DNA of 64,000 nt from Escherichia coli (GTDB taxonomy: Bacteria; Pseudomonadota; Gammaproteobacteria; Enterobacterales; Enterobacteriaceae), in assembly GCF_048403405.1 (NCBI RefSeq), contig NZ_CP183131.1, one strand, 5' to 3'. Positions 1 through 64,000 of this stretch are shown one piece after another. Within the stretch, counting starts at the first letter, position 1, and each line of letters begins with the position of its first letter. Below the pieces are notes generated by a model. The model worked only from the letters and a program-made list of their open reading frames with translations, ran no database searches and had not been told where the DNA came from. The position numbers and the translations under genes are program-made.

Positions 1-85
1 ATGCGCCTGGTAAGCAGAGTTTTTGAAATGTAAGGCCTTTGAATAAGACAAAAGGCTGCCTCATCGCTAACTTTGCAACAGTGCC
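1..85 (+). mobile_element. IS26: IS26, 3'-terminal 85 bp (partial, continues beyond window start)
   Basis: Bases 1-33 encode the Tnp26 C-terminus (MRLVSRVFEM, stop); terminal IR tttgcaacagtgcc ends at 85; same 52-bp stop-to-end spacing as the complete copies. Confidence 0.93.
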
Positions 86-1845
<1,760 letters not shown>

Positions 1846-1886
1846 AAAAGTGGGCGCTTAGCGCCCGCTTTTCTTCAGGAGTAATC

Positions 1887-2882
1887 ATGACTGATGCAGC
1901 TTTCTATCAACTTGGCCCACTGCGCGAGTATTTAGAAGATCCTACTGTTTTTGAAATTCGCATTAACTGCTTTCAGGAAGTTATCTGTGATACGTTCAGC
2001 GGCCGCAGGGTTGTGCAGAACGCGGCAATTACGGCAGATTTTATTAGGAACCTTGCTAAATCGTTGGTGAGCAGCAACAAGCTGACCATGCAGGCCATTA
2101 ATGACGTGATCCTGCCTGGCGGGATCAGGGGCGTTATCTGTCTGCCCCCTGCGGTGATTGACGGTACAACGGCCGTAGCGTTTCGTAAGGATTTGGCGGC
2201 CGATAAAAATCTGGAGCAGCTGACCAGCGAGGGGATTTTCAGTGACTGCCGGAAGATTACCGGCAGCAAGCAAAGCCTAACGGATGATGATTTTTTCCTT
2301 AAAGAGCTGCACAGCAGCGAAAAATGGCCCGCATTCCTGCAAACCGCCGTTGAGAAGAAACGCACTATCGTGATCTGCGGTGAAACCGGGTCGGGGAAAA
2401 CGGTACTCACGCGCGCGCTGTTAAAATCGCTACATAAAGACGAGCGTGTAATTATTTTAGAGGACGTTCACGAAGTCACGGTCGATCACGTTGTAGAAGC
2501 CGTTTATATGATGTACGGCGATGCAGGAAAGATCGGCCGCGTCAGCGCCACTGATGCCCTGCGAGCCTGTATGCGTCTGACACCGGGCCGTATCATCATG
2601 ACTGAGCTTAGGGATGATGCTGCGTGGGATTATCTTAAAGCACTTAATACCGGCCATCCAGGCGGTGTTATGTCAACGCACGCTAACTCTGCGCGCGATG
2701 CCTTTAACCGTATTGGGCTGCTTATCAAAGCGACCCCTATCGGCCGTATGCTCGATATGAGCGATATTATGCGAATGCTCTACTCCACCATTGACGTTGT
2801 GGTGCATATGGAAAAGCGGAAAATCAAAGAAATTTATTTTGACCCTGAATATAAAATGCAGTGTGTGAACGGGAGCCTGTAA
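1887..2882 (+). CDS. traG: T4SS VirB11-like ATPase (IncN/pKM101-type TraG)
   Basis: 331 aa; Walker A GETGSGKT and conserved VirB11 C-terminal region; sits at the end of the VirB8-11 order. Confidence 0.85.
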   Translation: MTDAAFYQLGPLREYLEDPTVFEIRINCFQEVICDTFSGRRVVQNAAITADFIRNLAKSLVSSNKLTMQAINDVILPGGIRGVICLPPAVIDGTTAVAFRKDLAADKNLEQLTSEGIFSDCRKITGSKQSLTDDDFFLKELHSSEKWPAFLQTAVEKKRTIVICGETGSGKTVLTRALLKSLHKDERVIILEDVHEVTVDHVVEAVYMMYGDAGKIGRVSATDALRACMRLTPGRIIMTELRDDAAWDYLKALNTGHPGGVMSTHANSARDAFNRIGLLIKATPIGRMLDMSDIMRMLYSTIDVVVHMEKRKIKEIYFDPEYKMQCVNGSL

Positions 2883-3415
2883 TGAAAAACTTAGCAACCT
2901 GGCTTCTGGCCGCAGCATTTACGACAGCCGCCCTGCCCGCCTTTGCGGTGGAACCATCCGTTCAGGTTGGCTACTCGCCTGAAGGAAGCGCCCGCGTTCT
3001 CGTCCTGAGCGCCATTGACTCCGCAAAAACCTCGATACGGATGATGGCTTATTCTTTTACCGCCCCGGATATTATGAAGGCACTGGTAGCAGCCAAAAAA
3101 CGGGGAGTTGATGTGAAAATCGTAATTGATGAAAGGGGCAATACGGGGCGCGCCAGCATTGCGGCCATGAACTACATAGCGAACAGCGGCATCCCTTTGC
3201 GTACTGACAGTGATTTCCCTATCCAGCATGACAAGGTGATCATCGTGGATAATGTGACCGTTGAAACTGGCAGCTTTAATTTCACCAAAGCGGCCGAAAC
3301 GAAAAACTCGGAGAATGCGGTGGTGATCTGGAACATGCCTAAGCTCGCTGAATCATTCCTCGAACACTGGCAAGACCGCTGGAATCGGGGGAGAGACTAC
3401 CGTTCCAGCTACTGA
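2882..3415 (+). CDS. nuc: Nuc, periplasmic phospholipase-D-family endonuclease (pKM101 Nuc-like)
   Basis: Signal peptide MKNLATWLLAAAFTTAALPAFA; HxK-type motif region (IQHDKVIIVD); matches pKM101 Nuc from memory; start taken at internal ATG 2882 rather than ORF-track 2861. Confidence 0.85.
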   Translation: MKNLATWLLAAAFTTAALPAFAVEPSVQVGYSPEGSARVLVLSAIDSAKTSIRMMAYSFTAPDIMKALVAAKKRGVDVKIVIDERGNTGRASIAAMNYIANSGIPLRTDSDFPIQHDKVIIVDNVTVETGSFNFTKAAETKNSENAVVIWNMPKLAESFLEHWQDRWNRGRDYRSSY

Positions 3416-3421
3416 ATACTG

Positions 3422-3445
3422 ACCGCCGAAAGGCGGTTTTTTTTG
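3422..3445 (+). terminator. Rho-independent terminator after nuc
   Basis: GC stem ccgccgaaaggcgg followed by a T8 run, immediately after the nuc stop. Confidence 0.6.
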
Positions 3446-3588
3446 TTCAAAGAAACTGATCTCAGTATCGCGCACGGGGCAGCTGGCCAACGTCGCCGGC
3501 ATCGCGCCGGCAAAAATCGAAAAACAGAAATATCAGCAAGATAGCTTAAACAGGTGTCGGGAAATTTCGTTGAGATATTTTGAAGGAA

Positions 3589-3894
3589 TCACAGTGTAAG
3601 CAGGCGGCCTATTTCAAAAAAGGCGGCTGTACGGTAGTCACTGACTCTCTCGCAGATCTTCCCGCTCATGTACCAGTAATACCCGTCAGTGCTGACAATA
3701 TCGAGCAAATACCGCATATCATAAACCGTATCGGGTATTACCTCACCCTCACCGGCCAGAACGCCGCTGGCAATAGAATGGTTCCCTCCTCGTACAAAGC
3801 CTATCCGCCAGGGCAACCACAAAGTAACGCGGTGGTTAATATCCTGTACCCACGGATTGCCCTTAGCGCTGCCTATATGGGGTCTGAGGTCCAA
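3589..3894 (-). CDS. Hypothetical protein (coding strand uncertain; an overlapping plus-strand ORF exists at 3580-3915)
   Basis: ORF only; no family recognised. Confidence 0.2.
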   Translation of the reverse strand: MDLRPHIGSAKGNPWVQDINHRVTLWLPWRIGFVRGGNHSIASGVLAGEGEVIPDTVYDMRYLLDIVSTDGYYWYMSGKICERVSDYRTAAFFEIGRLLTL

Positions 3895-4142
3895 CCATGC
3901 GAAAAACCACGTTAAGAAAGCAACCTTCTGAAAAGGCGACGTTTATCAGTTTTTTTTCCGGCCATAAAGGGGGCGGAAATTATTCCCTGCACGGGTATTC
4001 GCAAGGATTTCGGTAGTGCTCTGGCTCTGCCCCCCATAACCTGGCGGACAGAGCATGATTGGGAAAGCGGTACCCTCACGGCAGAAACGATTGACGCAGG
4101 CTATATTTCTATTATTCTGGAAATATAGATAAAGGAGGTATT

Positions 4143-4323
4143 ATGGATTTAAACACTGCTGCAAACGCACTTCGAGAACTGGGCCACCCGACACGTCTCA
4201 GCATATACCGGGAGCTGGTCAGGGCGGGTCATGAAGGCCTGCCGGTTGGCGAACTGCAGAAGCACCTTGAGATTCCTGCCTCCACGCTCAGCCATCATCT
4301 TTCAGCGCTGATATCCGCTGGAC
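4143..4323 (+). pseudogene. ArsR-family HTH regulator, 3'-truncated by IS26
   Basis: N-terminal winged-helix motif (HPTRLSIYRELV…LPVGEL…STLSHHLSAL); ORF runs into the IS26 left IR at 4324. Confidence 0.7.
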
Positions 4324-5143
4324 GGCACTGTTGCAAATAGTCGGTGGTGATAAACTTATCATCCCCTTTTGCTGATGGAGCTGCACATGAACCCATTCAA
4401 AGGCCGGCATTTTCAGCGTGACATCATTCTGTGGGCCGTACGCTGGTACTGCAAATACGGCATCAGTTACCGTGAGCTGCAGGAGATGCTGGCTGAACGC
4501 GGAGTGAATGTCGATCACTCCACGATTTACCGCTGGGTTCAGCGTTATGCGCCTGAAATGGAAAAACGGCTGCGCTGGTACTGGCGTAACCCTTCCGATC
4601 TTTGCCCGTGGCACATGGATGAAACCTACGTGAAGGTCAATGGCCGCTGGGCGTATCTGTACCGGGCCGTCGACAGCCGGGGCCGCACTGTCGATTTTTA
4701 TCTCTCCTCCCGTCGTAACAGCAAAGCTGCATACCGGTTTCTGGGTAAAATCCTCAACAACGTGAAGAAGTGGCAGATCCCGCGATTCATCAACACGGAT
4801 AAAGCGCCCGCCTATGGTCGCGCGCTTGCTCTGCTCAAACGCGAAGGCCGGTGCCCGTCTGACGTTGAACACCGACAGATTAAGTACCGGAACAACGTGA
4901 TTGAATGCGATCATGGCAAACTGAAACGGATAATCGGCGCCACGCTGGGATTTAAATCCATGAAGACGGCTTACGCCACCATCAAAGGTATTGAGGTGAT
5001 GCGTGCACTACGCAAAGGCCAGGCCTCAGCATTTTATTATGGTGATCCCCTGGGCGAAATGCGCCTGGTAAGCAGAGTTTTTGAAATGTAAGGCCTTTGA
5101 ATAAGACAAAAGGCTGCCTCATCGCTAACTTTGCAACAGTGCC
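4324..5143 (+). mobile_element. IS26: IS26, complete 820 bp (tnp26 4387-5091)
   Basis: 14-bp terminal IRs ggcactgttgcaaa / tttgcaacagtgcc; 234-aa Tnp26 ([18 protein letters not shown]…); different 8-bp flanks, so no TSD. Confidence 0.97.
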
Positions 5144-5377
5144 GTCAAACGCCTCATTGAGCACCGGCAGTAATCCCTCACCTTCATGGGTCAGCACCAG
5201 CCCGCGCGAGACGCGGGTAAACAGCACACAGCCGAGTTGTTCTTCCAGCGCCCTGACCTGCTGGCTGACGGCGGCATGGGTGACATTCAGCTCAATCGCC
5301 GCGCGGGTAAAACTGAGATGACGGGCGGCGGCCTCAAAGGCGCGCAGCGGGTTAAGGGGGAGATAACGTCTGACCAT
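5144..5377 (-). pseudogene. ampR: ampR (LysR-type regulator) 5' remnant, truncated by IS26
   Basis: LysR HTH N-terminus (MVRRYLPLNPLRAFEAAARHLSFTRAA…) fused into IS26 sequence after about 78 codons; downstream of qnrA1 as in ISCR1-qnrA1 modules. Confidence 0.8.
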
Positions 5378-5562
5378 AATCCACCTGTAAGTTTTTCTTT
5401 AGGGCAGTTGAGTCTTCATAATGCCTCCTTTGAAGGGAAGGTATAACGTCGGCTGCGGCAGCAGAGAAACGGCATTCCGGCGGTAATACTCTGCTATAGC
5501 AGAATCTGCCTTGTTGTAGCGCGGAACTCAAGTGATATTTGCCTCTTGTGTTTGCATTCGAG

Positions 5563-6219
5563 CTAATCCGGCAGCACTATTACTCCCAAGGGTTCCAGCA
5601 GTTGCTCCTGTTGCCAGGCACAGATCTTGACTCCTTCGAGGTTGACCCGTCTGGGGTCGAGCCCATCCAGATCGGCAAAGGTCAGGTCACAGCCCCGCAG
5701 ATTGACCTGTTGCCAACAGTCGCGGGAGAAGGTGCCGCGGCTGAGATCTGAGCCCATCAAGGAAGCGCCGCTGAGATTGGCATTGCTCCAGTTGTTTTCA
5801 AACAGCTCGCATTTTTCCAGGCATTGGCCACTCAAGTTGGTATAGGCCAGGTTGCAACCTGAGATATAAGCCGAGCAGAAGTACATCTTATGGCTGACTT
5901 GATTGTAGAAGCGGGCCCGGGAAAAGTTGGCGCCCTTGAGATCGCACTCCCTGAACTCTATGCCAAAGCAGTTGGCACCGCTGAAGTTGGCCAAAGACAG
6001 ACGGCAGGCCTTGAAACTGGCATCGCGCAGATCGGCATAGCTGAAGTGACACCCTTCAACGGCGCCGCTTTCAATGAAACTGCAATCCTCGAAACTGGCA
6101 TCCTGCAGCTGACAGTGGCTGAAGTCACACTGATAAAAGCGGCAGCGGCGAAAACGGCTGTCACTCAAATCCTGGCGTGAGAAATCCTCTTGCTGAAAAA
6201 CTTTATCAATAATATCCAT
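5563..6219 (-). CDS. qnrA1: Quinolone-resistance pentapeptide-repeat protein QnrA1
   Basis: 218 aa, MDIIDKVFQQEDFSRQDLSDSRFRRCRFYQCDFSHCQLQDASF…, pentapeptide repeats throughout; adjacent to ISCR1. Confidence 0.88.
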   Translation of the reverse strand: MDIIDKVFQQEDFSRQDLSDSRFRRCRFYQCDFSHCQLQDASFEDCSFIESGAVEGCHFSYADLRDASFKACRLSLANFSGANCFGIEFRECDLKGANFSRARFYNQVSHKMYFCSAYISGCNLAYTNLSGQCLEKCELFENNWSNANLSGASLMGSDLSRGTFSRDCWQQVNLRGCDLTFADLDGLDPRRVNLEGVKICAWQQEQLLEPLGVIVLPD

Positions 6220-6270
6220 ACGGCTTCCTTTAATCAGGGAGGGTGCTAACGGGTATAGGAAGTATAAACC

Positions 6271-8424
6271 ACCTTTTTGCTCCTCATCCGAAGTATCTTA
6301 CCTGAAATTCCCTCACTCGTTTACCGCTCAAGCCCCAATTTTAACTGCCGGTCCAGCCTAAACCGCTCTAATAAGGTTCGATTTGGCGGTAAAATCTCTA
6401 GCCTGATAGCTCGAGAGATACAAACTGCCCCACCGCCCCGTTTAAAAGTTGGCAGTGTTGAGCAGTGTTGGATTTGGGGTCGTCAGTCAAAGAGACGACT
6501 CTGTGATGGATCGAACAGGCTGGGAGTCAGTGGCGGCGCTCGTTCTGGTGGCAGCTCACGCTGCTTGGCGGCATTCGCCTTGGCTGTTTTCTGTTTCAGA
6601 TGCTTGAGAATCTGCTCAATGACCTTCGGATCTTCGATGCTGGCAATCACTTTGACGTGACCGCCGCAGTGTTCGCAGACTTCAATATCAATATTGAAGA
6701 CTCGCTTGAGGCGTTGCATCCAGGTCATGGCGCGGTGGCGCTCTGCAGGACTCTTGTCACGCCAGTTAGTATCGAGACCTTCCGATTTGTCGGGCTTCTT
6801 GCCCCGCTTGGCGGGTGTTACTTGAACTCGGTGTTTGCTGTTCGGTGCAAAGACGCCGTGGAAGCGTGTGAGGTTGACTCGCGGCTTAGGTACCAACGCA
6901 GCGAGTTTGGCGATGAAGTCCAGCGGCTCGAAGATCACATGGGTGGTGCCATTGCGGTACGGAGTTTTGAGCTCGTAACGCACCTGCCCATTGGCGGTTA
7001 ATGCCAGACGTTTTTCTGAAACCGCTGGCCGACTAATGTAGCGACACAAGCGCTCAAGCTTATCCCGCTGATGCGCTTCGGCCATCACACCGGCGTGTAG
7101 CGAGAAACCAGCATGGTTGGCTACTCGACTGCTTGAGTCGGCTTTATCCTCACGCCCTGGCAAGGTTTGCAGGGTGAAGACTTTGCGCCCTTGCTGGGGG
7201 CCGACGGCAATGCGATACGTAACCGAAGCACCATGTAATTGAGTCAGCGTATCGTCTTCGCCCTCTTCCAGTGTCAACCACGTATTCTCGGCATCACGCT
7301 CCAAAATCCCACGCTTTTCCATGCAGCGAGCGATGCGATGGCTGAGGGTGTGAGCGAGCGTATTCAGCTCATCGTAAGTGGGTGCCTTGACACGATGGAA
7401 GCGTTGCTTGCCATAGTCATCTTCGGCATAGACACCATCGAGAAACAGCATGTGGTAGTGGACATTGAGATTTAGCGCGGAGCCAAAGCGTTGGATAAGA
7501 GTCACTGAGCCAGTTTGTGCAGAGGCTTTGGTGTAACCGGCTTTTTTGATCAGATGAGTTGAGAGTGTACGATAGACGATACTCAAGACCTGGCCCATCA
7601 GCTGGGGATGGCGAGCCAGCAAAAAGCGTAGCTGGAAAGGAAAGCTGAGCACCCACTGGCGAATGGGCTCCTTGGGGAAGACTTCGTCTATCAGCAGCGC
7701 CGCACTCTCGGCCATCCGGCGGGCACCGCAGCTAGGGCAAAAGCCGCGTCGTTTACAGCTGAAGGCGACCAGACGCTCGTGATGACAATCCTCGCAGCGA
7801 ACCCGCATGAAACCATACTCCAGACGGCCACATTGGAGGAGGTCGTTGAATTCTTGTTGGATGTAGCGAGGCAGGTGTTGACCTTGGGCTTCGAGTGAGG
7901 CTTTGAAGGCTGGGTAGTGCTGCTCAACCAGCTGGTAGAGCAGCGTCTGGTCGGGTTGGTGGCGTTCGTAACCGTTTGTTTGAGTGGGCGATTGACTCGC
8001 CGTGGCGTTCCTTGCCAGCGACATGGGTATCCTCCGCTGATACTGTGGTTATGTACAGTATCAGCGGCTTGCGTTCAGACGTCCAGTCTGGCCCTAGACA
8101 TCGCTAAATGCTTAACCCGCAATAGCCCTCACGAGTTGTTATCAGCCACTACCGGTTGAGCGAGAAGGTTTTGGGTTCAGGGTGCTATTGCTCCACCAAT
8201 CACAATACTGAAGCCCCAACTGTTATCAGTTGGGGCTTTTTCTTGTCTGTTTGCGGCGGTTGCGTTTTATCGGTAGTCGTCGAGCTCTGCACCATCCCAC
8301 ATAAGAGCTTAACGGTGCGATCTTCAACGCCATCACACAAAACTTTCTTTTTCACGCACAGTCAACTTATTGGATGTTTTATTAACAACCCAAAAGGAGA
8401 TATTTAGCGGGCGGCCGGAAGGTG
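6271..8424 (-). mobile_element. ISCR1: ISCR1 (boundaries approximate)
   Basis: Contains orf513; located directly after sul1 and before qnrA1 as in complex class 1 integrons; ends not verified at nucleotide level. Confidence 0.65.
6483..8024 (-). CDS. orf513: ISCR1 rolling-circle transposase (Orf513)
   Basis: 513 aa, MSLARNATASQSPTQTNGYERHQPDQTLLYQLVEQHY…; IS91-like HUH transposase features. Confidence 0.9.
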   Translation of the reverse strand: MSLARNATASQSPTQTNGYERHQPDQTLLYQLVEQHYPAFKASLEAQGQHLPRYIQQEFNDLLQCGRLEYGFMRVRCEDCHHERLVAFSCKRRGFCPSCGARRMAESAALLIDEVFPKEPIRQWVLSFPFQLRFLLARHPQLMGQVLSIVYRTLSTHLIKKAGYTKASAQTGSVTLIQRFGSALNLNVHYHMLFLDGVYAEDDYGKQRFHRVKAPTYDELNTLAHTLSHRIARCMEKRGILERDAENTWLTLEEGEDDTLTQLHGASVTYRIAVGPQQGRKVFTLQTLPGREDKADSSSRVANHAGFSLHAGVMAEAHQRDKLERLCRYISRPAVSEKRLALTANGQVRYELKTPYRNGTTHVIFEPLDFIAKLAALVPKPRVNLTRFHGVFAPNSKHRVQVTPAKRGKKPDKSEGLDTNWRDKSPAERHRAMTWMQRLKRVFNIDIEVCEHCGGHVKVIASIEDPKVIEQILKHLKQKTAKANAAKQRELPPERAPPLTPSLFDPSQSRLFD

Positions 8425-8428
8425 AATG

Positions 8429-9268
8429 CTAGGCATGATCTAACCCTCGGTCTCTGGCGTCGCGACTGCGAAATTTCGCGAGGGTTTCCGAGAAGGTGAT
8501 TGCGCTTCGCAGATCTCCAGGCGCGTGGGTGCGGACGTAGTCAGCGCCATTGCCGATCGCGTGAAGTTCCGCCGCAAGGCTCGCTGGACCCAGATCCTTT
8601 ACAGGAAGGCCAACGGTGGCGCCCAAGAAGGATTTCCGCGACACCGAGACCAATAGCGGAAGCCCCAACGCCGACTTCAGCTTTTGAAGGTTCGACAGCA
8701 CGTGCAGCGATGTTTCCGGTGCGGGGCTCAAGAAAAATCCCATCCCCGGATCGAGGATGAGCCGGTCGGCAGCGACCCCGCTCCGTCGCAAGGCGGAAAC
8801 CCGCGCCTCGAAGAACCGCACAATCTCGTCGAGCGCGTCTTCGGGTCGAAGGTGACCGGTGCGGGTGGCGATGCCATCCCGCTGCGCTGAGTGCATAACC
8901 ACCAGCCTGCAGTCCGCCTCAGCAATATCGGGATAGAGCGCAGGGTCAGGAAATCCTTGGATATCGTTCAGGTAGCCCACGCCGCGCTTGAGCGCATAGC
9001 GCTGGGTTTCCGGTTGGAAGCTGTCGATTGAAACACGGTGCATCTGATCGGACAGGGCGTCTAAGAGCGGCGCAATACGTCTGATCTCATCGGCCGGCGA
9101 TACAGGCCTCGCGTCCGGATGGCTGGCGGCCGGTCCGACATCCACGACGTCTGATCCGACTCGCAGCATTTCGATCGCCGCGGTGACAGCGCCGGCGGGG
9201 TCTAGCCGCCGGCTCTCATCGAAGAAGGAGTCCTCGGTGAGATTCAGAATGCCGAACACCGTCACCAT
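8429..9268 (-). CDS. sul1: Sulfonamide-resistant dihydropteroate synthase Sul1
   Basis: 279 aa from [21 protein letters not shown]…; overlaps the qacEdelta1 stop (atggtgac); ORF-track N-terminal extension rejected. Confidence 0.92.
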
Positions 9269-9609
9269 GGCGTCGGCCTCCGCAGCGACTTCCACGATGG
9301 GGATCGGGCGAGCAAAAAGGCAGCAATTATGAGCCCCATACCTACAAAGCCCCACGCATCAAGCTTTTGCCCATGAAGCAACCAGGCAATGGCTGTAATT
9401 ATGACGACGCCGAGTCCCGACCAGACTGCATAAGCAACACCGACAGGGATGGATTTCAGAACCAGAGAAAGAAAATAAAATGCGATGCCATAACCGATTA
9501 TGACAACGGCGGAAGGGGCAAGCTTAGTAAAGCCCTCGCTAGATTTTAATGCGGATGTTGCGATTACTTCGCCAACTATTGCGATAACAAGAAAAAGCCA
9601 GCCTTTCAT
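9262..9609 (-). CDS. qacEdelta1: QacEdelta1, truncated SMR efflux protein of the class 1 integron 3'-CS
   Basis: 115 aa, [27 protein letters not shown]…. Confidence 0.92.
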
Positions 9610-9707
9610 GATATATCTCCCAATTTGTGTAGGGCTTATTATGCACGCTTAAAAATAATAAAAGCAGACTTGACCTGATAGTTTGGCTGTGAGCAATTAT
9701 GTGCTTA

Positions 9708-9772
9708 GTGCATCTAACGCCGGAGTTAAGCCGCCGCGCGTAGCGCGGTCGGCTTGAACGAATTGTTAGACA
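9708..9772 (-). other. attC (59-be) of the aadA2 cassette
   Basis: Imperfect inverted repeat catctaacgccggagttaagccgccgcgcgtagcgcggtcggcttgaacgaattgttagac between aadA2 and qacEdelta1. Confidence 0.6.
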
Positions 9773-10564
9773 TCATTTACCAACTGACTTGATGATCTCG
9801 CCTTTCACAAAGCGAATAAATTCTTCCAAGTGATCTGCGCGTGAGGCCAAGTGATCTTCTTTTTGTCCCAGATAAGCTTGCTTAGCTTCAAGTAAGACGG
9901 GCTGATACTGGGCAGGTAGGCGTTTTATTGCCCAGTCGGCAGCGACATCCTTCGGCGCGATTTTGCCGGTTATTGCGCTGTACCAAATGCGGGACAACGT
10001 AAGCACTACATTTCGCTCATCGCCGGCCCAGTCGGGCTGCGAGTTCCATAGCTTCAAGGTTTCCCTCAGCGCCTCGAATAGATCCTGTTCAGGAACCGGG
10101 TCAAAGAATTCCTCCGCTGCCGGACCTACCAAGGCAACGCTATGTTCTCTTGCTTTTGTAAGCAGGATAGCTAGATCAATGTCGATCATGGCTGGCTCGA
10201 AGATACCCGCAAGAATGTCATTGCGCTGCCATTCTCCAAATTGCAGCTCGCGCTTAGCCGGATAACGCCACGGGATGATGTCGTCATGCACGACAAGGGT
10301 GACTTCTATAGCGCGGAGCGTCTCGCTCTCGCCAGGGAAAGCCGAAGCCTCCATAAGATCATTGAGCAATGCTCGCCGCGTCGTTTCATCAAGCTTTACG
10401 GCCACAGTAACCAACAAATCAATATCGCTGTATGGCTTCAGGCCGCCATCCACTGCGGAGCCGTACAAATGCACGGCCAGCAACGTTGATTCCAGATGGC
10501 GCTCAATGACGCTTAGCACCTCTGATAGTTGGTTCGAAATTTCGATGGTCACCGCTTCCCTCAT
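9773..10564 (-). CDS. aadA2: Aminoglycoside (3'')(9) adenylyltransferase AadA2
   Basis: 263 aa, MREAVTIEISNQLSEVLSVIERHLESTLLAVHLYGSAVDGGLKPYSDIDLL…. Confidence 0.88.
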   Translation of the reverse strand: MREAVTIEISNQLSEVLSVIERHLESTLLAVHLYGSAVDGGLKPYSDIDLLVTVAVKLDETTRRALLNDLMEASAFPGESETLRAIEVTLVVHDDIIPWRYPAKRELQFGEWQRNDILAGIFEPAMIDIDLAILLTKAREHSVALVGPAAEEFFDPVPEQDLFEALRETLKLWNSQPDWAGDERNVVLTLSRIWYSAITGKIAPKDVAADWAIKRLPAQYQPVLLEAKQAYLGQKEDHLASRADHLEEFIRFVKGEIIKSVGK

Positions 10565-10569
10565 GATGT

Positions 10570-10860
10570 CTAACGGGCGAGGTAAGCCGACCGCAGAATG
10601 CGGGTCGGCTTGACCGAAATGTTAGAACCAGAAGCCAAAACGGATAACTTGAATTTGGCGACGGGCGCTAACCGTGAAAAAACGCTGCGCCACCGAGGCG
10701 GCACAGCACTGCAAAAACGATAGCTGCTTGCGCTTGCTACGCAAGGGCTAGAGGCCAAAAAGACTGAAAACCTGCGCAGCCCATGCAGGCGAAGCCCGGA
10801 AAAAAGGCAAAACAGGCACTGAATAACGCCTGAAAAGCTAAATGCCGTTTGAATAAACAT
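10570..10860 (-). CDS. gcuF: Gene cassette of unknown function (gcuF / orfF)
   Basis: 96-aa ORF between dfrA12 and aadA2; the dfrA12-gcuF-aadA2 array is well established; attC-like repeat at 10567-10627. Confidence 0.65.
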   Translation of the reverse strand: MFIQTAFSFSGVIQCLFCLFSGLRLHGLRRFSVFLASSPCVASASSYRFCSAVPPRWRSVFSRLAPVAKFKLSVLASGSNISVKPTRILRSAYLAR

Positions 10861-10971
10861 GAGCTAAATAAAGCTGGGTTTCAGTGGTGCTAACGTTGGA
10901 CGTAACGAGAGCCGGAGCGCAGCGGAGGGAACCAAAATGCGCAGCATTTTGGCGTCCCGTTGACGGAATGG

Positions 10972-11469
10972 TTAGCCGTTTCGACGCGCATAAACGGAGT
11001 GGGTGTACGGAATTACAGCTTGAATGGTTTCGGTTGAGACAAGCTCGAATTCTGTTTCGTTGAGCATTGGGAAGAAGGCGTCACCCTCGAAGGTTTGATG
11101 TACCTCAGATAGAAACACGCCGTGGGCGTGAGGTAGTGCCAGAGTGTATATCTCAGCTCCGCCCGCGACGTAGAGTTCATTGCCGAGTTCGGATGCCAAA
11201 GCGATAGCGTGCGACAGCGTTGAAACAACTACGCAGCCAGTGGCGCGGTAGTTAGCTTGGCGTGAGATTACCAATGTGTGACGGTTCGGTAGAGGCTTGC
11301 CGATAGACTCAAAGGTCTTTCGCCCCATGACAACGACTTTTCCCTCAGTGAGTCTGCGAAAAATCTTCTGCTCACCCGGAATTTTCCAGGGGATATTAGG
11401 ACCATTGCCAATAACCCGATTGGCTCCCATCGCAGCAACGAGATAAATGCGTACTGATTCCGAGTTCAT
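10972..11469 (-). CDS. dfrA12: Trimethoprim-resistant dihydrofolate reductase DfrA12
   Basis: 165 aa, MNSESVRIYLVAAMGANRVIGNGPNIPWKIPGEQKIFRRLTEGKVVVMGRKTFESIG…. Confidence 0.87.
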   Translation of the reverse strand: MNSESVRIYLVAAMGANRVIGNGPNIPWKIPGEQKIFRRLTEGKVVVMGRKTFESIGKPLPNRHTLVISRQANYRATGCVVVSTLSHAIALASELGNELYVAGGAEIYTLALPHAHGVFLSEVHQTFEGDAFFPMLNETEFELVSTETIQAVIPYTHSVYARRNG

Positions 11470-11540
11470 ATGGCTAACTTTGTTTTAGGGCGACTGCCCT
11501 GCTGCGTAACATCGTTGCTGCTCCATAACATCAAACATCG
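11470..11540 (-). other. attI1 integration site
   Basis: Canonical attI1 sequence (reverse complement …gccctaaaacaaagttagcc) abutting the first cassette. Confidence 0.7.
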
Positions 11541-11613
11541 ACCCACGGCGTAACGCGCTTGCTGCTTGGATGCCCGAGGCATAGACTGTACAAAAAAACA
11601 GTCATAACAAGCC

Positions 11614-12627
11614 ATGAAAACCGCCACTGCGCCGTTACCACCGCTGCGTTCGGTCAAGGTTCTGGACCAGTTGCGTGAGCGCATACGCTACTTGCATTAC
11701 AGCTTACCAACCGAACAGGCTTATGTCCACTGGGTTCGTGCCTTCATCCGTTTCCACGGTGTGCGTCACCCGGCAACCTTGGGCAGCAGCGAAGTCGAGG
11801 CATTTCTGTCCTGGCTGGCGAACGAGCGCAAGGTTTCGGTCTCCACGCATCGTCAGGCATTGGCGGCCTTGCTGTTCTTCTACGGCAAGGTGCTGTGCAC
11901 GGATCTGCCCTGGCTTCAGGAGATCGGAAGACCTCGGCCGTCGCGGCGCTTGCCGGTGGTGCTGACCCCGGATGAAGTGGTTCGCATCCTCGGTTTTCTG
12001 GAAGGCGAGCATCGTTTGTTCGCCCAGCTTCTGTATGGAACGGGCATGCGGATCAGTGAGGGTTTGCAACTGCGGGTCAAGGATCTGGATTTCGATCACG
12101 GCACGATCATCGTGCGGGAGGGCAAGGGCTCCAAGGATCGGGCCTTGATGTTACCCGAGAGCTTGGCACCCAGCCTGCGCGAGCAGCTGTCGCGTGCACG
12201 GGCATGGTGGCTGAAGGACCAGGCCGAGGGCCGCAGCGGCGTTGCGCTTCCCGACGCCCTTGAGCGGAAGTATCCGCGCGCCGGGCATTCCTGGCCGTGG
12301 TTCTGGGTTTTTGCGCAGCACACGCATTCGACCGATCCACGGAGCGGTGTCGTGCGTCGCCATCACATGTATGACCAGACCTTTCAGCGCGCCTTCAAAC
12401 GTGCCGTAGAACAAGCAGGCATCACGAAGCCCGCCACACCGCACACCCTCCGCCACTCGTTCGCGACGGCCTTGCTCCGCAGCGGTTACGACATTCGAAC
12501 CGTGCAGGATCTGCTCGGCCATTCCGACGTCTCTACGACGATGATTTACACGCATGTGCTGAAAGTTGGCGGTGCCGGAGTGCGCTCACCGCTTGATGCG
12601 CTGCCGCCCCTCACTAGTGAGAGGTAG
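11614..12627 (+). CDS. intI1: Class 1 integron integrase IntI1
   Basis: 337 aa, [53 protein letters not shown]…; divergent from the cassettes. Confidence 0.95.
11701..11729 (-). promoter_or_regulatory. Cassette promoter Pc, weak variant with extended -10 (PcW TGN-10)
   Basis: Minus strand reads TGGACA-N17-TAAGCT, with TGG immediately upstream of the -10 (gttggtaagct). Confidence 0.75.
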
Positions 12628-12804
12628 GGCAGCGCAAGTCAATCCTGGCGGATTCACTACCCCTGCGCGAAGGCCATCGGTGCCGCATCGAACGGCCGGT
12701 TGCGGAAAGTCCTCCCTGCGTCCGCTGATGGCCGGCAGCAGCCCGTCGTTGCCTGATGGATCCAACCCCTCCGCTGCTATAGTGCAGTCGGCTTCTGACG
12801 TTCA

Positions 12805-12829
12805 GTGCAGCCGTCTTCTGAAAACGACA
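12805..12829. repeat. IRi, 25-bp integrase-end inverted repeat of the class 1 integron
   Basis: gtgcagccgtcttctgaaaacgaca is the reverse complement of the canonical IRi; 20 bp later the sequence is cut by IS26. Confidence 0.75.
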
Positions 12830-12849
12830 ATGGAGGTGGTAGCCGAGGG

Positions 12850-13669
12850 GGCACTGTTGCAAAGTTAGCGATGAGGCAGCCTTTTGTCTTATTCAAAGGC
12901 CTTACATTTCAAAAACTCTGCTTACCAGGCGCATTTCGCCCAGGGGATCACCATAATAAAATGCTGAGGCCTGGCCTTTGCGTAGTGCACGCATCACCTC
13001 AATACCTTTGATGGTGGCGTAAGCCGTCTTCATGGATTTAAATCCCAGCGTGGCGCCGATTATCCGTTTCAGTTTGCCATGATCGCATTCAATCACGTTG
13101 TTCCGGTACTTAATCTGTCGGTGTTCAACGTCAGACGGGCACCGGCCTTCGCGTTTGAGCAGAGCAAGCGCGCGACCATAGGCGGGCGCTTTATCCGTGT
13201 TGATGAATCGCGGGATCTGCCACTTCTTCACGTTGTTGAGGATTTTACCCAGAAACCGGTATGCAGCTTTGCTGTTACGACGGGAGGAGAGATAAAAATC
13301 GACAGTGCGGCCCCGGCTGTCGACGGCCCGGTACAGATACGCCCAGCGGCCATTGACCTTCACGTAGGTTTCATCCATGTGCCACGGGCAAAGATCGGAA
13401 GGGTTACGCCAGTACCAGCGCAGCCGTTTTTCCATTTCAGGCGCATAACGCTGAACCCAGCGGTAAATCGTGGAGTGATCGACATTCACTCCGCGTTCAG
13501 CCAGCATCTCCTGCAGCTCACGGTAACTGATGCCGTATTTGCAGTACCAGCGTACGGCCCACAGAATGATGTCACGCTGAAAATGCCGGCCTTTGAATGG
13601 GTTCATGTGCAGCTCCATCAGCAAAAGGGGATGATAAGTTTATCACCACCGACTATTTGCAACAGTGCC
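12850..13669 (-). mobile_element. IS26: IS26, complete 820 bp (tnp26 12902-13606, minus strand)
   Basis: Terminal IRs at 12850-12863 and 13656-13669; identical Tnp26 ORF; inverted relative to the copy at the window start. Confidence 0.97.
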
Positions 13670-13962
13670 GTATCACTCATGGCCTGTTTCGGCTTCACAA
13701 AAAAATGGTTCATTTTGTGCGCAAACGTCCAGCTTTCAGAATCGCCAAAAGCATGAGTGATATAGGTTTCGTCAGGCGCGACAACAATGTGGGTAGCCAC
13801 ACCGGCGATAGCGTCAATTTTGACCACATTAACAGGGTTATAAACAACGCTTTTAATGCGATAGTCATAAGGATAATTGCGGCCAACCTCAAGCGCCATA
13901 ACGTTAGTGGCCGCGCCTCCCAGGACTGACAAAACGACTGCTGAAAGAAGTAGTTTTTTCAT
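13670..13962 (-). pseudogene. traO: traO (VirB9-like), 5' portion including signal peptide; interrupted by IS26
   Basis: MKKLLLSAVVLSVLGGAATNVMA signal peptide then VirB9 N-domain; ORF reads into the IS26 IR; 8-bp gtatcact at the junction. Confidence 0.8.
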
Positions 13963-13972
13963 GGGGCAGCCC

Positions 13973-14359
13973 TCAGTTAACTTCAGGGTTGACGCGATAA
14001 CTCGTCACGCGGAAACCCAGCGGGTTGACATAACGCTGCTCAGCATTCATCGCCAGCGATTTATATTCATACCCCATAATGGCAATCCAGCGCTGCGGCT
14101 GATCATCAACGGGATTGCTGCGCACGCGGCGAACCGTAGTAAAGCGTATCGTTGCTACGCCGTGCGGTTTATCGAGGATCACAGAGTTAATCTTCACGCG
14201 GGTCGTTTCACTGTCGCCCAGAACCTTATCAAGACCGTTGCGGCCCTTGAACTTGCTCTGGTAAGACTCTGCCACGTTCGGCGTGGACATTAAGCCAACG
14301 GCCGTTATGCTCTCTAGTTGAACGACGGATCTCTTCCGAAACTCCACGCAAAAAACCAA
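13973..14359 (-). pseudogene. traE: traE (VirB8-like), 3' portion only; 5'-truncated at a recombination junction
   Basis: C-terminal VirB8-type domain (…NPLGFRVTSYRVNPEVN); in-frame stop directly upstream of the first codon; no N-terminal TM region. Confidence 0.6.
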
Positions 14360-14732
14360 TTACATTGGCCCGGAATGTACGTCTCTTCTCCTCTATCTCA
14401 AGCAAGTAACTCAAGTAGAAGTAAAACGGTATCGAGACGAACAATGACAAAGGGAACCAGCCTTTTTCGCTGGCAGAAACAAAGAGTCTCGGCTCAAACA
14501 TTTTCATGGCGAGGGTCGCCATTAGCACAGAGACAACTACTGGAGTCACCGCCATCAAAAATCGGGAATGAAGGTACGCCATCCAGACCCCAGCGACTAA
14601 AGCTGTTAGCGAGAGGAACATAGCAACAACCAACGGGCTCGCATCAATGGCGATTAGCCCTATCTGGACGATAATGACGAAGCAAAGAAGCAATATTCTG
14701 TATAAAAATGACCGCATTCCAACCCACCTCAA
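14360..14732 (-). pseudogene. Multi-TM membrane protein, apparently 3'-truncated and frame-fused to traE-derived sequence
   Basis: 167-aa ORF with 3-4 hydrophobic helices; its last ~40 codons overlap the VirB8 fragment in another frame. Confidence 0.4.
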
Positions 14733-15313
14733 TCCAAGATAATCTTGCGCTTATCTTTCTGAATTTCGATAGGCTGCTCCGGTTCACTCAGAACACCCTC
14801 TGACGCTTTCAGATCTTGAATACTTGGAAAGCCCTTCCCTGCTCCTGCTTTTCTTGGTCTCTGCTCTGTTACCTCAATCGCTATTTCATCCCCCTCCCGG
14901 AACTGCGGGTAACAACCAGCGCGGTTGGCATAGCGATTCAACGACATTTTGAGCAGCCGGTATTTCTTTGGGCAGGTTATTTGTACTGACGCATCAGAGC
15001 TGCAAGCTGCGTCAAGCCGCCGGAAAAATTCCTCCGGTATCCCCTTTACAAGGAGATCGCTCAACTCATCCATAGGCCTTGAGCCGGTTGGCATCGGATA
15101 TGGCAACCTCCGGTATTCTCTGTAGATGTACCGCTTGATGACGATATGAAAGACGAATGCGGCAAAGCCCCACAAAGGGCCATTAAGGAGCCCCGCAACG
15201 ATAAGTAGCACCGACGGGAAGGGAACCCCTACGAAACTCGGCAGGACTTTAATCTTTACCATCGGCGTTGACCGACGCACACTCTCACTCATTTGCTGAC
15301 CCTTTACGTGCAA
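14729..15313 (-). CDS. Membrane-anchored hypothetical protein with C-terminal …PIEIQKDKRKIILD tail
   Basis: One TM segment; the C-terminal 14 aa nearly match the tail of the 16069-17253 product. Confidence 0.5.
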   Translation of the reverse strand: MHVKGQQMSESVRRSTPMVKIKVLPSFVGVPFPSVLLIVAGLLNGPLWGFAAFVFHIVIKRYIYREYRRLPYPMPTGSRPMDELSDLLVKGIPEEFFRRLDAACSSDASVQITCPKKYRLLKMSLNRYANRAGCYPQFREGDEIAIEVTEQRPRKAGAGKGFPSIQDLKASEGVLSEPEQPIEIQKDKRKIILD

Positions 15314-15713
15314 CCTTGTACTGCACTTTCAGATCGTAACCATACACTTCCTGATGAAGGACTTTCACGGGGACACCTTCAACGGTCCCCAGGTACACGC
15401 TCAGCTCAACTTCCGGAACATCGTCCCTGAGACCCAGTACATTGCGCCACCCAGTCGATGTCTTCTGGCAGTGAGCGCCCACCCTGTCATGCCGGTAGTA
15501 AATGTCTTTGTTATCTCCTTGGCAGATGAAGAATCCACTAACCTGCCCCGTCCTTAACACCCACTTGCGGTTGTGGAAGGTAGCTTCTTTCTCCACCTCA
15601 GTGGACTTGTCTATAGCCACCGGGCTTACCACCAGCTCTTGTGCGGCCAAATCAGACACAAGGCCTATTACCAACGCGGATAACAGAGCGGCCATAGCCG
15701 CCCGTGTCATCAT
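15285..15713 (-). CDS. Secreted hypothetical protein, paralogous to the periplasmic domain of the 16069-17253 product
   Basis: Signal peptide; shared pattern KW..L.G…G(F/Y)F(I/V)C.G. Confidence 0.5.
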   Translation of the reverse strand: MMTRAAMAALLSALVIGLVSDLAAQELVVSPVAIDKSTEVEKEATFHNRKWVLRTGQVSGFFICQGDNKDIYYRHDRVGAHCQKTSTGWRNVLGLRDDVPEVELSVYLGTVEGVPVKVLHQEVYGYDLKVQYKVARKGSANE

Positions 15714-16069
15714 ACTGCCGCCTCGTGAGTGGCATCGGCAAAGAATTTGCCTTGTTTGTAGATCTCGTCCTTCTCGAACGAGATAGCATCCGCACGACTG
15801 CTGAATGGGCCATAGCTTTTACCGTCGATCAGCACCTTCCACTGGCAACGCCAAACACGAGTCCATGCCGCAATCTTTGACTCGTCTGAACAAAGTCCGC
15901 GAATAACATAGAACGCAATCATTAGAATGCCGCTCGTCGGCACGATGCGCGAAACCCTTGTTTTACTGTATTCCTGCACTTCAAGGCCTTTGAAGGAAAC
16001 CTCATCGGCAAACCCGCAGACCTCACCATTTTTGATTACGATGCGCTTTTTGCTCATAACCGACCCCAC
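15710..16069 (-). CDS. Hypothetical protein
   Basis: 119-aa ORF, start/stop coupled with neighbours in the same operon. Confidence 0.4.
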   Translation of the reverse strand: MGSVMSKKRIVIKNGEVCGFADEVSFKGLEVQEYSKTRVSRIVPTSGILMIAFYVIRGLCSDESKIAAWTRVWRCQWKVLIDGKSYGPFSSRADAISFEKDEIYKQGKFFADATHEAAV

Positions 16070-17253
16070 TAATCCAAAATAATTTTGCGCTTGCCTGGCT
16101 GTACTTCGATTGGCTCTTCCTTTTGCACCTTTGGTGCCGGAGCTGATGAGCTGACAACCACCGGTTCTCTTTCTGTGTTTTGTTGCTGGCGCTCACGGAG
16201 TTCATCCACTGAGGGAGGCTCATTGCTTGGTCGTTCAGCCCTTTCTGCACGTCGGGCTTCTCTTAACAACTCATCAATTTCGGAGTCGCTCCGGTTATTC
16301 ATAAAAGCTCTATAGGCAAAGAAAATCAGCACCGGTACTATTGCCACCAAGAAGAAAGGAAATGAGCTTCCGCTATCTTCCACTGGCTTGGTACTGGCCG
16401 CGCCTGTATCGAATACGGTACGAATAACCGTTGGCGCGGTCATGATCATAATTGCAGGCATTATCCCCATCACAATTCCTGATGGGCTCTGCCTCATAAT
16501 TCCACTAGCAACCCCAAACACCAGCATCAATCCCGCTATGACTTTGACGAAAGAGCTATCCATTAGACCGATCATGGAGTCACTTACCTCCTCGAACGGA
16601 CTTTGAAACGCACTGGTATTGCGGTCAGTGTCTTGTGCAGCATTAATCTGCTTGGGAGGTTCACTCTTTGGTGCAGTCACTATGGATGACGCTGATTGTT
16701 GGCTGGCAGCCTTCTGCGTTTCACCATCCTGCTTGACCACCCCCAGATCCTGAGTTTTGACGTGCGTTTGTGCTGGTGGTGCTAACTGGTATTTGACTGC
16801 CAGGTTGTTGCCGTGGACTTCAATGGTTTGCAGGGAGATGGGTTTACCTTCCAACTTGGTCAGAGCTTCTTGGAGCGGCAGCTCCTGAGCATCAGTCATA
16901 CCGCCCATAAAGCCATTAAACCCGTCATCATGAATACGGCATCGCAGCCTTCCCGAATAGCTACGGTATTCACCTGGGCAAACAAAATAGCCGCCCTGAG
17001 GGCCATCCAGTTTGCGCCATTTATTGCTTTTGAAGGCCTCCACTTTGGTCACAACTGGCTGACCGTCATGGTAATCAATGACCGTTTTGCTCTCCGGGCC
17101 AGTGTCCTCTATCTTCTTGCTGCCTGAGTCATCTGAGAGCATTTGCCCCACCATAACGCCAGTCACAAAGTCACTGGCAAAGGCCGCAGGAGCTGCGACC
17201 ATGAGACCAACCAGCAAAAGAAGGGGGACGCGCCCTGTCCTTCTCATCACCAT
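16069..17253 (-). CDS. Envelope protein: signal peptide, periplasmic domain, TM helices, charged cytoplasmic tail ending …PIEVQPGKRKIILD
   Basis: 394 aa; domain order inferred from hydrophobicity; start overlaps the upstream DUF2997-like gene stop. Confidence 0.55.
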   Translation of the reverse strand: MVMRRTGRVPLLLLVGLMVAAPAAFASDFVTGVMVGQMLSDDSGSKKIEDTGPESKTVIDYHDGQPVVTKVEAFKSNKWRKLDGPQGGYFVCPGEYRSYSGRLRCRIHDDGFNGFMGGMTDAQELPLQEALTKLEGKPISLQTIEVHGNNLAVKYQLAPPAQTHVKTQDLGVVKQDGETQKAASQQSASSIVTAPKSEPPKQINAAQDTDRNTSAFQSPFEEVSDSMIGLMDSSFVKVIAGLMLVFGVASGIMRQSPSGIVMGIMPAIMIMTAPTVIRTVFDTGAASTKPVEDSGSSFPFFLVAIVPVLIFFAYRAFMNNRSDSEIDELLREARRAERAERPSNEPPSVDELRERQQQNTEREPVVVSSSAPAPKVQKEEPIEVQPGKRKIILD

Positions 17254-17441
17254 TCGTTCTGTTCCGTTTCGTGCTGGGTTTGACCAGCATTGAAGTGGTA
17301 CTCGGGTTTCAGCTCTTTTTCTTCGACTTCGAGCTCTTCCGGGCGAATACGCTGTTCCAGCGCTTCACAGGTCTTACCCTGAAACCCCGTGAAATCGGCA
17401 GCAATCTTGCCGCCCTTGATCTTGATGTTTACCTTTTTCAC
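17247..17441 (-). CDS. Small protein resembling the DUF2997 family
   Basis: 64 aa, MKKVNIKIKGGKIAADFTGFQGKTCEALEQ…; family assignment from memory. Confidence 0.45.
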   Translation of the reverse strand: MKKVNIKIKGGKIAADFTGFQGKTCEALEQRIRPEELEVEEKELKPEYHFNAGQTQHETEQNEW

Positions 17442-17489
17442 TTTGTCACCTCGTCGTTAAGTTCAACTAATCTGATTGCCTTGGCGCTA

Positions 17490-17882
17490 TTACCAAACAG
17501 CTTCCTCAGCTTCCAGTTCCAAAGTGCCATCGTGATGCTGCTTCACCGTCACGCTGAAACCTTCCTCTTTCAACTGCTGCTCGTAGTGGAAGGCAATGTA
17601 GCGATCCTGCACCTTGCTGCTTGCCTGCTGCGTCCAGCGGCCATAAGAGCCGTAGTTTTCCTGGTACTGCTCCCAAACACCGTTTTTTTCCTTGTAGCCA
17701 ATCCGGTGCTCCTTGTTGTTCTGGTCGATCAGAACAATCGGGTATTTCTCGAAGGTGTAGCCAGCGCCCACGCGGTACAGCTTTTCGTTTTCAACAACAA
17801 CGCCAACTCCCTCCAGAGCCTTCAACAGCAGCTCTTTGTCTTTGTAGGCGACCTGCACCTTGCCTTTTACGATATGGCTCAT
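17490..17882 (-). CDS. Protein resembling the DUF1257 family
   Basis: 130 aa, N-terminus MSHIVKGKVQVAYKDKELLLKALEGVG; family assignment from memory. Confidence 0.45.
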   Translation of the reverse strand: MSHIVKGKVQVAYKDKELLLKALEGVGVVVENEKLYRVGAGYTFEKYPIVLIDQNNKEHRIGYKEKNGVWEQYQENYGSYGRWTQQASSKVQDRYIAFHYEQQLKEEGFSVTVKQHHDGTLELEAEEAVW

Positions 17883-17886
17883 CTCA

Positions 17887-18225
17887 TCACTCCTGAGTTG
17901 TTTCGGGTGTCATGCCGTGTTCCGACATAACAAAGTTAAGCGCGGCAATGGAATAGTCTTGCCCGAGAGAAACTTCGATCTTTCCTTCTTTCTCCAGCTT
18001 TCGGCCAAGCTCGGTAAGGTTTTCCATCATGGGGATGAGCTTGAACAACGAACTCATGTAGGTGATCGATGTGGAAACGTCTCGGGCGAACTGGTCCAGC
18101 ACCTTACTCTTGTCGATAACCAGAGGCTCTGGTCTATCCACTCCATCTTTTTCTGACTGGAGTTTGCTGCACAGCTTGAGCAGCTCAATCCCCTTCTCAA
18201 TGTCTTGTTTGTACATAACGGTCAA
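17887..18225 (-). CDS. Hypothetical protein
   Basis: 112-aa ORF between the AAA+ gene and the DUF1257-like gene. Confidence 0.4.
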   Translation of the reverse strand: MTVMYKQDIEKGIELLKLCSKLQSEKDGVDRPEPLVIDKSKVLDQFARDVSTSITYMSSLFKLIPMMENLTELGRKLEKEGKIEVSLGQDYSIAALNFVMSEHGMTPETTQE

Positions 18226-18371
18226 TTCTCCTCTCTGCCGTTTTGATGCTCTCTCCTGGCCGCACCAGCTCGCTCCCTAGCCCACTCAGCTAGAGCATTG
18301 ATTAAGTCGCTGACTTCTGAGTGGAATATCAATGACACAGCAAGAGCAGTCCAAAAAATCCACTCCATCGC

Positions 18372-19835
18372 TTAGTCCTCGATGGCAAGTTTGCGTCCAG
18401 AGCCATTCTGCTCTTGAACATCGAAGTTATTGGCCGGATAGAAGCCTTGATCCCGCAAACTGCGAATCTGGTTGATGTCTTCCCGGCGAGTTTCACTGGT
18501 CGGGGTAATGCGAGTGACCGCATCCACCAGCGCTTCATTGTTGAGCTCTTTGTCCTGAGCGTTCGCCAGATACATCGCGTCAATGACGGCCTGTTCAATC
18601 TCTGCCCCGGTGTATCCCTCGGTGGTACGAAGTAGCGTAGGCATATCGAACGCGGCGATGTTGGCCTTCTGCTTGGCGAGGTGGATCTCAAAAATCTTCT
18701 GGCGCTCAGCCACACTTGGCAGATCAATGAAGAATGCTCGGTCCCAGCGGCCAGCTCGCATCAATTCAGGAGGCAGCGACTGAACCCGGTTGGCCGTCGC
18801 CACAATGAAGATCTTCTTCTTGCGCTCTTGAAGCCAGTAGAGGAAAGAGCCCAGCAGGCGCTTGGATACTTCGTGTTCGCCATCGGCATTACCAAAAAAC
18901 TTCTCCATCTCGTCAATCAACACAACAACGGGTGCGATCTGCTCAATGGTCTGCAATGCACGATTGAACTGGCGCTCGGTTTCACCGAGATACTTGCTAT
19001 AGAAACGGCCCATATCCAGGCGAACCAAGGTAGTGCCAAGTACACCGGCAGCGGCTTTTGCCGTCAGCGATTTACCACCACCAGGTACACCGGCCAGAAG
19101 GACACCTTTTACCGGAAGGTCTTTGTCCCAACCGGCTTTACGTATCTGGAGGAACTCCTTGAGGTTTTCGAGACCACCGACATTCCCAATATCAATGGCC
19201 TCAAGCACATCGAGGCCGACATCACGCAAGATGTGAGCTTTTTCTTTTCGGATCTCGCCCAGGTATTCTTCACCCTTGAATTTCAAGTAAGCGGAGTAGG
19301 TGAAGACGTTCTTCATCTGGGTGTGTGACAAGCCCAAGGCGTGGTTTGCGATGACAGCACGTTCGTTGCTCTCGAAGACTCCACCATCTTTCACGTTATC
19401 TTCACAGGTCTGGAGCAGTTTCAGGATTTCCTGATTGCTCATAGCCGGGAGATCGATGTGATAAACGAACTCTTCATTGAAGACGTCTTTGCCAGCGATG
19501 ATGTAGTTGATCCCCTCATTCTCCAGATAGGTCAGTGATGACTTGAGGGCTGGGAGTGTTTCCGGGTTTGCACGTTGGCGGTCGAAAAAGAAAGTGTCGA
19601 ACACGACAACTCCGTTTTTGGAGGACTTCTTGGACTCGTCCACCATTGCCTTCATCGTGCCTGGATCAGGCAGCTTCTTGAATGGCATTACAATAAAGTG
19701 CTTGCCGACTTTCTTTGCAATGTCAGAGAAAACGCTCTCTGCGCGGCCCAGCTCAAAAGTGCTAACGTTGATGACTGGAAAGGACAACTTGATTGGAATC
19801 TCAAGTTTGTCCATTTGCTGTGTAATATCGCTCAT
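18372..19835 (-). CDS. AAA+ ATPase (Ycf46/CbbX-like, C-terminal AAA module)
   Basis: 487 aa; Walker A GVPGGGKS, Walker B VVLIDEMEKF, arginine-finger region; N-terminal ~230 aa of unknown function. Confidence 0.8.
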   Translation of the reverse strand: MSDITQQMDKLEIPIKLSFPVINVSTFELGRAESVFSDIAKKVGKHFIVMPFKKLPDPGTMKAMVDESKKSSKNGVVVFDTFFFDRQRANPETLPALKSSLTYLENEGINYIIAGKDVFNEEFVYHIDLPAMSNQEILKLLQTCEDNVKDGGVFESNERAVIANHALGLSHTQMKNVFTYSAYLKFKGEEYLGEIRKEKAHILRDVGLDVLEAIDIGNVGGLENLKEFLQIRKAGWDKDLPVKGVLLAGVPGGGKSLTAKAAAGVLGTTLVRLDMGRFYSKYLGETERQFNRALQTIEQIAPVVVLIDEMEKFFGNADGEHEVSKRLLGSFLYWLQERKKKIFIVATANRVQSLPPELMRAGRWDRAFFIDLPSVAERQKIFEIHLAKQKANIAAFDMPTLLRTTEGYTGAEIEQAVIDAMYLANAQDKELNNEALVDAVTRITPTSETRREDINQIRSLRDQGFYPANNFDVQEQNGSGRKLAIED

Positions 19836-19877
19836 CGCTTATCCTTTAAATAAATTTCGACTTGTTGATCACCTCAC

Positions 19878-19906
19878 ATCATAAGTTCATTTTATGATGC
19901 TGTAAA
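19878..19906 (-). promoter_or_regulatory. Putative sigma70 promoter TTTACA-N17-TATGAT upstream of the AAA+ ATPase operon
   Basis: Minus strand: -35 at 19901-19906, -10 at 19878-19883, 43 bp before the start codon. Confidence 0.45.
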
Positions 19907-19908
19907 TA

Positions 19909-20841
19909 TCACCTTCCAACTCTGTAGCTGTTCACGGCGGACTCAACGCGCTTGACTGACACGTCTATACCATTTGTCACCAGCAACTCATGCACTTGGC
20001 AACAGGCCTGTTGTTTCAGGCCAAAGAACTCTTCGTTAACACGGGCATACTCTGCTGCCGAATTGGAGGCGGCTCGTCTTAGATCTGGCATCAGAGATTC
20101 AACGCGAGACTCTACTTTGTCCAGAGAGGAACTGGCAGACGACAAGCTGAACAGCGAGAAGACGCTCCCAAAGTCGAAACCATCATTCAAACCGGCAAAG
20201 TCCATACCCAGATCGATAAACTCAGTTGCCATTGAGTGGTGCAGTGAGCCCACAATGTCACGATGATCCCCCAGCGCATTTGCGAAGGCTTTCACAGCTC
20301 TCTTCGCATCGTCTATTTCACTGCTGGCCGAGGAGTTTGACATCGACGACATGACGGAAATGCCCTTGTTGTCAGTCACAAGGTCGAGAACCTCCATTGT
20401 TTGTGCTGATGAAACACTGGAAGAGGCCTCACTGATTTCACGTAAGGCTTTTTGCCCCATGTCCACCAGTCGCTTGTTGCTCTCGTGGAGTCGAGATGCG
20501 GCGTCAAGCCTATCTTGAGCTTGGGTGATTCGTTCCAGAATCTGGCTACCGTCAATCGCTTGCTTCACGGCCCGAGAAACCAATCCCTCTTTGAGCTGGT
20601 CTCTCCCACGGCGCAAATACCGCAAATCGCTGTTATGGCCTTTTAGTGCTGAACGTATAACGGCGATGTCTCGACGAAACTGCCAGAACGTTATAATTTT
20701 TTGCCAGATCCCCAACTGAGCACGCTGTTGGCAAAGAGCTTCGTACTCTGCACCTTTCTCTTCAACCTGGCTGAGAGCTGCGGTAATCCTGTCTTGATAT
20801 TGCCGGTCGTCAGCCAAGTAACTTTGAATTGCTTGTTCCAT
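19909..20841 (-). CDS. Hypothetical protein (Ser-rich middle region)
   Basis: ORF; ATG at 20841 preferred over the TTG at 20853. Confidence 0.45.
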   Translation of the reverse strand: MEQAIQSYLADDRQYQDRITAALSQVEEKGAEYEALCQQRAQLGIWQKIITFWQFRRDIAVIRSALKGHNSDLRYLRRGRDQLKEGLVSRAVKQAIDGSQILERITQAQDRLDAASRLHESNKRLVDMGQKALREISEASSSVSSAQTMEVLDLVTDNKGISVMSSMSNSSASSEIDDAKRAVKAFANALGDHRDIVGSLHHSMATEFIDLGMDFAGLNDGFDFGSVFSLFSLSSASSSLDKVESRVESLMPDLRRAASNSAAEYARVNEEFFGLKQQACCQVHELLVTNGIDVSVKRVESAVNSYRVGR

Positions 20842-20854
20842 CCCGTACCCCAAA

Positions 20855-20874
20855 AACTTTCACATGTGAAAGTT
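20855..20874. promoter_or_regulatory. Palindromic operator-like site AACTTTCACATGTGAAAGTT (copy 1 of 8)
   Basis: Perfect 20-bp palindrome directly upstream of the 19909-20841 gene. Confidence 0.5.
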
Positions 20875-21035
20875 CATTCTTTCTTTGTTCTGCCAGTACA
20901 AAGTATTTTGCCTTAGAACGACCTCACACCCCGCCCCTGCTCACGCCCATTTTGGGCAATTACAGATTCAGCATTTACAGGCTTATAATGTGATGCCGTA
21001 ATAGACAAATAAAAAACGGCATAGCCGTTTTTACC

Positions 21036-21299
21036 TTACTTTGCTTTGCTCCGGCCCCCGCATAGTGCATTACCAATGCGTGATGAAAAATCCTTCCATT
21101 CTGGACTGTTCCGGTAGTCATCCTGTCCAGTTGCTTGTTCCTGGCTGGTCGATGCGAATTGATTGAGAGCATCCGGGCACGAAGAGCAGACCCCGATACC
21201 TTCCACTCTATTCACGCGAAGCCAGTGACACGGTTGACCGTTTTCAACACAAGCGTGATCATCGGTGCATCCGCACCCTATACATTTAGCAGTGAGCAT
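21036..21299 (-). CDS. Cys-rich small protein, possible zinc-binding
   Basis: 87 aa with CxGCGC…HxC…C…CSSC. Confidence 0.4.
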   Translation of the reverse strand: MLTAKCIGCGCTDDHACVENGQPCHWLRVNRVEGIGVCSSCPDALNQFASTSQEQATGQDDYRNSPEWKDFSSRIGNALCGGRSKAK

Positions 21300-21326
21300 A
21301 AGCGCCTCCCCAAGTAAATTAACAAC

Positions 21327-21355
21327 ATCATAGTATCATTATGTGATGCTGTAAA
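21327..21355 (-). promoter_or_regulatory. Putative sigma70 promoter TTTACA-N17-TATGAT
   Basis: Same architecture and near-identical spacer as the 19878-19906 promoter; 28 bp upstream of the 21299 start. Confidence 0.45.
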
Positions 21356-21402
21356 TATTAAAAAGAAAGCGGCCATAGCCGCCCTTCCGAAGTAATTTTC
21401 CT

Positions 21403-21900
21403 TTAGTGGTTGTCTTGGCCCTGTTTCCAAGCGACGAATGCCTGCACTAGCGGTACGCCATCATCACTCAAGGCATTCCCTTCTATCCATCCGCCTCGTA
21501 TGACGACAGACTGCCCTGATTCCAAGCCAAAAGGTTCCCACTCAGAAGCCACCGGGGAACCGTCCACCAGCAGGTCGAGATCTTCAATCCATTTATCCCG
21601 GCCATCCAGAGTTTTCCAAACTGAGTCATCGACCCAAAAGGCCTTGATTTGTTCTGGTGTGGCATTGGTCCAATCGTTGTCTTTCCCGTCAGCAAGTGAA
21701 AGTACAGAGTCAACCGTTTGCTGCCAGTTCGGCCAATCTTCTTCGACAACAACGCAAGTAAGCGAGCTCTTGCCATTTGCTCTGCGGCCATCATCAACCT
21801 TCCGGATCAGCCTTTCCAGTGTCGCCAGCTCCTCATCGCAGAGCACGGCCTGTGCATCGCTTATCTTTGCCACGAAGTAACGTGCTTCAAGCATCGACAT
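21403..21900 (-). CDS. Hypothetical protein
   Basis: 165-aa ORF. Confidence 0.45.
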   Translation of the reverse strand: MSMLEARYFVAKISDAQAVLCDEELATLERLIRKVDDGRRANGKSSLTCVVVEEDWPNWQQTVDSVLSLADGKDNDWTNATPEQIKAFWVDDSVWKTLDGRDKWIEDLDLLVDGSPVASEWEPFGLESGQSVVIRGGWIEGNALSDDGVPLVQAFVAWKQGQDNH

Positions 21901-21902
21901 AA

Positions 21903-22391
21903 TTATTTTCCTCCCCAGGGCACAAGTTTTGTCGAATATCCAAGCATTAGTGGGTGCTTCGGGTCCCCCGAACCAGTCACGCCAAATGCCAATACCGGCT
22001 TCCCAGATGCAACGAGCTGCTCTAAAAGCCTGTCCAAATGAACATGCAAAGACTTAGGCAGCTTAGTTCGGCTCCCCCAGCAGGGCACCAAGACATCAGC
22101 ATCCCGAATAATCCTTTCCAAGTGGATTTCATTTTCAGGCCCGACAGGATCAACCGCCGTAGCCAGCTCTCGAACGTCGGTCGCCCGAAAAGCAAAAGCA
22201 TTACCGACTATGAATCGCCTCCCTCCGTTGACCTTGGTAAACCCTATCCACTTTCTGACCGTGTGATCGTCCTCGGTGGCCGTGGCCGTAGAGCCGTTTA
22301 CACCAAAATAACCGAACACAAGGCCTTCGGGTTGCACATCCCTTTCCAGACGGTATCTGTACATGCCGCACTTGCTGATAATTGCACTCAA
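21903..22391 (-). CDS. Hypothetical protein, possibly DUF1643-like
   Basis: 162-aa ORF; weak resemblance recalled from memory. Confidence 0.4.
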   Translation of the reverse strand: MSAIISKCGMYRYRLERDVQPEGLVFGYFGVNGSTATATEDDHTVRKWIGFTKVNGGRRFIVGNAFAFRATDVRELATAVDPVGPENEIHLERIIRDADVLVPCWGSRTKLPKSLHVHLDRLLEQLVASGKPVLAFGVTGSGDPKHPLMLGYSTKLVPWGGK

Positions 22392-22481
22392 AGTGTCACC
22401 TCTTTTTGAATGAAAAATGCCCTTTCACAGTTGCATTTTTTAATGCTGTGATAGGATAAAAGTGTAAGTTGAAAAGGAGAG

Positions 22482-22823
22482 ATGACCATGAAACATGTAC
22501 TGAATATCGCGCTGATGGCTGTTGTTATTCTTGGCCTGGCTATGCTTGAGGCCACCAACTGGGGTTACGCAGTGCTGGCTATCCCGGCAGTGATTTGGGC
22601 CAAGTCGGTGCTCAACCTTCTGCACAAACTGCCGGTTCTGGCTGCTGCTTTTTGGATTCTGGTTGCTGTTTTCGCGTGGCAAGCGGCACTTGTTGGTATC
22701 CTGTTCTATGGCGTACTTGCGACCCCTAAAGCGCCAGCAAACACCAATGGCAAGAAAAGCCGAAAAGCCAATCTGATGGGCACTTACAGCTACGACTTTA
22801 AAACCGGCGAATGCTTTAGCTAA
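22482..22823 (+). CDS. Small membrane protein (paralog of 44971-45333)
   Basis: Three hydrophobic helices; N-terminus MKHVLNIALMAVVILGLAM… versus MKHVVNILLLGMVLLGIAM… in the paralog. Confidence 0.55.
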   Translation: MTMKHVLNIALMAVVILGLAMLEATNWGYAVLAIPAVIWAKSVLNLLHKLPVLAAAFWILVAVFAWQAALVGILFYGVLATPKAPANTNGKKSRKANLMGTYSYDFKTGECFS

Positions 22824-22837
22824 GACTGGCTCCACGG

Positions 22838-23317
22838 TTATTTCTCCTCAGCCTTCCTGATGGGCGCTCTCAGCGCTCTCAGGACAGCTTCTTCAAGAGC
22901 TGCGGCCCCTGCCCTATCACGTCGCTTTGTTAATGCCCCATATTGCTTCCTGATGGGTAGCATCAGCTCTTCGAGTTCATTGCGCTTCCTATCGTCGGCT
23001 TCAAGTTTCTCGCTTCGCGCCAAGGCTTCGGCTTGCTCGCTTTTTGCTTGCCACTCTATCTTGTCGCCTTGCACTTCCCATGCTTTAACGTAATGAGCAT
23101 CATCCAGACCTTTTGCTCCGTTGTCCGAAAACGAGGCCCCTGAGTAAATGCCACCGACAACCCAGCGCCTTTTGCTTTTTCCCTTTGAGAAATACATCTC
23201 ACGGCCTAAAACACCATCGCGCAAAGTGGCTACCGAGATAAATAGCCCAGCGTCCCCTTTCCTAAAGCCGCAGAACACAAACTCAAGCGGTTCGTATAAA
23301 TCACTCATGCTGATCAC
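22838..23317 (-). CDS. Hypothetical protein
   Basis: 159-aa ORF. Confidence 0.4.
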   Translation of the reverse strand: MISMSDLYEPLEFVFCGFRKGDAGLFISVATLRDGVLGREMYFSKGKSKRRWVVGGIYSGASFSDNGAKGLDDAHYVKAWEVQGDKIEWQAKSEQAEALARSEKLEADDRKRNELEELMLPIRKQYGALTKRRDRAGAAALEEAVLRALRAPIRKAEEK

Positions 23318-23711
23318 TCCGAAGAACAGACAAGACCTTCTCAGCTCGCTCCTGGAGGTCTATGAGTTCGGCAGCATCATTACCGCTCAATGACATGTCC
23401 CCGCCATAGAGGCGATACTCAACGCTGTCCATCGCCTGGCGAAGCAATCCTAGAAGAGCATTCACGTTTGCCGGTGTTGATAGGGCGACGGCTTCACCTT
23501 TCAGCTCACGTCCATTAAATTCCGACCACTCGGCTATGCCTGTCAGTTCGCAACAATTTGAGCAGGACATACTGGCAACATTCTGGGGATCGTCTGGACA
23601 GTGTTCATTGATGACAAAGTTCATCTCGTCACTGCCGCACTTTCCACAAATGATGTGTACTTTTTTGCCCATGCTGCTGCCCTTAGTGGAGAGTCTGCTC
23701 TTCCACAACAA
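23301..23711 (-). CDS. Hypothetical Cys-rich protein
   Basis: 136-aa ORF with CGKCGS…CSNCC. Confidence 0.4.
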   Translation of the reverse strand: MLWKSRLSTKGSSMGKKVHIICGKCGSDEMNFVINEHCPDDPQNVASMSCSNCCELTGIAEWSEFNGRELKGEAVALSTPANVNALLGLLRQAMDSVEYRLYGGDMSLSGNDAAELIDLQERAEKVLSVLRSDQHE

Positions 23712-23877
23712 TCATCCCGTCAACCAAGCTGATTGTGGCGGGACCGCAGTTACCCAGCACCTCAGCTTTGACTCCGTTGTTCAACGCGACATAAAGCCGT
23801 CTCGCCCCGTTGGTGACGCGGATGCCTTTCTGGTCGAGTTGTTCAAGCATTTCTTCGTAGGTAATTTTTTCGTCCAT
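23683..23877 (-). CDS. Hypothetical small protein
   Basis: 64-aa ORF. Confidence 0.3.
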   Translation of the reverse strand: MDEKITYEEMLEQLDQKGIRVTNGARRLYVALNNGVKAEVLGNCGPATISLVDGMIVVEEQTLH

Positions 23878-24128
23878 CAGTTCTCCTCAGCAAGGATCTC
23901 GTCGATGAGGTTCTTTGCTATCAATCTGGCATCCAAAGGGACAGCCAGGCTGTCAATTCTGCCTCTTTCATGGGCAACAATGAGTTGCGCCTTCCAAGCT
24001 ATCCCGGAAAGAGAAGCATCAGGTTCTTTACCTGAGCTTCTCATACATCTTGCGTTTCGGTACGCCGCCAGCCACTCAGGTCTGGTTGAGTTATAACGCC
24101 CAAGGCCAGCTTTTCGTTGGAAGCACAT
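23877..24128 (-). CDS. Hypothetical small protein
   Basis: 83-aa ORF; palindromic site and promoter-like motif upstream. Confidence 0.3.
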   Translation of the reverse strand: MCFQRKAGLGRYNSTRPEWLAAYRNARCMRSSGKEPDASLSGIAWKAQLIVAHERGRIDSLAVPLDARLIAKNLIDEILAEEN

Positions 24129-24140
24129 TCATCGCGCACC

Positions 24141-24169
24141 TTTACAGATTCATTTTATGATACTGTAAA
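24141..24169 (-). promoter_or_regulatory. Promoter-like palindromic element TTTACAG-N15-CTGTAAA
   Basis: Shares the catcattttatgat spacer with the other recurrent promoters. Confidence 0.35.
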
Positions 24170-24191
24170 CAATAAAAAGACACCTTGCAAG

Positions 24192-24210
24192 ACTTTCACA
24201 TGTGAAAGTT
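24192..24210. promoter_or_regulatory. Palindromic operator-like site ACTTTCACATGTGAAAGTT (copy 2 of 8)
   Basis: Between 24218-24766 and 23877-24128. Confidence 0.5.
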
Positions 24211-24217
24211 TTCTGGT

Positions 24218-24766
24218 TTACATCTGCTCGCTTGGATCAAACCCCAAAGCCTTGCACACGTCATCCAGGTCATCGAGCGTGAAGAATCCCAGCGTCAGTT
24301 CCCCGGAGCGCTTCGCGGGGTTATAGCGAACTTTGATAGGCCTACCCGTAGCATCGCTCATCAGGGTCTCCAGGCGCTTAATGTCTGCATCCCTGTCCAC
24401 TTCTTTGCCCTTCGCTATCGCCTCAAATTTATGAACCGGTGTCCTGGTATGCAGGAGATCCCTCAGGAGCTTTTCTCTCTTGCTGAAAGGTAACTTAGCC
24501 ACGGCCCTCACATGCCCCAGGGTGATCTTGCGTGGATTTCTGAGCCAGAGTGTTAGCTCTTCCTCCGATAGCGTACCGGCGCGTTTCAGGTGTGTAACCG
24601 TATAGACCTTCTCAATACCCAGATCCTCTCTGATCTGACTGTTTGAACGCCCCTCTCCGCTTAGGAACGCGACCACATAGGCCTTTTCTGCATCAGTCAT
24701 GCCTGGATGCTGGTGGTAGTAGTCAATGGCTTCTCTTGCATCGAGCAGTAGGGGTAGGTTGTTCAT
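24218..24766 (-). CDS. Putative HTH DNA-binding protein, weakly ParB/KorB-like
   Basis: 182 aa; segment …ITLGHVRAVAKLP… resembles the ParB GHARAL region; low certainty. Confidence 0.4.
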   Translation of the reverse strand: MNNLPLLLDAREAIDYYHQHPGMTDAEKAYVVAFLSGEGRSNSQIREDLGIEKVYTVTHLKRAGTLSEEELTLWLRNPRKITLGHVRAVAKLPFSKREKLLRDLLHTRTPVHKFEAIAKGKEVDRDADIKRLETLMSDATGRPIKVRYNPAKRSGELTLGFFTLDDLDDVCKALGFDPSEQM

Positions 24767-24928
24767 TCAGGACACCTTTTAGTCACATGACTATATCGAG
24801 GCTTATTCTACCCCCTATTTTAGTCACATGACTACTTACTGACATTTCGGCCCCCATCGCCGCCGATTTTTCTTGATTATAGGTTTGAATCTATATAGGA
24901 TTGCACCTATATTAAGTAAGGAGAAATC

Positions 24929-25279
24929 ATGTGGGTCATCGAGACAACCGACACCTTTGATGAGTGGTTCGATGCTCTGGATGATACCGATAGAGCAAAC
25001 GTGCTGGCTTCGATGATGGTGCTGCGAGATAGAGGCCCCATGCTGTCGAGGCCATACGCGGATACTGTTAACGGTTCATCCTACAGCAACATGAAAGAGC
25101 TTCGGGTCCAAAGCAAAGGAGATCCTATCAGAGCGTTCTTTGCGTTCGATCCAAAGCGTAAGGGGATTCTTCTCTGCGCCGGTAACAAGACCGGGGACGA
25201 GAAAAGGTTTTATGAAGTAATGATCCCAATTGCAGACCGTGAGTTTGCGGCGCACTTGGATAAATTGAAGAAGGAGTGA
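24929..25279 (+). CDS. higB: Type II toxin, RelE/HigB-like
   Basis: 116 aa; followed 4 bp later by an XRE-HTH antitoxin gene (toxin-first order typical of HigBA). Confidence 0.65.
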   Translation: MWVIETTDTFDEWFDALDDTDRANVLASMMVLRDRGPMLSRPYADTVNGSSYSNMKELRVQSKGDPIRAFFAFDPKRKGILLCAGNKTGDEKRFYEVMIPIADREFAAHLDKLKKE

Positions 25280-25283
25280 CGTT

Positions 25284-25586
25284 ATGGCAAGAACTCTTGA
25301 CCAAATGCTGGCAACAGAAAAGCCTGAGGTTGTTGCCAAAGCACAGAAAGCGGCCACTGAGATGTTACTGAACATCCACTTGGCAGAGCTTCGTGATCGC
25401 ATGAACCTTACCCAGGGGGAAATTGCTGCATCTCTGGGTGTGAGACAGCCGACAGTCTCCGAGATGGAAAAACCTGGACGAGATCTCAAGCTGTCGTCCA
25501 TTAAGCGGTACGTTGAGGCCTCCGGTGGCAAGCTACGCCTCGATGTTGAACTTCCGGACGGCACCCACTACGGCTTTGCCGTTTAA
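25284..25586 (+). CDS. higA: Type II antitoxin, XRE-family HTH (HigA-like)
   Basis: 100 aa; HTH LTQGEIAASLGVRQPTVSEMEK. Confidence 0.65.
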   Translation: MARTLDQMLATEKPEVVAKAQKAATEMLLNIHLAELRDRMNLTQGEIAASLGVRQPTVSEMEKPGRDLKLSSIKRYVEASGGKLRLDVELPDGTHYGFAV

Positions 25587-25612
25587 CTCGATACGCCCCG
25601 TTATGGGGCGTA

Positions 25613-25906
25613 TTACTTCTCTTGCTCTTCTTCCAGCCGTTTTCGGTATATCTCTCCTGCACGTTCCCTGCCATCGTCGGTCAGCCTAAAGGCCAGCTTT
25701 AGAGAAGCATTCCGGTACTTGTTCAACAGGCCGTTCTCCACCAGCGTGTGGCATGACGTTCGGAAGTTCGTTCCATGAATACCGCTCTGGCGAGCTGAAT
25801 TGATCATCTCCAGTATTTTTACACCTGGTACAGGCTCGGCTTTTCCACCGGCCTCAATTGCGTATAGAATGAACAAAACGTCTTTTTGAGTTGACGACAA
25901 TCTCAT
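25613..25906 (-). CDS. Hypothetical protein
   Basis: 97-aa ORF. Confidence 0.35.
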   Translation of the reverse strand: MRLSSTQKDVLFILYAIEAGGKAEPVPGVKILEMINSARQSGIHGTNFRTSCHTLVENGLLNKYRNASLKLAFRLTDDGRERAGEIYRKRLEEEQEK

Positions 25907-25993
25907 CCCTTCCCCTTATTCATGTCTGATATGAATAAGGCTCCCACGAAGGAGCCTTATGTAAACCTTATTCATGTGTCACATGATTAAGAT

Positions 25994-26266
25994 CTAGTTC
26001 ACGGAGTCTTTCAACCCCTTACCAGCTTTGAACCCAGGAATGTTGGCCGCCGCGATCTGGATGTTCTCTCCAGTCTGGGGATTCCGCCCGGTTCGCGCTG
26101 CGCGTTCCTTAACGTGGAAAGTACCAAACCCAGTGAGCGCTACTGTCCCACCCGCTTTAAGCTCCTCTGTCACTGAGTTGATCAGCGCATTTACCGCAGC
26201 TTCGGCCTTTGCTTTGCTAATGTCAGCGTCTTCGGCCACTTTCATAATCAGTTCACTTTTGTTCAT
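25994..26266 (-). CDS. HU-family nucleoid-associated DNA-binding protein
   Basis: 90 aa, [67 protein letters not shown]…. Confidence 0.85.
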
Positions 26267-26323
26267 CGTTATTCCTGTTTGTTTTCTTGGTTACTGTTTA
26301 CACCTGCATACTCTGGGGTGTGG

Positions 26324-26920
26324 TTAGTGCTTTCTTCGCCACTCCCAAGGGGGAGTTCTCTCCGATTCCGGTAATGCCCAGAGACCTCGCTTATCGGCTT
26401 TGGCTTCGGCCTCCAGCTTGAACAGCTCCGGTGTTTTGGCGTACTGCCGGTACACCCACGCACTCCCAGAACGGACCATTTCGGCATTGACCCATTTGCC
26501 ATCGACATAAAGGTTGGCGACCAGACGGCCATAACGGTCTTTGTCGATTTGCTCGACTTTAATCATTCGACCAAACACCAGATCGGACAACGCCTGTTTC
26601 GCCTTTGAGCCGTAGGGTTGTTTCTTCTCTGGGGTGTCGATTTCCGCCAGCCTTACCCGGTACTGGATTTTGCCGCTCCGGCAATCTTTCCCGGAGTCAC
26701 AGCTTTGTTCAGTCAGGACCTTGACCGTATCACCGTCAGACACCCCCACAACCTTCGCAGTAAAGGTTTCTGCCCATACCTGAGGGGCCACCACCAGCAT
26801 GGCTACCAGGAACGCTGAAACCCCCGTATTTTTCACAAAACCTAACCTCATAATCACTCCATCCAAATTACTTTTTTTTCCCAGCCGGTAGAGCCTTGGC
26901 CCAACAGAGCCTTGTTTCAT
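26324..26920 (-). CDS. Secreted thermonuclease (staphylococcal-nuclease-like)
   Basis: Signal peptide then SNase-like core (VVGVSDGDTVKV…RLAEIDTPE…YGR…); true start probably the internal Met (MRLGFVKN…). Confidence 0.7.
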   Translation of the reverse strand: MKQGSVGPRLYRLGKKSNLDGVIMRLGFVKNTGVSAFLVAMLVVAPQVWAETFTAKVVGVSDGDTVKVLTEQSCDSGKDCRSGKIQYRVRLAEIDTPEKKQPYGSKAKQALSDLVFGRMIKVEQIDKDRYGRLVANLYVDGKWVNAEMVRSGSAWVYRQYAKTPELFKLEAEAKADKRGLWALPESERTPPWEWRRKH

Positions 26921-27081
26921 CCACCTTGCTGTCTACGATTCGACAGGCATCCCAGTTAAGAGATGACCAGTGAGCAATGGCAGAGGCCAACCAGTACCAC
27001 GGTGCCGTAAACACCGGCTGGCCCCCTTCCTTCGTTTTAAATACCTGGTATCGCATGTTGATCCTCCTGTTTGGGTGAGGC

Positions 27082-27984
27082 TTAGGCCTCGTAATAGAAA
27101 TTTTTTGTGTCCGGATAGGGTTTAAAGCAATGAGCCGTGGCTCTCCCCAGGGAAAGCACTGAAGCCTCAGCTTCCGGCGCTTCCTCAGTGTCTTCACGAA
27201 ATTCCCCGCCAAGTTGCTTCACCCATTCGGCAGCGAGCTGCACACCTTCATCAAAGGGAACTTTGTTCTTTTGAAGCACATCCAGATAGGAAAGCAGCAA
27301 GCAGTGAGGCGTAATGACGGCGGTGTTCCAATCGGTTGCGAGCCGTGTTTCGTCCATATCTGCATACCAGGCATCAACCTGATGTTTCAATCCGATCTCG
27401 GCCATCATGCCGTGCTTACCGGCGACCTTTCTGCCTTCCTCTACCACATCAACCGGGGCGTCCCAGTAGAGGACTCCCCCGTCCGCTTCTTGGGTCGCAC
27501 AGGTTGCACCTTGCGGCCAATGCCTCCGTTCCATAACGAGCTCGCAGAGCGTTTGGTTGCCTACAGGAGCCTTGTAGTCCTCATCGAGATTCACCACGAT
27601 GGTTTCCGGCTCCTGTTCAACCGGTGGCAGGTATCTGGCGACCAGAGGCATTGTCAAAATCACAGCCCCATCCATGTGAAAGGATGTTGGAGCCTTCACT
27701 ATTCGGTCCATTACCCAGCACCAAGCATGAAGCAACCGATCCTCTACCTTGTCGTCAGCCTCAATCTCTTGAACGAACTGGTTGAAACGAACCTGACTAT
27801 CCAGAAACAGGCCTGTGCTCTGACACTTATCGCTGATCGTATGAATGAGCTCCGCCTGCTCCAGAAGCATTTCTCGGGTGACTTCCTCCACATCACCAAA
27901 TGCGTCAAACAACTTTGTCATGTAGTCACGAATTTGCATGTTCTTCCCCCTCGGCATCGAATTGCTTTGCAAGCTCAGGATCAC
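27082..27984 (-). CDS. Hypothetical protein
   Basis: 300-aa ORF. Confidence 0.45.
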   Translation of the reverse strand: MILSLQSNSMPRGKNMQIRDYMTKLFDAFGDVEEVTREMLLEQAELIHTISDKCQSTGLFLDSQVRFNQFVQEIEADDKVEDRLLHAWCWVMDRIVKAPTSFHMDGAVILTMPLVARYLPPVEQEPETIVVNLDEDYKAPVGNQTLCELVMERRHWPQGATCATQEADGGVLYWDAPVDVVEEGRKVAGKHGMMAEIGLKHQVDAWYADMDETRLATDWNTAVITPHCLLLSYLDVLQKNKVPFDEGVQLAAEWVKQLGGEFREDTEEAPEAEASVLSLGRATAHCFKPYPDTKNFYYEA

Positions 27985-28156
27985 CGGCCCAGCGAAGGGC
28001 GTCTCCCATATGCGTGAAAGCGCGTTTATTGTTATCCTGCTTATTCACCCTGACCGGCGTCTTTTGGTCACGAGGCTGTAGTAGCCAGTACCCGGCCTCT
28101 TCCCTGATTAGTTCTGCGGCCACCAGAAAGCCGTTCTTCGTTGCAATGATCATCAT
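27926..28156 (-). CDS. Hypothetical small protein
   Basis: 76-aa ORF. Confidence 0.3.
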   Translation of the reverse strand: MMIIATKNGFLVAAELIREEAGYWLLQPRDQKTPVRVNKQDNNKRAFTHMGDALRWAGDPELAKQFDAEGEEHANS

Positions 28157-28701
28157 CAGCTCCCGTGGTTAAGCCAGTAGGCATAGATAGTGATGGCAAG
28201 GCCTCCCGCGAGCACAATGACTGCGGCGGTACGCTGGACCCACTTCGATGCACCAAACCGCGCCAGGTGTCTCCCCAGGAACTGGAAAGGTGCTGTCTTT
28301 CCGATAGCGCGAATCACCCAGGAGATTGCCAACAGAAGGATGGCTGTGGCCGGGTATATACCAACCCCTAAGAGATTCATCTCTCCGACCGCGAGCTGAT
28401 AGATGAATGCCAACAGCATGGCTACCGCAGTCAATACAGCTACAACCTTGGTCCCGTTTCGCCAGTCCCACGCTCGACGTGCGTCACTGGTAAAACTCAC
28501 CATCGAGACAAGGAACGGCATAAATGGCAGGTTCATGCTGGTGGGTTTATCCATGAATGCGTCAAGACCCACAAACATGGCCGTCATCACCACATAGAAC
28601 AACAGGGCGGGGACAAGCATGTCGCGTAAAGACCGAACCTGGTTGGCGTTCGCGTTTTGAGTATTCGTCGTCATTGTGTTTGCCCCTTCAACATTCCCCA
28701 T
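28156..28701 (-). CDS. Integral membrane protein
   Basis: 181 aa with 4-5 hydrophobic helices. Confidence 0.5.
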
Positions 28702-29117
28702 AGCTGACGGTGAAGATCAGCGATTACCTTGTACGTCCCCTTCACTGCTGGTTGCTCAAGGGTCTTGAGCATCCACAAAGCAATAAACAGGCTGGAAAGC
28801 AGTGCCACCACCAACTGGATGTTGTGGCTACTCAAATAGACGGCATAGCCGTTTAGGCAGGCACTCAATAGCAACCAGACCCTGGCCGTCATCAGCCCCC
28901 AGCGGTGATAGGTCACGAGCAGGTAGGCTGTTACGACAGAACAGAGTGTCATGGCACCAGAAGTGGCTAGGTAAACGACCCATGTACTGGCCTCGCCAGT
29001 GACGTAAGTGCCACCAACGGAGAAGGACAAGCCAAAGATCCAAATTGCTGCATTCCGGAGTAGGGCATCAACAATGATGTAACTAGCAGCGAGATTGATA
29101 ATTCCGCGTTTTAGCAT
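28671..29117 (-). CDS. Integral membrane protein
   Basis: 148 aa with 4 hydrophobic helices. Confidence 0.5.
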
Positions 29118-29476
29118 TACCCCCTCCCGTTATTCTGATACCTGCCCAGCTCAGCCCTGAGCCTATTAATTTCTTCCGTGGCTTCGGCCAACTGCTCCCG
29201 ATACTTCTTGAACTGCTGATATGAATGCCAGGACTGTCCTTTCGATACTGACTTCGTGATGGCGGCGACCTCATCCGGCGTCAACCGGGTGAGCTGCTCT
29301 TCCGGATAGATCAGGATGGTGTTGCTGTCCCAGTCAAAGCCTGCGTGAATAGCTTTCACCCCCACTGTAGGGGTTCCACCAATCCCACCTGGCTGGTGGA
29401 TGACAAGCCTCAAAGGCGCTGAGGCCTTGTGTGGATGAAGGCTATCGAGAGCCTCTTTTGCTTCTTGTAACTCCAT
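29117..29476 (-). CDS. Hypothetical protein
   Basis: 119-aa ORF; palindromic site 40 bp upstream. Confidence 0.4.
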
Positions 29477-29515
29477 AGATTCACCTCATAGTGAAATCAG
29501 GCCCCGGAGAGCCTG

Positions 29516-29534
29516 ACTTTCACATGTGAAAGTT
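29516..29534. promoter_or_regulatory. Palindromic operator-like site (copy 3 of 8)
   Basis: actttcacatgtgaaagtt. Confidence 0.5.
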
Positions 29535-29961
29535 AATTTGCCTTCTGCTGTCTGGCAGAAACCCTCAAGGCCAGCGCCTTTTGCATGTCGGGCTGCTGGA
29601 AACGCACCTTGGTCCGATCAGGCCAACTGTCCATTTCATTGCACCGCAGGGTGTCTATGGCCGCATCACGGTAAACCTGATAGAAGTCGGTTCCACCTAT
29701 GGAGTTAATTGCCATCATGGCGGCAAACATCGGGTTACTGTTCATGACGCTTGTAAGAGTCTCGGGGGTCATTGGGGTGTCGCATGACTTGTTGAGGGCA
29801 ACCAGCAGGTCATTACCAACCAGGGCACAGGCAGCGCATACCTGTTTGGTATCATCCAAGGCCTTCGCGTATTCGTTGTTTGGCTGAGGGACGCTTGAGC
29901 AAGCCGACAGGACAAGCAGCCCCGCCAGAAGGCATCCCAATTTAGTTGTAATCTTGATCAT
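29533..29961 (-). CDS. Putative lipoprotein
   Basis: Lipobox LLVLSAC at the end of the signal peptide. Confidence 0.55.
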   Translation of the reverse strand: MIKITTKLGCLLAGLLVLSACSSVPQPNNEYAKALDDTKQVCAACALVGNDLLVALNKSCDTPMTPETLTSVMNSNPMFAAMMAINSIGGTDFYQVYRDAAIDTLRCNEMDSWPDRTKVRFQQPDMQKALALRVSARQQKAN

Positions 29962-29974
29962 CAGTTCTCACTCC

Positions 29975-29994
29975 ACTTTCACATGTGAAAGTTT
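29975..29994. promoter_or_regulatory. Palindromic operator-like site (copy 4 of 8)
   Basis: actttcacatgtgaaagttt, 14 bp upstream of the lipoprotein start. Confidence 0.5.
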
Positions 29995-30855
29995 TTATTG
30001 GTTCGCGGAGTCGTCTTGTTGCGACTCAATCATCATTTTTCGCATCACGGCCATGATGGCTTGCGCCGGTTGAGCGCCGCCGAGAAGCTGGCTCTTGCCG
30101 GTATGGTTGTCCACTACAAAAGTGGCTGGTGTCCCGTTGACGCCATAGCTCTTGGCTTTCTGGATGTCAGCTTCAACCTTGTCTTCGTACTTTCCTGAGC
30201 CGAGGCACTCCCGGAACGCATCCAGATCAGCACCAACACCAGTGACAACAGAGGCCAGGTCAGCAACACCGCCACCATTCCCCTGGGTATGGTGGAAAAT
30301 GTCGTTAACGAAGACCCAGAAGCCACGGTTGCCCTTCTGCTCAGCAATACATTCAGCGGCCAGAGCTTCCTTGTGAGCTGCCGGGTTATGGAAATCGAGA
30401 GGCATGTGCTTCCACTGCCAATTCACATTGCCTTTGCTGGCATCCACAATTTGTTTGGGTGTGTCGTGGAATCGCTTGCAGAATGGGCACTCCATATCGG
30501 AGAACTCCACCAGCGTGAACCGAGCACCAAGGTCCCCGTAGATGTGTTTGCCTTCTTCGACCTTCTCAGGTGCTGCCTCGAACTGGGCATACTTCTGATC
30601 GATGTCGGCTTGTTGTTTCTGCGCGACAAACTTGTTGATGCTTTCGGCCACAGCAGCTTCAAACTCTGCCTTGCTTTTGAAGGTGACGCCTTCGGCATCC
30701 TTCACCTGGTTGACCGTAGACTTCACGTTGGCGATCTCTTGCGCCAGATCCTTCTCTTTCACGAACTGGTAGATCCCGAACCCGGTTCCTACGAGCCCCA
30801 AAAGAATGGCGGCAACAACCCCGAGACGTAGGGATTTGGTACTTTGTTCTGTCAT
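29995..30855 (-). CDS. Thioredoxin-fold thiol:disulfide oxidoreductase (DsbA/DsbC-like)
   Basis: N-terminal TM anchor then CPFC active-site motif. Confidence 0.75.
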   Translation of the reverse strand: MTEQSTKSLRLGVVAAILLGLVGTGFGIYQFVKEKDLAQEIANVKSTVNQVKDAEGVTFKSKAEFEAAVAESINKFVAQKQQADIDQKYAQFEAAPEKVEEGKHIYGDLGARFTLVEFSDMECPFCKRFHDTPKQIVDASKGNVNWQWKHMPLDFHNPAAHKEALAAECIAEQKGNRGFWVFVNDIFHHTQGNGGGVADLASVVTGVGADLDAFRECLGSGKYEDKVEADIQKAKSYGVNGTPATFVVDNHTGKSQLLGGAQPAQAIMAVMRKMMIESQQDDSANQ

Positions 30856-30870
30856 ATCAAACTGCTCCTA

Positions 30871-31848
30871 TCAGTAAACTTTCACAGCGCTGAGTTCTTG
30901 CACGAAGGAACTGGCTTCGAGCTTCGCTCGTTGGGTCAGTCGCCGGATGATGTCTTCGGTTGGTGTGTAGTCCACCAAGTTGCTCTGGTGGATGACGTCT
31001 CGCGCCACGGAGTTCAAACTACCCAGGCCATCAATCAGCCCAATGTCTTTGGCCTGCTCCCCGTTCCAGAGCAATCCAGAAAACACCTCTGGGTCGTCTT
31101 TCAGTCGATCACCCCGCCCAGCCTTCACTCGTTCGATGAACTGCTGGTGGGTTTTCGATAGAACGCCCTCCCAGAATTTCTTCATGTCAGAGGTAAGAGG
31201 GGAGAATGGGTCGAGAAGCGCTTTGTGCTCTCCGGAAGTGATAGCCCGGCGCTCGATGCCGAGCTTGTCCATCAAGCCGGTGAATCCAAACCCCGAGCTG
31301 ATGACGCCGATAGAACCGACAAGGCTGGCGCGGTCAGCATAGATTTCATCCGCAGCAGAGGCGATGTAGTAACCGCCAGAGGCACCGATGTCATCAATGA
31401 TGGCGTAGACCTTTTTCTCCGGATGAAGGGCTCGCTGCGCCTTCACTTCGTCATAAATCCGTCCTGCTTGAACCGGGCTACCGCCAGGGCTGTTTATGCG
31501 AAGCACGATAGCTTGTGAGTTCGGGTTGTCGAATGCAGCTTGGATGGACGGGATAAGGTGATCAGCATCGGCCAGAGTGCCAGCAGCAATTTCACCACGG
31601 ATGTTGATATACGCGGTGTGAGGGGCTCCTGCCTTGGCGCTTTGCCACGGCATCCCACCCGGATTAGATGCCAAAATGATGAAGCCGATCATGAGAAGCA
31701 CGAAACCAGATGCGCGAAGCACACGCAACATGGTCCGCCAGCGCCGGTCTTTCACCTGCTCTTTATGCAGGGTGAACATGTACTTCTCAATGAGTTCTTT
31801 CTCCCAGGGGATCTCTTTGTTTTCTGCCATTAGTTTTTCCTTTTGCAT
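30871..31848 (-). CDS. sppA: Signal peptide peptidase SppA-like (S49 family)
   Basis: 325 aa; TM anchor; conserved S49 region …IGASGGYYIA…. Confidence 0.75.
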   Translation of the reverse strand: MQKEKLMAENKEIPWEKELIEKYMFTLHKEQVKDRRWRTMLRVLRASGFVLLMIGFIILASNPGGMPWQSAKAGAPHTAYINIRGEIAAGTLADADHLIPSIQAAFDNPNSQAIVLRINSPGGSPVQAGRIYDEVKAQRALHPEKKVYAIIDDIGASGGYYIASAADEIYADRASLVGSIGVISSGFGFTGLMDKLGIERRAITSGEHKALLDPFSPLTSDMKKFWEGVLSKTHQQFIERVKAGRGDRLKDDPEVFSGLLWNGEQAKDIGLIDGLGSLNSVARDVIHQSNLVDYTPTEDIIRRLTQRAKLEASSFVQELSAVKVY

Positions 31849-32747
31849 GTTTCGATTATCAGTCCCCAGAACTCTTCATCAGCGCTATCAGCCCGGTCTT
31901 TGACTTTCTGGTAAACAAGGTTGGTGTTGAGCTGATGCTCACGACAGAACTGAGCAATGTTGCTGTAGGTCCTGTCCAGATAGGTGAAGGGTTTCCCTTT
32001 ACCTTTTTTCTTGGCGAGGATGAGCTTCCACTCATCATTGGAGAGTTTGTCTGCGGCCTTCCCGGTGTCCGCAATGCGCCTACGCACCGTTACCGGATCA
32101 AGTCCATGTGCTCTGGCTATGCTGGCAACGCAGTTGAACTTCCGACCGTCAATCATGACAGTAGGCAAATCACCAGCGGCAGCCTCCTTGAATCGGAAAC
32201 CTCTGTAACCTGGTTTGAAGATCCCAGGAGCAAGTTGCTCACGGAACTCGATTGCTTGTTCTGACCTGACAAACTTGCTGTCGATTTTGCCGAGCATGTA
32301 CTTAGCCCGAGCGATTACCTGGTAAAGCGTCTTCTCCAGGAGCATGGCGTCAGCAGCTCGACTCGGAAGACCTATGTCGTCTTCTTGCTCGATACCCAAC
32401 ATTTCTGCATGGCTGGAGCCTTCTGCATGTCGGAAACAGCCGTCGTACTCAAAAAGAAAGGAGGCCAAACCTCCTCTCAGCTTTGCTTTGAACCGGGTGT
32501 TGGCCGCGTTCTCTGGCGCTGGTGCCAGCTCGGACACTTCAAGCCCTAAATTTGCGGCCAACTTCCGCAGGTCTTCCTCTCCAATTCGGCATCCAGGCTG
32601 CATAACCTGCGCCAGAGCAGATTCATCAGCACATCCGCGTTCTTTCAGCTCAGCCAAGAGGTAGGGAACTCGTACTACCCCCATAAGCTCAAGCTCCCTG
32701 AATCGCGTGGACCACCAGCTCACAGAGTTTCCCGTACACAGGAGCAA
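31830..32747 (-). CDS. Hypothetical protein with possible C-terminal DNA-binding repeats
   Basis: 305-aa ORF; assignment weak. Confidence 0.4.
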   Translation of the reverse strand: MLLCTGNSVSWWSTRFRELELMGVVRVPYLLAELKERGCADESALAQVMQPGCRIGEEDLRKLAANLGLEVSELAPAPENAANTRFKAKLRGGLASFLFEYDGCFRHAEGSSHAEMLGIEQEDDIGLPSRAADAMLLEKTLYQVIARAKYMLGKIDSKFVRSEQAIEFREQLAPGIFKPGYRGFRFKEAAAGDLPTVMIDGRKFNCVASIARAHGLDPVTVRRRIADTGKAADKLSNDEWKLILAKKKGKGKPFTYLDRTYSNIAQFCREHQLNTNLVYQKVKDRADSADEEFWGLIIETCKRKN

Positions 32748-33072
32748 GGCAGAGTGAAGCCATCACCATGCCAAAGGCTTTCGATGGAGCCTCTTTGGCG
32801 AACTTGGTCAACCACGGCATCATGCCGCACAGAGCAGCAACCATAGCGCCAGCCACCCCCAGGGAAGGGAATGCCATCACTTGGGCCAGAATGAAGAAAC
32901 ACTGGGCGTATGCCGCATGGGTCATCGCCTTCTTATCTGCTGCCGTGAACTCCACGGCATCTACGCTTTTGACTTTTTCCATCACATTGTCCTCATGCAA
33001 CATCAGGTTTTCCGAAAAATTTCTCATACACTTCGAGGTCGAAGGCCAGCATGGTCTTTGCCGCCTTTTCAC
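32689..33072 (-). CDS. Hypothetical membrane protein
   Basis: 127-aa ORF, hydrophobic. Confidence 0.35.
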   Translation of the reverse strand: MKRRQRPCWPSTSKCMRNFSENLMLHEDNVMEKVKSVDAVEFTAADKKAMTHAAYAQCFFILAQVMAFPSLGVAGAMVAALCGMMPWLTKFAKEAPSKAFGMVMASLCLAPVYGKLCELVVHAIQGA

Positions 33073-33466
33073 TAAGCTGGTGGAGGCTAAGCATCTGAAC
33101 CTTGTCAGTGCCGGTCACTTGCAGATCCACCGCGAACCACGTCCCACCTTTGGTCACGGCCAGAACTTGCACCGCCCAGGGCTTATCCAGTCGTTCGGGC
33201 GGAGTGATCATGTTCGACACTTTGGCGACCGTCGCGGTTGAACCTACCCAGTGCTTGTCGAACGCAATGACGTTCAACGCTTCAAACGCATCCTTCGCAG
33301 CTTTAAACCGGCTCCGGACAGCATCTTGTTGCTTCCAAGCCATGAACTGGAGAAGGGTCATTCCACCAGCCATAAGGGTGAGAAAACTCAAGCCATTGGC
33401 GGCAGCTACGACCGTCGCTACCAAGGACCCCAACATGACGAAGCGGTTATGTTTAAGCTGGGCCAC
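32993..33466 (-). CDS. Hypothetical membrane protein
   Basis: 157-aa ORF with N-terminal hydrophobic helices. Confidence 0.4.
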   Translation of the reverse strand: MAQLKHNRFVMLGSLVATVVAAANGLSFLTLMAGGMTLLQFMAWKQQDAVRSRFKAAKDAFEALNVIAFDKHWVGSTATVAKVSNMITPPERLDKPWAVQVLAVTKGGTWFAVDLQVTGTDKVQMLSLHQLSEKAAKTMLAFDLEVYEKFFGKPDVA

Positions 33467-33557
33467 TATTCACCTCCTATACCAACCAGCGTACAGGACT
33501 TTTCAAAAATGCAACCCCGCCTAGCTGCCCAATTCGGGCAACCCTGATTCAATCCAG

Positions 33558-33574
33558 AACTTTCACATGTGAAA
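33558..33574. promoter_or_regulatory. Palindromic operator-like site (copy 5 of 8, one arm degenerate)
   Basis: aactttcacatgtgaaa then ctttcc. Confidence 0.45.
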
Positions 33575-34084
33575 CTTTCCGCCACAGGAACAGGAGGTTT
33601 TTACCTGACCAGAACGGATGGATTGATAGCGGTGCCACAGCTTGACCACTTCTTTTTCGCTGAGAAGGTTTGTCTTGATGTAACGGACTCTATCCCCGTC
33701 CGCTGTCTCAACAACGGTTCGGACATAGCCGTACTTGGCAACGGGTGCCTTGTACTTGTGTGACAGAATTACCCGGTAAACCGAGAGCTGGATAATGTCC
33801 GACTCATAGATGTGGTTTACCTGGCGCAGCTTGGTGTCCAAGGGAATGAGAACCCCATTCTTGGTTTGGTACACCTGATCAACCCTGCCGTGCATGGGCA
33901 CCGGCTGTGTGGTTGATATGTCCTGTTCGGACAAAAACAGAGTGGCCGAGCGCAGCTCATAAGGCATGTTCTCTGATTTCCACCACGCCCAGGTGTCTCC
34001 AATGCCGCGTTTGCGCCATTGGTCCACTTTCGCAATGACGAAAGGGGCGATGATCAGGACGAATATCCAGAGAACTGGCTTCAT
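33563..34084 (-). CDS. Hypothetical protein with N-terminal TM anchor
   Basis: 173-aa ORF. Confidence 0.4.
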   Translation of the reverse strand: MKPVLWIFVLIIAPFVIAKVDQWRKRGIGDTWAWWKSENMPYELRSATLFLSEQDISTTQPVPMHGRVDQVYQTKNGVLIPLDTKLRQVNHIYESDIIQLSVYRVILSHKYKAPVAKYGYVRTVVETADGDRVRYIKTNLLSEKEVVKLWHRYQSIRSGQVKTSCSCGGKFHM

Positions 34085-34086
34085 GA

Positions 34087-34608
34087 CTACCTCCGGCCCC
34101 TAAACCACTCTGGATGATTGGATACATCCATGCTCTTAACCTGTGATGAGAAGACCAGTAGCTCTTGGGTCGTCAGGACGGTCTCAGGAGCCCGAGCGAT
34201 GAAAGGTCTCAGCAATTCAGAACCCGCATAGATATTGATGACCATATGCAATCGCTCTGTTGCTCCAGAAACTCTCCGCCAGCTCCGGTAGGTTTCTGTT
34301 GATTTGGCATAGCCAACCAAGGCAGGAGCCAGCGTGTCGGACTCCTTCGTATTCAACTTCCCTTTTGCTGCCTTCGATACGAACTCAGCGATCACCGAAG
34401 CCAGCATGTCGGAGGTAAGGTGAAGCGGCAGCTTTATCGTGTCGAAGTCAGCCTGCTTGATGGTGAACAGGCGGATGTGATCGTTGCGGTAGTCACGCAC
34501 ATAGATGACATGACTCTCAAATGGGTTGGAGTGGTTAAAGGCATCCATACCCCAGCCTGCGGCCTCAAGATGTGCGTTTGATACTGACTTGTCGTAATCA
34601 AATTCCAC
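34087..34608 (-). CDS. Hypothetical protein
   Basis: 173-aa ORF. Confidence 0.4.
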   Translation of the reverse strand: MEFDYDKSVSNAHLEAAGWGMDAFNHSNPFESHVIYVRDYRNDHIRLFTIKQADFDTIKLPLHLTSDMLASVIAEFVSKAAKGKLNTKESDTLAPALVGYAKSTETYRSWRRVSGATERLHMVINIYAGSELLRPFIARAPETVLTTQELLVFSSQVKSMDVSNHPEWFRGRR

Positions 34609-34612
34609 GCTA

Positions 34613-35221
34613 TTACTCTCCGTCTTGTCGTTCAGGAACTTTCACATGTGAAAGTTTTCCGTCGGTCATGATGTCCAGGACGGCTTTGCCCAGTCTCATC
34701 CCTTTATGGTTTTGAACCGGGTCTCCCTTGTAGAAAAGTCCTGGCTCGTTATCGGGATGGAATACCCCGTGAGGAATGTTGTCGTGATCGCCCAGCCACA
34801 TGCGTAGCCTCAGATCCACCAGCCACCCATCATCCAGGACAACCCAGAAATGCGGTGTCACGATGTCCTTGGTCTGTTCGTTTCGCACAAAGCCATACAT
34901 GCAGTCATGAGGTACACCCGCTTCATTGAGTAGGTGGCTTACTGCCCATGTCATACCGTCACATTCCATCTGGCAGTCATCCAAGGTCATAAGGACGGCT
35001 TCCAGTTCCCGGTGCCACTCCGTCATTTGCTTGGCCGCAGGTTTTACCACCAGCTCGTTTTTGTTTTCTGCCAAGATGATGTCTTCCTCGTCAATATTGC
35101 ATTCGTCTATCGCTTCCGAACGGATGGATACCGCTTCATCCCAGTCATCGCTCGATCCGAAAATGCTCCAACCCTCAAGACCGTAATTCACCCATACGAT
35201 GAACCGCTTTATCGTTTTCAT
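34613..35221 (-). CDS. Hypothetical protein
   Basis: 202-aa ORF. Confidence 0.4.
   Translation of the reverse strand: MKTIKRFIVWVNYGLEGWSIFGSSDDWDEAVSIRSEAIDECNIDEEDIILAENKNELVVKPAAKQMTEWHRELEAVLMTLDDCQMECDGMTWAVSHLLNEAGVPHDCMYGFVRNEQTKDIVTPHFWVVLDDGWLVDLRLRMWLGDHDNIPHGVFHPDNEPGLFYKGDPVQNHKGMRLGKAVLDIMTDGKLSHVKVPERQDGE
34637..34656. promoter_or_regulatory. Palindromic operator-like site (copy 6 of 8)
   Basis: aactttcacatgtgaaagtt, 29 bp upstream of the 34608 start. Confidence 0.5.
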
Positions 35222-35416
35222 GTGCGGCCCCCTTTAACCGTGCAACGTTCCCACATACTCACCCCTTCAAACCGTAACCCCACCAAAAAGCCACTTCTTG
35301 ATGATTTCCAATCAGCAGCGGCAGGTTGCCCCTGAACTAACCTCACCGAAAAACCACCTTTAGATTGCTTTCTGGTGCTTATCAAGTTCTCCTGAGTGAT
35401 TAGTCGTTCTGAAAAC

Positions 35417-35444
35417 TTTACTTTTCACAGTATCATTTTATAAT
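35417..35444 (+). promoter_or_regulatory. Putative sigma70 promoter TTTACT-N16-TATAAT upstream of the PAPS-reductase-like gene
   Basis: Contains the recurrent tatcattttataatactgtaaat motif. Confidence 0.4.
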
Positions 35445-35489
35445 ACTGTAAATCATAAAAACAACCCAGTAAAGAAAAAAGAGCGACTT

Positions 35490-36605
35490 ATGTTGAGACG
35501 AGAAAACCAAGGAGATTTGTTCGATGACCAGGTGGTGTTGCCATCACTGGAGTCGGTTCTTACCGGCATATCTTCCAGTCAGCGTTGTGACGATAGAACA
35601 ACGTACTTCTCCGCTCCGGATGTGGACCTGAGTTTGTACGATCACATCATTGTTTGCCTGTCTGGAGGCAAAGACTCGATTGCTGCGTACTTGCGGCTGG
35701 TGGACATGGGTGTTGATAAGTCAAAGGTGGAGTTCTGGCACCATGATGTTGATGGTCAGGAAGGCAGTTCGTTGATGGATTGGGCCTTCATGCGTGATTA
35801 CTGTCGTCAGCTCGGGGAAGAACTGGGTATCCCAATGTACTTCTCGTGGCTTGAGGGCGGCTTTGAGGGCAAAATGCTCAAAGACAATGCCTATAGCCAC
35901 CCCCATCGTGTAGAGACGCCTGAGGGGCTTCTGGTGCTGCCTAGAGACCATAAGCGCTCTAAGCCTGGTACGCGCCTTCGTTTCCCTCAGCAATCGCCAT
36001 CACTCCAAACAAGGTGGTGCTCATCAGCCTTGAAGATCGATGTTGGCCGCAGAGCTCTTAATAACCAGGAGCGCTTCAAGGGGAAGAAGATCCTTTTCAT
36101 CACTGGTGAGCGCCGGGAGGAAAGTGCAAACAGATCCAAGTACAACCAGCTTGAGGCTCATGCCTGTGACAGAAGATATGGGAAGACTGCACGGTTAGTT
36201 GATGCCTGGAGGCCCGTTCTTCATTGGACTGAGGAGGAGGTATGGGAAGTAATCGAGCGTCACCGCATCCTGGCCCCAGTCCCTTATCGCCTTGGCTGGA
36301 GCCGGTCGTCGTGTATGACCTGCATCTACAACTCACAGCGTATCTGGTCCACGATCCGTCACTACTGGCCTGAACGAGCTGGGAAAATTGCTCAGTATGA
36401 ACAAACCTTTGGTGTGACGGTATCAAGAAAAAAAATCGACGTAATAGATTTAGGTTCTGCTGTTGCGCCGATACAGATTAGTGATGTTGAGGCATTGGAG
36501 CAGGTATCCAGAGAAGATTACACGCTCCCGATTTTTGTGCCGGAGGGGCAGAAGTGGGTTCTCCCTGGTGGCGCATTTGGCCGAGAGGCCTGTGGTTCTG
36601 ATTGA
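35490..36605 (+). CDS. PAPS-reductase-family (PP-loop ATP pyrophosphatase-like) protein
   Basis: 371 aa; PP-loop motif CLSGGKDS; C-terminal Cys cluster. Confidence 0.7.
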   Translation: MLRRENQGDLFDDQVVLPSLESVLTGISSSQRCDDRTTYFSAPDVDLSLYDHIIVCLSGGKDSIAAYLRLVDMGVDKSKVEFWHHDVDGQEGSSLMDWAFMRDYCRQLGEELGIPMYFSWLEGGFEGKMLKDNAYSHPHRVETPEGLLVLPRDHKRSKPGTRLRFPQQSPSLQTRWCSSALKIDVGRRALNNQERFKGKKILFITGERREESANRSKYNQLEAHACDRRYGKTARLVDAWRPVLHWTEEEVWEVIERHRILAPVPYRLGWSRSSCMTCIYNSQRIWSTIRHYWPERAGKIAQYEQTFGVTVSRKKIDVIDLGSAVAPIQISDVEALEQVSREDYTLPIFVPEGQKWVLPGGAFGREACGSD

Positions 36606-37057
36606 TTTGTGCAGAGGTGGCAATGTTGGATTTTGTTTTTTTGGTGTTTTTGGGGTTGGGCATATCTACGGTGCTGGTGCGTCGGTCTTCCCGTAAGGGG
36701 ATGGATCTTGAGCTGACATGGCTCCAGTCGTTGAAGGTCGTGCTGGTTCGTGGAGCTGTTGCATTGGGCCTGGGTTTTGGCATTGGCAGGCTTGTATTGA
36801 TGGGGATGCAGTATGGTTTCCTGAGTGAGTCTGTCCTGAGGGAACATGCACTTGTCTCCGTAGCGGTGGTTCTGATCTGTGGGCTTGGTTCGTTCGTTGC
36901 GTTTCAGTGGATCATCGGGAGGATCTCTGGAAGATCGATCAGCGTCGTTTCTGTGATCAAAGCTGTGATGTACGAGTCTGGTTACTTTGTGCTGTCGATG
37001 CTTATCTTGTTGGTGATACTCGTCCTGTTCGGCCTTGCATACGAGACTTTTTTCTAA
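36602..37057 (+). CDS. Integral membrane protein
   Basis: 151 aa, 4 hydrophobic helices; stop/start-coupled to the PAPS-reductase-like gene. Confidence 0.45.
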   Translation: MICAEVAMLDFVFLVFLGLGISTVLVRRSSRKGMDLELTWLQSLKVVLVRGAVALGLGFGIGRLVLMGMQYGFLSESVLREHALVSVAVVLICGLGSFVAFQWIIGRISGRSISVVSVIKAVMYESGYFVLSMLILLVILVLFGLAYETFF

Positions 37058-37214
37058 AAAAACAGTGTTGATTATTTTTTGTTCAGTGATCAAAAGGATA
37101 AATATAAAGATCTTTAGATCTTTGTATAAAGGATTAAAAACGGTTAAAGACAGGTTAGGCGTTCTAAATCACCACTCAACACATTGATATTACTGGTGTT
37201 TTCATATTTATTCC

Positions 37215-37952
37215 GTGCAACAAACCCATAGGTTGCCGTGCAGCGTTCCCATAGGTTGCCGTGCAACGTCCCCACATACCCTTGGATCTTATCCACTGTT
37301 ATCCACACGGAACCCCTCTTTTTTCCACAAAATCCTTACAAAACAGAGCTTTCGTGCAGCGTTCCCACATATCAGATCTGGTGTTCGTGCAGTATTCCCA
37401 CATGTCTAAGGTCATACGTGCAGTCGCCCCATATACAATTTTCTGAACGTGCAACGTACCCACATGTCAATTTTGGTCGTTTTTTGCACCGTGCAGCGTA
37501 CCCACATATGATCGTGCAGCGTTCCCATATACCAAAACCCCGTTTATGCACAGGAAATGTGGATAACTTTTGGCCTCTTTTTGTGTGCGCGTGATCACTT
37601 TATGGACTATTAGAGTCATTTTGACTGCTTTTTTAGGTTTGTCCTGATCTGTCAATCTTTGTTCTGCTTCGTCAATCGTGCAGAGTTCCCATATATCGAG
37701 AGGTTCAGGACCTGCTTTCGTGCAACGTACCCACATATCAAATCTCATAACGTGCAGGTCCCCCACATCCTCACCCTTTAACTATCAATACCTTACGGGA
37801 ACCACTCTACGGGAACCACTGGAGCAGCATGGCACTTATCCTTCGTCGTGGCTTACGCTTGCACGATACTGAGACTCAGCTTGCGACTACCGTGCAGCGA
37901 TCCCATATATAGAGCCCCAGCCCACGCTGCATCTGGGGTCACGTTCGCTCTA
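37215..37952. repeat. Replication-origin iterons: about 14 direct copies of a ~19-bp repeat CGTGCA(G/A)CGTNCCCA(C/T)AT(A/G)
   Basis: Copies start at about 37215, 37237, 37259, 37352, 37385, 37417, 37447, 37490, 37512, 37667, 37699, 37729, 37870, 37934; one more at 40332. Confidence 0.75.
37289..37307 (+). promoter_or_regulatory. Tandem DnaA boxes (TTATCCACT, TTATCCACA) within the iteron region
   Basis: Perfect DnaA-box consensus at 37299-37307; AT-rich stretch with GATC sites at 37060-37200 nearby. Confidence 0.5.
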
Positions 37953-38093
37953 TCCGTGCAGCTCCCCCATATGCGGAGGCATTCCGTTTCCGGTCCTGCC
38001 TGGTGGGCGTACCTTGTGCGCTTTCTTCTGGCATAAAAAAAGGCGCTGACGCGCCTATCTTTCTTTTCCCTGGGGGGTGGGAGATTCTGGTGG

Positions 38094-39194
38094 CTATCTC
38101 CCCTTACGTTGGGGTTCATCAATGATGTCGTGGTCGATCATGCCGTGCTTGATGGCCCGTAGCTCTGTCTGCTGCTTACGCTTGTTGGACGCCATCACCT
38201 GCTTCACGAAGTTCTCATGAGGCCTTATGACGTACCGCACGTCGATGACTCTGCGGCCATCCTTGATCTGGTTCGCGTCGTAGTCGCTTATGACCTCTTG
38301 TTTGATGAGGGCCTCCAGAGCGAGCTTCATGGCTCTGACGTTCTCCGGCATCCGTGGGCTCAATTCACGAGGGCTCTGGGTCAGGAAGCTGATAAGCGAT
38401 GGCGTGTACGGCGAATCTGGTGATGCTTGAGTCCAGTAGTGGCTCATTCGCTTGTAGATGTACCGTGCAAGAGGGGAGCGGATTTGCATTCCGATTTTGT
38501 AGTTGTACTGACGAAACGACAGATTCATGATCGATTCGTTTACCAGCGGGTTGAACTGCACATAGCACCTGGCGTTCCCGCCTTTCTTGCGAAACTCACC
38601 TCTGGTGGTCAGTCCCACCATCGGGAAGAAGCTGGAGCTGATGAAGGCTTCACCGTCATCACTGATACATTCGAGTGTTGCGCCACGACAAACCTGGATT
38701 GCTTCCTTGATTTCGTTCAGGTTGTACCCGTGACCCATCTTCGAGAGCTCTTTCTGGAGTTCGTACAGAGTGAACATGACTCCAGCCTTGCCCTCGATGA
38801 TATGGCCTTTCCCGTTCACTGCGAGCTTGCGTAGAGCATCCTCAAGGATTTCCTCTCGCTGTCCCGCGTAGATCAGCACGGTTCTTCCGTCATCCTTCTC
38901 GATGATGGCTGGCTTCACCTTCACCGTGAAATGCTGGCCTCTGATGGTGCATTGTCGTGTCACTACAGCGTTGGATAAATCTTCATGCTCACGCTTTTGG
39001 TCCCAAATGTACTTCGGCAGCGCATCGTAGATCTCGATGGTGTTGGAGTAGTCGTCTTTCTTGGCCGGAGATTCAATGATCTCAAACAGGCTCATTTGCG
39101 GTGAGTCTTTGATTACGTCGAGTTTCTCCAGGTCTTTGTCTTTGGTTCTCTTGCTCATGATTGTTCCGTCGATACTTTCTAGCTGGTGGTCCAT
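38094..39194 (-). CDS. repA: Iteron-type plasmid replication initiator RepA
   Basis: 366-aa ORF immediately upstream of the iteron array; true start may be the internal Met at 39158. Confidence 0.7.
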   Translation of the reverse strand: MDHQLESIDGTIMSKRTKDKDLEKLDVIKDSPQMSLFEIIESPAKKDDYSNTIEIYDALPKYIWDQKREHEDLSNAVVTRQCTIRGQHFTVKVKPAIIEKDDGRTVLIYAGQREEILEDALRKLAVNGKGHIIEGKAGVMFTLYELQKELSKMGHGYNLNEIKEAIQVCRGATLECISDDGEAFISSSFFPMVGLTTRGEFRKKGGNARCYVQFNPLVNESIMNLSFRQYNYKIGMQIRSPLARYIYKRMSHYWTQASPDSPYTPSLISFLTQSPRELSPRMPENVRAMKLALEALIKQEVISDYDANQIKDGRRVIDVRYVIRPHENFVKQVMASNKRKQQTELRAIKHGMIDHDIIDEPQRKGR

Positions 39195-39466
39195 GCCGCC
39201 AGCATTGTCAATGCTCCCGCTGCTACCGTCGCTGAAAACACTAGCTGGTAGATGCGACGCTTAGCCCCCGCAGTGCCGCTCATAAAACGCAGGGCTGCCG
39301 CTTCATATCGGAAATGAGCGAACTCACCCCGAAGGGTGCTATCTGTCCCCTGTGGCGATTGTGGGCGCTTTGACAGGGCAGGGCGAGGATGGCTGGCGAC
39401 TTTCTTGATCATCGCTTCACATTTCCCCAGTTTCGCCAATTCAGTGGCCGCTACAGATGCTGTCAT
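39179..39466 (-). CDS. Hypothetical small protein
   Basis: 95-aa ORF overlapping the repA 5' end. Confidence 0.3.
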   Translation of the reverse strand: MTASVAATELAKLGKCEAMIKKVASHPRPALSKRPQSPQGTDSTLRGEFAHFRYEAAALRFMSGTAGAKRRIYQLVFSATVAAGALTMLAAWTTS

Positions 39467-39470
39467 GTTG

Positions 39471-40037
39471 TCACACCTCGTCGCTATGTGTCTTGTTTAG
39501 CTGGCGCTCGTACTCGTTTAGCGCCCGGCGAATTTTTGCTAAGGCAGTGGCGCGTTGTCTTAACACGGCATACCTGGTTTCAACTTGCTGGATCAACTCT
39601 TGTGCCCAGACAGGCTCTTTCTTGAAGTGCGACATGCTGTAGGCATGACCGCGACCCTTCTTGATATGTGTCGATAGAACCCTTTTCTTTTGTCCGGGAA
39701 CTTGTTCGACAAATCTGTTGCGATACCACTCTGCAACGAGTGATACGCCTAGAATGCGAACCCGTGTACCGACACGCCCTTGTTCGTCCTCTGACGCTTC
39801 TTCACGCGCTGATTTGTGCGCGTTCCAGTACATGTCCGCTTCCTGCTGCGCCTCGACAGCAAGAACCGCTAAGGCGTGATCCAGTTTGCTCCGTACCTCT
39901 GCAACAAACTCTCGTCCCTCTGCCTCTAGCAGATCCTCTGTTATCTCGGATCGTTCTTCTTCGAGCTTCGGATCTAGCAGATCTAGCCATCGCTCTGTTG
40001 GTAGACTCACCTCAATACCCTCCCAATTCCTATCCAA
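39471..40037 (-). CDS. Hypothetical protein
   Basis: 188-aa ORF, charged/coiled. Confidence 0.4.
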   Translation of the reverse strand: MDRNWEGIEVSLPTERWLDLLDPKLEEERSEITEDLLEAEGREFVAEVRSKLDHALAVLAVEAQQEADMYWNAHKSAREEASEDEQGRVGTRVRILGVSLVAEWYRNRFVEQVPGQKKRVLSTHIKKGRGHAYSMSHFKKEPVWAQELIQQVETRYAVLRQRATALAKIRRALNEYERQLNKTHSDEV

Positions 40038-40260
40038 TTCCTATCCACATAACTATCTATCTGGAATTTAAAGCTGATTATTCCAATACTGGAATCTAGT
40101 TCTGTCACTAGGCTAACCCATCTTTGGAATTTGTCAAATTTCCCTCTATCTATCTGGAATCTTGATGCTCTTATTCTTTCACAGCCTCTTTACATATGAA
40201 TCTATATTTAAAGATTCCAGATATATTGGATATGGCATCAAAGATTCCAAATGCCTCTTT
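40020..40260. repeat. Centromere-like repeat region (parC-like) upstream of parM
   Basis: Multiple copies of (t)ctggaat / attccag in both orientations. Confidence 0.45.
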
Positions 40261-40508
40261 ACCACCGTCTCTCGATGCTGGAGGGCAAGCGGTTCTCGAT
40301 GCGAGGGTAAGGTCTGTTTATCTGAGCCTATCCGTGCAGCGTTCCCATAGGTTCCCTTACTCAACGATCAAAAAGCCACCGAAAAGCAACCTATATGCCC
40401 CTTTTGGGCAATTACACAGGCCATCTGTCCCCGCTTTTAGCCTTATTCTCTATCCAACACGCGGCAAGCAATCGAAAAGCAATCTAAAAGCAATCTTTGG
40501 AGGATTTC

Positions 40509-41492
40509 ATGAGTCAATTTGTTCTGGGTTTGGATATTGGTTACTCCAACCTGAAAATGGCAATGGGGTATAAAGGTGAGGAAGCTCGCACAGTCGTCAT
40601 GCCGGTGGGGGCAGGTCCATTGGAACTGATGCCACAACAGTTAACTGGCGGTGCAGGGACCTGCATTCAGGTTGTGATTGATGGAGAGAAATGGGTTGCA
40701 GGCGTCGAGCCTGACCGATTGCAAGGATGGGAGCGTGAGCTTCACGGCGACTATCCTTCGACCAATCCATACAAGGCTCTTTTCTACGCTGCACTCCTGA
40801 TGTCCGAGCAGAAGGAGATCGATGTGCTGGTGACTGGCCTGCCTGTTAGTCAGTACATGGACGTAGAGCGCAGAGAGGCGTTGAAATCTCGGCTTGAGGG
40901 TGAACACCAGATCACGCCAAAACGATCGGTAGCGGTTAAGTCTGTCGTGGTTGTACCTCAACCTGCCGGTGCTTACATGGATGTTGTAAGTTCAACCAAA
41001 GATGAAGACCTCCTGGAGATTATCCAGGGAGGAAAAACCGTTGTAATTGACCCTGGGTTCTTTTCTGTAGACTGGGTAGCTCTTGAAGAGGGAGAGGTCC
41101 GCTATCACTCATCTGGCACCAGCCTCAAGGCGATGTCGGTGTTGCTACAGGAAACGGACCGGCTAATTCAGGAAGACCACGGCGGTGCCCCTGGCATCGA
41201 AAAGATCGAGAAAGCTATTCGTGCCGGTAAGGCCGAAATCTTCCTCTACGGTGAAAAGGTATCGATCAAAGACTACTTCAAGAAAGCCTCAACCAAAGTC
41301 GCTCAAAACGCCTTGATCCCTATGCGGAAGTCAATGCGTGAGGACGGGATGGATGCTGACGTAGTTCTGCTGGCTGGCGGCGGTGCCGAGGCTTACCAAG
41401 ATGCGGCCAAGGAGCTTTTCCCTAAGAGCAGGATCGTACTGCCCAACGAATCCGTGGCATCCAATGCCAGGGGCTTCTGGTTCTGCGGCTGA
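40509..41492 (+). CDS. parM: Actin-like plasmid segregation ATPase (ParM/StbA family)
   Basis: N-terminal phosphate-1 motif LGLDIGYSNLK; GGAGG near 41190; start at ATG 40509 with ggagg RBS. Confidence 0.75.
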   Translation: MSQFVLGLDIGYSNLKMAMGYKGEEARTVVMPVGAGPLELMPQQLTGGAGTCIQVVIDGEKWVAGVEPDRLQGWERELHGDYPSTNPYKALFYAALLMSEQKEIDVLVTGLPVSQYMDVERREALKSRLEGEHQITPKRSVAVKSVVVVPQPAGAYMDVVSSTKDEDLLEIIQGGKTVVIDPGFFSVDWVALEEGEVRYHSSGTSLKAMSVLLQETDRLIQEDHGGAPGIEKIEKAIRAGKAEIFLYGEKVSIKDYFKKASTKVAQNALIPMRKSMREDGMDADVVLLAGGGAEAYQDAAKELFPKSRIVLPNESVASNARGFWFCG

Positions 41493-41508
41493 TAGATAGG
41501 AGGTCGTT

Positions 41509-41802
41509 GTGGCTGGTAGCAAATGGGATGGAAAAATATCTAATCTGAACATATCGGAGCAAGCCTTTCCGGAGCTCTATCGTGAACTGTCCCAGATGCA
41601 GCATAAGGCGCGTAGTGATCGGCTCCGCGCCCTTGCTCTATTGGGTCTTTATTCTCTTCGATTTTCTGGCAACATTGGGTCTTTTGAGCAACAGAGTTCA
41701 GAGAGTCAACCTGCACAGCATCAAAATTCGCCAGTGCAGACTGACGCAAAACTGAACTCTCAACGTGATTCACTTAAAGGAAAACTGATGGGCTCCGTAT
41801 GA
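41509..41802 (+). CDS. Putative ParR/StbB-like partition adaptor
   Basis: 97-aa ORF immediately downstream of parM; assignment by position only. Confidence 0.35.
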   Translation: MAGSKWDGKISNLNISEQAFPELYRELSQMQHKARSDRLRALALLGLYSLRFSGNIGSFEQQSSESQPAQHQNSPVQTDAKLNSQRDSLKGKLMGSV

Positions 41803-41803
41803 C

Positions 41804-42223
41804 ATGAAAGACCACGAGGAGTTCTCTACGCTATCAGCGGCTGAACGTAGAGAGTTAATAATCGCAGAGTTAAAGCGTAAAAGCCGCATTCGCACCCTGT
41901 TGCGAGGACTCCCGTTAGATGAAGTTCGGGAGATCATTGACAGAATGAAGGGCGTTCTCAATGAACTGGAGGAAGAGTACAAAAAGCGAGAAGAAGAAGA
42001 AAAAGAAAAGCGAGCTCAGGCTGAGCGAATAATGAGCGACATGGAATCCTGCGGTGTGGACATCGGCTTGCTCAACGAAATGTTCACGAGCAGATCAGAA
42101 CCTGATAATGCTAAATATTCAAAAGACGGAGTTTCGTGGAGTGGGCAAGGACGTCGCCCGGATGCTTTCAAGGGGTTGGGAGCTGTCGAGCTGGAGCGCT
42201 ACCGTATCCCACAGAAGAAGTAA
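41804..42223 (+). CDS. H-NS-family nucleoid-associated protein (Acr2-like)
   Basis: Coiled-coil N-terminus and C-terminal motif VSWSGQGRRP. Confidence 0.75.
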   Translation: MKDHEEFSTLSAAERRELIIAELKRKSRIRTLLRGLPLDEVREIIDRMKGVLNELEEEYKKREEEEKEKRAQAERIMSDMESCGVDIGLLNEMFTSRSEPDNAKYSKDGVSWSGQGRRPDAFKGLGAVELERYRIPQKK

Positions 42224-42282
42224 AAAAATGAGCGCCGCAAAGTTTGGGCGCTCATCTTCTGGTCCGAAATGTCATAGTCTAC

Positions 42283-42840
42283 TCAAGCACACTCTTTCTC
42301 CCCACCACCATGCCTTCCTTGTTCTTTGCAGAACGGACATTCAACGCAGGTTCTTTGATTAACAGAGGTGAAGTACGTACACTTGCAGTTGTCGCACACC
42401 TCCAGCATTGCGTCCCCACTTCTCAGCTCCGAAGCAAGACACCAGGCATCAGTAATATCAAACGGAGCCCACCGAGCACCTTTCATTCCGGGCACTTCTT
42501 TGCGGATTGCGTGATACATTCTAAATGCCTTGTTCAAGGCTTTGATGTTCACAGACCGCAACACGGCTTCTCCACCAATGTTGAAGTAGAGCTGCATTAG
42601 AAGAGAGGCCTGTATCTTGGATGTGTGACTATGAATCAGTGTCGCACCACCCCGGAAAGTTCTGGATTTTCGTTCCAGAGTATATCCGTCCCTCTCCAGA
42701 TCCTGGTAAAGCCGTCTGACCTGTTTGTAGGTCAGACCAGTCTCGATCATGATGATTTTTGTGATGTACCCAGCAAGGGCCATGTGTCGAGCTGTAACCC
42801 AGCGACCCAATGTACCAGAGTTGCCAATGTTCATCTCCAC
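42283..42840 (-). CDS. FlhC-like transcriptional activator subunit (SetC/AcaC-like)
   Basis: 185 aa; C-terminal zinc cluster CDNCKC…CVECPFC. Confidence 0.75.
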   Translation of the reverse strand: MEMNIGNSGTLGRWVTARHMALAGYITKIIMIETGLTYKQVRRLYQDLERDGYTLERKSRTFRGGATLIHSHTSKIQASLLMQLYFNIGGEAVLRSVNIKALNKAFRMYHAIRKEVPGMKGARWAPFDITDAWCLASELRSGDAMLEVCDNCKCTYFTSVNQRTCVECPFCKEQGRHGGGEKECA

Positions 42841-43439
42841 CTCCCACGTCCCTGTAGAGACTGTTGCAGTTTTTTCAATACCGGGTGTGTTAACTCTTCC
42901 CGGCTGTCATCGAGAATTTCTTCAATGATGCTCGGAGCAAAACGAAGCGTAAAATGCGTAACCGTTGTTCCAGACATGTGGCGCAACTGGCTGTCTGTTG
43001 CCTTAGCCACCAGCTCCGCAAGCTCTCTCGAAACCCCGAAAACTTCCTTTGCCATCTCCGGGTCTCTCGATGCGACGCGGTTAAATAGCAACCAGTAGGC
43101 AGCATCAAATTCATCAACACTATGGTTGATAAAAACTACAGGGTCGTAGTCGCCAGAGAGTCGCGTGATGATGTTCTGCTCTGCTGTTTCGAGTTTGAAA
43201 GAGATCAACACGCCAGAGGCCAGAGCTTCCAATTGGGAAGGTGTTGCCAGTGACAGCTTTTGAACGGTGTCCATGCCCAAAGAAAATTGTGAGGCCGCAT
43301 CATCTGGACGTTCTTTTGCCAGAGTGGATAGCAGGTTCCACAATGTCAGATCGAACTCGTAGACGTTTCTATCAGCTTCTTCTTGATCGAGGTTGACGGC
43401 TCTTGCATCCCACGCACCAATAATATCCAGTTCCAACAT
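42831..43439 (-). CDS. FlhD-like activator subunit (SetD/AcaD-like)
   Basis: Start taken at Met 43439 with gaggggg RBS; FlhD-like helical region; overlaps the FlhC-like gene start. Confidence 0.55.
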   Translation of the reverse strand: MLELDIIGAWDARAVNLDQEEADRNVYEFDLTLWNLLSTLAKERPDDAASQFSLGMDTVQKLSLATPSQLEALASGVLISFKLETAEQNIITRLSGDYDPVVFINHSVDEFDAAYWLLFNRVASRDPEMAKEVFGVSRELAELVAKATDSQLRHMSGTTVTHFTLRFAPSIIEEILDDSREELTHPVLKKLQQSLQGRGRWR

Positions 43440-43449
43440 TCCGCCCCCC

Positions 43450-43983
43450 TCACAAATCACGAAGGTTGCGATAGATAGCCAAGACTCGGCTACCATAGTT
43501 TCTGGCTCGGATTTCGTCTTCCCAGGCGTGATAGCGGCCAACGCCAAGCTCCAAGTCATTTGGAGATGACTGAATGGCTTCTGATAGCACCTCTGCCCCA
43601 ACCATGACGTTGGTCTCTGGGTCGAGAAGATCTGCTGGAGAAGAAACTCTATGACCATTCCACCGGATGCTCACTTGCATAAACCCGACATCAATGGCAC
43701 GACCGTACTGCTGCTGAAACTCAGCGAGCTTAGCCTTTGCCTGATCTTCCGACTTAGCATAGAAAGGAAGCCCAGGAACGCGAAGCGTCCAAGGCCAAGG
43801 ACTTATAGAGCCATTACCTCTCCCTGATGCAGATTCGGCCAATGCGACCGAATACACTAGAAGAGGGTCGAGGTTATATGCTTTCGCTGCTTTGTCGAAG
43901 ATGGTTCCGCTCAGGTCAATAGCATTCGCTGTTGATGAAAGGAGAGCCGCAGACAGAACTAGCGCCTTGGCTTTGTTCTTCAT
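43450..43983 (-). CDS. Lytic transglycosylase (SLT domain) with signal peptide
   Basis: 177 aa; conserved ES and AYN region of family 1 lytic transglycosylases. Confidence 0.7.
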   Translation of the reverse strand: MKNKAKALVLSAALLSSTANAIDLSGTIFDKAAKAYNLDPLLVYSVALAESASGRGNGSISPWPWTLRVPGLPFYAKSEDQAKAKLAEFQQQYGRAIDVGFMQVSIRWNGHRVSSPADLLDPETNVMVGAEVLSEAIQSSPNDLELGVGRYHAWEDEIRARNYGSRVLAIYRNLRDL

Positions 43984-44255
43984 CAGCTTGCCTCCTTATG
44001 TCTGAGGGGTATTTCGTGTTCTTCGTCGTACCGCTCCGGCCAAATCTCAGACGGCTTCACACCCAAAGCTGTAGCTATCTCATGTTCCCAGCGTGGACTG
44101 GGCTTATAGAGTGCCGTAGACACCACCTGCCGAGATGTTTTGTGTTTTCTGCCCAATGCGGCCAGAGAAAGCCCCTGGATCTTGAGTTTGTACTTGATCC
44201 ACTCACGTTTCTTCTCTGGGTCGCTTGGGATGTCTATCAATTGGCATTTATCCAT
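43983..44255 (-). CDS. Ner/Nlp-like small DNA-binding protein (Acr1-like)
   Basis: 90 aa with HTH LSLAALGRKHKTSRQVVSTAL. Confidence 0.7.
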   Translation of the reverse strand: MDKCQLIDIPSDPEKKREWIKYKLKIQGLSLAALGRKHKTSRQVVSTALYKPSPRWEHEIATALGVKPSEIWPERYDEEHEIPLRHKEAS

Positions 44256-44826
44256 TGTTTGCCACCCTTTAAACTGCGTTGTTAGCCATACAAAAAGTGC
44301 GTTATTCGATGAACGCTTTTAGAGTTCTTCTATTGTCACAAACTGACACATTTTGCGCCTTTACAAGCCCAAATAATGATGCTGTCAACAATAAAAAACC
44401 TTTAAAAACATACACTTAACTTTGTACCGACGGAACAAAGTTACAATACTTTTAGTAATCAATGGGATACGGATATTTTTGCGATAGTAATGGAAAGTGC
44501 GCCAAAAGAATGGCGGAAATAGCGCACGGGGAGTGCGGTATTTTGTGATATTAAATAGCGTTTAGGTATAAGTGATTTTAGGGATACAGCGAGGGCTGAA
44601 ATTGCGAATACAGCAGGAGCTGAGGAGGGCAGGGAAGGCAAAGGCGCATCCCGACCACACAAGGATGATGGTGTTTACAGAAAGAGATATTTGAGAAAGA
44701 GAACTCTGCGGTGTTGCAGATGGGGACCAAAGCGTTAGCAATGGCCTATTCCATAGTGTATGCGATTTGTTTGACATGTTCAACTATGTAATGCTTTGTC
44801 AATAAACGCCTTGTTCCGTAAGGGCA

Positions 44827-44846
44827 AACTTTCACATGTGAAAGTT
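44827..44846. promoter_or_regulatory. Palindromic operator-like site (copy 7 of 8)
   Basis: aactttcacatgtgaaagtt in the 715-bp gap between the Ner-like gene and 44971. Confidence 0.5.
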
Positions 44847-44970
44847 TGAGGGCAAATTCTAATCGAAGAAGTTGCCAATGGAATGGTTGTTTAGCAAAAA
44901 ATAGTCAAACTTTCACAGTTGCATTTTTTGATGCCGTGGTAAACTGGAGGTAAAGAGTAAGGGGGTTGAT

Positions 44971-45333
44971 ATGAAACATGTGGTCAATATTCTTCTGCTG
45001 GGAATGGTGCTTCTGGGAATAGCCATGATGGCTGACACACCTTGGGGACTTGGTGTGGCGCTGGCTCCCTTCGGCGTTTGGGGTGCTCGTTTCCTATTTC
45101 TGGTTCACAAAAGCCTTTGGGCTGCTGTTATCTTTTGGGGAGGGATCGCTTACTTCCAGTGGCAAGTTGCTTTGGTTGTCGGGGCTCTGTTTGGACTAAC
45201 GTGCTTTATCCGCGTTGCGCGGTCAGCATATAAAGAGGCACCACCTACCCGGCGCAGAAAAAAACAAACTGGTGGGTTTCAAGATTCCTATGATTTTGAC
45301 CAGCGCTTCCATATTGGAGCTGGAGACGAATAA
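44971..45333 (+). CDS. Small membrane protein (paralog of 22482-22823)
   Basis: 120 aa; same upstream motif tttcacagttgcatttttt as the paralog. Confidence 0.5.
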   Translation: MKHVVNILLLGMVLLGIAMMADTPWGLGVALAPFGVWGARFLFLVHKSLWAAVIFWGGIAYFQWQVALVVGALFGLTCFIRVARSAYKEAPPTRRRKKQTGGFQDSYDFDQRFHIGAGDE

Positions 45334-45370
45334 GGGGGCCTGCTGGCCCCCTTATTATTTGGTTGGTCTT

Positions 45371-48300
45371 TTAGAACCTTTGATTTGCTATGTTGTACCC
45401 CCTGACGGCAGTCAAATAGCTACCTGAACGGTCTCCAGCTTCCGTCGAGTTCTGCAATACGTTTACCAGCTTGTCCGTAAACTCTTCGTTTTGCTGAGAA
45501 AGAACAGGCTGACCTCCTTGCATCATCGGTGAGCCATCCGGGTTACGTTCTGCATACTCCATTTTCAGATTCTGAACAGCCTGGTTCATGCGACCTTCGT
45601 TTGTGTCAAACGATTCGGCATAAACAGCGGCTTGGGATTCAGTCAGCCCATAACGGCTTTGAGCGATAGACTGCATCGTTTCTTTGAACTCATCACCGTA
45701 CTGGTTCATAAACTGCTGCGCGGCTCCACCACCAGCTTCTGCGGCAGAGGATAGCGCTGCTGCATAGAACGCGCCGCGTTCCTCAATGCTCATCCCTTTA
45801 GCGGCTTCCGATAGATCAGATTTACCAGTTAACCACTCCTTCGCTGCATCATAGCCGCTTGCAGCAGCTCCCATGACGTTGCGGCCAAGTTTAGCCATAC
45901 CGACCATCGCATCACCGGCCCAGCCAAACTCCTCTTGCACGGCCTGGTCGCCGCGTTGAGTGGCCGCGATGAATTGGTCGCGTTGTTCAGGTGTCATCGT
46001 TCTCATTTGATCCATCGCTCTTGAGAACGCATCAGCGCCAGCTTGACCACCAGCAATGAGAGCTCCACCTGCTTGTTCAGCTCTGCGGCCCATCCAATCA
46101 CTGGAGTTGTCCCACGCTCCCCACGCCGAAGCGCTCCAAGACATTTCCGGAAGCGAGTTCATAAGGTTATCTTGGGCTTTTTTCAGTTCAGGAGCAGATA
46201 CATTTCGCTCTGTTTGCTGTGCTTGGTTATGAAGAGCTGACGTACCGGCTGCATGTTCATTTTGAACAAGGGGGCTATTCGTTGGTAACTGCCCAGCTTC
46301 TGATGCCGGATTAGTTCCAGCCATCCCAGCCACATTCTCCCGGAATCCGGTTGGGATGTTAGGTCCACTGCCTACAGCCCCTTGAACCTGACCTGGTAGG
46401 CCTTGAACATTCGGGCCTTCAATGCCGTTATTTCCGTAAGCATCACCACTAAATGCTCCGTTGCGACCGGACGCGGTATTGATCGCCTGTAGTGCGGCTT
46501 GATACCCGCCAAGCTCCTTACCCTGTTCGTAATTTTTGGAGTTGGTCATTGCTGTCATTCGCGCTGCTGCCTGGGCCACTTGAGGAGACATTCCGTAGGC
46601 TTGGTATCTTTGCTGTAGTGAAGCCGCCTCGTCTTTAACCGATTGCGGCGCGGCATTTCGGAAATAGTCATTCAGTTGGTTCATGGCCGCAGGGGTTTGT
46701 GCTACTGCACCACCGAGAGTTTTAAAGTCGGTATTAGTCATGGAGCCCATTTGGTTTTGGAGCTGACTCATTGTTGTGAAGGTGTCCGATGCAGACACCA
46801 GTTCAGAAGCGGACTTGGATAGGTTCTGGGATAAGCTATCGCCCCAGGTTTGCTTGAATGACTCGCTTCCAGAACGGCTGAAACCCTGCGCTAATTGATT
46901 TGTCAACGCCTGGCTATCGGTTTGCGAATAGCTCACACCCTTCATGAACTGGGACACATCACTCGCTGACCAGCTTGAAGAGTCTTGAGTTGATGACTCT
47001 GTTGCTCCCTTCGCTTGCGCTTTGATGTCCAGGACATCACTGCCGCCGCCTGATTCGCCATTACCACCAGCAGGAACTAGGGCTGTACTGTTTGATTTCA
47101 CACCAGCAGCGGCCTTCATTGCTGCCCTGGCCTTGCCAACCATAGGCATAAGCATGGACGCAGCTTCGTCAACATCGAGTGTGCCCATAGCCTGCATGGC
47201 AAAAGCACCTTTGACAGCATCAGAGTGGCTATCATCCACCTGGAACTTATCCATGAAGTTCTTGGCTTGCTGGTTGATCAATTGGCTTTGAGCTGTGTTT
47301 TGCGACGAAACGTTGCGCCCGACATTGGAGAGTCTTGAATAGGCTTGATCCTGACTTACTCCATCAGAAAAACCTCGACCAAGAGTGCTTTGGAAAGCCT
47401 CCGATTTCTGACTTTGTAATGCCTGTGCGGAGCTCACGCCTGATGCCAAGGTGGAGCCAAGCGAGAAGGTACTGATCATGCTTTCTGCGCCGTTTGCAAT
47501 CGCACCACTGAACTGGTTGTGATTGTACGCTGGCTGACTTTGCATAACCGGACCTTGCTTGAGTAGATCTGGCGTTTGCATCTTTTCGTCAACGTGGTCA
47601 GAACCACTTATTCTCGATGCCAAGCTGGTGAAGGCGTAGGTGCTACCTGTGACGATAAACAGGGAAATCACCGGAGTGGCCGCAGCCAACATGCCGCCGG
47701 TTGCAATCCAGTGTTGCAGAACATCTCCAGTTGAGGAAAGAGCGTACATGGAGTTGAGACCACCAGCACTGAGGCTAGACATCTCATTTGACGCGGCGGT
47801 ATGAACAAACAGGTTTATAATTGAGAGGACTGGCATCCATAGCTGAATCCAGAGGATGGTTTGTACATATTTCCCGGCTAACTGGAGGCCGAAGCTGCCC
47901 ATCACGATAATAAAAGCAATGATCGGGGTTATAGCATAAATAAAGCCTTCAAAGAACGTCAGCATTGGTCGGACGACGGTCATGAACATCGACTGCTCTG
48001 CGGCCCACTGTGTGTTCCGTTGCTGAATAGCCTGGTTGACCATCAATGCAGAGCCATAATCCTGGAGGTCCTGATAACGTCCTGCTGCGGCTTCATAATA
48101 GAGGGGCTCCAGAACGGCGGCTTTCAGATAGTCGATTGATGACGTAGTTGTGGCACCCATCGCTTGAAGCGAATCGGTCAGCTTCGTTAGAGCGTTGTCT
48201 CCAGTTGACGTGTCAATACCCAGTAGGCTGTTAAGAGCATCAACAACAACCGGGCTGCTTAGGTTGGCGGTTGCAGTGCTAATAGCCACCCATCCGTCAG

Positions 48301-48985
48301 TACATGTGTAGTCAGCGCCGTCAGGGTTTGCTGTAGACAAATACAACCTAGTTCCGTAGAGCTGTGAGTTGAATCGCAAAGCTGAGTCAGTTGAACGGTT
48401 CATCAACTCATCAAGGGACATTAGGTTGAGATCGACTTTGGTTAACGTGCATTCCCGAATGTAATTGTTCCAGGAACGCCTCACGTCAACATAGCCGCCT
48501 CCATTTGCTGAGTTAAGCGCAGTAAAAACTCCTGTGTCATAGGCTCGCCGTCTGACGTCATTCAACAGTTTCAGTGTTTCGGAAAAGTGGCTTTCCGTGA
48601 CATTGGGTACGATTACCCCATATCCAGTTTCAAACAAATTGGTGATGGTGTATCCCACGTTGGATATGACACCTCCAGCAAAGCCTACCCCAATAGGGAC
48701 ATTGGCGACGACTCGAACCTGCCCTGTATAAGCGTCCTCGATAGTCACAGTTGTGGTTGGGCCGAAGAAACAGGCATATAGAATCCAACCTACCAGCACT
48801 TGCTGGAGGTTGATTTGCTTTGCGCCCTGAAAGACGGACTGAATACAGATCATCAAGACCCCAAGAAGCAGGCCAATACTGACCATCTTCTCGAAATCCC
48901 CGGTGCCGGTGATCATTGATACTGCAATCAGGATTTGCTCCAGAAAAGCAGAGTCACCGATAGAGTGGATTGAAAAAGATCCCAT
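45371..48985 (-). CDS. traG: F-type T4SS mating-pair stabilisation protein TraG
   Basis: 1204 aa; N-terminal polytopic membrane domain and long Gln/Ala/Ser-rich periplasmic region. Confidence 0.85.
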   Translation of the reverse strand: MGSFSIHSIGDSAFLEQILIAVSMITGTGDFEKMVSIGLLLGVLMICIQSVFQGAKQINLQQVLVGWILYACFFGPTTTVTIEDAYTGQVRVVANVPIGVGFAGGVISNVGYTITNLFETGYGVIVPNVTESHFSETLKLLNDVRRRAYDTGVFTALNSANGGGYVDVRRSWNNYIRECTLTKVDLNLMSLDELMNRSTDSALRFNSQLYGTRLYLSTANPDGADYTCTDGWVAISTATANLSSPVVVDALNSLLGIDTSTGDNALTKLTDSLQAMGATTTSSIDYLKAAVLEPLYYEAAAGRYQDLQDYGSALMVNQAIQQRNTQWAAEQSMFMTVVRPMLTFFEGFIYAITPIIAFIIVMGSFGLQLAGKYVQTILWIQLWMPVLSIINLFVHTAASNEMSSLSAGGLNSMYALSSTGDVLQHWIATGGMLAAATPVISLFIVTGSTYAFTSLASRISGSDHVDEKMQTPDLLKQGPVMQSQPAYNHNQFSGAIANGAESMISTFSLGSTLASGVSSAQALQSQKSEAFQSTLGRGFSDGVSQDQAYSRLSNVGRNVSSQNTAQSQLINQQAKNFMDKFQVDDSHSDAVKGAFAMQAMGTLDVDEAASMLMPMVGKARAAMKAAAGVKSNSTALVPAGGNGESGGGSDVLDIKAQAKGATESSTQDSSSWSASDVSQFMKGVSYSQTDSQALTNQLAQGFSRSGSESFKQTWGDSLSQNLSKSASELVSASDTFTTMSQLQNQMGSMTNTDFKTLGGAVAQTPAAMNQLNDYFRNAAPQSVKDEAASLQQRYQAYGMSPQVAQAAARMTAMTNSKNYEQGKELGGYQAALQAINTASGRNGAFSGDAYGNNGIEGPNVQGLPGQVQGAVGSGPNIPTGFRENVAGMAGTNPASEAGQLPTNSPLVQNEHAAGTSALHNQAQQTERNVSAPELKKAQDNLMNSLPEMSWSASAWGAWDNSSDWMGRRAEQAGGALIAGGQAGADAFSRAMDQMRTMTPEQRDQFIAATQRGDQAVQEEFGWAGDAMVGMAKLGRNVMGAAASGYDAAKEWLTGKSDLSEAAKGMSIEERGAFYAAALSSAAEAGGGAAQQFMNQYGDEFKETMQSIAQSRYGLTESQAAVYAESFDTNEGRMNQAVQNLKMEYAERNPDGSPMMQGGQPVLSQQNEEFTDKLVNVLQNSTEAGDRSGSYLTAVRGYNIANQRF

Positions 48986-48997
48986 TCCAATAGCTCC

Positions 48998-50431
48998 TTA
49001 GTTCGTGCTAGGAGGATTGGACAAAGTTGCCAGCATGTATTTTTGCTTGCGGATGTTGTCCAGTAGGTTGTTGTATTTCTCAATTTGGCTTGCCAGATCG
49101 CCGTATTGAGAGGACAGGATTGTGTATTCAGCACGGATTTGCTGTTGCGATTGCGCGAGAAGCTCTAGTGCCTCTTTCTTGTAGGGTGATTTGCTGTTAG
49201 CCATCGCAATGCGAGCTGCGCGGAAGAACTCTTCCGAGAAGCTATACATCATGGTCAGGGCTATCGCTCCTGATGACTCTGTTGCGAACAGGTTAGCGCC
49301 GTCCTGTGAAAGGACAGACAAGTTACGAACAATGGTGCCAATCCCTCCGGGGAGGTTAGAAACAAAGGCCTTTTCTGGGTCGGTTAAGGTTCCAGAGTTC
49401 GTTGCGTATTTGTAGATCACACCAGGTGTAGAGCTTGTTCCTAACAGCATATCGGTGATCTGGTTCTTGATACCTTTGAGCACGACAGTTTTATTGCTGG
49501 AGCCAGCACTCAGGCAGTTGGTCGTATCAGAATCACAGGAATAGATCTCAACAGAACCGCCTGAAATCAGGTCTGACAAGGTGATCTTGTTACCTGGTAG
49601 GGTCGTCAGAGGGGTTGTTTTCGCACCAGTGCCGGTTGAGTTCGGGTCGTTTACCAGATCACCAATGATGACTGTGCCGGTTAAAGACATGATCGCTTCA
49701 AGAAGGGTGTTATCCCCGTACTGGAACCAGGTGTTGGCGTTGTTGCTCTTGAGTTGCTTCCAGACGATGTTGCCAATCATCTTGTTGTATTCGTCAGGTT
49801 TGTTGGCTTTCAGTTCTTCCAGAGGACTCTTGCCGCTGGTTTCCTGCTTGGACCCGAAGAAGTCTTCATACAGGCCGGAAGTTGTCGCGGTTATAGAAGC
49901 ATCAGTTTTGTGTTTAAGGTCCATGCCGCTGGTTAGGTCGTTCACGAAACCTTGAGCGAGCTGGCAGGAGTTGCCCAGATGTTGGTTGAGCGCTTGCACT
50001 TTCTTCTGGAAGTTCTCTATCCACTTCGCTCCGTCCGGGAAAACGTTATCGAGCGCAAGCTGGAAGGCATAGCCCTTGGCGTTGGCTGCTACAGCCCGAA
50101 GGAGTTGGACAATTTGATCCGCGTTAATGAAGGAAAGCGAACCGCCGAACAGATCTACACCACCGCAACCAGCTTTCCATGATGGAGGGGCAAAGCTCAC
50201 CAGGTTCTCGTCGAAGATTCGTGTCTTTGCAGTGAACCGGCCACCAGCTAAAACGCCACGTCGTTGGCTTTCATAAACCCCAGGTGGTGTTGTGTTGCTC
50301 ATTTCATTGAAGAGTTTGTCCATCTGTGATTGGAGGCCGTTAGCGGCTATCGCCCCTGTCGGTGCCATGACGAGACTGGCCGCCACACTCAGGGCAAGCA
50401 GGCTCCTTTTTAATGTCTTGTGCGTGACCAT
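48998..50431 (-). CDS. traH: F-type T4SS pilus assembly protein TraH
   Basis: 477 aa with signal peptide; gene order traF-traH-traG. Confidence 0.85.
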   Translation of the reverse strand: MVTHKTLKRSLLALSVAASLVMAPTGAIAANGLQSQMDKLFNEMSNTTPPGVYESQRRGVLAGGRFTAKTRIFDENLVSFAPPSWKAGCGGVDLFGGSLSFINADQIVQLLRAVAANAKGYAFQLALDNVFPDGAKWIENFQKKVQALNQHLGNSCQLAQGFVNDLTSGMDLKHKTDASITATTSGLYEDFFGSKQETSGKSPLEELKANKPDEYNKMIGNIVWKQLKSNNANTWFQYGDNTLLEAIMSLTGTVIIGDLVNDPNSTGTGAKTTPLTTLPGNKITLSDLISGGSVEIYSCDSDTTNCLSAGSSNKTVVLKGIKNQITDMLLGTSSTPGVIYKYATNSGTLTDPEKAFVSNLPGGIGTIVRNLSVLSQDGANLFATESSGAIALTMMYSFSEEFFRAARIAMANSKSPYKKEALELLAQSQQQIRAEYTILSSQYGDLASQIEKYNNLLDNIRKQKYMLATLSNPPSTN

Positions 50432-50432
50432 C

Positions 50433-51473
50433 TTAGTTCTCCTGTAATTTGTCCCGGATGTACTTCATGAGTTGTTCCGGTGGCACAAAGTTGTCTTTAT
50501 CACCGCTCGCTTGAGATAGCTGTTTGAGGTCAGAGCCCAGCTCTGGTGAGGCCAAGCGTTCGGCTATGTTGTTTTCCAGGTTGAGTACCGGACGTGTACG
50601 GTTAAACTCTTCGTCTGTGACCCAACCATTGCGTTTTGCTGCGACCAAAATCCTGTGATTCAGCTCAGGAAGAGACATTGGCCCTTGTCCTATAGGAGCG
50701 AACTGACCGTCTGGAGATGCGAGGTAAACAGCAGGGAAAGTTACGATACCAAGTTGTTTGGCATGGCCTTCATCGGTTTTGTAATGGGGGAAAAGCCCAC
50801 TGGGGAGTGGTTTGCCGTCCATAGATACAGGAATGATCGAGAATCCTTCTCCTTGTTCCAACATCTTGATGAGCGGTGCTTGCAAGTCACTGTAGTCATC
50901 GTCGGACTTGTAGAAGAAGAATATCCCTACGCGTTCGGCTACGCTTTTGAGTAGCATGTTTTTGGCGTTACCAGCGTCACGATCAACTTGTTGTGAGGCA
51001 AACGTGGCAGCAGGACGTCGAGTAATTTCATCCAAGAAAGGATCACCTACGACCGCCAGCTCTGTAGCATCGGAAAATTGTTCAGAGCGATCTATCGCAA
51101 ATCGTTGCAAGTAGAGAAACGTCCTGACGTTTTCAACGGTAGGATTGTTCCAAGCAAGGTCTTTGTACTTGGGTAAGTTTTCCCGGAACCATTCCGCTGA
51201 GAACATTTCTGGGCCGCTCGGAAGCGGAGCAGCAGGCTTAGGCTGTGTAGGCTTCGCTTCTGCCACAGGCTTTGGTTTGGGCTTTTCGGGTTTTTTCTCT
51301 GGTTCTTTGGGCTCTTCCTTGTACCAGAACCAACCCTCTTCCTTTCGCTCATAAAAACCAGGTCTTGTGCCATCTTGAGCCCAAGCCTGGTGTGATGCCC
51401 CCAGCGTGAGCGCTGCAAGGAGCAGTAAATTCAAAGGTGATTTTTTCATAGTCTCACGCACGTATTTTCCCAT
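50433..51473 (-). CDS. traF: F-type T4SS TraF (thioredoxin-like pilus assembly protein)
   Basis: 346 aa, signal peptide, Pro/Lys-rich linker; N-terminal …GFYERKEEGWFWYKE… motif. Confidence 0.8.
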   Translation of the reverse strand: MGKYVRETMKKSPLNLLLLAALTLGASHQAWAQDGTRPGFYERKEEGWFWYKEEPKEPEKKPEKPKPKPVAEAKPTQPKPAAPLPSGPEMFSAEWFRENLPKYKDLAWNNPTVENVRTFLYLQRFAIDRSEQFSDATELAVVGDPFLDEITRRPAATFASQQVDRDAGNAKNMLLKSVAERVGIFFFYKSDDDYSDLQAPLIKMLEQGEGFSIIPVSMDGKPLPSGLFPHYKTDEGHAKQLGIVTFPAVYLASPDGQFAPIGQGPMSLPELNHRILVAAKRNGWVTDEEFNRTRPVLNLENNIAERLASPELGSDLKQLSQASGDKDNFVPPEQLMKYIRDKLQEN

Positions 51474-51554
51474 GCTCGATATGGTAGAGGTGGGAGGCGT
51501 GAAATTAGGCAGGTGTAAGCGCCCATTTAGGGCGCTTAGAGCGTTTTATTTGTC

Positions 51555-51572
51555 AACTTTCACATGTGAAAG
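51555..51572. promoter_or_regulatory. Palindromic operator-like site (copy 8 of 8)
   Basis: aactttcacatgtgaaag between the helicase stop and the traF start. Confidence 0.5.
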
Positions 51573-51583
51573 AATTGACCAAA

Positions 51584-53116
51584 CTATTTGGTCGTGTCCT
51601 CTTCAACTTCTGTCGCTTCTGCGGCCATCTTCATCTGCTTCTCGACCATGCGTTTTTGGGTGATGTAGCGGATAACCATCTCGACAGCGCTGTTCAACGC
51701 AAGGATTCGCATCGCTCTGGTGGATGCAACGTAGAGCAGGTTTATTTCATCGTCACGGGCCATTGGGTCGAGCTCTGGGTCCAGGACATCCGGAAAGTCG
51801 TCATAGAGCTGAACAAAGTCCCACTCCAACCCTTTGCACCGATGAGCTGTTGAGACCGTAATGTCAGCCCCAAACTCTTCTTTGACTGTATTGCGTCGTA
51901 GAGTGGTGAGTCGTTCAGGGATTTCATCGTAGCTGTTGATGATCTTGACAGCCCTCATCATCTCAGGGTCTTTGGTCGCCTTCGCTACTTCTTGATACTC
52001 GAAGTAGTCTTCATACTCATCAAGCAGTTTCTTATTCTTTACCCGGTCTGGCTCTGCCATCGAAAACCAGTACAAATCCTGGAGCTCATTGATCTGGTAA
52101 GCGTCGATTCCACCGACCCAGAATACCTGCGCTCCGGATTCGGTCGCAGAGAGCGCCGTCTCTATAACCCCCATGACGGTTCGGTGAAGTATTGCGCGGT
52201 GGCCCACGTCACCTGGTAAAAACATGAGTACCTGATCTGCTGGTCCCCGGCCAACAACAGGTCGTGTTTCACCTTTGAGTTCAAGAAGGGCGTTTGCCAC
52301 CAGCGAAACGTTGGGGCCAAAGCGGAAGCTATGAGTGAGATAGAGTTGGTCGGCGTTCATGAGCTCTTTGCTATCAAGGGCGTTGTTTGCGCCTCTGAAC
52401 CTATAGATCTGCTGGTGGCGATCTCCAACCAGGATTACCTTGCAGTTCTGCTGTAGGACGATGCTACTTGTTACGGGGTTAGCGTCTTGTGCTTCATCAA
52501 AAAGAATGGTGGTGTACCGGCGAGACAGATTCGGCATCCCGAGCTGATACTGTTTGAGGTAGCAATCGTGTACGGTCGGGAACGGATCTTGAACGTTTGT
52601 CATCCGTTTCCATATGAGCTCAGCACCTTCGACCACCTGGATTTGGTATCTCTCCTGTTTGGACGTAAGCACTTTACCCGTATCGGCGCGAGCAAAATGC
52701 GTATAAAGAATCCGCATGTCTGCACTACACATAAAGGCGTTGAGCGTATCGAGAATATCTTTGGCAAACGTCCAGTTCTTGGTATTCACCGCTTGGGCAA
52801 TATCGGTGAGCCTTAGGTTGCCGGAGAGTTTGTGCTGGTAGCCCCTTCCTATAGTGGCGTAGGCAAGCTGGTGGGACGTTTTGCAGTCTACGTTTGCAGG
52901 AAACTTTTCTCTTGCCTCGTCGCGGATAGCCCTGTTGTATGCCAAGTAGAGGATACGTGAATCGAGGTTGTTGTGGGCGTACTTCACCAGTGTCGTGGTT
53001 TTACCCGTTCCAGCGTAGGCCTTAACGACAAGGCGAGGCCCTTTGTACTGAGTGATCAGTGATTGTTCTGGTGTGTCAGGAGGAAGTTGTTTCATGAGGC
53101 CCCCTACGACAAACAC
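51584..53116 (-). CDS. Superfamily 1 (UvrD/Rep-like) DNA helicase
   Basis: 510 aa; Walker A AGTGKTT, motif II FDEAQD, C-terminal motifs (VSTAHRCKGLEWDFV, LLYVASTRA). Confidence 0.8.
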   Translation of the reverse strand: MFVVGGLMKQLPPDTPEQSLITQYKGPRLVVKAYAGTGKTTTLVKYAHNNLDSRILYLAYNRAIRDEAREKFPANVDCKTSHQLAYATIGRGYQHKLSGNLRLTDIAQAVNTKNWTFAKDILDTLNAFMCSADMRILYTHFARADTGKVLTSKQERYQIQVVEGAELIWKRMTNVQDPFPTVHDCYLKQYQLGMPNLSRRYTTILFDEAQDANPVTSSIVLQQNCKVILVGDRHQQIYRFRGANNALDSKELMNADQLYLTHSFRFGPNVSLVANALLELKGETRPVVGRGPADQVLMFLPGDVGHRAILHRTVMGVIETALSATESGAQVFWVGGIDAYQINELQDLYWFSMAEPDRVKNKKLLDEYEDYFEYQEVAKATKDPEMMRAVKIINSYDEIPERLTTLRRNTVKEEFGADITVSTAHRCKGLEWDFVQLYDDFPDVLDPELDPMARDDEINLLYVASTRAMRILALNSAVEMVIRYITQKRMVEKQMKMAAEATEVEEDTTK

Positions 53117-53382
53117 ATCTGGAGAGTGATGCGCTTCTTTTGTGTCGAGAGGAACGTACTGATCCGCTTTTCTTCTCGGGGGAGGGATACTTCACAATCC
53201 AGATCTGTCCACCAGTCTGGGGCTTTACCTTGAGCCACCTCCGTAACCCAACTATGGAGACGGTGTAACCAGCGATAGTCGCCAATAGATGAGGTGGCTA
53301 GTGTCATAGCCTCCTCAATCTTGGTTTGAAGAGCCGCAGCTCTGTGTCGCCACTCTTCTGAATATTTAGCCTTTCGCGCCAT
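53104..53382 (-). CDS. Hypothetical small protein
   Basis: 92-aa ORF coupled between the KfrA-like gene and the helicase. Confidence 0.4.
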   Translation of the reverse strand: MARKAKYSEEWRHRAAALQTKIEEAMTLATSSIGDYRWLHRLHSWVTEVAQGKAPDWWTDLDCEVSLPREEKRISTFLSTQKKRITLQMCLS

Positions 53383-54422
53383 CAGTTTTCCTCTTTCTTT
53401 TTCCCTCCCTTACCAGCTTTAGCGAGCTCTTGCTCCAACCCAGAAATTTTGGTCAGTGCATCATTGAGTCTTTGTTCGAGGCTCTTGGCCTGCTGGTCTT
53501 TTTCCTGCAACTGACCAGCCATCATGCCTTTGTCTTGAACAAGAGCGCGAGCTTCTGCTTCGGCGCTGGATAATTTGGCGTCCAGCTTTTCTACCTCTCC
53601 AGATAGGCGCTGGCACTCTCGTTCAGCGGATTCGCCATGAGCTTTGGCTGTGGCAAGGGAGTCCTGTGATTGGGCCAGTTTGGCCTGTACATTTTCGAGC
53701 TGCTCTTTCAACGATGTTTTTTGTTCCTGAGCGGCCCGGAGCTTTTCTGTCTGCTCTATACTCTTGCCTTTTTGCTCCTCCAACTCACCCTCTGTAGTTG
53801 CCAATTTTTGGCTCAAAGAGCGATTTTCGCTTTTAGCTTGCTCCAGGTGATCCTGTGCTCGGGTCAGATCTGCGGCTTTCGCCTCCAGCTTGCCCTCCAA
53901 CTCAACGATCCGCTTTTCCAGCTTATCAATGTCAGCCAGTGAGCGTTCTAGCTCCGCAGACTTGAGGGATAGCGAGTTTTCTGCCTTACCAAGGGCCGCA
54001 TCGAGCTCTGATTTTTTGTTGGTGAGAGCTTCAAGTTGTTCCTCCAGTAGCTCAGCCCGTTCGGTGGCATCATTTGCCATGTCCACGGCTTGCTGCATAT
54101 CTTCCTGGTACTCAATTTCTTTCTGTCGTAGCAGTTCACGCTCGCGCTCAAGCTGTTCATCGGCGCTTGCTTTGGCTACCGTATAGATCTTCTGTAGGAA
54201 GAGCTCAGCATCGCTCATAACCGATTCTGGAAGGACTACCTCTACCAGCTCTTCATCGAGGGAGTGTTCCTCTGACCACTGTTTGAGATACGTTGAAATG
54301 GTGGTAAAGCTCCCCTTGCCAATGATGTCTCTGATAGCGATGACCGTTGGGCGTTTACCGGCGTCCTTGAGCTTTTGGGCCGCAGCCGCTACATCGTCAA
54401 ACTCAACCAATTTTCTTGCCAT
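53382..54422 (-). CDS. KfrA-like protein (N-terminal DNA-binding domain plus long coiled coil)
   Basis: 346 aa; N-terminus MARKLVEFDDVAAAAQKLKDAGKRPTVIAIRDIIGKGS…; remainder is heptad-rich E/K/A/L/Q. Confidence 0.65.
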   Translation of the reverse strand: MARKLVEFDDVAAAAQKLKDAGKRPTVIAIRDIIGKGSFTTISTYLKQWSEEHSLDEELVEVVLPESVMSDAELFLQKIYTVAKASADEQLERERELLRQKEIEYQEDMQQAVDMANDATERAELLEEQLEALTNKKSELDAALGKAENSLSLKSAELERSLADIDKLEKRIVELEGKLEAKAADLTRAQDHLEQAKSENRSLSQKLATTEGELEEQKGKSIEQTEKLRAAQEQKTSLKEQLENVQAKLAQSQDSLATAKAHGESAERECQRLSGEVEKLDAKLSSAEAEARALVQDKGMMAGQLQEKDQQAKSLEQRLNDALTKISGLEQELAKAGKGGKKKEEN

Positions 54423-54450
54423 GAGAACGTTCCTTTTAATTTGTAATGTT

Positions 54451-54495
54451 TACGATAATTACGATAATTACGATAATTACGATAATTACGATAAT
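54451..54495. repeat. Tandem 9-bp repeat (tacgataat) x5 plus degenerate copies
   Basis: Five perfect head-to-tail copies 29 bp upstream of the KfrA-like start. Confidence 0.9.
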
Positions 54496-54608
54496 ACGGT
54501 AATTATCATAATTATATATCATGCTGCTGTCGATTGGAATTGTTTGTGTGGGACAAAGCCCTTCCGGCTGCGGAAAAGCCTTGTTACGCGGTCACGCTGA
54601 TTCATCCA

Positions 54609-54646
54609 GGGGGAGCCCGCAGAATTCGGAAAAAATCGTACGCTAA
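54609..54646. repeat. 38-bp terminal inverted repeat of a Tn1721-type (Tn21 subgroup) transposon
   Basis: ggggagcccgcagaattcggaaaaaatcgtacgctaag; the tnpA stop lies inside it. Confidence 0.8.
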
Positions 54647-56159
54647 GGTTTTCCGGGCATCCGTAAGGGCCGAAACTTCCCGTCTTCCAGTCTGCGGCTC
54701 TGCCGCCAGACGTAATCGCCGGTTAGGTTGATGTGCTCCCAGCCCAGCGGCGACAGGAATTGCAGCAGCTCGCCGTCCACCGGCTTGCCGGCCTCGACCA
54801 ACCCCTGGGTGGCGCGTTCCAGGTACACCGTGTTCCACAGCACGATAGCCGCCGTCACCAGGTTGAGGCCGCTGGCCCGGTAGCGCTGCTGCTCGAAGCT
54901 CCGATCCCTGATTTCCCCAAGGCGGTTGAAGAACACCGCCCTGGCCAGCGAGTTGCGCGCCTCACCTTTGTTCAGGCCGGCATGCACGCGGCGGCGCAGT
55001 TCAACACTTTGCAGCCAGTCCAGGATGAACAGCGTGCGCTCGATCCGGCCCAGCTCGCGCAGGGCCACGGCCAGTCCGTTCTGGCGCGGGTAGCTGCCGA
55101 GCTTGCGCAGCATCAGCGAGGCGGTGACGGTGCCCTGCTTGATCGAGCTGGCCAGGCGCAGGATGTCGTCCCAGTGGGCACGCACGTGCTTGATGTTCAG
55201 GGTGCCGCCGATCAGCGGGCGCAACGTCGGGTAGGCTTGCACGCCCTGCGGCACGTACAGCTTGGTTTCGCCGAGGTCGCGGATGCGCGGCGCGAAGCGG
55301 AAGCCTAGCAGGTGCATCAGGGCAAAGACGTGATCGGTGAAGCCGGCCGTGTCGGTGTAGTGCTCCTCGATCCGCAGGTCGGACTCGTGGTACAGCAGGC
55401 CGTCGAGCACATAGGTGGAATCGCGGACGCCGACATTCACCACGCGGGTGCTGAACGGCGCGTACTGGTCGGAGATATGGGTATAGAACAGCCGTCCCGG
55501 CTCGCTACCGTACTTCGGGTTGACGTGCCCGGTGCTCTCGCCCCGGCCACCCGCGCGGAAGCGCTGGCCATCGGAGGATGAGGTCGTGCCGTCGCCCCAG
55601 TGGGCGGCAAAGGCGTGGCGATACTGGTGGTTGACCAGCTCGGCCAAGGCCGCCGAATAGGTTTCGTCGCGGATGTGCCAGGCTTGCAGCCAGGACAGCT
55701 TGGCGTAGGTCAGGCCGGGGCTCGACTCGGCCATCTTGGTCAGCCCGAGGTTGATCGCATCACCGAGGATTGCGGACAGCAGCAACGTCCTGTCTTTGGC
55801 CTCGGCCCCGTCCTTCAAGTGGGTGAAGTGGCGGCTGAAGCCCGTCCAGTCGTCCACGTCCATCAGCAGTTCGGTGATCTTGATGCGCGGCAGTAACTGG
55901 CTGGTTTGGTCGATCAGCGCCTGCGCCCGATCCGGCACCGCCGCATCCAGCGGGGTGATTTTCAGCCCTGACTCGGTGAGGATGGCATCGGGCAGCTCGT
56001 TGTCCTTGGCCAGGCGGGTGACGGTGGCCAACTGCTCGTCCAGCAGCTGCAAACGCTCTTCCAGGTACTGGTCGCTGTTCGGGTTGATCGCCAGGGGCAG
56101 GGCCTGCTCGCGCTTGAGTGCGGCGAACTTCTCGGCCGGCAGCAGGTAGTCGTCGAAGT
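54643..56159 (-). pseudogene. tnpA: Tn3-family transposase tnpA, 3' portion (Tn1721-like), 5' end removed by IS26
   Basis: 505 codons of TnpA C-terminus ending in the IR; ORF reads into the IS26 IR at 56160. Confidence 0.85.
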
Positions 56160-56979
56160 GGCACTGTTGCAAATAGTCGGTGGTGATAAACTTATCATCC
56201 CCTTTTGCTGATGGAGCTGCACATGAACCCATTCAAAGGCCGGCATTTTCAGCGTGACATCATTCTGTGGGCCGTACGCTGGTACTGCAAATACGGCATC
56301 AGTTACCGTGAGCTGCAGGAGATGCTTGCTGAACGCGGAGTGAATGTCGATCACTCCACGATTTACCGCTGGGTTCAGCGTTATGCGCCTGAAATGGAAA
56401 AACGGCTGCGCTGGTACTGGCGTAACCCTTCCGATCTTTGCCCGTGGCACATGGATGAAACCTACGTGAAGGTCAATGGCCGCTGGGCGTATCTGTACCG
56501 GGCCGTCGACAGCCGGGGCCGCACTGTCGATTTTTATCTCTCCTCCCGTCGTAACAGCAAAGCTGCATACCGGTTTCTGGGTAAAATCCTCAACAACGTG
56601 AAGAAGTGGCAGATCCCGCGATTCATCAACACGGATAAAGCGCCCGCCTATGGTCGCGCGCTTGCTCTGCTCAAACGCGAAGGCCGGTGCCCGTCTGACG
56701 TTGAACACCGACAGATTAAGTACCGGAACAACGTGATTGAATGCGATCATAGCAAACTGAAACGGATAATCGGCGCCACGCTGGGATTTAAATCCATGAA
56801 GACGGCTTACGCCACCATCAAAGGTATTGAGGTGATGCGTGCACTACGCAAAGGCCAGGCCTCAGCATTTTATTATGGTGATCCCCTGGGCGAAATGCGC
56901 CTGGTAAGCAGAGTTTTTGAAATGTAAGGCCTTTGAATAAGACAAAAGGCTGCCTCATCGCTAACTTTGCAACAGTGCC
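56160..56979 (+). mobile_element. IS26: IS26 variant copy, 820 bp (tnp26 56223-56927)
   Basis: Terminal IRs intact; carries Tnp26 Gly177Ser (…ECDHSKLK…) and a synonymous ctg>ctt change shared with the copy at 59588-60407. Confidence 0.96.
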
Positions 56980-57025
56980 TTTAAGCGTGCATAATAAGCC
57001 CTACACAAATTGGGAGTTAGACATC

Positions 57026-57625
57026 ATGAGCAACGCAAAAACAAAGTTAGGCATCACAAAGTACAGCATCGTGACCAACAGCAACGATTCCGTCACACTG
57101 CGCCTCATGACTGAGCATGACCTTGCGATGCTCTATGAGTGGCTAAATCGATCTCATATCGTCGAGTGGTGGGGCGGAGAAGAAGCACGCCCGACACTTG
57201 CTGACGTACAGGAACAGTACTTGCCAAGCGTTTTAGCGCAAGAGTCCGTCACTCCATACATTGCAATGCTGAATGGAGAGCCGATTGGGTATGCCCAGTC
57301 GTACGTTGCTCTTGGAAGCGGGGACGGACGGTGGGAAGAAGAAACCGATCCAGGAGTACGCGGAATAGACCAGTTACTGGCGAATGCATCACAACTGGGC
57401 AAAGGCTTGGGAACCAAGCTGGTTCGAGCTCTGGTTGAGTTGCTGTTCAATGATCCCGAGGTCACCAAGATCCAAACGGACCCGTCGCCGAGCAACTTGC
57501 GAGCGATCCGATGCTACGAGAAAGCGGGGTTTGAGAGGCAAGGTACCGTAACCACCCCATATGGTCCAGCCGTGTACATGGTTCAAACACGCCAGGCATT
57601 CGAGCGAACACGCAGTGATGCCTAA
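57026..57625 (+). CDS. aac(6')-Ib-cr: Aminoglycoside/fluoroquinolone acetyltransferase AAC(6')-Ib-cr
   Basis: 199 aa; both signature substitutions present: Trp102Arg ([10 protein letters not shown]) and Asp179Tyr (TTPYGPAVY); ORF-track N-terminal extension into IS26 rejected. Confidence 0.9.
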
Positions 57626-57691
57626 CCCTTCCATCGAGGGGGACGTCCAAGGGCTGGCGCCCTTGGCCGCCCCTCATGTCAAACGTTGGGC
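57620..57691 (+). other. attC of the aac(6')-Ib cassette
   Basis: Inverse core gcctaac at 57620, core gttgggc at 57685; imperfect inverted repeat. Confidence 0.55.
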
Positions 57692-57755
57692 GAACCCGGA
57701 GCCTCATTAATTGTTAGCCGTTAAAATTAAGCCCTTTACCAAACCAATACTTATT

Positions 57756-58586
57756 ATGAAAAACACAATACATATCAACTTCGCTATTTTTTTAATAATT
57801 GCAAATATTATCTACAGCAGCGCCAGTGCATCAACAGATATCTCTACTGTTGCATCTCCATTATTTGAAGGAACTGAAGGTTGTTTTTTACTTTACGATG
57901 CATCCACAAACGCTGAAATTGCTCAATTCAATAAAGCAAAGTGTGCAACGCAAATGGCACCAGATTCAACTTTCAAGATCGCATTATCACTTATGGCATT
58001 TGATGCGGAAATAATAGATCAGAAAACCATATTCAAATGGGATAAAACCCCCAAAGGAATGGAGATCTGGAACAGCAATCATACACCAAAGACGTGGATG
58101 CAATTTTCTGTTGTTTGGGTTTCGCAAGAAATAACCCAAAAAATTGGATTAAATAAAATCAAGAATTATCTCAAAGATTTTGATTATGGAAATCAAGACT
58201 TCTCTGGAGATAAAGAAAGAAACAACGGATTAACAGAAGCATGGCTCGAAAGTAGCTTAAAAATTTCACCAGAAGAACAAATTCAATTCCTGCGTAAAAT
58301 TATTAATCACAATCTCCCAGTTAAAAACTCAGCCATAGAAAACACCATAGAGAACATGTATCTACAAGATCTGGATAATAGTACAAAACTGTATGGGAAA
58401 ACTGGTGCAGGATTCACAGCAAATAGAACCTTACAAAACGGATGGTTTGAAGGGTTTATTATAAGCAAATCAGGACATAAATATGTTTTTGTGTCCGCAC
58501 TTACAGGAAACTTGGGGTCGAATTTAACATCAAGCATAAAAGCCAAGAAAAATGCGATCACCATTCTAAACACACTAAATTTATAA
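57756..58586 (+). CDS. blaOXA-1: Class D beta-lactamase OXA-1
   Basis: 276 aa from MKNTIHINFAIFLIIANIIYSSASASTDISTVASPLFEGTEGCFLLYD…; STFK active site. Confidence 0.93.
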   Translation: MKNTIHINFAIFLIIANIIYSSASASTDISTVASPLFEGTEGCFLLYDASTNAEIAQFNKAKCATQMAPDSTFKIALSLMAFDAEIIDQKTIFKWDKTPKGMEIWNSNHTPKTWMQFSVVWVSQEITQKIGLNKIKNYLKDFDYGNQDFSGDKERNNGLTEAWLESSLKISPEEQIQFLRKIINHNLPVKNSAIENTIENMYLQDLDNSTKLYGKTGAGFTANRTLQNGWFEGFIISKSGHKYVFVSALTGNLGSNLTSSIKAKKNAITILNTLNL

Positions 58587-58602
58587 AAAATCTAATGGCA
58601 AA

Positions 58603-58695
58603 ATCGCCCAACCCTTCAATCAAGTCGGGACGGCCAAAAGCAAGCTTTTGGCTCCCCTCGCTGGCGCTCGGCGCCCCTTATTTCAAACGTTAGAC
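58603..58695 (+). other. attC of the blaOXA-1 cassette (approximate)
   Basis: Inverted-repeat region ending in core gttagac. Confidence 0.5.
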
Positions 58696-58723
58696 GGCAA
58701 AGTCACAGACCGCGGGATCTCTT

Positions 58724-59356
58724 ATGACCAACTACTTTGATAGCCCCTTCAAAGGCAAGCTGCTTTCTGAGCAAGTGAAGAACCCCAATATCAAAGTTGG
58801 GCGGTACAGCTATTACTCTGGCTACTATCATGGGCACTCATTCGATGACTGCGCACGGTATCTGTTTCCGGACCGTGATGACGTTGATAAGTTGATCATC
58901 GGTAGTTTCTGCTCTATCGGGAGTGGGGCTTCCTTTATCATGGCTGGCAATCAGGGGCATCGGTACGACTGGGCATCATCTTTCCCGTTCTTTTATATGC
59001 AGGAAGAACCTGCATTCTCAAGCGCACTCGATGCCTTCCAAAAAGCAGGTAATACTGTCATTGGCAATGACGTTTGGATCGGCTCTGAGGCAATGGTCAT
59101 GCCCGGAATCAAGATCGGGCACGGTGCGGTGATAGGCAGCCGCTCGTTGGTGACAAAAGATGTGGAGCCTTACGCTATCGTTGGCGGCAATCCCGCTAAG
59201 AAGATTAAGAAACGCTTCACCGATGAGGAAATTTCATTGCTTCTGGAGATGGAGTGGTGGAATTGGTCACTGGAGAAGATCAAAGCGGCAATGCCCATGC
59301 TGTGCTCGTCTAATATTGTTGGCCTGCACAAGTATTGGCTCGAGTTTGCCGTCTAA
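58724..59356 (+). CDS. catB3: Chloramphenicol acetyltransferase CatB3 (full length)
   Basis: 210 aa, hexapeptide-repeat acetyltransferase, [33 protein letters not shown]…. Confidence 0.88.
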
Positions 59357-59410
59357 CAATTCAATCAAGCCGATGCCGCTTCGCGGCACGGCTTATTTCA
59401 GGCGTTATGC
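59351..59410 (+). other. attC of the catB3 cassette (approximate)
   Basis: gtctaac … gttatgc inverted-repeat structure. Confidence 0.5.
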
Positions 59411-59440
59411 AGCCAAATCCCAACAATTAAGGGTCTTAAA

Positions 59441-59587
59441 ATGGTAAAAGATTGGATTCCCATCTCTCATGATAATTACAAGCAGGTGCAAGGACCGTTC
59501 TATCATGGAACCAAAGCCAATTTGGCGATTGGTGACTTGCTAACCACAGGGTTCATCTCTCATTTCGAGGACGGTCGTATTCTTAAG
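59441..59587 (+). pseudogene. arr-3: arr-3 (rifampin ADP-ribosyltransferase), 3'-truncated by IS26 after about 49 codons
   Basis: MVKDWIPISHDNYKQVQGPFYHGTKANLAIGDLLTTGFISHFEDGRIL then IS26 IR. Confidence 0.85.
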
Positions 59588-60407
59588 GGCACTGTTGCAA
59601 AGTTAGCGATGAGGCAGCCTTTTGTCTTATTCAAAGGCCTTACATTTCAAAAACTCTGCTTACCAGGCGCATTTCGCCCAGGGGATCACCATAATAAAAT
59701 GCTGAGGCCTGGCCTTTGCGTAGTGCACGCATCACCTCAATACCTTTGATGGTGGCGTAAGCCGTCTTCATGGATTTAAATCCCAGCGTGGCGCCGATTA
59801 TCCGTTTCAGTTTGCCATGATCGCATTCAATCACGTTGTTCCGGTACTTAATCTGTCGGTGTTCAACGTCAGACGGGCACCGGCCTTCGCGTTTGAGCAG
59901 AGCAAGCGCGCGACCATAGGCGGGCGCTTTATCCGTGTTGATGAATCGCGGGATCTGCCACTTCTTCACGTTGTTGAGGATTTTACCCAGAAACCGGTAT
60001 GCAGCTTTGCTGTTACGACGGGAGGAGAGATAAAAATCGACAGTGCGGCCCCGGCTGTCGACGGCCCGGTACAGATACGCCCAGCGGCCATTGACCTTCA
60101 CGTAGGTTTCATCCATGTGCCACGGGCAAAGATCGGAAGGGTTACGCCAGTACCAGCGCAGCCGTTTTTCCATTTCAGGCGCATAACGCTGAACCCAGCG
60201 GTAAATCGTGGAGTGATCGACATTCACTCCGCGTTCAGCAAGCATCTCCTGCAGCTCACGGTAACTGATGCCGTATTTGCAGTACCAGCGTACGGCCCAC
60301 AGAATGATGTCACGCTGAAAATGCCGGCCTTTGAATGGGTTCATGTGCAGCTCCATCAGCAAAAGGGGATGATAAGTTTATCACCACCGACTATTTGCAA
60401 CAGTGCC
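59588..60407 (-). mobile_element. IS26: IS26, 820 bp (tnp26 59640-60344, minus strand)
   Basis: Terminal IRs intact; shares the synonymous SNP with the copy at 56160. Confidence 0.97.
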
Positions 60408-60729
60408 GTAATTATTTAGGATATAGCTCTGTGATTTAGTCTTTTTAGGGCGTTTATTTATGTCTTTATGCTGTAATGTCGGTGCTGATTTGGTCTTCAA
60501 TAAGGCGATTTTTAGCCCGCTTTTTCCGGGGGGATGAAATGTTATTGGATTGCTAAATGATTTCAAAAAAGGGGTAACATAGAGCGGGGATTAGTGTGGC
60601 GAGGCGCAGGTTTCCGATGGCAGGCTAAACGCAAAAAATGCGCTTTTTAGCCGGTGATGAGGTGAGGCCGGGAGGGGATGCGTCGCCGATCACAGTTTAC
60701 AACAGGGTTTGATAACGGGAGGAAAAGTC

Positions 60730-61146
60730 ATGCTGCAGGGATTGAATCATCTGACGCTGGCGGTCAGCGATCTGGCGTCAAGCCTGGCATTTTATCAGCA
60801 GTTACCTGGAATGCGCCTGCACGCCAGCTGGGATAGCGGAGCCTATCTCTCCTGTGGGGCGCTGTGGCTGTGCTTGTCGCTGGATGAGCAGCGGCGTAAA
60901 ACGCCCCCTCAGGAAAGCGACTATACCCACTACGCCTTCAGCGTGGCGGAAGAAGAGTTTGCCGGGGTGGTGGCTCTGCTGGCGCAGGCGGGGGCTGAGG
61001 TATGGAAAGATAACCGCAGTGAAGGGGCGTCTTACTATTTTCTCGACCCTGACGGCCATAAGCTGGAGCTGCATGTGGGGAATCTGGCGCAGCGGCTGGC
61101 CGCCTGTCGCGAACGCCCCTACAAGGGGATGGTCTTTTTTGATTGA
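60730..61146 (+). CDS. fosA3: Fosfomycin-inactivating glutathione transferase FosA3
   Basis: 138 aa from [43 protein letters not shown]…; classic IS26-fosA3-orf1-orf2-orf3delta-IS26 context. Confidence 0.85.
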
Positions 61147-61150
61147 CGGG

Positions 61151-61669
61151 TTAGTTCAGCTTACTGCCGGATTTCAACGTGCAGATCCACAGCGGTGAAT
61201 TGATAGAGCTGAGCAAGATAGCCTTTTCGTTGAGCTTCTGAGCGTTGAGAAACAGCCCGTCGTGGCTGTCGGACATCTCGCGCATAAAGTAGTCGAAAAT
61301 CACGTTCGGCGATTCATCAATCGAGGAGGCGCTCGATTCCCACTGATTGATGCGGTAATGACGCTCGGTGGCCGAGATGCGTTTGCTGCTGTAGGTAAAC
61401 TTCACGTAGCGTTGCAGGTAGAGCCAGCCGGCGGCGGAGTCGGTGTAACCTTCGACCACCATCGAGCCCTTACCCTGCGCGCCAAAATTGAAGTGAATAT
61501 TGCCGTTAACGTTCTCTTTGTCCATGTTCTCAAAGCGCATGATGCCCTTAGTGGAACAGCTCATGACACCCGCGTTGTCGGCAGGCAGCAGCCGCCAGGC
61601 GCTAAACGCGGCGGCGGCAATAAATACCAGAACGCAGAGGGCAAAGAACGGACGCGGCGCGAGTCTCAT
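61151..61669 (-). CDS. Hypothetical exported protein (orf1 of the fosA3 module)
   Basis: 172-aa ORF with N-terminal hydrophobic segment. Confidence 0.5.
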   Translation of the reverse strand: MRLAPRPFFALCVLVFIAAAAFSAWRLLPADNAGVMSCSTKGIMRFENMDKENVNGNIHFNFGAQGKGSMVVEGYTDSAAGWLYLQRYVKFTYSSKRISATERHYRINQWESSASSIDESPNVIFDYFMREMSDSHDGLFLNAQKLNEKAILLSSINSPLWICTLKSGSKLN

Positions 61670-62457
61670 TACGGCTTCCAGGAGTAGTAAAAGTAGTTAT
61701 CGCAATAGCTGAACGGGTTATCTTCATGCATGGCGCAGTGGGCAAGGAACACGCGCCCCAGCCCGTTGGTTTCGAGCCGATCGCCGTAGAAGAAAAGAAA
61801 ACGTTCACCGGGTTTACAGGCAATATTCAGCCGCTGGCGTACCTCATCGAAGTTTTTGCCGTAGGACTCTTCACTGACCGAACGTCGCATTTCATCGCTG
61901 GCCAGCAGTTCGCACTGGCTATGGCTGAGGCGGGTCAGCGCGATAGGCTGGGATTCACTGATGCCGACCAGACTGAAGGCAACCAGAAGCAGGGCAATGG
62001 TGAGCAAGCAGGCTCCGGCCATGTACCAGCACATCCCGCGAGCATGTGCGGAGCGCGGTGCGTCTGGCGTTGTCGTAACGGGCGGCGGTTCGGCAGGCGT
62101 CTGTTGTGGTGAAACCGGCGGCGCGTCGTCCAGCGCTTCGATAATGACCTCGGGATTAAGCTGCAAATAGCCGCGCGAGACGGTGACGATGATGTTATCG
62201 ACGCCGTAATGGCGAAAGGTCTTCCGCAGCATGCTGAGATACTGATTCAGATTGCTGTTGGATGAGGTTAATCCATTGTCATCCCAGACTTTTTTCAGAA
62301 CATCTTCCCGGCTGACAATCTCGGTATGGCGCAGAAAATAGTTAAACAGGGCGCTGGCGGTGAGGGATAGCTGGCTGTCCGGTTCATCGCTTTGCGGCAG
62401 CGTCAGGGTTCCGTCGGTGGCGTCGTAGATAAAACGGGCATTGATGTTGTAGCGCAT
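61669..62457 (-). CDS. CadC/ToxR-like membrane-bound transcriptional regulator (orf2 of the fosA3 module)
   Basis: N-terminal winged-helix region, Pro-rich linker, single TM segment. Confidence 0.55.
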   Translation of the reverse strand: MRYNINARFIYDATDGTLTLPQSDEPDSQLSLTASALFNYFLRHTEIVSREDVLKKVWDDNGLTSSNSNLNQYLSMLRKTFRHYGVDNIIVTVSRGYLQLNPEVIIEALDDAPPVSPQQTPAEPPPVTTTPDAPRSAHARGMCWYMAGACLLTIALLLVAFSLVGISESQPIALTRLSHSQCELLASDEMRRSVSEESYGKNFDEVRQRLNIACKPGERFLFFYGDRLETNGLGRVFLAHCAMHEDNPFSYCDNYFYYSWKP

Positions 62458-62476
62458 CGCGGCCTCAGTCTGTGCT

Positions 62477-62904
62477 TCACGCGGGAAGCGTCATTTTATT
62501 CAGGGAGTCAACCAGCGCGCGACGGTGGTCGGCGCTCATGGTGATCCCTTCCGTCAACTCCGAAAGCCAGATGCCGTCAGCGGCGTAGCGCACCAGCGTG
62601 CCGGTTGGGCTGTTATCCAGCTCATCGCCCTGCGCCAGTTTCTCCAGCATCCAGTCGCGCCAGCATTTGCGCAGCACCGGTTCATCGGGCATTGCCAGCG
62701 ACAAAACCATAAGCTGGCGGCTTTCATGGGTGTCCGTGAGATCCGCCAGATAGTTCAGATAGGCGCGGGTAAACCGGCCATAGCTCACGCCATCCTGTTG
62801 CATCAGCGCGGTAATCGCTTCTTCCATGATTGCCAGCAGACGCGCGAACAGGGCGAATATTAGCGCCTGCTTGTTCGGGAAATGGTGGATAAGGCCGCCT
62901 TTAC
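62477..62904 (-). pseudogene. TetR-family regulator, 5'-truncated by IS26 (orf3delta of the fosA3 module)
   Basis: C-terminal ligand-binding region only; ORF start lies inside the IS26 IR. Confidence 0.6.
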
Positions 62905-63724
62905 GGCACTGTTGCAAAGTTAGCGATGAGGCAGCCTTTTGTCTTATTCAAAGGCCTTACATTTCAAAAACTCTGCTTACCAGGCGCATTTCGCCCAGGG
63001 GATCACCATAATAAAATGCTGAGGCCTGGCCTTTGCGTAGTGCACGCATCACCTCAATACCTTTGATGGTGGCGTAAGCCGTCTTCATGGATTTAAATCC
63101 CAGCGTGGCGCCGATTATCCGTTTCAGTTTGCCATGATCGCATTCAATCACGTTGTTCCGGTACTTAATCTGTCGGTGTTCAACGTCAGACGGGCACCGG
63201 CCTTCGCGTTTGAGCAGAGCAAGCGCGCGACCATAGGCGGGCGCTTTATCCGTGTTGATGAATCGCGGGATCTGCCACTTCTTCACGTTGTTGAGGATTT
63301 TACCCAGAAACCGGTATGCAGCTTTGCTGTTACGACGGGAGGAGAGATAAAAATCGACAGTGCGGCCCCGGCTGTCGACGGCCCGGTACAGATACGCCCA
63401 GCGGCCATTGACCTTCACGTAGGTTTCATCCATGTGCCACGGGCAAAGATCGGAAGGGTTACGCCAGTACCAGCGCAGCCGTTTTTCCATTTCAGGCGCA
63501 TAACGCTGAACCCAGCGGTAAATCGTGGAGTGATCGACATTCACTCCGCGTTCAGCCAGCATCTCCTGCAGCTCACGGTAACTGATGCCGTATTTGCAGT
63601 ACCAGCGTACGGCCCACAGAATGATGTCACGCTGAAAATGCCGGCCTTTGAATGGGTTCATGTGCAGCTCCATCAGCAAAAGGGGATGATAAGTTTATCA
63701 CCACCGACTATTTGCAACAGTGCC
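62905..63724 (-). mobile_element. IS26: IS26, 820 bp (tnp26 62957-63661, minus strand)
   Basis: Terminal IRs intact; standard Tnp26 sequence. Confidence 0.97.
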
Positions 63725-64000
63725 AAATGCTCCTTAAGGAACTCGATGCGTACGCCGCGCTGGGTGAGGCCCTGCACCAGGCGGCGCAGGTCGTCGAGGT
63801 TGCGCGCCAGACGATCCATGCTGTGCACCACGACCGTGTCGCCTTCGCGCACGAAGGCGAGCAGCCGTTCCAGTTCGGGCCGCCGTGTGTCCTTGCCCGA
63901 CGCCTTGTCGGTGAACACTTTATCCACCTGGATCTGTTCGAGCTGCCGTTCTGGGTTCTGGTCGAAGCTGCTGACGCGGACGTAACCGATGCGCTGACCG
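63725..64000 (-). pseudogene. tnpR: Tn21-subgroup resolvase tnpR, 5' portion (continues beyond window), 3'-truncated by IS26
   Basis: Minus-strand translation …GQRIGYVRVSSFDQNPERQLEQIQVDKVFTDKASGKDTRRPELERLL…VHSMDRLARNLDDLRRLVQGLTQRGV… then IS26 IR. Confidence 0.8.

Follow-up and report, generated by a model that had tools for sequence, protein, structure and literature searches.

IS26 copies are nearly always identical, and this makes the history of a resistance island hard to read. Partridge and co-workers reportedly treated IS26 sequence variants as markers of recombination history in 2011. The window studied here (the whole stretch of 64,000 nucleotides that was analyzed) carries an aac(6')-Ib-cr/blaOXA-1/catB3 module between two IS26 copies that share a base difference. 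Does this difference record the movement of the module, and does a second one, present in only one of the two copies, alter the transposase? It has been shown that single-base differences tell which IS26 copy took part and reveal hybrid or exchanged copies (Harmer et al., 2022; PMC9602291); our analysis resembles that work in reading such differences between copies as history.

A BLAST search of 56160-56979 against the window revealed five complete 820-bp IS26 copies and one 85-bp end fragment. The complete copies were labelled A to E by position: A (4324-5143, + strand), which served as the reference, B (12850-13669, -), C (56160-56979, +; tnp26 at 56223-56927), D (59588-60407, -; tnp26 at 59640-60344, -), and E (62905-63724, -). 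The sixth, partial element (1-85, +) consists of the last 85 bp (IRR end), is cut by the window edge and covers neither of the variable positions. Base-by-base comparison showed that copies A, B, and E are mutually identical and canonical; their sequence is also that of the IS26 in thousands of database records, in which the marker base is the sole difference from the query. Each of the five is 820 bp long and ends in GGCACTGTTGCAAA and its reverse complement (14-bp perfect terminal repeats). [quoted passage not shown] In all these respects the copies resemble canonical IS26 (X00011), from which copy C differs by two bases and copy D by one.

The two differences of copy C from A, B, and E lie at IS positions 168 (G>T, window 56327) and 592 (G>A, window 56751). 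Copy D has only the first (window 60240, read as A on the + strand), and its Tnp26 is wild-type. Position 168 is the third base of codon 35 (CTG>CTT, Leu, silent), and position 592 is the first base of codon 177 (GGC>AGC, Gly>Ser); G177S leaves the catalytic residues and the motif intact. The alignment thus confirmed what the initial annotation had reported, namely that the IS26 copies are not identical, that the silent change is common to the copies at 56160 and 59588 and absent from the other three complete copies, and that Gly177Ser is confined to the copy at 56160. Its statement that G177S is distinct from the known G184N change is also correct: Gly184 is kept in 5/5 copies, so none of them is the G184N form, IS26-v1 / IS15-delta-1.

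Copies C and D enclose a cassette-array remnant (56980-59587, +), in which annotation of identical DNA places aac(6')-Ib-cr (57026-57625), blaOXA-1 (57756-58586), a complete catB3 (58724-59356), and a truncated arr-3 (59441-59587). The IRR of copy C adjoins aac(6')-Ib-cr. Its IRL adjoins a tnpA that copy C truncates, part of a Tn3-family (TnAs1/Tn1696-type) remnant with the terminal inverted repeat and 3' tnpA (54610-56159, -; NF033527, RefSeq annotation). A familiar counterpart is pEC958 (NZ_HG941719.1), an IncF ST131-type plasmid with an IS26-flanked aac(6')-Ib-cr/blaOXA-1/truncated-catB3 module, which shares with the window the IS26/aac(6')-Ib-cr junction TTTAAGCG, the order of the cassettes, and the inverted orientation of the two IS26 copies. 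The form in the window is longer, with a complete catB3 and a piece of arr-3, and is flanked by T168 alleles, whereas the common form is flanked by canonical IS26. The window has also undergone a further, private loss: every other retrieved long-form module has an arr-3 remnant longer by 100 bp.

T168 was detected in 34 PLSDB plasmids and in 40/5,821 IS26-bearing E. coli records (~0.7%). Carriers are mostly East and South-East Asian, and the junctions are many and different. The allele is concentrated in the long-form module (aac(6')-Ib-cr, blaOXA-1, complete catB3, truncated arr-3); it also adjoins mph(A), fosA3, intI1, and plain IncC backbone, DNA unrelated to the module. With T168, the truncated-tnpA junction (GTCGAAGT beside the IRL) was found in the window and in the related loci L001, L004, L010, L012, and L020, and recurs in IncC and IncHI2 plasmids; the truncated-arr-3 junction was found with T168 in L001 and L003-L007. 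Copies C and D fit this group, whose members are canonical IS26 except for a T at position 168 and recur at related junctions. The allele is not an artefact, since it is seen in independent assemblies, and we conclude that T168 is a real, rare allele marking a minor IS26 lineage. The substitution was not found named in the literature searched and may have been catalogued earlier in surveys of IS26 variants.

It is formally possible that T168 arose by independent mutation in C and D. However, the same base underwent the same substitution in both copies, and the chance of two independent mutations giving the same base change is about 1 in 2,460 (820 x 3), so the shared SNP reflects descent or copying and not coincidence. 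The same T168 pair also occurs in independent assemblies, and T168 stands at many other junctions. We regard independent mutation as vanishingly improbable; the recurrence of T168 at related junctions effectively refutes it. Shared junctions and geography, rather than a phylogeny, suggest that the allele has a single origin. Such a rare silent change gives a handle on which IS26 copy, and hence which donor, built a junction: T168 connects IncC plasmids found in Taiwan and Thailand with plasmids of the IncHI2, IncI1, and IncF types from China, Korea, Vietnam, and Mexico. The position-168 and G177S variants offer a practical tracing marker and no new biological system or concept.

T168 does not mark the aac(6')-Ib-cr/blaOXA-1/catB3 module in general, as a distinct IS26 lineage bounding it might have implied. 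The IS26/aac(6')-Ib-cr junction is present in about 1,000 PLSDB plasmids; T168 was found there in only 6, and nearly all of the others are canonical. The closest relative, NZ_CP129693.1 (L001), an IncC sequence of K. pneumoniae from Taiwan, has T168 on both sides and differs from the window over 14 kb by one substitution (A592), one 9-bp repeat unit, and 100 bp beside copy D. Among the long-form modules, T168 is present on both sides (T/T) in L001, L003, L004, L005, and L019, G/T in L006 and L007, T/G in L008 and L020, and G/G in L014-L016. The inner junctions TTTAAGCG and CATAGTTG are identical between the long-form loci, and 11 of the compared loci show 100% identity over the 2,608-bp interior. 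With all four combinations around an identical interior, the flanking IS26 copies must have been exchanged or converted in place, and T168 shows that this has happened often to the OXA-1 module. The T168 pair is therefore a lineage marker, but its alleles reassort. The earlier proposal that the module moved as one unit bounded by a distinct IS26 lineage stands insofar as the 4.35-kb IS26/module/IS26 block with T168 on both sides recurs, with different outer flanks, in L001, L003, L004, L005, and L019; it fails insofar as the flanking alleles are not fixed to the module.

As a whole, the locus is probably best explained by ordinary IS26 micro-variation in an IS26-rich resistance island of an IncC-type plasmid. 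G168T would have arisen once in some IS26, and the minor allele would then have spread, mainly in East and South-East Asia. Every copy-in event produces a further IS26, and entire copies are exchanged through IS26-to-IS26 recombination, either conservative or homologous. In one long-form sub-lineage both inverted flanking copies may have come to carry T168, after which the 4.35-kb T/T block would have passed between replicons inside larger IS26-bounded pieces. The flanking copies continue to be replaced, the allele at position 168 staying with the DNA beside the nearby IRL end. No target duplications that could trace the route of the inverted block to its new flanks survive in the loci compared.

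Alternatively, the two inverted IS26 copies, which lie 2.6 kb apart, may have produced the T/T state locally, through gene conversion or a recombinational flip. One T168 copy would then have converted its partner, and the pair would say nothing about a module travelling with both. Single-sided states are available as precursors, since T/G and G/T forms with identical junctions exist. In L019 the truncated-tnpA flank lies on the opposite IS26 as compared with the window, so the segment can flip between inverted copies. In addition, the two-sided association of T is weak in the 18 PLSDB long-form modules (table 4/2/2/10, Fisher p = 0.11, with unfetched single-mismatch matches assumed to be G168). 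We nevertheless consider local conversion somewhat unlikely: the T/T unit occurs in at least five outer-flank combinations, on IncC, IncC/IncR, and IncF plasmids and on one chromosome, and spread from a single origin is a more parsimonious account than conversion happening repeatedly. Conversion may still have been the first step in such a spread.

Several modes of movement were considered and rejected. A classical compound transposon moving as a unit does not fit, the outer flanks being unmatched in the window and in related loci; no 8-bp duplication was found outside the whole unit in the window, L001, L003-L008, L014-L016, L019, or L020. Likewise, C and D do not form a pseudo-compound transposon, as they are inverted (+ / -) with their IRR ends pointing toward the module. 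Inverted and lacking target duplications, the two copies cannot together release the module as an IS26 translocatable unit. Replicative inversion was considered as the origin of the pair, and a match between an inner flank and the reverse complement of an outer flank was sought; none was found in the window or in 13 related loci. None of the window's IS26 copies is flanked by a direct 8-bp target duplication of its own; the loss of such flanks is expected after secondary IS26 events and is no argument against IS26 identity.

IS26 has been active in the plasmid to which the window belongs. The IRR of copy D is the exact endpoint of the 100-bp deletion. A virB9-like gene is split by an inversion accompanied by an inverted 8-bp target duplication, and such a duplication connects copy B with the partial copy at 1-85. 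The IRL of copy B abuts the N-terminal part of the virB9-like gene; its IRR adjoins the intI1 of a complex integron (dfrA12-aadA2 / ISCR1-qnrA). Copies D and E, in direct orientation, enclose a fosA3 segment as in a pseudo-compound transposon (60408-62904, +; by the annotation of L001, fosA3 at ~60730-61146 and then two ORFs on the - strand). This segment is missing in L020, where a single IS26 is left, with the outer flank of copy E (AAATGCTC) and the G168 of copy E. The allele at position 168 thus follows the IRL flank.

The change at position 592 is far rarer than T168. A 61-mer with A592 was found in 0/5,815 E. coli records (22,025 IS26 places) and in 2 PLSDB plasmids. The exact G177S protein (WP_125097877.1) is encoded on 2 contigs; the wild type and G184N are each encoded on at least 1,000. 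The database search proposed in the initial annotation, for the SNP pair around the module, was successful only in part: T168 on both sides recurs, but neither PLSDB nor the E. coli complete-genome set has a record that combines T168 with A592. L002, a contig carrying the exact G177S protein, has a different context and G168. G177S stands on the same G168 background in L017 and L018, indicating that it arose independently in these three loci. The sequence data point to G177S being, most likely, a recent and near-neutral mutation. It would be a private G>A transition in the lineage of the window's plasmid, neutral or mildly impairing and without descendant copies.

A592 could also be an error made during consensus calling or polishing, affecting a single copy of a repeat that the assembly contains at least six times. 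The base is private to the window, where it affects a single copy, and is absent from the near-identical L001 and from all other fetched T168-bearing loci. Repeats are hard to polish, and a GATC site, where long reads are prone to errors, lies 3 nt from the position. On the other hand, no other substitution separates the window from L001 over 14 kb, and the two remaining differences are of a structured kind (a deletion beside an IS and a change in repeat units). Differences this few and this structured indicate a clean assembly with real divergence. The same G>A is seen in independent records, and a systematic context error would strike all copies. We consider an error unlikely and G177S probably a genuine mutation.

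A different possibility is that G177S alters Tnp26 activity, either raising it as G184N does or crippling copy C. TU excision required one particular IS26 copy in intact form, implying that the transposase acts in cis (PMC4676283). Because the main substrate of Tnp26 is the IS encoding it, altered activity would shift the stability or mobility of the OXA-1 module. G184N of IS26-v1 / IS15-delta-1 is described as enhancing activity (Pong et al., 2019, as cited in PMC6807381 and PMC8477213). Both variants replace a glycine by a point change in or just after the E173 helix; G184N differs in affecting residue 184 and not 177, in needing two base changes, and in its abundance. In an AF2 model (pLDDT 92.7) residues 170-184 form one helix, in which residue 177 is four after the catalytic E173 and three before the invariant K180, one turn on and on the same helical face. 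Outside the IS26 clade, Arg occupies this position in most family members, which suggests that it faces DNA. One turn from E173 and occupied by Arg in most of these relatives, residue 177 may allow a functional effect. In UK farm Klebsiella plasmids, moreover, the G177S copy later gained W16C, or R11S/T46A/D138N.

Nevertheless, an altered activity that affects the module appears distinctly unlikely. Homologues have G, R, A, or F at residue 177, which falls outside the conserved columns, the invariant ones being D78, D138, E173, D175, and K180; the change from Gly to Ser is small. Unlike G184N, the allele is found extremely rarely and shows no multiplication, whether in the window or outside it, and four wild-type copies in the same plasmid supply Tnp26. 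It is very unlikely that G177S measurably changes Tnp26 activity, or the choice between copy-in and targeted events, and so represents a second natural activity variant beside G184N. L017 and L018 were considered as a test of inactivation by G177S, the five substitutions there being all non-synonymous; this test was rejected, as 5/5 is expected about a quarter of the time by chance. G177S would be important only if transposase activity were changed, and nothing in the comparisons made here points to that. We favor a substitution that would be functionally neutral or nearly so.

No Ser was found at position 177 among the 150 representatives examined. A sequence search of solved structures returned only weak matches to retroviral integrases, and a fold search returned the ISCth4 transposase and integrases; no IS6-family structure on which residue 177 could be placed was found among them. 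By helix register, and judging from published alignments, we take residue 177 to correspond approximately to Lys156 of HIV-1 integrase (E152+4), with K180 near K159.

BLAST of the element at 56160-56979 against the window recovered five complete IS26 copies of 820 bp: copies A (4324-5143, plus strand), B (12850-13669, minus), C (56160-56979, plus), D (59588-60407, minus) and E (62905-63724, minus). A sixth copy is truncated by the edge of the window, with its final 85 bp present at 1-85. Comparison of the five complete copies revealed that A, B and E are identical in sequence. Copy D differs from them by one change, G>T at IS26 position 168 (T168; the canonical allele is G168), which is silent in the third base of the Leu35 codon (CTG>CTT). 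Copy C carries two changes, the same position-168 G>T and G>A at position 592 (A592; GGC>AGC), which converts Gly177 to Ser in the 234-aa transposase Tnp26. Gly184 is retained in all copies. The initial annotation, which assigned the silent SNP to C and D but not to A, B or E, and G177S to C, was right in every detail. A complex class 1 integron (qnrA, ISCR1, sul1, qacEdelta1, an aadA gene, dfrA12 and intI1; 5563-12627) is located between copies A and B.

Copy C cuts short a Tn3-family (TnAs1/Tn1696-type) tnpA, with the 38-bp terminal repeat of that element at 54610-54647. Rightward of C the order is aac(6')-Ib-cr, blaOXA-1, complete catB3, the first 147 bp of arr-3, copy D, a fosA3 segment and copy E. 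Copies C and D form an inverted pair whose IRR ends point toward the module, and D and E are direct repeats. No direct 8-bp target duplication was found at any IS26 copy in the window. It has been shown that IS26 makes cointegrates only, either through copy-in or through the targeted conservative reaction of one IS26 with another, and that translocatable units arise only from directly oriented pairs (PMC4676283, PMC6807381). Copies C and D therefore cannot jointly excise the module, nor does this inverted pair make up a mobile unit of the IS26 kind.

Base variants of IS26 have already been used to identify the copy involved in an event (PMC9602291); T168 and A592 are each present in public records, and this kind of observation is familiar. 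A 61-base probe with the SNP at its centre matched T168 exactly in 34 PLSDB plasmids (the remaining 4,966 of the 5,000 best-scoring records had one mismatch) and in 40 of 5,821 IS26-bearing records among E. coli complete genomes (about 0.7%). A 761-bp probe that began at the SNP and crossed the IS26/aac(6')-Ib-cr junction was fully covered in roughly 1,000 PLSDB plasmids (estimated from 13 of 60 evenly spaced rows). None of these was identical, six had a single mismatch and the rest had two, which meant canonical IS26 in every junction inspected base by base. So few T168 alleles among about 1,000 plasmids sharing the junction mean that T168 does not characterise the widespread OXA-1 module as such. 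The allele is concentrated in the long form, in which catB3 is whole and the module ends inside arr-3; arr-3-side T168 was detected in 6 of the 18 PLSDB plasmids having the long-form arr-3/IS26 junction.

The 2,608 bp between the IS26 copies are 100% identical in every module-bearing locus fetched (among L001-L020), and the inner junctions are constant (TTTAAGCG, plus CATAGTTG in the full 2,708-bp version). Around this unchanged module all four combinations of position-168 flank alleles were seen: T/T in L001, L003 (IncF, Mexico), L004, L005 and L019 (E. coli chromosome, Taiwan); G/T in L006 (IncL/M, Vietnam) and L007 (IncF, Thailand); T/G in L008 (IncC, Thailand) and L020 (E. coli, Taiwan); and G/G in L014-L016 (IncF; Thailand, Germany and Spain). 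Since the T168 background is below 1% and T/T units occur in at least five different outer-flank combinations, both flanking copies must at least sometimes accompany the module in transfer. From the mixed forms it follows that IS26 copies undergo replacement or conversion in place. L020 illustrates the process: the fosA3 segment is absent, and the single remaining IS26 has the inner flank of D, the outer flank of E (AAATGCTC) and the G168 of E. Thus, of the proposal that the module moved as one unit with a distinct IS26 lineage, the lineage stands, as T168 is a true marker of a small IS26/module sub-lineage, but the alleles reassort.

The IRL end is the closer one to position 168 (168 bp, against 652 bp to IRR), and the allele accordingly remains with the flank on that side. 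The truncated-tnpA/GTCGAAGT/IRL junction agrees with this: it has T168 in the window, L001, L004, L010 (an IncC plasmid without the OXA-1 module) and L012 (Salmonella pC629, an IncHI2 plasmid from a chicken isolate, China). In IncI1 plasmids of Chinese and Korean origin T168 adjoins mph(A) and fosA3 as well. At L012 5864-6683 one T168 IS26 connects the outer flank of window copy C (truncated tnpA, GTCGAAGT) with the inner flank of copy B, CCCTCGGC, past which lies intI1-dfrA12-aadA2; in the window 43 kb separates the two junctions, which belong to separate copies with different alleles. In L019 (E. coli ECKH-100, NZ_CM181230.1 4145853-4158613) the T/T module and adjoining IncC backbone lie within chromosomal dppA, and it is the IS26 on the arr-3 side that has the truncated-tnpA flank, so the module has the opposite orientation to that in the window. 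In pHNAH4-1 (L009, 4974-5863) a T168 IS26 has TTTAAGCG at its IRL, as the last 8-mer of an 890-bp fragment comprising truncated intI1/attI1 plus a 3'-CS-like part; in the window TTTAAGCG (56980-56987) adjoins the IRR of copy C. The two flanks resemble the halves of an IS26 insertion that originally took place upstream of aac(6')-Ib-cr and gave an 8-bp duplication.

The nearest record is NZ_CP129693.1 (L001), a K. pneumoniae IncC plasmid from Taiwan, in which both module-flanking IS26 have T168 and a third copy is canonical, as in the window. Over 14 kb the two differ at three places only: A592, one unit of the 9-bp tandem repeat TTACGATAA (54450-54494; five units in the window versus four), and 100 bp at copy D. 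The repeat sits between a DNA-binding protein gene and the Tn3-family terminal repeat. The 100 bp between arr-3 codon 49 and IS26 are missing in the window (junction 59587/59588) and kept in every other long-form module retrieved; all 18 full-length PLSDB matches to the 871-bp arr-3/IS26 query span 971 bp. One edge of the loss coincides exactly with the IRR terminus of copy D, the pattern expected of an IS26 adjacent deletion.

Intramolecular copy-in is known to produce deletions, or inversions generating a new inverted copy (PMC7986276). In the window a virB9-like gene has been broken into two pieces. The C-terminal piece (101-685; profile 95-248) is next to the IRR of the partial copy (1-85), and the N-terminal piece (13618-13962; profile 9-95) adjoins, in inverted orientation, the IRL of copy B (12850-13669). 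The 8-bp flanks, AGTGATAC and GTATCACT, are mutual reverse complements, a sequence signature of IS26 intramolecular replicative inversion of 86-12849. The split and the 100-bp loss show that IS26 has been active in this lineage. No compound-transposon-type duplication was present at any site compared in the window and the fetched module loci. Most likely T168 had a single origin; it would have multiplied through copy-in events and whole-copy exchange, and would have come to flank one long-form module on either side, through replacement or through conversion between the inverted copies. The T/T module would afterwards have moved onward within larger IS26-bounded segments.

In the collections searched, T168 on both sides of the module recurs; T168 and A592 together on a single element were not found. 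The A592 probe had no exact match in 5,815 E. coli records (22,025 places) and matched two PLSDB plasmids. The exact G177S protein (WP_125097877.1) is on two contigs in a large protein collection, in which wild-type and G184N Tnp26 are each on at least 1,000. Within the window's lineage G177S is private; that A592 is a consensus error in a repeat appears unlikely. Elsewhere G177S occurs on a G168 background in unrelated contexts, in L002 (E. coli) and two UK farm Klebsiella plasmids, so the change arose more than once.

Tnp26 has the catalytic triad D78/D138/E173 and the E-DH---K signature of its family (PMC8477213, PMC6807381). Aligning 23 homologues shows D78, D138, E173, D175 and K180 to be invariant, H176 nearly so and residue 177 variable; among 150 family representatives it is Gly in the IS26 clade and Arg, Ala or Phe in others, and Ser was not seen. 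Structure searches found no solved IS6-family structure, the nearest folds being the ISCth4 transposase and retroviral integrases. In an AlphaFold2 model (mean pLDDT 92.7) residues 170-184 form one helix, so residue 177 lies one turn past E173 on the same face; the position is probably DNA-facing. An effect on transposase activity is possible but unsupported. Because the change is small, the position variable and no descendants are left, G177S is best read as near-neutral or mildly harmful.

The G177S copies of the Klebsiella plasmids have further changes: W16C in one, and in the other R11S, T46A and D138N, the last of which eliminates a catalytic Asp. These are unusually many for IS26 and may indicate a decaying copy or an assembly-quality problem. 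Both plasmids (L017, NZ_CP099261.1; L018, NZ_CP057068.1) are IncF and have the same IS26 insertion, at 4440-5259 in each locus.
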